Positions 1-64,000 of a stretch of 64,000 nucleotides of DNA are shown one piece after another (positions within the stretch are counted from its first letter, which is position 1; each line of letters starts with the position of its first letter). The notes below the pieces were generated by a model. That model made no database searches. It worked only from the letters and a program-made list of their open reading frames with translations, and was not told where the DNA came from. A program made the position numbers and the translations under genes. The stretch is from the NCBI RefSeq assembly GCF_963921235.1, contig NC_086107.1, forward strand, positions 46,934,001-46,998,000, in the 5' to 3' direction. The stretch is from Mobula hypostoma. Its lineage: Eukaryota.

Positions 1-2580
1 TGAATTTTGCTTAAGCCTCTTCTCCCTTTGCTGTCTAGCCTCGACCATCAAATTCTCTAAGCTATGTAGGTTTACAAAAGCTTTTGCCAATATTGCTGCT
101 TTTTCTACATTGTTAATTGCCATTTTGTCCTTACTTTTTAGCACAGGATCTCTTTACTACTTCTTATACCATTCACTTTCCTTATCCCTTATCATGCCCC
201 ATATTTCGGACAGTTGAGTTTCTCTTCCAATTTTGGTACAATACTGTCTCCGAAATGCTTGCTTTGCTTGTCTGATTGTTTTCCGAACTTCTGCTTGTGC
301 TCTTTTATATTGTATTAATATTTCTACCGAATGTTGTCTTTTTAACATTTTAAATGCTTTATTTCTTGCTTTTATACTTCTACTACATTCACAATTCCAC
401 CATGGAACATTTTCCCTCTTTCCTGTACCTTTACTTTTCGGAATTGTTTCTTCTGCCGAATTTATAATTGCTGTGACCAATTTGTCATTCATTTCTTCTA
501 TATCTGATATATTTTCATCTAAAATCTTTGTGCATCTTACTTCGCTTCTTTTTTGAAATATCTCCCACTCCCATTCAGTTTCCAGCTTTACACTCTTAAA
601 TCCTACATTTTGTTCTATTTTAACCTGAATCCTTGTGAGTAAGGGATAGTGATCACTTCCTACTGTAGTTGGTTTTAATACATTCCAAGTACTGATTCCT
701 GTTAATTCTCTACTTATAAATGTTAAGTCTATTGCAGTTTCTGTGTTTTGGGATATATTATATCTTGTACCTTCTCCATTATTTATACATGCCAGTTTTT
801 CATCATCGAGAAATTCTTCTATCATTAATCTGTTTTCATCCACATTTTTACATCCCCATAGTGTACTGTGTCCTTTGAAATCCCCACACCTTATTATTTT
901 CCCTTGCATTATACCACCCACTTTGTTTAATGTATCTTTGCTTAGTCTTCTACATGGATTATAATAATTTATTATTACCAAGTTTTCTCTGCCTATCCAT
1001 ATTTTGATTATTATTGATTCGTACTTCTGCCCTGTGTTGACTATATTATATCTGGCTATAAATAATTGCTACTCCTCCACCATTGCCATTGCTTCTATCC
1101 CTCCTAATTGCTGTATATCCTTGTAAAACAAAATCTAATTGTGGCTTCAACCATGTTTCTTGTATACATAGAATCTGAGGTTTTTCCTTAAGTTCTGATA
1201 CATTTTTTAAAATTCTTGACCATTTACCATAAGACTCCTTGCATTCCATTGCAAAATATATATTGCCATTAAGATCCCGCCTCCCCTGCCTGTGATCTGT
1301 TTGATCCTCCATTCAGCATTTTTTCAACTGCTTCCCACCTAAGCCCTGTAATACCAAGATATTTTTCTGCAGACTTGACTATAATTTTAATTTTTTCTGT
1401 TCTTTTGTCTGTTTGCACTGAACAGTTAATTGCATCTACCATAAGCAGTATGAAATCTTTTCTATTCATTGTCAGTGTGTCCTTATTTATCATATTACAG
1501 CCCTCACAGTTCACTGTTATTCCCTGTATTTGTTTGCTTAATAACTTTCTCCTTTTCAGCGAAACCTTTCACTGCCTCAGCGTAACTAATCCCTTGAGTT
1601 ACTTTAACATATTGTATCTCAGCTGCCTTCTTGCTAATAACTGTATTCCTCGCTACAATTGCAACATTTCAGCCTAGCTCCCGCCTCACATCCCGTATTC
1701 ATGTTCTCCAGCGCATCTCCCACATCTTTGTTTCCCTCTGCAGACCGCCGCAATATGCCCAAATTTCTGACATTTAAAACATCTTAAAGGCGGTGGTATA
1801 TATATTCTGACTTCATAACACATATACCCTAAATAAACTTTAGTCGGCAATCTCACTTCATCAAAGTTGATCATTACCGATAAACTATCGTACTTTTTTC
1901 CTTCTCTTGTAACTGTCAAACGTTTGGCCTCAATAATCTTTGCTTCTTTTATGTTCTGTTTAATCTCATCCATAGTAACTTTTGTTGGTATCCCTGAAAT
2001 AACTCCTCTTGTCCACTTTCTATTGTCGAGTATTGAGCATGGTACTTTTTGCCATCTATTTTATTTAGTCTTATCACTTTGCCTTGCTGAGCACTATCTC
2101 GACATATCACTAATAGCGATCCATTTCGTAATACCTTGGTTCTTTTGACTTTGCCTATAAGTTTGTTAATTACCTTCGTCACATGAATCAGGTTCCAGTT
2201 CCCGAAAGATGCCCCGTATTTGCTCAGTTTTATAATTGCTTTAATCTAATCTTCTTTCCATTCTTTTACTATCCTTTTTCGATCATCCTCGACCCCTCAG
2301 AATTTGACTGCTCATACCTCTGTTTTCTTTTCTTACTCTTTACACTCCATTCCTCTTTCCCGCCATCTTCCATCTCTAACTCACTTCCCAAATTGTCACT
2401 TCCTCCTGCCATCCTCCGTCCATTCACAGTCTAGTTGTTTAGCCAACTGCCTTCGTCTTCCGAAAAACCAGCAAAAATCCAAAGCAAAACACTGCAGGCG
2501 GAACTCCAGTCGTCTCTCCAATACTCGACCCCTCCACTACACCCAGCCAGCAGCCCCAGCCTACGCAGTTGCCTCTCACA
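1..2580 (-). mobile_element. 5' half of a degenerate I-clade (Nimb-like) non-LTR retrotransposon: ORF1 gag with zinc knuckles and ORF2 AP endonuclease; continues off the left edge
   Basis: ORF 1686-1973 has PPPLRCFKCQKFGHIAAVCRGKQRCGRCAGEH (CCHC knuckles). ORF 1046-1312 has ILCIQETWLK...RRDR...GGGVAI (APE N-terminus). ORF 157-981 has IDLTF...GSDHYP (APE C-terminus). Several frameshifts; 5' boundary approximate. Confidence 0.8.
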
Positions 2581-4283
2581 GTTCATTTTATCTTCCCAGC
2601 AGGTGATCTATGATGCACTGAGCGATCAGCACTGCCAGGTTGTGCTTTGTAGCTTTCTTTACTTTGAGAAATTATTCATAAAAATATAGACAGGAAATAT
2701 GCCATAATCAGTACATTTTTTTTCTATACATGCATTGTGAGTTCAACCCAATATATTATTTTCTTTTAAGAAAGTAGCAATGTCACTCATGTTTCTTCTT
2801 AAAACAGCCCACCACTTGAAGTGTTTGAAGGGCTGTTACACAGACTTTTAGTGGTCTATGAAGAGGGGCAGTTTGTGTCTGTATTCCTTAGAGTTTTGAA
2901 AAAAGAAATGTGGCTCTTAGATTTATGAATAAAATCCTGGGGGGGCGTGCTTGACGGGGTGGATGTTAAGACATTTCCACTTGTGGAAGTGCATGGACAA
3001 GTGGGTAGAGGTACAAGATAAGGGGTTGGTTATTTACATTGATTTGTTGGTAAATTGGTTTATTATTATTGCGTGTACCGAATTACACTGAAAAACTTTG
3101 TTTTGCATCCCATCCAACACGTTTCATCACATCAAATCAGCACATCAAGAAAGTACAAGGGGAAAGCAGTATCAGACTGGAGAATATAGTGTTGCAGTTA
3201 CAAAGAAAGTGCAGTGTAGACAATATGGTGCAAGGCCATGGTGAGGTCAGTTGTGAGATCAAACCTCCATCTCATTGTACTAGTCTGATAGAAGCTGTCC
3301 TTGAACCTTGTGGTACATACTTTCAGGCTTTTGTAGCTTCTGTCAGATAGGAGGGGCAAGAAGAGAGAATGTTCAGAATGAGTGGGGTATTTGGTTATAT
3401 TGGCTGCTTTACCAAGGTAGCAAAAAGTGCAGATAGTCTGTTGAGGGGAGGTTGGTATGCAGATTAAGGTGTGTAGATATTTCTGAGTGAAATGAATCTC
3501 TGAAACTCAGAAGGTGGTAGAGGCCAGATCATATATAGTGGAGATATGTAAATATCTGAAACATTTGAGTATATGAGGGCTATGGAAAGCTTGCAAGGGA
3601 GTGGAGTTGAGGCCAGCATAGATTTGCCCAGATCATATTAAAAGGGGAACTTTTGAGGGGACTGGTGGCCAACTCCAACTCCTGTTTTTTGTGTTCTTGA
3701 CAGGACTTTAGACTGTGGTATTTCATTGTAATGCCTTTGTAGTGGCTGTACTGAGATGCAGTGCTCACAAATTGTGTTTCCCTCTTCTCATCTACTTTAT
3801 TGACACCCTTAATGTGGAAAATAACCTGAAATGATCATTGTCATGTTACTTCCATTTTCTTTAGTTTATGATTTGCAATGACTCTTTGGAATCTCACCTG
3901 AGTTCAGAGTTGGATCAGAAACTGTGATGACCTAATTAATAGTGAAGTTAAAAAGAGATAGGATAGGGGGAAATAACATCTTGCAATTATACGCGGTAAA
4001 ATATTTTAAGGCACAGCTCAGAAAAGTGTTAGCAAACAAATTGTGCTTTGAGAAGCGCCTCAGTCTTTTTATTGTGCAACAGCCACAAGCCATTTTAAAA
4101 GGTGTCTTCAGGTAAGAAAGGAGATGTTTGTGTTTGGACTTCCAAAGCTTGGATCATAGGAAGCTTAAGGTACAATTGTCAGCAGTGGAGGAATTATAAT
4201 TGAGAAGTGCAAGATTCTAGAAAGTGAGGAATGCAGGAATCTTAGCTGGTTGTACGAATCAGAATTAGAACCAGGTTTATTAT

Positions 4284-4555
4284 TGGCCAGCTGGTGGCGC
4301 AATGACATCAGCGCCGGACCCTGGAATGGAGGTTCCCGGGTTCAAATCCTGTCGGGGCCGCTCCCGAGTATGCTTTCCATCCGTGCTGGGTTGTGTGTTG
4401 AGATCGCAACTCAACCTTGTAAAATAAAGGGAAAATACTGCGAAATGTCTGTGTGAGGAGTGGCGAGCCACACAGTCTCTCTCTCTCTGTGCCTTGTAAA
4501 GGCATGAAAGAAACATAATCATGCACCGACACGCACACGCACGCGCCAAAAGAAA
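4284..4555 (+). mobile_element. tRNA-derived SINE with target-site duplication
   Basis: A-box-like TGGCGCAATGA and B-box GGTTCAAATCC; CA/CG-rich and A-rich tail. Flanked by agaaccaggtttattat (4267-4283) and agaacccggtttattat (4556-4572). Confidence 0.7.
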
Positions 4556-4779
4556 AGAACCCGGTTTATTATCACTGGCATGTGACAATGGGAAGGAACT
4601 CAGAGTTAAGTTGGGGACTGAGGCATGATGTGAAAACAAGTATTTCATAACAAAAATATTAACTTAAATATTGGAATAGTTGGATAAATGGTCTATAATG
4701 TTTTCTATAATAGCTAAGATAAATGTATGCACAATTTTGTCCAATTCACTCAGTTATATATTTTGTCTTAAATTTATAG

Positions 4780-5133
4780 AAGGAAATTTGAAGCTGAAAA
4801 CGAATAAAGGTCCAGTGGAAGTAATCCTTCACAAAAATAGCCTTCTGCAGTGTGAAATTGCCAACCTGGCTGGGATCTCATTGAACCCAAAGAATTTAGG
4901 CATCTTATGGGTTTTCAGTCAGGGTACTGAAAGAGTAAATATCCTTATGTATTCTAATGGCAACATAACATCTCAATGGGAAGAAGCTGAGCTGTCTGCA
5001 AACGCCATTCAAAATGGAAGCATGTCACTTTTACTGAGAAATGTTACATTGAAACATAGTGGAGAGTACAAGTGTGAGGTTGTTATTCCACCAGATTATA
5101 AAGAATTCGTGATGATGAAGCTTGAAGTTTTAG
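4780..5133 (+). CDS. NCR3LG1: IgV exon (domain 1)
   Basis: tttatag|AAGGAAAT...TTAG|gtaagt; LLQC...ILW...[17 protein letters not shown]; three N-glycosylation sequons (NIT, NGS, NVT). Confidence 0.9.
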
Positions 5134-8100
5134 GTAAGTTGATTTATTTCACATAACTGTAAATTATACAGTGGCATCTTATATGTAAGTTTGTATTTTA
5201 GTGAAAATATTTTTGGAAACAATGTTTTGCCTGAGTATGAAAGCAAAGTTCTACATTTATTGGCGATCCTAATTAAGGACAAAAATTATTGGAAATAATA
5301 TCAGGTAGAAGCTATGAACTGAAAGACAGCCGATGTCTTAGTTTGATTTTGCAGAATAATTTGTGCTTGTGTTTTCTAATCTCATTTTTCATAATGGTCT
5401 GAACGTAAATGTTGTCTCACATGCTGATGATCCTTTACACAACATATTTGTGCAAATGATCGAGTTACTTCAAATGCAAACTTGCAGTAGTTCAAAATCT
5501 TTGCATTCATCATTTCAAATGAATTCAAGTTTAAAATAAAATATGATCAATGTGGTCATGGATTTCAGTCATGGAAAAGCAATGATATAGATGTTGGAAA
5601 TCTGCCACAAAACAGCAAAGTTGAAGCAGTAAAACAGCATTTATGAAGAGAGAAACAACAAATGTTTTGGACTAATGCTCTTTCATCAGAATGTGTTCCA
5701 TTAGCAACAATATGTCAAATAGTGCACTGTTCATTATTGTGTCAGTCAATTCTGCATTAAAAGTGTCAATCATGGAAGGGAGCATTTCCAAAGAGATGTG
5801 CGGAATTCAGAAATTACACAACTCGAGTAAGGATAATGTAACCTATGAGTAAATGTGCAATGTTAGCTGCTTCTTTACATGATACGGAATTAGGTGCTAA
5901 AAAAAATCCTTTTTTTGCTGTGCAATTGGGATAGATTAAAAACCTGCATATTAGCAGTCATGAAATTTTATATTGTCAAAGGTGCATGTATCTAGTGGAG
6001 CTGCAGCTCACAGCTACAGTGACTTGGGTTCAATCCTGCGGAATTGCACGTATTCCCTGTGACACTAAGAGGTCCTTCCAGGTGCTCTTGTTTCCTCCCA
6101 CATCTCAGTCGTATGCTGGTAGGGAGATTAATTGGCTACCGTTAGTGTCCAAATTATTATTGACCCAGCTATAGCTATGATGCTGGTTTTAATCTAAGCT
6201 GTCTTCTGCATTGTTCTTCTATATAACCCATTCATTCTTTTGTCCTTCTCCTATCAAATCATTTCTCAGCTTCAGACTTAAGTCTTTCATAATGATTTTA
6301 GCCTCTCAATTCTACTATTTGTTGATGGTGTCTATGTGTATCCAGGCATATATGTTTGATGTAATCACTGATTTCCAACTTATTTCCTTACAGTTCAATG
6401 CCATTTTTATTGTATACAGTAGCTTTGAAGAACTATTGTAAGATTAATGTACAATTTTTGTGTTACAGCACAACCCACGGTGACTGTTGTTTCCAGAAAG
6501 GTTGTGGAAGTTGGCAATGGTGGCGAGATGTTCTTGGGTTGTCATTTGAATGGATATTATCCTTGTGAAAGCAACGTGGAATGGTTTCAGTCAAGTCCAT
6601 CACAAAGTAAAACAAAACTGTTAACAGATCTATGCATTACCCCACCAGTCAAAAATCCTGATGGAACATGCAAAGTAACCGCTGAAGTTCGGTTTGAACC
6701 TCAGAAAGAAGACATTGGCAGCAGTTTCGGATGTCGTGTGACACATAAGACTTTTGCAGAACCATACACTGTGAATGCTGCAGTGACTTTGAAAGGTTAG
6801 CTGTAGTACACTTGCTTTTTTTTAAAATTAAAATTTGAAGTTTGGAACTTTTAGTTAAGTTCCCATTGAGAGTAACCTTGGTGGATTGCTGCTGTCTGTT
6901 TTAGGCCATCTCTTGGGATCCAAGAAGTCTTGGCTTGGCTCTGATTCTGTAGCTCATTAGGTGACTGATAAGCCAACTTGGGATTTGTTGCCTTATTGGG
7001 ATGGATAGGTACTTTCCACTGTGGGGGAGAGAAGATACGCTTTGCCATCATTTGTACTGGATTTTCATATGATCTTCTGGTTCAAGGTTCTCATTTCCAC
7101 CTAGAATGCTCTTTCTCCACTTTGGGGAATCGTGGGCAGAGATTCCAGAAAATGCCATTGCATTTTTTTCTCGAGACTTTGACAGTAACCTTGAATATTT
7201 TCTGTTGTCCACCCGGTAAATTTGTCTCATGGCATCTTGAAATGGAATGTCTGTTTTATGTGTGAGACCAGAATGAGGTTGGGGCTGGGGTTGTAGTTGT
7301 AGTTGTAAAATTTACTTGGAAAACAAGTCTGATTTTTTTTTAAAGAAAATTTCTTTTCACGTAAAATTTTCAAAGGCTTTTATAGCATTGATTAAACTGA
7401 ATATTAACACAGATTATTTTGGTGGATCTTTATGCTTACATGTATCCATGAACTCTTGCGCAGGTGCAAGTAAATTTAAATACATGTGTATTGTTGATAG
7501 TTATTTTGCCAAAGTGTTGTGCATTTTATGGGAAGTTTCTCACAGTTGCTTCTTTCATCCCATAACTTCACTATCCTTTTTAATCAGGCATTAAGTTTTT
7601 TGACAATTGTGTAACTTCAGAGTTAATTTTACTCGATTTCAAAATACTTTCACTTTCATAAATATTGTGGAAGTTGGCAACGGTGGAAAGATGCTCTTGG
7701 GTTGTCAGTTGAATCATAGGTAGAAAGTAACAAAATTTCTTTCTTTCTCTTTATTTCCTGTGGGTATTTCCTTTTATTAATGGACTTTAAATTATTCCAT
7801 GTTTCAAAATTGTTCCTTAATGACTAGATACTCAACAAAAGATTACAGCTGCTAGGAAAAGACTTTGAAGTGACCATCTTGTAAATTCTTTTGCACTTCT
7901 TTTTAACAGAAGCAGAAATTCGAATATCCAAAAGAGCAATAGTTGGAAGCGTCACTGCAAGCATTATCATCTCTGTATTGCTACTAGGAATAGGAATTTT
8001 TCTTTACATGTGGTACATGTACAAAGGTAATGTCTGTGTATCAGTAATGAATTTGTAGTTACTGACTCAGAGGAAACTTAAATTATTGGGATGGGACACA

Positions 8101-11100
8101 ATAAAAACAATGCTTTTATGCTAGATTTTATAATTTTCTGGTTAACCAGTGCTGCACAGAACTTGCTACAGTTTTGAGATTTTCATTTATTTCATTTGGT
8201 ATTACTAAATGTGAATGTTTAGTCTTTGAATTGAAATTAATTGTGAAATGTTACTGTAAGTTTATTTCATAGTTTGAATAATTTTCATGAACTTCTTGTG
8301 TAGAATCTTTTCTTGAACTCTAATAGTTTGCTTTATAAAGCTGCATAATGTCACTGTTGCTTTTGCATTTTATTGTTGTACAATTAATTTATTTCACTGA
8401 TTCAGCGAGGTTACCAATAACCACTGCTTAGTTCTTTTGGAACTTATGTGAATTGAGTAACACTTACATGGGAAGGAAATTCTAAGGATTAAGTTGTTAA
8501 TTGAGGAAATTGCTATTTGTTAAATTAATTTGTTAACTGCTGCATTGAGGAAAATGATGTTGATTTATTGTTTTTAAATTTACTATTTAGTGCCGAATTT
8601 ATATTTTGCTGGTAGCACAAGGAAGTCTTAGTTTTTTTAGATCTTTGAGCAGTCCTTTTGATCAGTTGGAAAAGCCACCAGTGTGTTTCAAAGTGCTTCC
8701 AATGTAAACTGGACAAAGTACGCTTCAAAAAAACCTTTGTGTAGACTGGCGCAATGTGCTGTCTCTAAACTGTACTGCAGAATGTGAATGTACAGTAGAT
8801 GCGTTATTTTTATTTCACATGTATATTTTAAAACAGCAAACATATTTTGAACTCTTCTCATATTTTGTGTTTTGTTACCTCACTTCTGTGTGGCACATTT
8901 TATGCTTTTTCCACACCTTAGAACTGCAGCAGAACTTTGAACAATGCTAGTAGGCAGCCGTTGATCCCAGGGGATCATGGGTTTGCGCCTCTGGTGGACT
9001 GTGTCCTCTCCAGGGAGCAGGCCTGGGCAGGAAGATTTGAAGAACCGGCTGTTGCCTATGCAGTGGGTTCCCCCTCTCCACGTCACTGATGTAGTTCAAG
9101 GGAAGGGCAAGTGCTGATACAGCTTGGCACCAGTGTCATCGCGGAGGCTGCCAGAGTGAAATTGTAGACAGCATCAAACTGCCTTAGGGCTCCGGATTTC
9201 TTCCTCAGGGTTTACTCCCGAAACCTTTCCCATGGGTGGGTATGGCTGCAAGGCAGTGGAGGTTTAAAATCAGAGTTTTCCTTCTCCTAGTGGGCTGCCG
9301 TCCAAGGCTGATGAACCCTATTGAACATTGCTATTGCCCTATATTTGGTCCCACTTTTACAGGGTGTTTGTTTTTCTACATAATTTAAATTTGCACTAAG
9401 TTTATACATTTATGTTCCTTTTACGTGGCCTTGATTTGGTCGTTATCTGTCAGAAATGCTGATGCCACCTTAGGAATTGTCATTTATGTATTTGGTGTCA
9501 TGGGAATGTAACAGCAGCTTGTAATCATTAAGCATTGTCTTTAAGCTCATCCTAGCAGAATGAGCCATAATAAGGCTGCAGTTCACCTAGCATTGATCTA
9601 ATTTAACTAAGACCATTAGACAGAGGAACAGAATTAAGCCATTCATCCCATTGAGTCTGCTTCACTATTCCATCATGGCTGATATATTATCTTTCTCAAC
9701 CCCATTCCCCTGCCTTCTCCCCATGAACTTTGATGCCCTGACTAGTTGAGAACCTGTCAAATTCTATTTTAAATATAGCCTATAACTTGGCCTCCATGGC
9801 CATCACTGATGAAGAATTCCACAGATTCACCACCTTCTGGCTAAAGAAATTCTTTCTTATCTCTGTTCTAAAGAGATTCCTTGTATTCTGAGGCTGTGTT
9901 CTCTGGCCTTCGACTCCCCCACTACAGGAAACATCCTCTCCATGTGCACTCTGTCTAGGCCTTTCAATATTCAATAGGTTTCAATGAGATCTCCCTCATT
10001 CTTCTAAACTAAGTGGGTATAGGCCCAGAGCCAGCATCTGCTCCTCATATGGGATCCTTTTCATTCGCAGGATCATTCTTATAAACCTCCTCTGGACCCT
10101 TTCCAATACCAGTAACTCCTTAGATAGGGGGCCTAAAATTTCTCACAATACTCCAAATGCAGTCAGACCATTGCTGTATAAAGGCTCAGCATTACATCCT
10201 CCTTTTTATATTCTAGCCCTCTCAAAATGAACGTTAACATTGCATTTGCCTTCTTTACTGTTGACGCAACTTGCAAGTTAACCTTTAAGGAGTGCTGCAT
10301 GTGGACTCCCAAGTCCCTTTATATCTCTGATTTCTGAAATTGCTCACCAGTTAGAAAATAGTCTATGCCTTTATCCTTCTGCCAAAATAGACTTCTCGGC
10401 ACTGTGCTCTGTCTGCCACATCTTTGCCCATTCTCCTAATCTGCCTAAGTCTTTCTGTAAACTCCCTGCTTTCTCAACACTACCTCTCAATGTACCTTCA
10501 TATCATTCACAAACCTGGTTACTAAGCCATCAATCCTATCATCCAGGTCATTGACATATAACATGAAAAGAAGCAGTCCCAATACTGACCCCTGTGGAAC
10601 ACCACTAGTCTCCCACTGGCAGCCAACCAGAGAAGGCGCCCCTTTATTCCTCCTCTTTGTCTCCTGTCAACCAGTCAAAATTCTATCCATGCTGGCATCT
10701 TTTCTGTAATACCATGGGCTCCTATTTTGTTTAACAACCTCATGTAATATTGACTTCTGGATGGCAAACATGAAATATGATTGAAATCAAATAATAGTAT
10801 TTGACAATCAAACTTGAGTCTTCACTAAAGCTTGTTCATCCTAACTGATATTAATTTTCAAGAGAGGTCAAAGATAATTTTGATTAATCCAGGTTTATAT
10901 TTCTTTTTTTTTCTCTCTCAGTTCCACCCAAGTTATCAGATATTCAGTTGCCAGCTCGAATTATACACCAAGAACTTGCAGAGATCACTTGCCATGTGTC
11001 TGGATTCCGACCTAATAAGATTCATGTTTGGTGGTATTTGAAGACACAAAGTGACGCTAGGGAGAAATTAATTGGCGAATTCAAAAGATATCAGATGATA

Positions 11101-14100
11101 GGAAGGTTTTGGGGAAAAAACAGGATACAAGAAATAGAGCTAGGAAATAAAACTCTGGTTAATTGGAAACACCGCACACCAAATTTCCAGGACAATGATG
11201 ATGGAACATACAGCCTTTCTAGCACTGTTGAAGTTTATCCTGATCTAACAATGGATGACAGAGTAGAAGTCATATGTAGAGTGTGGCATCCGACTGGAAC
11301 AGAGGAAAAACATATCTGCTTACGTGTTGATGGAAGTAAGCATTTTTTGAATCAATATAAAGTCATTGCTGTATTGGGAGACTGTGGGCATGTCATATTT
11401 AATTTGTGCAAATGTTAGATCTCCATTACCATTTATGATTAAAATCAATAAGTACCTGTTTGTAGAGCCCGGAATTTACAATCTTGGATTTTCCAATTTA
11501 CTGTGTTGATGTTCTTTACTTTTCTTATGGAGTTCATGTTATTCATTTTTAATTGCATACTCTGCTTTCAAAAGAGTTTGAAAGTTGACATTTTTACTGT
11601 TGAAAGTTGCTATGATGTATTATTAAGTTATGTGAGAATAGATCTTCTGCCTAGCAGATGGATTAGTTTTATGTACGTACATCCAGTATAGTAAAATAAT
11701 TTATTTAAAGGCATTCTTACACAGTTATAGATAATATATGTGCCACCAAGAAATATAATATAAGGAAATAAATTTACTCCACTTTTTAAAATGTACAATA
11801 TACGAAAATGGATCTGGAACCAGGACTATAGGCTCAATGTGCTGGAGGACCTCAGCAGGTCAGGCAGTGTCTATGGATGGGAATAAACAGTTAACGTTTC
11901 AGGCTGAGATGTCGACTGTTTATTCCCATCCATAAATGCTGACTCCACCAGCACATTGTGTGTGTTGCTCTAGATCTCCAGCATCTGCAGTATTTCATGT
12001 GTCTAGGACTATAAGCTCAGAAGGATGAAGGAAGTATTGTAGCAATGCCTTAGATAGGGACTGAGATAGTACCTCTATTGAAGTCCATAAAGCACTTCCA
12101 CTCCAAAAGTTGCTGTCAGGACTAGATCAATTTGAAAAGTTAAACTAAAATTTAAAGAATTTTGTCAGGATTTCTGTATTTTCTCAGTGTTAGGAAACGT
12201 CATAGCATTTTACAGCCAAAGGAAAACTTTTGAAATTTAGTTAGTTACAAAATTGGGAACAGGTTGTGGAACCAAGGTAAATTATTGGAAACTAAGATAA
12301 AGTGAACTTCAAGGACTAGTTGAACATCGGGACTGGTTTGTGGGCTGAACGACCAATCTTTTGCTTGACTGTCCTTGATGAGATGATCATTTTGCTAATT
12401 TGCCCTGAAATGCAGAGCTGCACCACTGAGTCTGAAAATTGCGGCATGTGAAAGAGAAATTAGAGATACTGCATGAAGCATACAGGATGTCAGAGGAGCT
12501 CAGCAAGTCAGGCAGCATCTATAACGAGGAATAAACAGTCAATGTTTCACACTGGGACTCCTCATCAGGACTGTAAAGGAAGGGGGAAAAAGTCAGGTTC
12601 TGATTCTGGTTTCTTTCTCCTTTCTTTCCTGTCCTGATGAAGGGTCTCAGTCCAAAACGTCGACTCTTTATTCCTCTCCATAGATGCTACCTGACCTGCT
12701 GAGTTCCTCCAGTGTTCTGTGTGTGTTTCTCTGGATTTTCAGCATCTTGTGTTTATAAGATAGGAATAAATTAGAATGGGAAAATTGGATGGGGACTAGA
12801 CATGTTGCAAAGAAAGTTAAAGTATTTCAAGCCTGAAGTATATGTGCAGTTTAATTTCTGTATTGTAAATGACTTTTCATTTTATGAATTTGATATAAAT
12901 ATACTATAACATTTTCTGAAAGAGGTTATATACAAGTTAAACTGATTTTACTTTCTTTTTCTCTTTAGTTGCTCCTAAATTGTCCGACATAATTATACCT
13001 CATGTTGTGCAGCATAACAGTTTAGTGATGCTGACATGTCCAATAAATTTTTTCAAGCCCCGTCCTTTAGTAATCAAATGGTATAGAAACATAAAAGGGG
13101 AGAAATCACTCCTGATGGACACCGAAGATGAAGTAACTTCCTCTGTTGGCCGATATTCTCATAATGTGAAAGAGTTTAGTTTTCCTGGCAACACTTACAG
13201 TGTCTACAGCATGTTGACCTTTAAAGCAACAGTACAAGAAGATGATGGTGATGAGTATTTCTGTGAAGTGGATCACGTGAGTTTGAAACATCCAGAAGAA
13301 AAATGTATTAAGCTGGATGTAAAAGGTAACTCGGATTCTAAGTTCTTGATAGTACACTTTTTGTTAAAATGCATAGTCATCTATCCTTTGTTAACATTAC
13401 TACGAGATATTTCAACCAGAGACAATAAATGATATTTCACTGAGGTATTTTTTTACTGACTAATACTTTCAACTTTAATCATTTATTACTTGTATCTCTG
13501 TGGCATCCGTGTAAATCCCAGTTATTATAAATTGTGTTCCTGTGATTCCAGCTTTCTTTGTATGGGATTCTTATTATGTTTTTAAAAAGGGAGAACATCG
13601 TCAGTCCTTTAGAATATATTTAAGAGAGACAAATGGTGAAATAATAAAGTGCTAAGTTGTGATGTCAATCTAACTGAATCTTCCATGATTCTGTATGTGT
13701 GTTTTATTACGCCATATGATTCAAGTTCCACTGATTCAGCCCTTATAAACAAAACACAAGCAAATTTCACATTTTATAGATTTGTGATAGGGAAAATCCT
13801 TAGTTTTGTATTCTACAGCTAGTGTATTCTACATCTGAAATAAGAATACTTGATACTGGTAGTGAACATACAGTAGTTTGTGAGATAGTTCTGTTCTAAC
13901 ATCTCTGTCTCAAGAGCTAGCTGATAGAACAGGTGAAGGTTTTGATTTCAGGAATTTTCTGCTTTAACTTCCTTCCAGTGAACTAGTTTTTTTATTATTA
14001 AGTATGCTCTACTTTCAGTTGTAATTCCTTGGATATTAATGTGCAAAATTGCCCCTGCATTTTCTACATTACAAATTATTGTAATGTAGAAAATGCAGGA

Positions 14101-17100
14101 GCAATGCCAGGGATGTTTATTTCTTCCTTCTTTGTGTTTTATTTCATTACTTATTCTGATATAATTTAATGCCGCTCACTACAAGCAGATTCAGATTGCT
14201 TATTGGTTGAACTATGTATAAGATATGTTAATTAGCACTTTTGAACACCATCACATTTTTTTCTAAAGTTTAGGATATCCTATCCTTAGAATTACATTCA
14301 AGATTACCATGTACCATTCAAATACATACGAGTAATACAGTTGAAAGTGTCATATTTTGACTGTGCTGTTAAGCACATTACTGATCTCACAGTTCAAGTG
14401 GATGTTATAGATTCTCTGGTACAATTTTGAAAAATAATCTGGCACATTGTGCTTTTTAGTTAAAATGTTTTGAATTCTGAGTGTGTTTGTCAGGAATATG
14501 AAATATACATATGAACTTAGAAAAACTTTAATTATTTCTGTTTTGCAGCATTTCCTTCACTTAATCCCATCCTGTGTGACCCAGTGAACCCTAGAATAGA
14601 CAAAGAGTTGACTCTTTCTTGCAACGTGCATTCATTTTATCCTAAAGAAATTACTGTCCAGTGGTTCAAAGATAAGAAGGCGATAATGGACTTTGAAACA
14701 TCTGAAATAATTGAGAATCCTGGCAACGAATTGTATGAATTAACCACTACTTGCACAGTAACTCCAACGTTATTGGACTTAGAGAGTAAATACCGATGTC
14801 AGGTTAATCACAAAACCCTTTTACTTCCAAAGTTTGTGGAATATATTCCTGAAAGTTTAGGTATGTTTATTTTCTTGTCATGAACTTAACTATATTTAAA
14901 CAATATAAAGCTTTTTGTTATAAGTTATCTATGTTTTAATTCTGTACATTGCATTCACACAGTTTTCAGTCAACATTCCTTTTTCCTGCACAATGAGTCT
15001 AGTCAGAAAAGTAGATGCTCCAGTTCCTCACACTTGGGAACACAATAGTACTCTAAACACAGTAGGACAATAAGTAAGTGTAATTAGTAGATGTAATTAT
15101 ATAGCTAGACTGCTTGCCAGGACTCTGTTTACACTTACTTGCCTCTTTCGTGCCTTAGAGACTCTTGAAGATTCTGGAGTACCTCTTGATTTCGGGTTCC
15201 TTTTGCAATGTAGGAACCTTTGGCCATGGAAAAATAATCTTGCTGTTAAATAATTAGATTACATTGAAGAGCAATGCTTAATACTGAATGACTTGTTACT
15301 GATCAATTTCAAAGTGGACGGGGTAATGATAAAATTACGAGGAATATTAAAAATCCTATTTCTGAAAAACACGAATAATGATATTCAGTATGTATCGCCT
15401 GACTGAGCATTAACTATTTCTGAAAAATCTTAAAGATGCAATTCTGGTTGATGATGTATAATGCTAGGTAATGTTCCAAAGTCTTGATAACCACCCTACG
15501 GTAGTGCACCCATTCATTCTGGATTAATTCTTGTTATTTTTTGAAAAGATCTGTAAAATACATCTCATGGGGCTTTTGATTAGAAAGATTACATTAGTTT
15601 CAACTTGATCATGGACAAAGATAGATCTGGTCCTAGGGTTGAGGTTCTTAACTGGAAGAAGGCCAAATCTGAAGAAATGAGAAAGGATCTAAAAAGCGTG
15701 GATTGGGACAGGTTGTTCTCTGGCAAGGATGTGACTGGTAGGTGGGAAGCCTTCAAAGGAGAAATTTTGAGAGTGCAGAATTTGTATGTGCCTGTCAGGA
15801 TTAAAGGCAAAGTGAATAGGAATAAGGAACCTTGGTTCTCAAGGGATATTGCAACTCTGATAAAGAAGAAGAGGGAATTGTATGACATGTATAGGAAGCA
15901 GGGAGTAAATAAGGTGCTTGAGGAGTATAAGAAGTGCAAGAAAATACTTAAGAAAGAAATCAGGAGGGCTAAAAGAAGATATGAGGTTGCCTTGGCAGTC
16001 AAAGTGAAGGATAATCCAAAGAGCTTTTACAGGTATATTAAGAGCAAAAGGATTGTAAGGGATAAAATTGGTTCTCTTGAAGATCAGAGTGGTCGGCTAT
16101 GTGCGGAACCAAAGGAAATGGGGGAGATCTTGAATAGGTTTTTTGTGTCTGTATTTACTAAGGAAACTGGCATGAAGTCTATGGAATTAAGGGAAACAAG
16201 TAGTGAGATCATGGAAACTGTTCAGATCGAAAAGGAGGAGGTCCTTGCTGTCTTGAGGAAAATTAAAGTGGATAAATCCCCGGGACTTGACAGAGTGTTC
16301 CCTCGGACCTTGAAGGAGACTAGTGTTGAAATTGCGGGGGCCCTGGCAGAAATATTTAAAATGTTGCTGTCTACAGGTGAGGTGCCGGAGGATTGGAGAG
16401 TGGCTCATGTTGTTCCGTTGTTTAAAAAAGGATCGAAAAGTAATCCGGGAAGTTATAGGCCAGTAAGTTTAACGTCGGTAGTAGGTAAGTTATTGGAGGG
16501 AGTACTAAGAGACAGAATCTACAAGCATTTGGATAGACAGGGACTAATTAGGGAGAGTCAACATGGCTTTGTGCGTGGTAGGTCATGTTTGGCCAATCTA
16601 TTGGAGTTTTTGGAGGAGGTAACCAGGAAAGTGGATGAGGGGAAGGCACTAGGTATTGTCTACATGGACTTCAGAAAGGCGTTTGACAAGGTCCCACATG
16701 GGAGGTTAGTTAGGAAAATTCAGTCACTAGGTATACATGGAGAGGTGGTAAATTGGATTAGACATTGGCTCAATGGAAGAAGCCAAAGAGTGGTAGTAGA
16801 GAATTGCTTCTCAGAGTGGAGGCCTGTGACTAGTGGTGTGCCACAGGGATCAGTGCTGGGTCCATTGTTATTTGTCATCTATATCAATGATCTGGATGAT
16901 AATGTGGTAAATTGGATCAGCAAGTTTGCTGATGATACAAAGATTGGAGGTGTAGTAGACAGTGAGGAAGGTTTTCAGAGCCTGCAGAGGGACTTGGACC
17001 AGCTGGAAAAATAGGCTGAAAAATGGCAGATGGAGTTTAATACAGAGGTGAGGTATTGCATGTTGGAAGGACAAACCAAGGTAGAACATACAGGGTTAAT

Positions 17101-20100
17101 GGTAAGGCACTGAGGAGTGCAGTGGAACAGAGGGATCTGGGAATACAGATACAAAATTCCCTAAAAGTGGCATCACAGGTAGATAGGGTCGTAAAGAGAG
17201 CTTTTGGTACATTGGCCTTTATTAATCAAAGTATTGAGTGTAAGAGCTGGAATGTTATGATGAGGTTGTATAAGGCATTGGTGAGGCCGAATCTGGAGTA
17301 TTGTGTTCAGTTTTGGTCACCAAATTACAGGAAGAATATAAATAAGGTTGAAAGAGTGCAGAGAAGGATGTTGCCGGGACTTGAGAAACTCAGTTACAGA
17401 GAAAGGTTGAATAGGTTAGGACTTTATTCCCTGGAGCGTGGAAGAATGAGGGGATTTTTGATAGAGGTATATAAAATTATGATGGGTATTGATAGAGTGA
17501 ATGCAAGCAGGCTTTTTCCACTGAGGCATGGGGAGAAAAAAACCAGAGGACATGGGTTAAGGGTGAGGGGGGAAAAGTTTAAAGGGAACATTAGTGGGGG
17601 CTTCTTCACACAGAGAGTGTTGGGAGTATGGAATGAGCAGCCAAACGAGGTGGTAAATGCGGGTTCTTTTTTAACATTTAAGAATAAATTGGACAGATAC
17701 ACCTCCCATCCATGTATGGAGGGATATGGTCCGTGTGCATGTCAGTGGGACTAGGCAGAAAATGGTTCGGCACAGCCAAGAAGGGCCAAAAGACCTGTTT
17801 CTGTGCTGTAGTTTCTATGGTTCTATGGTTAAAATGTAACAAGAAGGAATGAAACTACTTCTCATTCTTTGCGGAGTTAATATTAAGTGACAATTTCTGG
17901 TATACCGGGAGACCTGAGTGAACATTTAAATTGATCGCTAAATGTTGATAGTCCATGCTGTGGCATTCTGTTAATTTATAAACACTAATTCTATTCAAAA
18001 TACATGTTACCAAAAAGTTTGTGGAACATCTACCTCAAACAAAATTTAAGCTGTATTTTAGCTTTTCTTATTTCTCTTTATAGTATGTTCGCCCAAAATA
18101 AATGAAATTACCTGTGATCCTGTCAACCCTGAAATTGGGAAGGCATTGACCTTGGCCTGTGAAATAAAGGAGTTTTATCCAGAGGAAATTCAAATTGATT
18201 GGTTCAAAGATAACGTGAGAATAAATGAAAATACAAAATATGGAATCATTAATGAAGAATTAAAAAGTGAAAATGGTTTATACAACAAAGTCACCAAATT
18301 AATGTTGATTTCAAGCTCTGCTGATCATCAAGCTGAATTCAGAGTTGAAGCTTATCATTCAAATTTGTCTGCAAAACCCCAGAACCAATGCTTTCAATTG
18401 TTTCTTAAAGGTGAGTTAAAATTTTCTGTATATTGAAGTGTGGTATCGGAAAGAAGATTTTTATTGAGAGTAGCAGCCAGAGTTTATTGCAAGACCTGCT
18501 CTGAGAATGTTAATTGAGAACTATTTGAGTATTATAATGTCACATGTGCAACCACCATTCTACAGGGGCTGGGGGTGGAAGAGGATGGTACAGGAGGGTC
18601 ACTATTCTTAGGGAAGGGTGCGTATCATGTTCGTCCAGGATTCATAGCCACACTATCTGTACATGCATCAAGAAATTTGAGTTGAAAAAAGTACTTATTT
18701 TGTTCACGTAAATTCTAAGATTAAATTTTAATTCAAATCTCAGGTTTCAGAACAGTAATTGGTGAATTCTGTAACATGGGGGGAGGGTCACTTGTGATTA
18801 TCCAATTTTGTACTTCCTTTGCTTTCCTTTCATTCTGAAAAGGGATGGTTCAGTTTTTTTGTGAAGATTAAAACCTAATTAGTTGTTGATATGCAGCTAT
18901 ATGCTATATTCCTGCTTTCTCTTAGTCTGAGTAAATTGAATACATATAAGCACTGAAGATGAAGAAAAAGACCTAACTACTTCCTTCTGATGTTCACTGA
19001 CCATTGACAATCTGCCCCACCATTCATACCCTGGAATCACTACTGATCAGAAACAACCAAACTGGGCGTGTACATACAATAGCATACCAGAGCAAATCAG
19101 AAGCTGGATATCCGGTGGTGATTTGTACATCTGACTCTATACGGTGTCTACTTCACTGACAAGACTGGGTCTGGAGTATAATTGAACATTGTTCTCTGGA
19201 TGTATTAGTGCTGTGCTAACTAGCCAGGATATTGCAGGCAAGGCACCCAATACAAATATCCATTGTCTTCATCATTAGCTACCTGCAAATGCTGCTTCCC
19301 ATGTGAATAACGCACATAAAGTGTTGGTAATACTTTAATTACACCTCCTAAACCTCCACTGCTTAGAAATGACCACACCAGGTGCATGGGACCATATTGA
19401 AGCCACATGACTTGAACATGTATTTCTTTCACTCACATGGACCATGCTGTCTAAATTTGCCATCTGTAGGACCCACTTGGCTGCACCCAGTTGTTGTCCA
19501 GAGAAGGCAGTGGGTTTAATTTTGCACGCAGGTCTCAGATTTCGAGTACTTGACATCTCAGGCCATCTTGGCAGCTGATGACAGTTTGAATGATGTCAAA
19601 TTTGTCTGAAGTAGGGAACAGTTATAAATAGAGTATAATTAAAGAGGCAGGCCATTAAAAATCATATTAAAATACTAACAAATAATTATGCTAAAATTAA
19701 GTCTATTTTTATTTTACGGATGAGAACATAGAGACAGCAGGGCTGTCGGAGGCTACTGCACTTGAGTGATCTATCTATCTGTCTGTGTCTGACTCTGCCT
19801 GTCTTTCTCTTTCTGTCTCGCTCTTTCTCTTTTGATGGGGGGGTGGTGGGGGAAGAGTCTGCTGGTTCTCAAGTTGGGTGAGCTCGAATAAACAGCACTG
19901 GGGACTGCAACATCGAAACAGCGAGCTGTTAGTCTGACCTCTTGCTGTGACAGGAGTGATACCTCTTCCTCCCTTGTTGGTGAGAGAGAGAGAGCCTGTG
20001 GCATGTTGAAGTGCTGGGTCATGGACTGTAGTTTTTGATAAACTCTAGATCATGGTCTCTCTGGGGGCTTGCTGTTGCTTGCATGGTGGGCGGTGGGGCT

Positions 20101-23100
20101 GATGCTTCCTGCTGGAGAAGACGGGGAAGGGGAGGGTTGATGCTTTGCTGCTGCCATTAGGAGGGAGGGGGCTTTGTGGTTCTAACACTTTTCTGTCATT
20201 CATTCTTTGATGTTTTCTTCTGTTTTGTGGATGTCTGTGAAGAGTAAGAATTTCAGGCTGTAAACTGTATACATTCGCTGATATTAAATGGAATGATTCA
20301 ATCTTTGCCTTTTTCCACTGGTTGATTTCTTTCAATTGATTCCATGGGTATGTCATTACCAATGTGACATGAATTAGACCTTACCTGCCCCTCATCACTA
20401 TTCCACTATTTGAGTCAGTTGTGTGCCCAGTGATGAAGCCAGCAATTATATATGTTAACATCAGGCTTCAGGGCATCTCAGAATTCTAGGATTTCCTTGT
20501 AGTCTGATAGCTGGTGTTCCCAATGGAGACACTAATTGTTGCTAAGTTTGGTTTAGACAGTTATAGTGGAGCCAAAATTCTGTTACCTTTTCACGTAGCG
20601 GCATGATGAGAAAGCATTAATACTTTTCTTCAGTTTTTCAAGGATGGGTGGAAATAGACAAAACTGCTACCATTGTCACCAACACCTAATGTCAAAGAAT
20701 TGCTTAAGAAAAGGCTTGGAAATATATTATGCCCATATCAAGTCTTCTGTAGCTATTAAATATGATTTCTTTTCATTGTAGGTGCACCGAGATTTTCAGA
20801 CTTCAACATCGAGCCAAAGATTCCATCGTATGGTCATCATTTATCTGTGTCTTATAGGGTGTATGATCTTCCAAGTAAAGATTTTACTTTTGAGTGGTAC
20901 AAAGGAGCTGAGCCTGTGAAAATAGGAGTAACTCATTCAGATTTTGTATGTACCCCTCAGAAGACTTACAATATAGAGAGTTGCCTTAATTTTGTAGTGA
21001 TCGCAGAAGACTTTGGAAAAGAGTTAGTCTTTCTGTGTAAAGACCATTCTAAAAATGAATTCAAAAAACACATGCAACTTCCCCTGAAAGGTGAGTGAAT
21101 TGCAGAAATGCTGTTTTAATAATATTTTTAAAATTGCATATAACAGGCATTGAAGATGATAAGGATTTTTGCAAAAAGTTCAGAAGAATGTTTTTTTTTG
21201 TTCATCACGGTTCATGGGTTTTTAGAAGAAACTTCTTGTCTTTGAATGTCTAATCCAATGTGAGGCTCTTCACGTGGAGATCTGTGACAACCAAGAACAG
21301 AGAAACCAACAGAGAAGTTGTCTGCCTAGTCAGATGAAAGAATCTTCACACACACTCATTTGCTCAGTAAAGGGTAAAAATATATATTGTGTAGAAAGTA
21401 TAATAATCATTGTTGTCATGGAGTTGTACAGCACACAAGTAAGCCCATTTTCTGACCACATCCATGCAGATTCTTTTAGAGTCAAAGAGCACTTTAGCAC
21501 ATAAACAGGCTCTTTGGCCTATTTAGTCAGTATGAACTATTATTCTGCCTAATCCCATTGACCTGTACCTGGACCATCGCCCTCCTATCCATATATTTAT
21601 CCAAGCATGTTAAATAATAAAATCAAACCCGGATACACTACTTCTGCTGGCAGCTCATTCTATACTTTCACCACCCTCTGAGTGAAGGAGTGCCCCCCCA
21701 TGGTCCTAGTACATATTTAAACTTTCACCTTTAATCTATGACCTCTAGTTCTAGTCTCATCCAAACTCAGCAGGGAATAAAAGCCTGCCCTATCTATGCC
21801 CCTCATAATTTTGTATACCTCTACCAAATCTCCCTTCTTTCTCCTACGCTCCAAGGAATGATGTCCTAATCTATTTAACCTTTCTCTATAATTCAGGTGC
21901 TCATGTTTTGGCAAAATCCTTGTAATCTTCCAATCTTATTAATATCTTTCCTGTAGATAGGTGACCAGAACTGCACACAATACTTCAAATTAGGCCTCAC
22001 TAGTGTCTTATACAACTTCATTGTAACATCCCAACTCTTGCACTCAATACACTTATTTATGAAGGCCATTTCCAAATCTCTTTTGTTTTGCTGCATTCCT
22101 CATTGCCCTACCATTCACTGTGCAAGTCCTAATCTGGTTTGTCCTCCCAATGTGCAGCACTTCACACTTGTCTGCATTAAATTCAATTTGCCATTTTTCA
22201 GCTGTTCTAGATCTCACTGATAACCTTAAGAGCCTTCCTTCCTACACCCCAGTTTTGGTGTCATCTGTAAGATTGCTGAACTAGTTTCCCACATTATCAT
22301 TCAAAACATTAATATAGATATCGAACAACAACAGACCCAGCGGCACACCATAAGGCACAGTCCTCCATTCAGAGAGGCAAACATCTACTACCAGAACCTT
22401 CTTGACCAACTTTCCATGTGGGATCCTGTTAAAGGCCTTGCTAAAGTATGTGTTGACAACATCCTTTGACTTTCATTCACCAAATTTCCTGGTAACTGCC
22501 TCAAAAATTTCTATAAGACTGTTTAGACATGACCTACTATGCACAAACCATGTCGACTATTTTGCCTCTCTATACTGACTACGTATGCACACATTATGAC
22601 CATATAATCCTCCTTTGCCTTGCCTGTTTGATTCCACCACCTTCTGTGGCAGCAGATTCCAGATATAAGGCAGCCTCTGTGCAGATTAATTTGTACATTT
22701 TGGATTAAGGGAAGTACCTAAAGGAAGAAAAATACGAAAAAACTTGTTTTATTAATTTTTATTGGAAACTTAATATTTCTCAAATTAAACTTTCAAGTCC
22801 TATGAGGATGTTATAAACTAGCTATACTTTTTAATGATTTGCTGGCAGTTTCTAAGTTTGGTAGTTAGTAGTTAGCCTGATTTTGTAGCTTGCGTACAGA
22901 TTCCATTGTCACAGACTATAGAAATACAGACTTTGAAGTGAAAGAGTATCATTGCATATACATTAAGAAATTCTTGGTCAGATATATTGTGAATGCCAGA
23001 GGTTGCTGAATGACTTGTTCATTTCAGTAGATATTGCATACAGCTAATTTATTTTGTTTGTACAGTTTCTTAATATAAATTAAGTACAATGGATTCCAGT

Positions 23101-24281
23101 TAATTGGGACACATTGGGACCAGTACATTTTGGTGCAATTAAGCGGTTGCCCCAATTAGCTGAAGTTTCATGGAAATAGTTACAAAGTATAAAAATGACA
23201 AACTACCATTTAACTGAATAACAATGTATGTATTTAAATGAAATACAGAACAAATTAGAATACTACCAACACCTGTACAGTAATATACAGAGTATCAATT
23301 CCAAATATTTATCAATGGAGGAATTCATTTGCCATGTTCTCTTGATTGTAAATGAACAAAATCAGCACTGACACCTAGTGCAGATAATGGATTGCCTTCC
23401 TACAATGCTTTAGATAACTGCATCCATCACATCTTCATTTTCATTGTAACATTCAAGAAGATTGTGGATACCTTTGTAATTTGTACCTTGTTGAAGAAGT
23501 GAAATCATTTCATTTTCACTCCCAGCTGTTTCTGGCATCTCCAAGCCTGAATACTTGAAACCACAGTGAGCAAAACAGTTCTGAGTGTTTTGCTGGTTAT
23601 TTCTTGTTGACTGTAAGTGCCAAAAATCACTGCTTTTTGAACACAAGAATATATAACTGATTCTACTTAAAACCTGTTTACTCTAAGCACAGTGTAATGT
23701 TTAAAGGTCACTCAGTGCACGCGATTGACATTATTTAGACACTGTCCAGCAATAGTCTCCTGCCCCAGTTAAGCAGCATAGTGTCCCAAGTTAATGAAGG
23801 GAATCCTGGTTATTTTCCGGATTTAGTTTTTATTCTTTAAGATTTGTCCCAAATATGTGGCTGCCCCAATTAACTGTTGACCCAATTAACAAGATTCCAC
23901 TGTATTTTAGCTGCTTATTAATGAAGCTATTGAACAGTTAATTGTATTCCATATTTGTGTCTTATTTCCATAGCTGTGCCTCCTGAAGTATCAGAAATCA
24001 AGTGTACTCCTGTTCAGCCGAAAATGGGTGGAAATGCCACTCTTACTTGCAGGATTGAACACTTTTGCCCAGTGGATATAGATGTAGTGTGGACACAAGG
24101 ATCAAAGACATTGAAGGATCAGCAAGTGGTAGAAGTACCGGAAATGAATGAAAATGGACTGTACTCCACAATTACAGAACTGCCAATTGTATTAACAGGA
24201 GATTCAAAAACTTATATTTGTGAAATTCGACATGCACCGTCCGATGATATTGTAGAAAAGACATTCACATTACAGATTTAA
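4780..24281 (+). CDS. NCR3LG1: NCR3LG1 (B7-H6)-like multi-exon gene: IgV-IgC1-TM-6xIg. Exons 4780-5133, 6469-6795, 7910-8026, 10922-11335, 12969-13325, 14549-14860, 18084-18410, 20782-21090, 23974-24281; about 941 aa without leader
   Basis: All exons have AG/GT boundaries, all junctions are phase 1, and the frame is open to TAA at 24279-24281. The V domain (LGILW...[11 protein letters not shown]) resembles B7-H6. It lies tail-to-tail with KCNJ11, as human NCR3LG1 does. Confidence 0.8.
5985..6190 (+). mobile_element. Degenerate V-SINE/HE1-like tRNA-derived SINE
   Basis: B-box GGTTCAATCC followed by a V-domain-like core (ccaggtgctcttgtttcctcccacatc...ttaattggct); boundaries approximate. Confidence 0.5.
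6469..6795 (+). CDS. NCR3LG1: IgC1 exon (domain 2)
   Basis: gttacag|CACAACCC...AAAG|gttag; [10 protein letters not shown]...VEW...NPDGT...FGCRVTH. Confidence 0.9.
7910..8026 (+). CDS. NCR3LG1: Transmembrane exon (not in the ORF track)
   Basis: ttttaacag|AAGCAGAA...AAAG|gtaatg; 117 nt encoding [39 protein letters not shown], with a hydrophobic run of more than 20 residues. Confidence 0.85.
8948..9320 (-). mobile_element. Short RTE-derived non-autonomous element
   Basis: Minus strand begins with an RTE-type 5' UTR motif (ggcagcccactaggagaaggaaaactctgattttaaacc); no long ORF; boundaries approximate. Confidence 0.45.
9620..10745 (-). mobile_element. Old CR1 LINE 3' fragment
   Basis: ORF 9780-9974 has [20 protein letters not shown] (CR1 ORF2 C-terminus); decayed RT upstream. 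Confidence 0.75.
10922..11335 (+). CDS. NCR3LG1: Post-TM Ig exon (domain 3), C1-like with long insertion
   Basis: ctctctcag|TTCCACCC...GGAA|gtaagc; [10 protein letters not shown]...VWW...DDGTYSLSS...VICRVWH; 138 codons. Confidence 0.85.
12470..12750. repeat. Inverted pair of Penelope pseudo-LTR fragments, each with a decayed hammerhead core
   Basis: Cores at about 12537-12572 (-) and 12630-12665 (+); the arms are complementary. A collapsed copy lies at about 11830-12005. Confidence 0.6.
12969..13325 (+). CDS. NCR3LG1: Post-TM Ig exon (domain 4)
   Basis: tctttag|TTGCTCCT...AAAG|gtaact; [10 protein letters not shown]...IKW...YFCEVDH. Confidence 0.85.
14549..14860 (+). CDS. NCR3LG1: Post-TM Ig exon (domain 5)
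   Basis: ttttgcag|CATTTCCT...TTAG|gtatgt; [17 protein letters not shown]...YRCQVNH. Confidence 0.85.
15594..17830 (+). mobile_element. 5'-truncated CR1 LINE (RT region) in the intron between domains 5 and 6
   Basis: ORFs 15605-17014 and 17056-17754 have [21 protein letters not shown]; tail gtttctatggttctatgg. Confidence 0.92.
18084..18410 (+). CDS. NCR3LG1: Post-TM Ig exon (domain 6)
   Basis: ctttatag|TATGTTCG...AAAG|gtgagt; [17 protein letters not shown]...NGLY; F-strand Cys replaced by Val. Confidence 0.85.
19735..20295 (+). repeat. Interspersed non-coding repeat (LINE-tail/SINE-like)
   Basis: GC-richer block ending in gtatactgtatacatt...gatattaaatgg-type tail; family not assigned. Confidence 0.35.
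20782..21090 (+). CDS. NCR3LG1: Post-TM Ig exon (domain 7), divergent
   Basis: cattgtag|GTGCACCG...AAAG|gtgagt; LSVSYRV...FEWYK...VFLCKDH; B-strand Cys replaced by Tyr. Confidence 0.8.
21480..22560 (-). mobile_element. Decayed CR1 3' fragment
   Basis: ORFs 21717-21914 and 21893-22096 ([24 protein letters not shown]). Confidence 0.75.
23087..23902. mobile_element. Tigger/pogo-type (Tc1/mariner) non-autonomous element
   Basis: Imperfect 22-bp TIRs caatggattccagttaattggg / cccaattaacaagattccactg with TA on both sides. A partial copy lies at about 26530-26810. Confidence 0.7.
23974..24281 (+). CDS. NCR3LG1: Post-TM Ig exon (domain 8), ending in the stop codon
   Basis: tttccatag|CTGTGCCT...ATTTAA; [10 protein letters not shown]...VVW...NGLYS...YICEIRH. 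Confidence 0.85.
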
Positions 24282-26819
24282 GTATGTTTTGTAATTTCAC
24301 AACTTTGCAGTGTTCATAATTTCACCACCTCCAGTGCAGAATTCTTACAGTAAGTGGTGAGGCAGAGCAGAGTTCTTTGTGAATTTATATTAGAAGCTTC
24401 TTTAAAGTGTTTTCAGTTCAAAGTTGAAAAGCAAATTTATTATCAAAGTACAAATATGTCACTATTTACAGCTCTGAGATTCATTTTCTGTGGGCATTCT
24501 CAATAAATCCAATAACCATAATAGAATCAATGAACGACTGCACCCAACAGGACAGACAACCAGTGTGTAAAATACAACAAACTGTGGATATACAAAAGAA
24601 AAATAAGGAATAATAATAATAAATAAGCAATGAATCTCGAGAACTTGAGATGACAAGCCCTTGGAAGTGAGTTCATAGGTTGTGGGAACTGTTCGATGAT
24701 GGAGCAAGTGTAGTCCTGAGACTCCCGTACTTTTTTCCTTTAACCACTTACTGGTTTTGCCAAGTGGGTTTGCATAACTCGTTGAAGATCCAACTTGCTC
24801 CAGCTATGAGATTGTATTCATCATTGGTACAAAACCTAGTCAAATGCTCAGTCAATGAGAGGCAGCACATAATGGTTACTTGGCAAATGAAACTTAAGTA
24901 AAATTTTTTATTTACAGGTAATTCATATGCTCATTAGAGAGACAGTCCTTTTTGACTACTTGAATACATAGTTTCTGGAAGAGAGTCGGGAAGTTATATG
25001 AATATTATGTCAAAGGTATTGAGAAAAAAATTGATGTGCAAATCCAAGTGTCAAGAGCTTGAAGTGGGTGAGTGCCACATGGATGTTTGGCAACATTTCA
25101 GTTGTACAGTATTAACCATTCATTGATTTTTAGTGAATACAATCAATATAGAAGCTTCTGGAAAGATCATCATTTACTTTGGTGTCATGAAATTGACTCA
25201 TTTAGGGGTCGTTTACAAAGAGACCAGGTTATGTGTGCAGATGAAACATGCTTTTAAGCTAGCTTATAAACAGGGAGAAACCCTTGAGAATATTTACCAC
25301 TCACGAGCATCTTTAATTGATTAAAGCACACTGTGCAGGGATCTTAGGCCTGTATGAATATAGCATACACTGTGTATTCCCTACACAATCAAAATAAAAA
25401 ATTGTAATTGAACTTGCAATTGTGCACAGCAAATAAAACAGAGGTATCAAAACAAAAAAAAGACTTAAAAATCTAAATTTAACAGAAAGGCTATTCTCTA
25501 ACTTACCATTAACAAGTTTGAAGGAATGAAATTCTGCCCTAGAAAATTAATTTTCATGCTAGAAAGCTTACGTGGGAAGAATTAGATAATGCTATCTTTC
25601 CAGAGGAGATAAAGTTTTATCTTACTAGTTTAATTTGTATCTATCATGTAAATAATACTAGTTTAGCTATTTGATTCGTAAGTCTGTCAGTCATTTAGCA
25701 CAATTCTAGATTAATGGTGGAATCTGGATTGTAGCTTTCTCTTTTTGATGTTTGATTTCCGGTACAGTTTCTGGAAATCACAGTGCGATTTACAATGATT
25801 TAACAATGAACATGTTTAGTCTCACTTTTTTTTTCCAATAGAAAATGTAAACTAACCTTTCACACTAAGTATTTGTATCTGGAAAAGTTTATCTACTGAA
25901 AAGGTTTTAAAATACTATGTCTATATACTGTACTGAATAGTTCTTGCAGTACAAAATACAGTATGTATTTATGGTCTGAATACAGATGAGCAGTTTCTTT
26001 TTAAATCCAGGGAAATAAGTAATACAGGACTCATCAAAATACAGTTGTAATTTTAAATGGAAATTGTTTATTTTGTTTAATTAGTTAAATTTCAGGGTAT
26101 TATGCAGTGACAATGCTTTATGACATACTGAAATTATTCTTCTAGCTAGTCCCTTAGGTTTAAGTGTGCCTACTCCCATTGCAATCTTGCAGGTTCTGAG
26201 TTTGCTAGTGAGATCACTGTGCAAATTTCGGACTCAATAGATGGTGGCTCACTGTGTGCATGGATAGGTATTCTGTGAGGTTGTCTGTACTTCTGCAGAT
26301 TTCCATATTTTCCATACATCAGGCTTTGAGGTTCTCATTGTCATCCCAGATACTTAAGACTTTCCCTTTCGAGAAATCGCTGGCCAGATATTCCCATGTC
26401 ATGGAATAATAGGGTCATAAAATATTATTACACAGGCACAGACCCTTTGGCCCATCTAGTTTGTGCTGGACTATTAATCTGCAATCGACCTGCATTGGGA
26501 CCATAGCCCTCCATAACCCACCCATCTATGCACAGTGGATTTTGGTTAATTGGGACAGATTGAAAACAGTACATATAGCACTATTCAGTGGCTGCCCCAA
26601 TTAGCTGAAGTTTCATGGAAATAGATAAAGGTATAAAAAAAGATAAACTGAAAAACAAATTATGTATTCAAATGAAATACAGAATTAAAAATCTACCAAT
26701 AGTGCTACAGAAATATAAAACTGTATATTAGTTCCTAATAGTTATCAAAGGAGGAATTCATCCAGTGTACACAATGAACAAAATTAGCAGAGACACACAC
26801 CTTCATACAATGCTATTGA

Positions 26820-27803
26820 TTTTTTAAACAATATTTTTATTGAATTTTACATACATTTCACATATACAAATAAACAATAATAATAAACTAAATACTGAAA
26901 CATATCATCATGTTTTTCACAATCATCAAAGGAAAAGAAATATAACATTTCACATATTTAACAAAGAAATAAAATAAAAACACATCAGGAAAAAAAACCG
27001 TAGAAGCACTCAAGAACACACAGCTATTTGAAAATGACTGCACCGGGACGTCCAAGAAACTACAATAAAGGTTTCCAAATATTTTCAAATTCTCCTACCC
27101 TTCCTCTGATTATGTAAGTCAATCTCTCCAATACAAGATGCCATCTCCTTCACCCATACATGTATCGAAGGTCTTTCCATTTTGTTCCAACATAAAGCCA
27201 TCATCCTGCTGGCCTGCAGGAGTCCAAAGTCAATTAAAATAGACTGTTTTGAACTAACAGTAAAGTTCTGCGGATATATACGTAGTACACACATTTTTGC
27301 TATGTGAGGCACCTTTACTCCAACAATCTCAGATATAGTGTGAACAACTGTTTTCCAGTTTTTAAAAAAATTTTGGACAGTTCCACACACAGTGAAACAG
27401 AGTACTCTTTCCTTCTAAACATTTAACACGTGTCCGGGATGTCGGGACCAACAGATCAGTTTGACCAGGATAATATAAGTTCTCATTAACCATTTGTATT
27501 GTAATAACTTCATTCTTGTGTTAATAGATTGTTTTTGGGCTTGTAAGCATGCCATTTCCCACTCAGTTTCTTGTATGTCCTCTTGAACATCCAGTCTCCA
27601 TGCCTCTAGCCTGTCAATGGTGGACTTCTTATGATATGACATCAAAGCTGTATAGAATAAAGAAATCTGACTCCTCCCCTTTATGTTTAGAATGAGATTT
27701 TCAAGATGTGATAGTGGTGGTTCAGATATTAAATGCTTATATTTTGATAGTATAAAATATTTCAGTTGCAAATATTTTAAAAGTGTTTTTTTAGGAATAT
27801 GGT
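26820..27803 (-). mobile_element. L1/Tx1-clade LINE 3' fragment
   Basis: ORFs 27415-27888 and 27085-27390 resemble L1 ORF2 C-terminus (KLLQYKWLMRTY, LCWNK); minus-strand aataaaaa...aaaaaa tail near 26820-26845. Confidence 0.65.
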
Positions 27804-30800
27804 ATAGAAACATAGAAACTAGGTGCAGGAGTAGGCCATTCGGCCCTTCGAGCCTGCACCGCCATTTATTATGATCATGGCTGATCATCCAACTCAGAAC
27901 CCCGCCCCAGCCTTCCCTCCATACCCCCTAACCCCCGTAGCCACAAGGGCCATATCTAACTCCCTCTTAAATATAGCCAATGAACTGGCCTCAACAGTTT
28001 CCTGTGGCAGAGAATTCCACAGATTCACCACTCTCTGTGTGAAGAAGTTTTTCCTAATCTCGGTCCTAAAAGGCTTCCCCTCTATCCTCAAACTGTGGCC
28101 CCTCGTTCTGGACTTCCCCGACATCGGGAACAATCTTCCTGCATCGAGCCTGTCCAATCCCTTTAGGATCTTATACATTTCAATCAGATCCCCCCTCAAT
28201 CTTCTAAATTCCAACGAGTACAAGCCCAGTTCATCCAGTCTTTCTTCATATGAAAGTCCTGCCATCCCAGGAATCAATCTGGTGAACCTTCTTTGTACTC
28301 CCTCTATGGCAAAGATGTCTTTCCTCAGATTAGGGGACCAAAACTGCACACAATACTCCAGATGTGGTCTCACCAAGGCCTTGTACAACTGCAGTAGTAC
28401 CTCCCTGCTCCTGTATTCAAATCCTCTCGCTATAAATGCCAGCATACCATTTGCCTTTTTCACCGCCTGCTGTACCTGCATGCCCACTTTCAATGACTGG
28501 TGTATAATGACACCCAGGTCTCATTGCACCTCCCCTTTTCCTAATCGGCCACCATTCAGATAATAATCTGTTTTCCTATTTTTGCCACCAAAGTGGATAG
28601 CTTCACATTTATCCACATTAAATTGCATCTGCCCTGAATTTGCCCACTCACCCAACCTATCCAAGTCACCCTGCATCCTCTTAGCATCCTCCTCACTGCT
28701 AACACTGCCACCCAGCTTCGTGTCATCCGCAAACTTGGAGATGCTGCATTTAATTCCCTCATCCAAGTCATTAATATATATTGTAAACAACTGGGGTCCC
28801 AGCACTGAGCCTTGCGGTACCCCACTAGTCACCGCCTGCCATTCTGAAAAGGTCCCGTTTATTCCCACTCTTTGCTTCCTGTCTGCTAACCAATTCTCCA
28901 CCCACACCAATACCTTACCCCCAATACCGTGTGCTTTAAGTTTGCACACTAATCTCCTGTGTGGGACCTTGTCAAAAGCCTTTTGAAAATCCAAATATAC
29001 CACATCCACTGGTTCTCCCCTATCCACTCTACTAGTTACATCCTCAAAAAATTCTATGAGATTCGTCAGACATGATTTTCCTTTCACAAATCCATGCTGA
29101 CTTTGTCCGATCATTTCACCGCTTTCCAAATGTGCTGTTATCACATCCTTGATAACTGACTCCAGCAGTTTCCCCACCACCGACGTTAGGCTAACCGGTC
29201 TATAATTCCCCGGTTTCTCTCTCCCTCCTTTTTTAAAAATTGGGGTTACATTAGCCACCCTCCAATCCTCAGGAACTAGTCCAGAATCTAACGAGTTTTG
29301 AAAAATTATCACTAATGCATCCACTATTTCTTGGGCTACTTCCTTAAGCACTCTAGGATGCAGACCATCTGGCCCTGGGGATTTATCTGCCTTCAATCCC
29401 CTCAATTTACCTAACACCACTTCCCTACTAACATGTATTTCGCTCAGATCCTCCATCTCACCGTCCCTCTGTCCCTTACTATTTCTGGAAGATTATTTAT
29501 GTCCTTAGTGAAGACAGAACCAAAGTAATTATTCAATTGGTCTGCCATGTCCTTGCTCCCCATAATCAATTCACCTGTTTCTGTCTGCAGGGGACCTACA
29601 TTTGTCTTTACCAGTCTTTTCCTTTTTACACATCTATAAAAGCTTTTACAGTCCGTTTTTATGTTCTCTGCCAGTTTTCTCTCATAATCTTTTTTCCCCT
29701 TCCTAATTAAGCCCTTTGTCCTCCTCTGCTGAACTCTGAATTTCTTCCAGTCTTCAGGTGAGCCACTTTCTCTGGCTAACTTGTATGCTTCTTCTTTGGA
29801 ATTGATACTATCCCTAATTTCTCTTGTCAGCCACCGGTGCACTACCTTCCTTGATTTATTCTTTTGCCAAACTGGGATGAACAATTGTTGTAGTTCATCC
29901 ATGCAACCTTTAAATGCTTGCCATTGCATATCCACCGTCAATCCTTTAAGTGCCATTTGCCAGTCTATCTTAGCCAATTCACGTCTCATACCTTCAAAGT
30001 TACCCCTCTTTAAGTTCAGAACCTTTGTTTCTGAATTAACTATGTCACTCTCCATCTTAATGAAGAATTCCACCGTATTATGGTCACTCTTACCCAAGGG
30101 GCCTCTCACAACAAGATCGCTAATCAACCCTTCCTCATTGCTCAAAACCCAGTCCAGAATAGCCTGTTCTCTAGTTGGTTCATAGAAACATAGAAAATAG
30201 GTGCAGGAGTAGGCCATTCGGCCCTTCGAGCCTGCACCGCCATTTATTATGATCATGGCTGATCATCCAACTCAGAACCCAGCCTTCCCTCCATACCCCC
30301 TGACCCCTGTAGCCACAAGGGCCATATCTAACTCCCTCTTAAACATAGCCAATGAACTGGCCTCAACAGTTTGCTGTGGCAGAGAATTCCACAGATTCAC
30401 CACCCTCTGTGTGAAGAAGTTTTTCCTAATCTCGGTCCTAAAAGGCTTCCCCTCTATCCTCAAACTGTGACCCCTCGTTCTGGACCTCCCCAACATCGGG
30501 AACAATCTTCCCGTATCTAGCCTGTCCAATCCCTTTAGGATCTTATACGTTTCAATCAGATCCCCCCTCAATCTTCTAAATTCCAATGAGTACAAGCCCA
30601 GTTCATCCAGTCTTTCTTCATATGAAAGACCTGCCATCCCAGGAATCAATCTGGTGAGCCTTCTTTGTACTCCCTCTATGGCAAAGATGTCTTTCCTCAG
30701 ATTAGGGGACCAAAACTGCACACAATACTCCAGGTGTGGTCTCACCAAGTCCTTGTACAACTGCAGTAGTACCTCCCTGCTCCTGTACTCGAATCCTCTC

Positions 30801-31625
30801 GCTATAAATGCCAGCATACCGTTCGCCTTTTTCACCGCCTGCTGTACCTGCATGCCCACTTTCAATGACTGGTGTATAATGACACTCAGGTCCCGTTGCA
30901 CCTCCCCTTTTCCTAATCGGCCACCATTCAGATAATAATCTGTTTTCCTATTTTTGCCACCAAAGTGGATAACTTCACATTTATCCACATTAAATTGCAT
31001 CTGCCATGAGTTTGCCCACTCACCTAACCTTTCCAAGTCACCCTGCATCCTCTAGTCACCCTGCATCCTCTAGTCACCCTGCATTCCTCGACATGTTGGT
31101 TCAAAAAACCATCCCGCATACATTCCAAGAAATCCTCTTCCTCAGCACCTTTACCAATTTGGTTCACCCAGTCTACATGTAGATTGAAGTCACCCATTAT
31201 AACTGCTGTTCCTTTATTGCACACATTTCTAATTTCCTGTTTAATACCATCTCCCACCTCACTACTACTGTTAGGTGGCCTGTACACAACTCCCACCAGC
31301 GTCTTCTGCCCCTTAGTGTTACGCAGCTCTACCCATATCGATTCCACATCTTCCCGGCTTATGTCCTTCCTTTCTATTGCGTTAATCTCTTCTTTAACCA
31401 GCAACGCCACCCCACCTCCCCTTCCTTCATGTCTATCCCTCCTGAATATTGAATATCCCTGAACGTTGAGCTCCCATCCCTGGTCACCCTGGAGCCATGT
31501 CTCTGTGATCCCAACTATATCATAATCATTAATAACAATCTGCACTTTCAATTCATCCACCTTATTACGAATGCTCCTTGCATTGACACATAAAGCCTTC
31601 AGGCGCTCTTTTACAACTCTCTTAG
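27804..31625 (-). mobile_element. CR1 LINE with nearly complete ORF2 (endonuclease plus RT), frameshifted and interrupted by a nested CR1
   Basis: 31024-31644 APE (NARSIRNK, GITETWL, MGDFN); 29444-30256 linker; 28521-29456 RT; 27894-28493 C-terminus; (tttctatg)n tail. Confidence 0.92.
30182..31083 (-). mobile_element. Second 5'-truncated CR1 of the same family, nested in the first
   Basis: Has its own tttctatg tail at 30182; splits host codons NQHVEE|PTREQAILD; ORF 30272-31048 duplicates the host C-terminus. Confidence 0.88.
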
Positions 31626-33364
31626 CCCTTAATAATTTCAACAATTATGTTGAAAAGTTGCCCTTTTTAATGCTTGCCCATGTATGTCTGACACAATTGA
31701 ACAAATGTAATAAGATTACCATTCATATAAAGGTCCTCTATGATCAGTATGAATGGTAATGATATAATTTATGTGTTCTCAAGATCTTGTATCAGCTTGA
31801 TTTGTATCACAGTTGTATTCAGATTTTGTATCAGCTTAATTTTCACTATTTGATGTTAAGCTGAAACAAATTGAAGTTACCTGTTCTTTTAAACCAAAAC
31901 CAAACTTGATGCATTAACAGTTCACATAAATGTTAATATAACCTCTGGTGAAGCATTTGTTGACGACTTTGTGAAGGAGCACTGTATTGTATCACATTAA
32001 ATTTACATTTTTATAATGAACATTAATTATAAATTATTTGTACAGCCTTTTATTTTTAAATGATTTGTCAAATATAATCCATTGTCCATGTTAATTGTGT
32101 TTCTCTATTATTCTATCTGCAGTATTTTCAACTCAATACCAAAAGTTTAGGGAAAAACAATTCTTTTATTTGGTTATTGGGTTAAGTGTTTAGTTATTAG
32201 CTAAGAAAATTCCTCCTATTTGTAACACCTATAGGTTGGATTCTAACTATTCCAGCAGGCAGGGGATTTCCATTTCTTAGGCTCAAGATTCATTAGTGGG
32301 TTTCTGGGAATGAAGAGAACTGAGGGGAAAATAGGACTGAGCAAAAATGTTAATGTGACCATTTCAACTGTAGACTTGGTGAACTTGAAGACCTACCTGT
32401 GCCCCTGTTTTGTTATAAATCACAAATACAGAAATGCAAATAACTTGGCATTAATCATTGTTTTCCACATAGTCATTCTTGCTTCCCTCTCCCAGCAGGC
32501 AGAAGATACACCAGTCTAAAAACAAGGACAGTTTCTATCCTGTTGTTATCAGACTCTTGTATGATAAGATGTACTCTTGACTTCACAATCTATCTCATAT
32601 GAACTTGCACTTAATAACTATTGCTTGTCTGCTCTGGAATTTCTCTGCACCTTTTATTGCTTGAACCAGTCTGGTATTATTACCGTCTCAGCTGGACAGG
32701 CTGTTTCCAACAGTGGGAGAGTCTAGGACCAGAGGGCACAGCCTCAGAATAGAAGATCGTCCCTACGAGGAGGAATTTCTTTAGTTAGAGGATGGTGAAG
32801 GAATGAAGGAAGAAAAAACAAGCTAGGAAAGATCTCGACCTGGTACGTGCTTGTTTTAGATTAAAACAATACCTGGGAAGTGTGGAATTCATTACCACAG
32901 ACAGCTGTTGAGGCCAAGTCTTTGGAATAATTAAAACAGAGATGATTTTGATTCATAAGGGCGTCAAAGGTTATGGAGAAAAGGCAGGAGAATGGGTCAA
33001 GAGGATAATAAATCAAACAATGGAATACCAGAGCAGACTCAATAGACCAGATGACCTAATTCTGTTCCTATGGCTTATGGTCTTAATTCTGCATTGTTAC
33101 TGTTTTGCCATGTTCTACCTCAATGAACTGTGAAATTACATGATCTGTATGAACTGTATGCAAAACAAGCTTTTCACTATATACTGATGCATTTATAAAC
33201 TGAAATTAATAGTTTGGGAGAAAAAATACCATCCATCTCTTTTCTCAAGAACGTGGCTAAATATCTACCACCAAAGAAATTTAACATCTTTTATAAAGCA
33301 TTGTTAAATCAAAACCCAGCTTGAATCATGGAAAAAAAGACCCTTTATTTAGACAAATAGATAG

Positions 33365-35853
33365 GGCTAACTAAAACAACAGGAATTCTGCAGATGCTGG
33401 AAATTCAAGCAACATACATCAAAGTTGCTGGTGAATGCAGCAGGCCAGGCAGCATCTGTAGGAAGAGGTGCAGTCGACGTTTCAGGCCGAGACCCTTCGT
33501 CAGGACTAACTGAAAGAAGAGTGAGTAAGGGATTTGAAAGTGGGAGGGGGAGGGGGAGATCCAAAATGATAGGAGAAGACAGGAGGGAGAGGGATGGAGC
33601 CAAGAGCTGGACAGGTGATTGGCAAAAGGGGATACCAGAGGATCATGGGACAGGAGGTCCGGGAAGAAAGACAAGCGGGGGGGGACCCAGAGGATGGACA
33701 AGAGGTATATTCAGAGGGACAGAGGGAGAAAAAGGAGAGTGAGAGAAAGAATGTGTGCATAAAATGAGTAACAGATGGGGTACGAGGGGGAGGTGGGGCC
33801 TTAGCGGAAGTTAGAGAAGTCGATGTTCATGCTATCAGGTTGGAGGCTACCCAGACGGAATATAAGGTGTTGTTCCTCCAACCTGAGTGTGGCTTCATGT
33901 TTACAGTAGAGGAGGCCGTGGATAGACATGTCAGAATGGGAATGGGATGTGGAATTAAAATGTGTGGCCACTGGGAGATCCTGCTTTCTCTGGCGGACAG
34001 AGCGTAGATGTTCAGCAAAGCGGTCTCCCAGTCTGCGTCAGGTTTCGCCAATATATAAAAGGCCACATCGGGAGCACCGGACGCAGTATATCACCCCAGT
34101 CGACTCACAGGTGAAGTGTTGCCTCACCTGGAAGGACTGTTTGGGGCCCTGAATGGTGGTAAGGGAGGAAGTGTAAGGGCATGTGTAGCACTTGTTCCGC
34201 TTACACGGATAAGTGCCAGGAGGGAGATCAGTGGGGAGGGATGGAGGGGACGAATGGACAAGGGAGTTGTGTAGGGAGCGATCCCTGTGGAATGCGGGGG
34301 GGTGGGAGGGATAGATGTGTTTAGTGGTGGGATCCCGTTGGAGGTGGCGGAAGTTACGGAGAATAATATGTTGGACCCAGAGGCTGGTGGGGTGGTAGGT
34401 GAGGACTAGGGGAACCCTATTCCTAGTGGGGTGGCGGGAGGATGGAGTGAGAGCAGATGTACGTGAAATGGGGGAGATGCGTTTAAGAGCAGAGTTGATA
34501 GTGGAGGAAGGGAAGCCCCTTTCTTTAAAAAAGGAAGACATCTCCCTCGTCCTAGAATGAAAAGCCTCATCCTGAGCGCAGATGCGGCGGAGACGGAGGA
34601 ATTGCGAGAAGGGGATGGTGTTTTTGCAAGAGACAGGGTGAGAAGAGGAATAGTCCAGATCGCTGTGAGAGTCAGTAGGCTTATAGTAGACATCAGTGGA
34701 TAAGCTGTCTCCAGAGACAGAGACAGAGACAGAAAGATCTAGAAAGGGGAGGGAGGTGTCTGAAATGGACCAGGTAAACTTGAGGGCAGGGTGAAAGTTG
34801 GAGGCAAAGTTAATAAAGTCAACGAGTTCTGCATGCGTGCAGGAAGCAGCGCCAATGCAGTCGTCGATGTAGCGAAGGAAAAGTGGGGGACAGATACCAG
34901 AATAGGCACGGAAGATAGATTGTTCCACAAACCCAACAAAAAGGCAGGCATAGCTAGGACCCATACGGGTGCCCATAGCTACACCTTTAGTTTGGAGGAA
35001 ATGGGAGGAGCCAAAGGAGAAATTATTAAGAGTAAGGACTAATTCCGCTAGACGGAGCAGAGTGGTGGTAGAGGGGAACTGATTAGGTCTGGAATCCAAA
35101 AAGAAGCGTAGAGCTTTGAGACCTTCCTGATGGGGGATGGAAGTATATAAGGACAGGACATCCATGGTGAAAATAAAGCGGTGGGGGCCAGGGAACTTAA
35201 AATCATCGAAAAGTTTAAGAGCGTGAGAAGTGTCACGAACATAGGTCGGAAGGGATTGAACAAGGGGTGATAAAACAGTGTCGAGGTATGCAGAAATGAG
35301 TTCGGTGGGGCAGGAGCAAGCTGAGACAATAGGTCGGCCAGGACAGGCAGGTTTGTGGATCTTGGGTAGGAGGTAGAAACGGGAAGTGCGGGGTGTGGGA
35401 ACTATAAGGTTGGTAGCAGTGGATGGGATATCCCCTGAGCGGATAAAGTCGGTGATGGCGTGGGAGACAATGGCCTGGTGCTCCTTAGTGGGGTCACGAT
35501 CGAGGGGTAAATAAGAGGAGGTATCCGCGAGTTGTCGCTGTGCCTCGACAAGGTAGAGGTCAGTACGCCAGACTACATTAGCACCCCCCTTTATCGGCAA
35601 CGAGCTCAGCATGCGTGCAGGAAGCAGCGCCAATGTAGTCGTCGATGTAGCGAAGGAAAAGCGGGGAACGGATTAGGTTTGGAACATGGATTGTTCCACA
35701 AAGCCAACAAAAAGGCAGGCATAGCTAGGACCCATACGGGTGCCCATAGTTACACCTTTAGTTTGGAGGAAGTGGGAGGAGCCAAAGTAGAAATTATTAA
35801 GAGTAAGGACTAATTCTGCTAGACAGAGGAGAGTGGTGGTAGAGGGGAACTGG
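33365..35853 (-). mobile_element. Young 5'-truncated Penelope-like element (RT plus GIY-YIG) with 3' pseudo-LTR; a second internal fragment lies at about 35597-35853
   Basis: ORF 34038-35633 has FYLLPKIHK, GVAMG, LRYIDD and CSRCGLLYIGET. The frame continues past a single TGA to TAA at 33801. Confidence 0.9.
33472..33507 (-). ncRNA. Minimal type I hammerhead ribozyme motif in the Penelope pseudo-LTR
   Basis: AGUC-CUGACGA-A-GGG(UCUCGG)CCU-GAAA-CGUC-GACU: conserved core, helix I AGUC/GACU, short helix II, GUC triplet. Confidence 0.65.
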
Positions 35854-38800
35854 TTTGTTTTTTTAAGAGTTTCCCAAAATAAGCCGTTGCCCTGATGAAT
35901 GGATAGTCCAATTAACCAGAATCTATGACACAGCTAGAATTTAGCTTCCTTTGCTGAATATCAAAATGTATTTAAGTTCCACGCTGCAAAACGAGTGGGT
36001 ATTTATTCTGTAATGACAGTACTTAGACTGTAGAGGTCAGATTTTGAGACTCAGCACATTGGTTTGCAAAGCAATTTGGGTTGGCACTCAACAGACAATA
36101 ACGTAATCTGATTAAGGAAAATTCTGTGTGCGGTGGACCATAAATCATAATTTGCTAATCTTGCATTGAATGAAGAAAACAATGAGAGTGAATTGTTACA
36201 GTAAAGAATATGTAACATCTTCAGAACTAACTAACGTAAGGGTAAAATAAGAATTTCACAGGTAACCTAATTTGAAACATTGTATTGACTGTTTAATAAT
36301 TTGGAAGCTGGATATCTTTTCTTAGAAATTAAATATTTAAAAAATATTAAACCTTGCCTGTAAATTTGAAATGCGGATTAATAATCGTGCTGCTAAATTA
36401 AACAATACTGTTGACATGATTAGCTGCAAGAAAGACAAGATTTCATCTATGGGATATTCCAGAAACTTCTGTCGCCTATTCTGTTTTCAATATAGAGAGT
36501 TTTTTATTCTTCAATCCCTTTCATGTTTGAAATACAGATTAAAATCTCTAAAACATTTTTATTACCATCATTATCTGGAATGTTGTAAATTGTTTGTTTC
36601 AGCTATTAAAGATCTTTTGGATGACCTTTCAACAGTATTCCATGCAAAAGATGTGGAATATAAAATTTAATTTCTACAAACTATTATTGTTAACAACAAT
36701 GCAATTAAAGTGCGTTATTTGTACACAGTACATTTTCATGGATCTTAATTTAGCACCATTAGCTCATGCAATGTCAACACATTCTTCTATGATACTCTCT
36801 TTGTAGAATTTTCAATTCTGACTCTGTTCCCTTACAGAAACTATAATTCATGGTTCATTAAAGGTAAATATGCTGGCAATATTTAACTTACTACTTAGCT
36901 ATTGATTCAGAAGATTGGGAAAAACAACAAATGTATAAACTTTTAAACCTGAAAATCTCTTTGTATAATGCATTAAGAAGTGTGTACAATAAATAGCTTG
37001 CAATCCTTTTGTGGATTTTTTTTTACATGGGAGCACTTATGCTGCAGGTGCAGATCAGACCAACTGGTTCTCAATATTTACCGTCTTTGTGAATCAAGAA
37101 AACATTGTTTTATTTTAATCTTTAAAACAAGCACCATTTTGAGAACTCTGGTAATTTCACCCCAGTGCTCCAATTTTATGCTTTTAATTATCATGGACTA
37201 CCTGATTCAGGAATCAATAATACTCCAAATTTTCCTTATATGGTTGCAATGTCTAGTGTTTGTAGGTCCTGAATAAAGCTATTGAATGTAAGTTAAAGAG
37301 GAAATTTTTCATGGGAATCTGGATAGGATATTATTAAAAATACATAGCGATTCTGTTTTTTGTTTGCAGATTCTCATTACTTTAATAAGAAACAGTAGGA
37401 ATTAAAACACAATTACCCTTATTACAGAGAAAATGGGTCTTTCTAAATGAACCTCTGTTTAAACCGTTCTTTCCATTTCAAACTAAATCCTCAAGAACAT
37501 TGATTTGAAACTGATCCTCTCAGAATCCACCCTTTGTCCCTGAAAAGTTCAAGTGAAATATAAAAGATTAAAGTATTTAATGTTTATATAAATCTTGAAA
37601 TGTATTTTTAGTCATCACATTCCAGTGCACTTTCCTGGGTGGCCACTTTATTATTGGCAATTCTGAGTATCAAAATTATTACAGAATTAACATGATTTAA
37701 TTTCAATCATTCAAGTATATTTTCAATATCTACAAATTATTGCTTCACTCTCCAATTTTCTGGAATTGTTTATAAATACTTGTAAGTAGGGCATGGTAGG
37801 AAACATCAGTTCAACAATAATGAAATAAATATACAGTAAGTCCTCAATATACAAATTTTCCCTATAGTGTCATAGATATTCTTAGGTACTTAAAGCTAAA
37901 TTTGTATGTTAAAAATGTCGTGTCGTCCTCTGCATGTGCTCTTCAAAAATGCCATCAGGTGTTTTATTAGCCTTTCTTCAGTTATAAAATTTTACTTATG
38001 TTTTCCACAATTGGTGAATACACGTGATTTAGACAGTGCCATTTCATAGGATTAAAAAGCAAATGCATGCAGTGTAACAGTGTGCAATTGCAATATTGGA
38101 TTGGTTTATTGATCTACTGATATTATTAACACAAGGCTATATTGTTTGTTGAACCCTTTCCTCGATCTTTCTCTCAATAAGGCTACATTTTAACTACTGG
38201 AGCAAAGTTAATCTAAGGATAAATGGGAAAATGTTAAACCTATTCACCTGCACTCCGACACCACTACCCCGACATTCAACACCGAACTAGGCAAATGTGC
38301 GTATGTTCAGAGGCCTAGCTCCAGATCATGGCTGATTGTTCACTGAAGCACACCTGAGAATGTGTCTTACATCAAACATCTACACAAGTCCAATACCAAT
38401 ATGCCTCACTCTACTAAATTGCCTCCTGTTCCTGACCATAATAATTTACATCAAAACCATGGAAAATATGGACCACTTCTTATATGGACTGTTTCAGCTT
38501 CCAGCTCTGTCCAAAGGATTACATTCAGCATGAATTTTACTAAAACCTGTGCATGACACCTTCAGCATTTGGTTGTCTGAAGTGATGTGGTTCATGGTTT
38601 ACTAGGCAGCAATGATCCCACCCTCCAGGATGATTCCAAGATGTAATCACCTACAGCAGGAGGACACAAACAACAATATCTAGTCCACCAGTAAAAAAAA
38701 ACAGATTAATGCCAATATTTTCTCTCAGCATTGAGGACTGAACTGCACTCATTCAGCTCGAATGGACAAGCCACATCATTCATATGCTCAACATTAGAAC

Positions 38801-40403
38801 CAGACACACTACTCCAACCTTGCAAAAGCAATAAATTGCTGGGTGGACAGAGGAAGTGATTCAAAGATGTTAGTGACACTTCTGCTTGGGAACTATTGTC
38901 TTGAAATGGAGAACAGTATTTTTTTGAACTTTGCGCCCAGCTGATAGGTATACAATATAAAAGACAGAAGGGATGTACCATGTATTCAACTATTCAGCTT
39001 CTTGCCTTATCTAGTACCGAGGAATGCCAAAATAAGCTTCATTAGCTACCACAGAACCCAGGGAACTTGACATGAAGCAGGTCATCCTTAATCCTGTAGC
39101 ACTACCAAAGCGAAGGACATGGCTAAGTTTGTTAAATTACTAATGCTTGATGAAGAATCCTAACATTTCAATGGGGGGGGGGTCTATCAATTATTGCTGA
39201 ATCAATTATTACATATTCTTGCTCAAGCCAATAGTCTGAAATGTACTTTATGCACTTGTAATACATTAGTTGCAAACATACTTATAGAATTGAAAGCTGG
39301 TTAATTCTGTGTAGGAGTGAGCATATTTCCGGTTGCAAGTGGTGAATTGAGAGTATTTGCATTTTGAAAGCTGAGTGTCAGAAAATTCCTGTGATTGTCT
39401 TGTGGTAGTGTTAAAAGCCAGCTAGCTGGTGCAGTGAAATGTGCAGAGTCTTCCTTTATTGTTGAGAGGGCCAGTGGTTTGTCAATCAAAATTCAAATGC
39501 GAGGTCAAACCTTAAAGGGCATTTAGTGTGTAAGTTCCCTTTAAGCTCCACAAGAGCTTTGAAATAGAACGGTTAGTTCAAGCTCAACCATCCCCAATTT
39601 TTGCATTATCCCCAATTTGCATTACCTTTGTATCTATGCAGATTACAGTTACCAGTGGTTAATTGGGTTAACGTAATGGGACATAAAGTTGGTCATCCAA
39701 CATTGGCAGTATTAATAAAGTGTTGGGAGCACTGCATTCATAATATCTTCAGTTTTGGGTGGATGGGAAATGAATGGGCACCAAATCTTGGGTTGTTTAA
39801 TGTGGATTATGGACATAGTTTACCTCATTCCATGGTTTTTCCCTTTGTGTGTGGTTAATTTACGTCTTTAAGAAAAGATCAAGCTGAAGAATGATTGCTT
39901 ACCAGTGGCACATGTAATTCAGCAATATGCAAGGCAGATATTATGGCTTCTTACATATCTATATAGATGGCTCAAATGATCCAGTAACAGGTCGTTCAGA
40001 CATTTCTGTTATGTTCCAAAGACTCCGCTGACTATTAAGAAGACTATCATAGTATATGTATCACTATTCACATCTGAGATGATTGTTATTATTTTAGCTT
40101 GGAAATGAGTAGAAGGAGTACACCCTGCTTCTGTACTCCTGTGCTCTGATTTGTTCTCAGTTTTGACATTTATTAAAACAGATATTTCAGATTATAGGCC
40201 GGACATTCCTATTGAGATTGGACAACATCTGTTACGGCAGCAGGGTCTATGTTTGTGTAATCAGTTCTTATGGGGCCCTACCCATGTTGAAGTTGAAGGA
40301 GATGGGGTGACAGACATTCTAGTCAAGCAATCACTTAAAACTAAGGACATAAATATAGTGGTGCCTTTGTATAAAAGAGAGGTGAAAACCATGACTTAAA
40401 AAG

Positions 40404-40573
40404 TGCTGCAGGAACTCAGTAGGCCAGGCAGCATCTATGGAAAAGAGTACAGTCAACTTTTCAGGCCAAGACCCTTCATCAGGACACCTGAGTCCTGAAG
40501 AAGGGTCTTGGCCTGAAATGTTGACTGTACTCTTTTCCATAGATGCTGCCTGGCCTACTGAGTTCCTGCAGCA
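40404..40573. repeat. 82-bp inverted repeat (2 mismatches, 6-nt spacer) made of two Penelope pseudo-LTR/hammerhead units
   Basis: Arm 40404-40485 versus the reverse complement of 40492-40573, compared by hand. Confidence 0.85.
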
Positions 40574-41199
40574 TTTTGTGTGTGCTGCTCAGATTTCCAG
40601 CATCTGCACGTTCTCCTGACTGTGGCAACAAAGTTCAGATAAGGCAAACAAAGGAAGGCATTTCTATAAAATTCAGTGTATGGTGCGAAATCAACTGGGA
40701 GATGAGTATAAAAGGACAGTAGTTATACTTGCACATTTACATATTTCACACATTAGGTTGAATAATTCCTTGTTCAGAATTTGACTTTCTGAAAAGCATT
40801 AGACTACGATATTATTTGAGTTTTGGTGGGGAGGGGGCTGTATTTAGTGGGTAAACTTCTTGTTTCTTTGCTCCACGCTCCAACTCAGTAGATGGTAGCA
40901 ATGCACCTTTTGTTGGTCTGCCATCCTCCAAGAAGAAAATAGAATGGCTGGCCACTAGATTGATCAACAGCTACTACAATCAATATAGAGAACTGTTAAC
41001 CTTAGTACTTAAACCTAACCACGCCAGCGCTACCAATAGTCTAGTTTAATGTCTCTTATCAGTTTTCTTTAGCAAAATTCTATTTACAAAATTGTAACAC
41101 GTTTAAATACAGTAGATGCAAAATGGCCAAACAAAACCCCCTGGGAAACACGATTTGGGAAAGCTTGGAAGAGTTGCCTGGTTGGTGTTGGGATCTCGT

Positions 41200-43140
41200 C
41201 CCTGCCACCCGTCAGCCTGGGGGAGAGGTGGTGCTGGGGTCACGAATCATTGGGTTGGGAGGTTGAGGACCTCCTCCTCACTCCGGGCGAAATGTCGAAG
41301 GCGGCAACCGGTCCTTCGCTCCCGACGGCCTGCTCCTGCTCCAGCTGCTGGGCGCCGAGGGGCGGCGTGGGCACCTTCACAGTGTTGCCGAATTTCGAGT
41401 AGTCGACCGAGTAGCGGCCATCGTCCTCGTTCACCACCGGCACGAAGCGGTGCCCCCACAGGATCTCGTCGGCCAGGTAGGAGGTGCGGGCTTGGGTGGT
41501 GATGCCAGTCGTCTCGACCACCCCCTCGAGTATGACGACCACCTCGAAGTCCTGGCGCTGCAGGTCGGCGGCCGTCAGGTGGTAGAGGGGGCTGTCGCGG
41601 TCAATAACGTGCGCGACGATGAGCGGCGAGACGAGGAAGATGGCACCGCCGCCCACCGGGTTGTCGAGCAGCACGTCGATCTGACGCAGTGGCTGCACCT
41701 CGCCCTCGGTCGTGGTCGTGCGCCGCACCACCTGGATGCGGATGCTGGCTCCGATAATCATGCTCTTGCGCAGGTCGCCCACGCGGAACATGAGGCAGAG
41801 GCGGCCGTTCCGCGGCGAGATGACGGCGAACTTGCTGAAGATGAGCGTCTCGGCGCGCCGGTGCGCCTGCGACGTCTTCATGAAGATGCAGCCCAGCATG
41901 ATAGCGTTAATGACCAGCCCCACGATGTTCTGCGCTATCAGAACGGTGATGGCAGCCGGGCACTCCTCGGTGATCATGCGGCCGCCGAAGCCGATGGTGA
42001 CCTGCACCTCGATGGAGAAGAGGAAGGCTGAAGTGAAGGAGTGCAGGCTGGTGATACAAGGCACGGCGGGCGGCGCGGCGCCGTTCAGGTCGCCGTGCGC
42101 GAAGGCGATCAGCCACCAGATCATGGCGAAGAGCAGCCAGCTGCACAGGAAGCTCATAGTGAAGATGAGCAGTGTATGTCGCCACTTGAGGTCCACCAGT
42201 GTGGTGAAGACATCCTGCAGGAAGCGGCCCTGCTCTCGGATGTTGGTGTGCGCGACATTGCAGGCGCCGTTCTTATTGACGAAGCGTACCTTACGCTGCT
42301 TCTCCCGGTAGCGCGGCCGCGACACGTCCTCCACCAGCCGCAGTACATACTCCTCGGGGACGAGGTCCTTTCTGGCCAACATCCCCGGCCCATTGCCGAC
42401 TGCCCGTCTGAACTCAGCCGAAGTCACGGCGAGAGAGGCGGAGAGGAGCAGTCCCACTCTGCCCGGCTCTGCTCATCAGCTAAGGAAGGACGCGAGGGGA
42501 GGGGATGTGAAGGGAGGGGAGGGCACGATGTCGTCCACCAGCAGCAGCTTCAGCTGCCGCCGCCAATCATGACCGTAACTAGATAGGGGAGGCTGACGGG
42601 CTCCGGTGTCCGGCAGTTCCTGACCCGCGGCTTCCCCAGCCGTGCTGTCGGTATTGGCAGCAGGTCCTCCCTCTCTCACTGGCACCAGTGATCGCCTTCG
42701 CGCATGTAATTAGATTTTGGCTAGCAACTGCTCGGGAAGGAGACGCTTTCTCTATTATCTCTCTTGGGTATCAATACCTTTGAATATGACTCTTTAAAAT
42801 ATCACTAGCATTAAGGTTGTCTGAATTGTTTTAAACAGGCGCTGCATCAGCACTTGTAGCTATGCGGCCAGGTTAACCCACGGTGATGCAGAGGCTTCCA
42901 CGTATGGCATCTTTCACGGGTTTGTACACCTGTACAAACATTTTCAGGCTTAGCGCTTGACCCTTGGATATTTTGAGCCTCGCTGTTCGAAGCACAGTGC
43001 AGCACAGCAAGCGTAGTTGGGCCATTAGTCATGTACTCGCCCAGCATTAAGTCGGACTGGATTTTCCAGTCGGTAATCAATCAAGGGAAGCGCGTGGAGA
43101 TCAGGTTGCCGCTCGCCCTGTGCGTCTATATTCCCGTCTT
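41200..43140. promoter_or_regulatory. CpG-rich island covering KCNJ11 and its 5' region
   Basis: Visibly GC- and CpG-dense against an AT-rich background; not computed. Confidence 0.6.
41240..42382 (-). CDS. KCNJ11: ATP-sensitive inward rectifier K+ channel Kir6.2, 380 aa, intronless CDS
   Basis: MLARK...PEEYVL start, TIGFG filter, FSK (K185 equivalent), [18 protein letters not shown] retention motif. Short M1-pore loop, no CDS intron, and adjacency to ABCC8 favour KCNJ11 over KCNJ8. Confidence 0.93.
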
Positions 43141-43594
43141 TACCTCATTATTTGCTCCTGATAGATTTTCTGTGGTTTGTTCTTTCACTGGATTATGAAA
43201 GGAGTAAAGTGCAGTGCCTCTGAAAGCTATCTGGGACAAATGGGTGTCTGAAACATGTTTCAACATAGTCAAGAACCCACACTTTGCTGCAATAATAAAG
43301 GTGAGCCTTCTGTTCGTGCCTTTAGTATGAGGTAAATTTTATGGCAGCATGTGAACAATTCAACGTTTAAAGTCAGTTCCTACCTGAGATATCTCCCTGT
43401 TATAAAGCCCACCAACAGACTTGGCATTGAAGTAACTGCAGTGGCAGGTGTGTGGTCTTTTAGCTCTAGTGATTCAGGCAATTTCAAATTATTTCATATT
43501 CCTGGTTCAAACGGCTTCCTGTGTTGGAGTTTCAACTTTATTTGCATGTCCTTTTTTTTTAGGATCTTTACACAATCTAGACAACTAGGGTGAC

Positions 43595-44140
43595 AAGATG
43601 AAGCCACACTCAAGTTGGAGGAACAACACCTTATATTCTGTCTGGGTAGCCTCCAACCTGATGGCATGAACATTGACTTCTCTAAGTTCAGTTAATGCCC
43701 CACCTCCCCTTCGTACTCCATCTTTTATTTATTTATATATTTATTTTTTTTCCCCTCTCTTTTTTTCTCCCTCTATCCCCCTCACTATAACCCCTTGCCC
43801 ATCTTCTGGGCTCCCCTCCCCCATCTTTCTCCCTGGGCCTCCCATCCCATGATCCTCTCCCTTCTAGAGCCTGGTATCCCTTTTGCCAATCAACTGTCCA
43901 GCTCTTGGCTCCATCCCTACCCCTCCTGTCTTCTCCTGTCATTTTAGATCTCCCTCTCCCCCCTCCCACTTTCAAATCTCTTACTGTGTCTTCTTTCAGT
44001 TAGTCCTGACGAAGGCTCTTGACCCGAAACGTCGACTGTACCTCTTCCTGTAGATGCTGCCTGGCCTGATGCATTCACCAGCATTTTTTGTGTGTGTTGC
44101 TTGAATTTCCAGCAGCTGCAGATTTCCTCGTGTTTGGAGT
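43595..44140 (+). mobile_element. Penelope 3' end plus pseudo-LTR
   Basis: Matches the 33365-33900 element on the opposite strand (EEQHLIFCLGSLQPDG-coding end). Confidence 0.75.
44002..44037 (+). ncRNA. Minimal hammerhead ribozyme motif with weakened helix II
   Basis: AGUC-CUGACGA-AGGCUCUUGACCC-GAAA-CGUC-GACU. Confidence 0.5.
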
Positions 44141-44703
44141 AACAAATTAACCATTTCTGAATTTAACTGGAGATGCTGATGCTGGAATCTGAAGAAAATA
44201 TGTACTTTTGAAAGAACTCAGCAGGTCTCTGCAGTGTTTGTGGAGTTTTCAATTGAGACCTTGCATTGGGAAGGAATGAGAGGGAGGAAAGATGGTCAAT
44301 GTATGAAAATGCAGAGAGGGAGAGGTGACAGCAGCTTGCATGTGACAGGTTAAAAACAGCTGAGGGGGGGAATTGATGACCAGATGTGGCTGAGGATAAG
44401 GGATGTAAGCTACATAAGCAGAATATAAGGTGTTATACAGTATGATAAACAGCATGGAGTCATAGAACACTATAGTACAAACAGGCCATTCAGCCTATCT
44501 ATTCTATACCAACTTGGTCTGGCTAGCTGCATCTACCTGCATCTGGAACATAGTCCTCCATACCTCACCGATCCATGTACCCACCATCTTGTGTTACTTT
44601 GAGGTACAGTTGACGTTTCGGGCCAAGACCTGAAACCTGATGGCATGAACATTGACTTCTCTAACTTCCGTTAATGCCCCATGTCCCCTTTGCACCCCAT
44701 CCC

Positions 44704-44742
<39 letters not shown>

Positions 44743-44759
44743 CCTACCTACCTACCTAC
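44704..44759. repeat. Compound microsatellite (TTTA)n(CCTA)n
   Basis: Read directly from the sequence. Confidence 0.9.
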
Positions 44760-45899
44760 GTTCACCAGCATTTTTTGTGTGTGTTGCTTGAATTTACAGC
44801 ATCTGCAGATTTCCTCGTGTTTGTGTTACTTTGGGTGGCTTGCAACCTGGTGACTGAATACTGAATATTTTAATTTTGGTTAATTCAGAACCTTTCCCAC
44901 TCGCATTGGTCCTCCCAGCTTTTTGCAACTGTATTCATCTTTTGCCCCTTCACCCCCACCGTTACCATCTAGATACATCCTCTCATCATTTCCACCAGCC
45001 CCCATCAATTAGTTCAACTTACTGTATGCAAACCCTTGACTTCCCCTGTATACTGGCCATCTTTTCTCATCCTTTTCTTTCCTCAGTCCTGATGCAGAAT
45101 CTCAACCCAAAACCTTTTGACTTCACAGATACCTCCCTGACTCTCCAGCAATTACATTTAGCTTTAAGTTTAACTGTGCTTGTGCAGTTAACTCTACACT
45201 TATTTAATGTTGAGAGTTGATAGTCGCAGGATTATATTTAACTTTGTCCATTGCTGGGCAGTCAGAAGAGATTGGGTGATCAAGTCTGTCATTTGTGGGA
45301 TACCACAGGTTACAGCTTTAATCAATCTGCTAAGTAATACTTCTTACCAAAATGTGGCATTTCCATTTCAGCAATTCAAGTGCTAAATATAACCATGGGA
45401 CTATTGGTATTCATCCTTTAAAAATGTTGATAGAACAACAACTTCCATGGACAGCACGAGCACAGTATATTTATGGGATAGGTGGGAAGTTAAATAAACG
45501 GAAGGTTAGTTTGGGAAAACTTGTACTGGCATTCTTCGACTGTACCTGGCATTGAAGTGACATTTCTGTCACAAAAAGTAAGAATATCCTAAAAGAAAGT
45601 TCTTTTCTGGAGTCAGGTGGGTCAGCCAGTAGTATTTCAACTACAGATCCCCTGTAAATGCAGTACAATAATTGGATAAAACTGAAGTTAAAATTGCGAT
45701 ATTTATATTTGCAATAGGGGTGTTTGGAATGGCAAGTTTTTGGATTGACGCTTGTTAGCGATAGTGAGAACTTGGAAGAAAGATTTGTAACAAAATAAGA
45801 CCAAATTGACATATGATTATTGTGGTACTATAACTACTATGGCATCACAATTCTGGGACTGATTAGGATTCCAGCCAGGCAGAACTGTGCATGTAGCTA

Positions 45900-47110
45900 A
45901 CCTTTGAGTTTAATGTGGGAAAGGATGAGATCATGCACTTGGGTAAGAAAAAGTGAAGTGGATTGTTACCTAAATGAAGAGAGAGAAAGACTGCAAATGC
46001 ATAAAGTTCAGGAGGATCTAGGTGCTTTAGTGTATGTAGCACAAAAAGTTATCAGCAGGTTCAATGACAAGTTAAGAAGGCAAATGATATGTTGACCATT
46101 ATTATGAAGAATTTGGAGTTTAAAAATAACTTTTCATTTACAGTTGCGCAGGGTGTTGGTGACACCAGATCCACAATAATGTTCACAATTTTGGCCCCCT
46201 TACTGAAAAAGAGATATAATGACACAGGGTTGATCAAAAGGAGATTTACCAAGCTAATTCCTGGAATGGGAGAGAAACTAAACAAAGTTCCATTGAGTTC
46301 AGAGAATGAATAGAGACTTTATTCAAACATATATAATTCTAAGGAGGGTGGACAAATGTTCACAAGTGTGAGAGTTATGAAATACTGATGAGCTGAGGGT
46401 AATGAGGAATTGAGGCCAGCATTAATCAGGGATGAACATACTGAATGGAGGGACAGGCTTGAAGGACTTTGTGACCTACTTCTGCTCTGTTTAATGTGCT
46501 CTGTTAGAGAATCATAGAGTTATACAGCACAGAAACAGGCTATTTGGCCCATACACTCATGGCAACTTATTTGCCTATCTATGTTCTCTGATCCCGTTTG
46601 CTTGTTCTAGGACCACCCCTTGCTATATCTTTCCTACTTAATCCACTGATTAATATATAAATATATGGACAATAAATATAGTTATTGAACCTAATTCCTC
46701 CATCTCCTCCGGTAGTATTTTCCAGATAGCAAACAGTTTGTGTAAAAAACATCACTTAATCCCCTTTAAAACTCCAACCCTTTTAGATAAAAATGATGTC
46801 CTCTTGCCTTTGACATCCTCATTATAGGAAAAAGATATTGATCATCTACCCAGTCTATGTCTTTCATAATTCTACATACTTCTGTTGGGTCATTCCTTGG
46901 CCTCTTTCACTTAAGAGAAAACAAACCAGCTTATCCAATCTGTCCCCACAGCTAAAGTCCTCCAATCCAAGTGATGTCCTGATGAACCTCTTCGCACTGC
47001 TCCAATGCAATCACACCCTATAATCTGGCAGCCTTCACTGCACAAGATACTCCAATTGCAGCTTAACTAGTGTTTTGTGAAGTTGCAACATAACGTGACA
47101 ACTTCTGTAT
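45900..47110. mobile_element. Strongly decayed CR1 fragments in both orientations
   Basis: RRFTKLIPGM-like remnant (+) and reverse-strand remnant near 46700-47100. Confidence 0.5.
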
Positions 47111-50100
47111 TCCATCCCCCACCTTGGTAGTGTAGGTGTTAGAGCTAGAAAGATATGTCCCAAGTTGTAAGCAATAATACTTAAGGATTTCAAGTGTTAT
47201 TACAAGTTTTGATTTGCATCTTATTTCTATCCCCTTTCTTCCTAATTAAGTATTTGGAATTCTAAATTTCATAATTGTAGCTAAATCTGCTTTCAGCTTT
47301 TGTGTGAAGTCCCTCTGACTCAAAATAACAGAGCTGAAATTTCAATTGTGCTTTATCCCCAACTCTGCCACTAGAGAAAATAAATTTTAATCTTTCACAT
47401 CATTTCCGCCAATCATCATAAACATTTTAATTGAATAATCCTGTAATCCCATTAGATAATCTTTTTTTAAAAATATAAAATGTTGGATCTTCTCTTCAAC
47501 TATTTTGGTTCCATGTAAATTTAGTAAATGAATTCTTCACAATCTCCCTTTGAAGTAGATCCATGGTGGCAATGTTATTTGTATTTTAGAGATTAATTGA
47601 AGTGTAACAGGGTTTGACGAACAACAGACACAAACTTGCCTTGCAGTTTTAGAAAATGCCAGCCTACTTTGTAGCCCAGATAAATGAAGATAGCCAAACT
47701 CAAGATGGCTTGGCTCCAATAGTTCAATGGCAAATTAAATGCCGCACACCTGTTGCCTATGTCACCTCAGCTCCAAGTACAGCCCTGGCTGATAGTTATG
47801 ATCGATGGTTACAGGAGTGCAAAGATGAAATGACTTACAAGTATGAAGTAGGTAATTTAATTGGGTATGTAGTGTGGTTGCATTTGTCAGTGGAACAGAA
47901 TAAATTAAGCCTATAAATTTTGCTGTTGACTTTCTCAGTAGTATTTGTGATGCAGTTGTCTGCAGAACTGTGATATGATAACTTGCCAGAACCATAATGA
48001 GCTGGAAGACCACTTCCTCATCAAAAATTCTATTCTTTTTCCTGGGTTGAATCTCGCTGCTTCTTTCAATATGTTATGAATATTCACTGTCAAGATTGTA
48101 GAAGTCTGACATCAAAATAATAGTAAGGGAAAGTTCACATCTAGTTGTACGGAGCAGCCAGATGCATCAAATATAGCTAGTACTGTGGACTGTTAGAATT
48201 TGCTAGCATGCTGCAAAAAAAAAGACCAAAATAATTGCCTGTTGATACTATGAATGATTCTGAACTACCCCAGATCTGAATGTGAATATTTAAGATATTA
48301 CTGTACTTGACCATCTGCTGGAGAATTCTGGATAACTATTTTACCCATGATTGAGTTGAACACATATAATTTTCTCCCTTATTTATAAAAGTATCTTTGG
48401 GTCTTTAATTTGCAAATGATGATCTTCTGTGGTATTGATAACTGGAAGCAATTCACTGGAAACGGCGACAGATGAGCTATAAACAATTGATTCTCCTCCA
48501 GCATTTCTTTACTCCACACCCTTACTACAGGGAATAGGGACTGTTTGATTGTTCCAGGAAACCATTTTGCTGCCAGAAAGTTTGCTGGCCTCATTTCCGT
48601 GCGACGCCATTCTAAGTATCAGATTCATCTATGAGTTTTGAATGTATTGATAGGAAGCCCGTCAAAGCAGCTAACTGAAACTGATTAATGATGCGTGTGA
48701 ACAAGTGCTTTACATCCTGTTACCATGTTTAAATTTCTAGTTAAACTTAAAAAGTGCACTGTGGCTAGAAGTGAGAGCTTATCACCATTGCAGTACTGAT
48801 GTTGCAGAGGAATTTGAGGTGTGGATGAGAGTATTGGTTATTGTCGGTCCTGAATTTCCACTGTGTGCATTGCACAATGCCCTTAAAACAGGCAAGTAGC
48901 ACAAGAAATTCTGCAGATGCTGGAAATCCAAAGTGATACACACAAAATGCTGGAAGAATTCAGCAGGTCAGGCAGCATCCATGGAAATAAACAGACAGTT
49001 GACCCTTCTTCAGGACTGAGAAGGAAGGCAGCTAATTTGTTCCCCTCTACAGCAACTGGTTAGCGATGGTAACTATCCACTCTGTCCTAACTGCTCATCA
49101 TCATTTTCCATACTTGTTTCCAATCTCCCCTTGTTCTACTCCAAATAGCCCCATTTTCTGATCGATTGTTTTGGATGTAGTCTCTCATCCCTGGAACGAT
49201 GCTCTTAAATCTTTTCAGGACACCTCCTAATACATTCCAACAATGTGATAATCGGAAAGAAACACAATATTCCAGTTGAGGCTTGGCTGGTGTTTTAAAC
49301 TGTAGTTAAAATCCTCCCATTCTGACTACCCTATATAATGTTTGCATTTCTCTGCAATTTTCTTGCATTTTTGCTCCTTTACAGTTTTCCAACTCATACT
49401 GTGCATGAAGTATGTAATATTCACATCACTTTTTTTTAGCCACAACCAAACAAATCACATTTCCATGATAACTATGCTTGTAGTTTTATATTTACTATAT
49501 TCTGCATTCATATACTTGCCCAGTAAAACAAATTAGTTTTGATTTATTTTCATTGTCACTAAAGTCCTTACTCTGTTGTAATCTGGTAAAAGCTGTCTGA
49601 TTATTTTGTTTTCTTTTGCCTTCAGCTAAATAATTTTCCTACTCCGGTGTATTGCTATGCTTGTAGATTCTTACCCTTCCTGATACCCTCCAGTTATCGA
49701 CAGATTTATTATTGTCCTGCACTGTGGTCTTCTTAAATACCTCTTCCTTGAGTCCTGCCTTCCATCTCCAGATGAACTTTTCTCTCTGCTGATTCTGTTT
49801 TGGGGTTCACAGCCCCAACCAAACTAGTTTAAACAGCAGTACCTGTTTTACAGGGAAATTAGCGTTCCTGAGGAGCTGCAACTGGCCTAGTTTGTAGCAG
49901 TCCCCATCTTTTGTAGAAAAGATTCCAGTTCCTTTGGAATCTAAAGCTTCACTTTCCACCCATCTGCCCAATCACATTTCAACTTCCTATTTCTGCACTC
50001 ATCAAGATGTTGCACAGATAGTAATTGCAGATAAGAACATTGAAGTCTTGCGTTTTAACCTCAATTCTAATTTCCTAAACATGCATGCAGGACCTCACCT

Positions 50101-50617
50101 CTTTTTCTACCATTATCACTGGTACTTAAATGTACTAAGACCGTAGCTGTTCACCTTCCCCTTCAAGTTGTTTGCAGAATATTAGACACCTTTGACTCCG
50201 CAACCAGGTAGGTAGACACCATCTTGGAGTCGTATCAAACCACAAAAATGCTGTTTTCTTTGTTTGGAATGAATGATTGTGTCAGATTTATATTGAGAAG
50301 GAATATATAGGTAGTAGATTGGGGAGAGGGGGAAGTCTTCCAATTACTATATATGTAAATTTATTGTAAAATATTGTAGGTATATGGTAGAATTATTTAG
50401 ACTTTGGAAAGTTTTGGAACTCTTCAAACTTTTTTGTTAGAAGAGGCTTTGTGTTAATGTGAATGTTAGTCTGATTTGTTGTCTCTTTTTGTAGTAAATT
50501 TGAACAATGCATGTGGTCTAGCTATAAAATCCATTCACTGAATGATGGTTTAATGTTTTATGTTGCTACTGAGCAAAACTTTGGCCACTACAACGCATCC
50601 ATAAGAAATATGCCAAT

Positions 50618-50623
50618 TTTATT
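50618..50623 (-). terminator. Candidate ABCC8 polyadenylation signal AATAAA
   Basis: About 42 nt after the B-exon stop; another AATAAA at 50360-50365. Confidence 0.4.
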
Positions 50624-50664
50624 TACAGAACAAATGAAATTACAAATGCAGTTATTGCTGTGTA

Positions 50665-63201
<12,537 letters not shown>

Positions 63202-64000
63202 CTGTGGGAAAAAGAAAAAAAAACTAATTCAGAATGCGAGTTTTACAAGTTCTTCTGATTATTTTAGAATCATTGTGGCTCAGAAGAAGCTCTTTAAATC
63301 CAGACCAACTTCTAGTACAGTAATCAGTTAGTTCTATTCTCCTTTTTACCATAACTAGGAATAATATTATTTAGAACAGGTATGTGCACACTACAGTCCT
63401 TACCCAGGCTACTGCACTATACCTTTCTGCAGGAGGTACACATCAGAGATAAAGTCAGCATAACTTATACATCCCCAAATTTCCCTTGATCTTTATTGAC
63501 TTTGAAACTGTTAACCTGTTTCAACTTGATTTCCTGGCAATAGTATGGAATACGTTTTTCATTTTGATTATTTACTAAGGTGAGGTCATGTCAAAAGTAG
63601 TGGATTGGGTGGACATGATCTTTGTGGTCAGGAAGTTCAAGAAGTTTCCACATTTATTGAAGACGGAGGGGGAGGAGTTGGAAAATAATTTAAGGTGCAT
63701 TGGAATAAAGAGTCGAAGACTTTTATTTGCATACTGGGATTATTCTGGATCGATGAGATTTTGGCAGATGGAACCCAGATGTATTTTACAACAAAATCAA
63801 TTATATACCATATTTAAGTCTAGATCTGTTGGATAGGAGGATAGAGATGAACACTGTATCAGGGACAGTGCAGGTTGAAAGCTGGCCTTTGAAGGAACAA
63901 ATGGCATCAAACTGGAGGAAGATTTGGTGGGGTACTGCAGTAACTGTTTAAGTGAGCCACCCCATCCAACACATCATTCTCTGCAAATTATTCAGTGGGA

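Follow-up and report, generated by a model that had tools for sequence, protein, structure and literature searches.

The window, a stretch of 64,000 nucleotides from the ray Mobula hypostoma (NCBI RefSeq assembly GCF_963921235.1, contig NC_086107.1, positions 46,934,001 to 46,998,000 of the forward strand), holds a nine-exon gene that encodes a V domain, a C1 domain, a transmembrane (TM) segment in an exon of 117 nt and six C1-set Ig domains. KCNJ11 (Kir6.2), the synteny anchor, lies 17 kb downstream of this gene, tail to tail with it. The features are the following, with exon joints written as donor>acceptor:

4780..5133, + strand: V-set Ig exon (ectodomain domain 1); Pfam V-set E 5e-10; best PDB relatives human B7-H6
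6469..6795, + strand: C1-set Ig exon (ectodomain domain 2); Pfam C1-set E 1e-10; RNA joint 6795>7910 in 4 runs
7910..8026, + strand: transmembrane exon, 39 aa, 117 nt, no stop, phase-1 donor; Kyte-Doolittle (KD) peak; RNA joints on both sides
10922..11335, + strand: tail Ig domain 1 (Ig3), C1-set; Pfam C1-set E 6e-9; joint 8026>10922 (GT..AG) in 4 runs
12969..13325, + strand: tail Ig domain 2 (Ig4), C1-set; Pfam C1-set E 2e-9; length sums place it in the 3138-nt contig
14549..14860, + strand: tail Ig domain 3 (Ig5), C1-set; Pfam C1-set E 1e-15; length sums place it in the 3138-nt contig
18084..18410, + strand: tail Ig domain 4 (Ig6), C1-set lacking the F-strand Cys; Pfam C1-set E 1e-8; joint 18410>20782
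20782..21090, + strand: tail Ig domain 5 (Ig7), divergent C1-like, canonical Cys pair lost; Pfam C1-set E 0.097; RNA joints on both sides
23974..24281, + strand: tail Ig domain 6 (Ig8) and stop TAA at 24279-24281; Pfam C1-set E 2e-10
41240..42385, - strand: KCNJ11 (Kir6.2); phmmer against PDB Kir6.2 E 7e-182, from ORF residue 25

All nine exons are bounded by AG/GT splice sites, are phase 1-1 and form a single open frame of 941 aa. A preliminary description of 4780-24281, made from the sequence alone, had reported a TM exon with an open phase-1 donor and no stop, about 675 aa in six further in-frame phase-1 Ig exons and a protein that ends at the last Ig strand, and every detail of this structure was confirmed: the splice sites are canonical, the part after the TM exon comes to exactly 675 aa, and its C-terminal end is the last beta-strand. 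The Ig8 exon continues past the stop into the 3'UTR, and the way the protein ends is conserved among orthologues. Ig3 carries a long C-D insertion and begins one residue (Lys) past the hydrophobic span. In Pfam, the first exon is V-set and the remaining seven Ig exons match C1-set best; Ig3-6 and Ig8 score 35.6-58 bits against a C1-set (PF07654) cut-off of 21, and Ig7, at 13.5 bits below that cut-off, aligns with the other domains and is a predicted beta-sandwich. In every tail exon an I-set match is either lacking or much weaker than the C1-set one, and the ray tail domains are not I-set-like, in contrast to intracellular I-set Ig proteins of the titin, palladin and MyBP-C type.

In two Mobula species, all nine exons are found in order on spliced RNA contigs some 3 kb long, and contigs from six runs and two organisms support the exon joints of the ray gene; the evidence consists of assembled contigs, and the library type of the runs is a guess. 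The junction 8026>10922, singled out earlier as the one to check, is present in four runs, as is 6795>7910, and both 18410>20782 and 21090>23974 were seen as well. One contig of 3138 nt holds every exon: its Ig3 and Ig7 pieces are 996 nt apart, exactly the summed length of Ig4, Ig5 and Ig6. Splicing at a GT just after the stop was ruled out, as the contigs run unspliced from 23974 past 24379. Since all Ig exons share phase 1, accidental in-frame joining would be easy, and read-through from a short B7-H6 gene into a separate Ig-array gene downstream might have given a fusion transcript, or the tail might be translated yet serve no function. Transcripts in which the TM exon splices to a short tail and the last six domains form a separate gene, which the preliminary description had named as its refuting case, were not found; the contigs join C1 to TM to Ig3. 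A short tail exon or second leader in the intron at 8027-10921 was likewise rejected, RNA depth there being zero or due to high-copy repeats, and no leader-like exon precedes Ig3.

Because the TM exon is phase 1-1, skipping it would keep the frame, and a secreted eight-Ig protein could then be the functional product, with the TM-containing mRNA minor or regulatory; the conserved Cys pairs of the tail described below would be explained in this way. The contigs of four runs, however, include the TM exon, no 6795>10922 joint is among the RNA joints listed, which outrank 30 weaker ones, and the array follows the sole TM in those contigs as well as in all NCBI isoforms examined. Neither the RNA contigs nor the six NCBI isoform pairs, which differ at the N-terminus, at the C-terminus or within Ig7, contain a TM-less form, and the TM exon has a mean pairwise identity of 0.63 across 15 species. 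We therefore regard exon skipping as very improbable.

The model is identical at 940/940 aa to NCBI XP_062918063.1 (LOC134353707, "uncharacterized protein", 965 aa), and that NCBI protein (P0219) adds a classical signal peptide, MGRTGSS...PLSEG. Full-length orthologues all begin with a classical signal peptide, with n-h-c leaders ending in small residues, and in a skate transcript (L001) the leader is preceded by an in-frame upstream stop. No convincing combination of ATG, hydrophobic core and phase-1 donor was found in 1-4779, nor did a six-frame search of the 64-kb window with the Mobula leader give a match, which places the leader exon upstream of the window. A Kyte-Doolittle scan gave a single TM-class peak of 2.46 over 19 aa, in keeping with the earlier remark that no second hydrophobic exon is present; a second hydrophobic segment is ruled out, the next peak reaching only 1.34. 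Judged by such heuristic scans, the protein has the cleavable signal peptide and the single TM helix of a type I membrane protein. The preliminary description had made its topology conditional on a normal leader upstream, and this leader exists in the identical NCBI protein and in all full-length orthologues.

The human B7-H6 gene adjoins KCNJ11/ABCC8 in convergent orientation, and its product has a non-Ig, Gag-related tail. The kinship of the ray ectodomain with B7-H6, noted before as a likeness, is plain from a phmmer search of the PDB with P0158:26-252, in which the top three matches are human B7-H6 (NCR3LG1) entries (3PV6, 4ZSO, 6YJP; E 1e-19 to 4e-19) that cover both the V and the C1-type domain, the next match being an IgG constant region at E 1e-12. 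Together with the adjoining, convergent KCNJ11, this search supports the assignment of the ray gene as a probable B7-H6 orthologue. Like human B7-H6, the ray protein is of type I with a single TM; unlike it, the ray protein has a tail of six C1-set Ig domains, 675 aa in length, with no Gag-related sequence. Orthologue models are named NCR3LG1 by NCBI in Amblyraja radiata and Rhinophrynus dorsalis and mostly "uncharacterized" elsewhere, with the same domain order.

Orthologues of 941-974 aa occur in sharks, rays and a chimaera, and the same nine-exon product is found in at least 15 cartilaginous-fish species. In lungfish and caecilian proteins the six tail domains recur in matching positions, and polypterids, coelacanth and amphibians have relatives with other tail lengths. 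The ray tail domains find their best match in the domain at the same position for 6/6 in the chimaera and 5/6 each in lungfish and caecilian, the individual tail domains have mean pairwise identities of 0.51-0.64 versus 0.61 for V, and pN/pS between the ray gene and M. birostris-like transcripts is 0.27. These identities, the pN/pS ratio and the positional orthology show the tail to be under constraint. A read-through fusion or a functionless tail, at odds with the breadth of the nine-exon product, the positional orthology and the pN/pS value, and with the bare 8027-10921 intron, is already largely refuted and is the least probable of the explanations considered.

A word-based search from the polypterid protein yielded no clear teleost or amniote member, and sheep and goat matches proved to be fused SIRP models outside the family. 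On the sequences compared, the V-C1-TM-six-Ig layout is judged to predate the split of the jawed vertebrates and to have been present in their common ancestor. Somewhat more probable than the reverse, in our estimate, is a history in which B7-H6 has had, from the gnathostome ancestor onwards, a working cytosolic tail of six C1-set domains, with an expansion of the array in amphibians, a Gag-derived tail in mammals and no such tail among the sampled teleost and amniote matches.

A signal peptide and only one TM helix place the six C1 domains in the cytosol by standard topology rules, and we infer the location of the tail from these rules and from sequence statistics. Across 96 family members the 12-residue TM flanks carry net charges of -0.3 N-terminal to the helix and +2.7 C-terminal to it (p 9e-15), with a median hydrophobic core of 25 aa. 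In the family, 88% of the pre-TM C1 domains and 50% of the post-TM domains have the canonical Cys pair, as compared with 38/38 domains (100%) in control arrays from four proteins whose TM is C-terminal and of which one begins with an Ig heavy-chain V region, and the core (C-strand) Trp is retained in about 92% of tail domains. Sequons number 1.32 per 100 aa before the TM, 1.72x the shuffled expectation, and 0.64 per 100 aa after it, 1.11x the expectation (p 6e-14 for the comparison). The charge, Cys and sequon statistics come from proteins that are related to one another, and their p-values therefore overstate independence; the flanking charges, the half of the tail domains that lack the disulfide and the chance-level sequons favour a cytosolic tail.

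Some features of the tail would also fit an oxidising, glycosylating compartment. In M. hypostoma the canonical pair is lost in Ig6 and Ig7 (2/6 tail domains) and kept in Ig3, Ig4, Ig5 and Ig8, where it is retained in 14-15/15 cartilaginous fishes; several extra tail Cys are conserved in cartilaginous fishes too, and a sequon in Ig4 (model residue 421) is present in 11/15 of these species; further tail sequons lie at model residues 342, 721 and 860. Core Cys conservation is possible without a disulfide, given that the B-strand Cys of Ig6 is invariant (15/15) yet partnerless. The six C1 domains could accordingly have an extracellular or ER-luminal role, either through a leaderless isoform with a type II signal anchor or through non-canonical biogenesis, the full-length form then being secondary. 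The conserved Cys pairs and the Ig4 sequon are in line with this, as are the flanks of the M. hypostoma helix, which are atypical in being more basic before it (net +2) than after it (+1), two N-truncated isoforms that NCBI predicts in sharks, one of 808 aa in Scyliorhinus torazame with 159 residues missing at its start and X2 of Chiloscyllium plagiosum with 40 residues missing there, and the established knowledge that C1-set domains otherwise occur only outside the cytosol. Against it, every RNA contig over that region (four runs) joins C1 to TM to Ig3 with V upstream, the TM exon was not seen joined to any alternative first exon, the family-wide flanks obey the positive-inside rule with a cytosolic C-terminus, and half of the tail domains family-wide are without a disulfide, with sequons at chance level. 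We consider such a location unlikely, if less so than exon skipping.

The cytosol-facing C1 array proposed in the preliminary description thus stands in its structural part, and the leader, the single TM and the family statistics lean towards the proposed orientation, with the conserved Cys pairs and the sequon pulling against it. AlphaFold2 predicts all tail domains as folded (pLDDT about 80-94), with Ig3 at about 80-87 outside a disordered loop and Ig7 as a beta-sandwich above 80; because the TM helix is not modelled (pLDDT 30-42) and the inter-domain geometry is not fixed (pTM 0.42), the prediction is uninformative on topology.

With a probability of roughly 0.7, we read the ray gene as a B7-H6 orthologue of type I, with a V+C1 ectodomain, one helix and a cytoplasmic tail of 675 aa built from six C1-set Ig domains, ancestral in jawed vertebrates. 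Cleavage of the signal peptide would leave the V and C1 domains outside the cell, the single helix would stop transfer, and the six C1-set-derived domains would start directly behind it in the cytosol. By analogy, the ectodomain may present to an NKp30-like receptor and the folded tail may serve in scaffolding or clustering; the preliminary description had suggested an intracellular scaffold or sensor linked to NKp30 engagement. Pairing is a classical role of C1 domains, and beta-sandwich domains occur inside the cell in the B30.2 domain of butyrophilins and the FnIII tail of integrin beta4.

Butyrophilins (BTN/BTNL), also of the B7 superfamily, share the V-C ectodomain, the one TM and a beta-sandwich on the cytoplasmic side, and the intracellular B30.2 domain of BTN3A1 functions in ligand sensing and inside-out signalling; the ray tail differs in being C1-set Ig rather than PRY/SPRY and in having six copies. 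Integrin beta4 is likewise a type I receptor with a long cytoplasmic array of beta-sandwiches of a usually extracellular kind, its four FnIII domains and Calx-beta domain forming a scaffold for plectin and hemidesmosome proteins, but it belongs to an unrelated family and domain type, so that the analogy is one of design only. The tail domains themselves find their best PDB matches in IgA1 CH and SIRP C1 domains. Tandem phase-1 C1 exons are likewise seen in Ig heavy-chain constant regions, SIRP alpha/gamma and UrIg/UrIg2 (PMC12227049), whose arrays are N-terminal to the TM or secreted, whereas the ray array is C-terminal to its only TM.

The caution about novelty voiced at the outset was justified, in that public databases already contain gene models of this kind, most of them labelled "uncharacterized protein"; those of the same family at NCBI are automatic predictions without comment on topology or tail. 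In the literature, which we covered in part and in which an earlier mention is possible, we came across no account of Ig domains that follow the B7-H6 TM, and as far as we could find the architecture is seemingly undescribed. Textbooks treat C1-set domains as hallmarks of Ig, TCR, MHC and partner proteins; to our knowledge, these domains always lie outside the cytosol. If our preferred reading is true, this would be the first intracellular use of C1-set domains, behind the only helix of an NK-cell ligand; alternatively, an unknown route of membrane-protein biogenesis would be exposed. It would also mean that ancestral B7-H6 was V-C1-TM-six Ig and the mammalian Gag-like tail a later replacement, that the NKp30 ligand gains an unrecognised intracellular scaffold or clustering module, and that in fishes and amphibians the NKp30 axis may be subject to clustering driven by the tail or to inside-out control. 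The family genes are expressed and annotated in more than 20 genomes, which opens the question to immediate study.

The B7-H6 (NCR3LG1) orthologue of Mobula hypostoma is a conserved and expressed gene, in which the only transmembrane (TM) segment precedes six constrained C1-type domains. Translation of the open frames and reading of their boundaries gave nine exons, all of phase 1-1 and with canonical AG/GT sites; the coordinates given in the preliminary description are exact.

Exons of the B7-H6 orthologue (positions within the window; Ig3 to Ig8 are the six tail Ig exons)
4780-5133, forward strand: V exon, Pfam V-set
6469-6795, forward strand: C1 exon, Pfam best family C1-set
7910-8026, forward strand: TM exon, sole TM-class hydropathy peak
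10922-11335, forward strand: tail Ig exon 1 (Ig3), Pfam best family C1-set
12969-13325, forward strand: tail Ig exon 2 (Ig4), Pfam best family C1-set
14549-14860, forward strand: tail Ig exon 3 (Ig5), Pfam best family C1-set
18084-18410, forward strand: tail Ig exon 4 (Ig6), Pfam best family C1-set
20782-21090, forward strand: tail Ig exon 5 (Ig7, seventh Ig exon), Pfam best family C1-set, weak match
23974-24281, forward strand: tail Ig exon 6 (Ig8), Pfam best family C1-set

Joined, the exons encode 941 aa without leader. The stretch behind the TM exon measures 675 aa with a TAA immediately beyond the last β-strand, in agreement with the six in-frame phase-1 Ig exons of about 675 aa described initially, and the hydropathy scan bears out the reported absence of a second hydrophobic exon, as its single TM-class peak reaches 2.46 over 19 aa and no other peak exceeds 1.34. 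The C1-TM intron contains a partial duplicate of the C1 exon: a fragment of ~52 nt (7663-7716, forward strand) that matches the exon's B-strand portion (6502-6555) at ~90 % identity and has zero RNA depth.

The translated model is identical at 940/940 positions to LOC134353707 of M. hypostoma (XP_062918063.1, 965 aa) and shares 97.6 % identity with its M. birostris counterpart. XP_062918063.1 has an additional 25-residue leader of classical n-h-c layout; as no exon encoding it was found anywhere in the 64-kb window, the leader exon lies upstream of the window. Independent evidence comes from the skate RNA contig L001 (3886 nt), which holds one ORF with a leader and an in-frame stop before it, so that the normal leader presupposed by the preliminary description is found in both.

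Transcript evidence was drawn from short-read assemblies of runs whose library type could only be guessed. Single contigs of 1.7-3.2 kb from four runs and two organisms join 6795>7910 as well as 8026>10922, the step from TM exon into tail, both with GT..AG sites. These contigs also join 18410>20782 and 21090>23974 (four runs, two of them new) and continue unspliced from 23974 across the stop to past 24379, while in a 3138-nt contig the 996 nt separating the Ig3 and Ig7 pieces correspond exactly to Ig4, Ig5 and Ig6. Therefore, one assembled mRNA carries the complete set of nine exons, from V through Ig8. The contigs are RNA-derived, because the introns are absent from them. RNA contigs gave no coverage at 8040-8900, and deeper in the TM-Ig3 intron solely high-copy repeats are covered. 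Organism B of the RNA runs bears M. birostris substitutions.

The three best solved relatives of the ectodomain are human B7-H6 entries, covering both domains at E about 1e-19, seven orders of magnitude better than the next family. As in the human arrangement NCR3LG1-KCNJ11-ABCC8, the ray gene neighbours KCNJ11, which lies 17 kb downstream on the opposite strand (E 7e-182 to Kir6.2). The KCNJ11 frame (41240-42457, reverse strand) is a GTG-started ORF with 24 extra codons ahead of the conserved Met, the Kir6.2 alignment starting at residue 25. NCBI already uses the name NCR3LG1 for the Amblyraja orthologue and for a Rhinophrynus relative. Among solved structures, the tail comes closest to the constant domains of IgA1 and to the C1 domains of SIRP alpha and gamma. 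AlphaFold2, run on a 17-sequence alignment, predicted all tail domains as β-sandwiches (pLDDT about 80-94, above the ectodomain), with the TM segment and an Ig3 insertion disordered and inter-domain geometry not fixed.

A HMMER search with the Ig3 exon against 1.84 billion representatives returned 155 proteins, many of which (600-2158 aa) start with a hydrophobic segment, have their TM around residue 230-330 and continue with several C1 stretches. A follow-up search yielded full-length orthologues of 941-974 aa, all labelled 'uncharacterized protein', from Callorhinchus, seven sharks and several batoids. When 15 sequences from cartilaginous fishes are compared in pairs, identity averages 0.51-0.64 in the tail domains, 0.61 in V and 0.73 in C1, and the juxtamembrane motif and C-terminal ending are conserved. 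The surveyed tail exons differ from M. birostris-like transcripts by seven synonymous and seven non-synonymous changes (pN/pS 0.27). In local alignments of ray domains, same-position domains scored highest against chimaera in 7/7 cases, against lungfish in 6/7 (the exception a near tie) and against caecilian in 6/7 (the exception a truncated last domain). Judged by these scores, the six-domain tail is, domain by domain, older than the divergence of bony from cartilaginous vertebrates. The family also extends to polypterids, coelacanth, lungfish, frogs, newts and caecilians, and some of these proteins have many more domains in the tail; the family matches included no clear member from teleosts or amniotes.

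Paralogues from Dendropsophus (P0001), Heterodontus (P0002) and Xenopus (P0172) share the V-C1-TM start and have much longer tails, with up to about 20 C1-like stretches in proteins of 1515-2597 aa in all; in Heterodontus, Pristis and Callorhinchus, one chromosome-scale contig carries both a paralogue and the orthologue. The predicted isoform X1 of Carcharodon carcharias (P0213) adds 14 residues past the usual C-terminus of the last Ig domain; no other tail extension was seen among the orthologues.

By topology rules, a protein that loses its signal peptide by cleavage and has one stop-transfer helix ends with its C-terminus in the cytosol, and we put the probability that the six-domain tail is cytosolic at roughly 70 %. 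In family statistics, which are drawn from related sequences and thus not independent, the TM core has a median of 25 aa, and the 12-residue flanks of 96 members carry net charges of -0.3 (N side) and +2.7 (C side), as the positive-inside rule expects for type I anchors. One HMM pipeline found the canonical Cys pair in 88 % of C1 domains before the TM, 50 % after it and 100 % of 38 control domains from arrays with C-terminal TM, the core Trp being kept at near 92 %. Relative to shuffled sequences, N-glycosylation sequons are 1.72x as frequent as expected ahead of the TM and 1.11x behind it (medians 1.33 and 0.59 per 100 aa; extracellular controls 0.85-1.25), and none of the NCBI isoforms examined lacks the TM exon. 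Against a cytosolic tail, however, stand the Cys pairs of Ig3, Ig4, Ig5 and Ig8, retained in 14-15/15 cartilaginous fishes, one Ig4 sequon retained in 11/15, and the N-flank of M. hypostoma itself, which is more basic than its C-flank. The B-strand Cys of Ig6 is invariant although its partner is missing in 15/15 cartilaginous fishes, hence core Cys conservation alone is no proof of a disulfide. The cytosolic placement proposed in the preliminary description is thus favoured by topology rules and family trends, while these retained features count against it.

By analogy with the B30.2 domain of butyrophilins and the FnIII tail of integrin beta4, and because C1 domains tend to pair, the tail might form a rigid scaffold for clustering the ligand or for recruiting partners from the cytosol, which would couple the interior of the presenting cell to recognition by NKp30. 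As anticipated by an initial caution on novelty, the gene itself is not new, its sequences being publicly available as automatic models. In the papers searched, neither the architecture nor what it implies appears to have been described.

The window also holds several retroelements. A LINE-type element on the gene's own strand in the Ig5-Ig6 intron (15605-17754, forward strand) has its RVT_1 domain (E 4e-30) in a 469-aa ORF, with a 232-aa ORF behind it. A related LINE is present in two neighbouring copies in the interval that separates the B7-H6 gene from KCNJ11 (27894-31644, reverse strand), with an RVT_1 ORF (28521-29456, E 3e-33) and endonuclease-like and C-terminal ORFs; similar minus-strand fragments at 9.6-10.7 kb in the TM-Ig3 intron have very high RNA depth. 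The stretch 1-2000 ahead of the V exon, where GC skew (-0.33) and AT skew (-0.28) are both strongly negative, is probably a repeat. An ORF of 531 aa (34038-35633, reverse strand), situated in a GC-rich block (50 % GC), gave no Pfam match at 1e-5; by eye it is reverse-transcriptase-like, with a C-terminal GIY-YIG-like motif as in Penelope-like elements, and 53.5-54 kb holds a fragment related to it.
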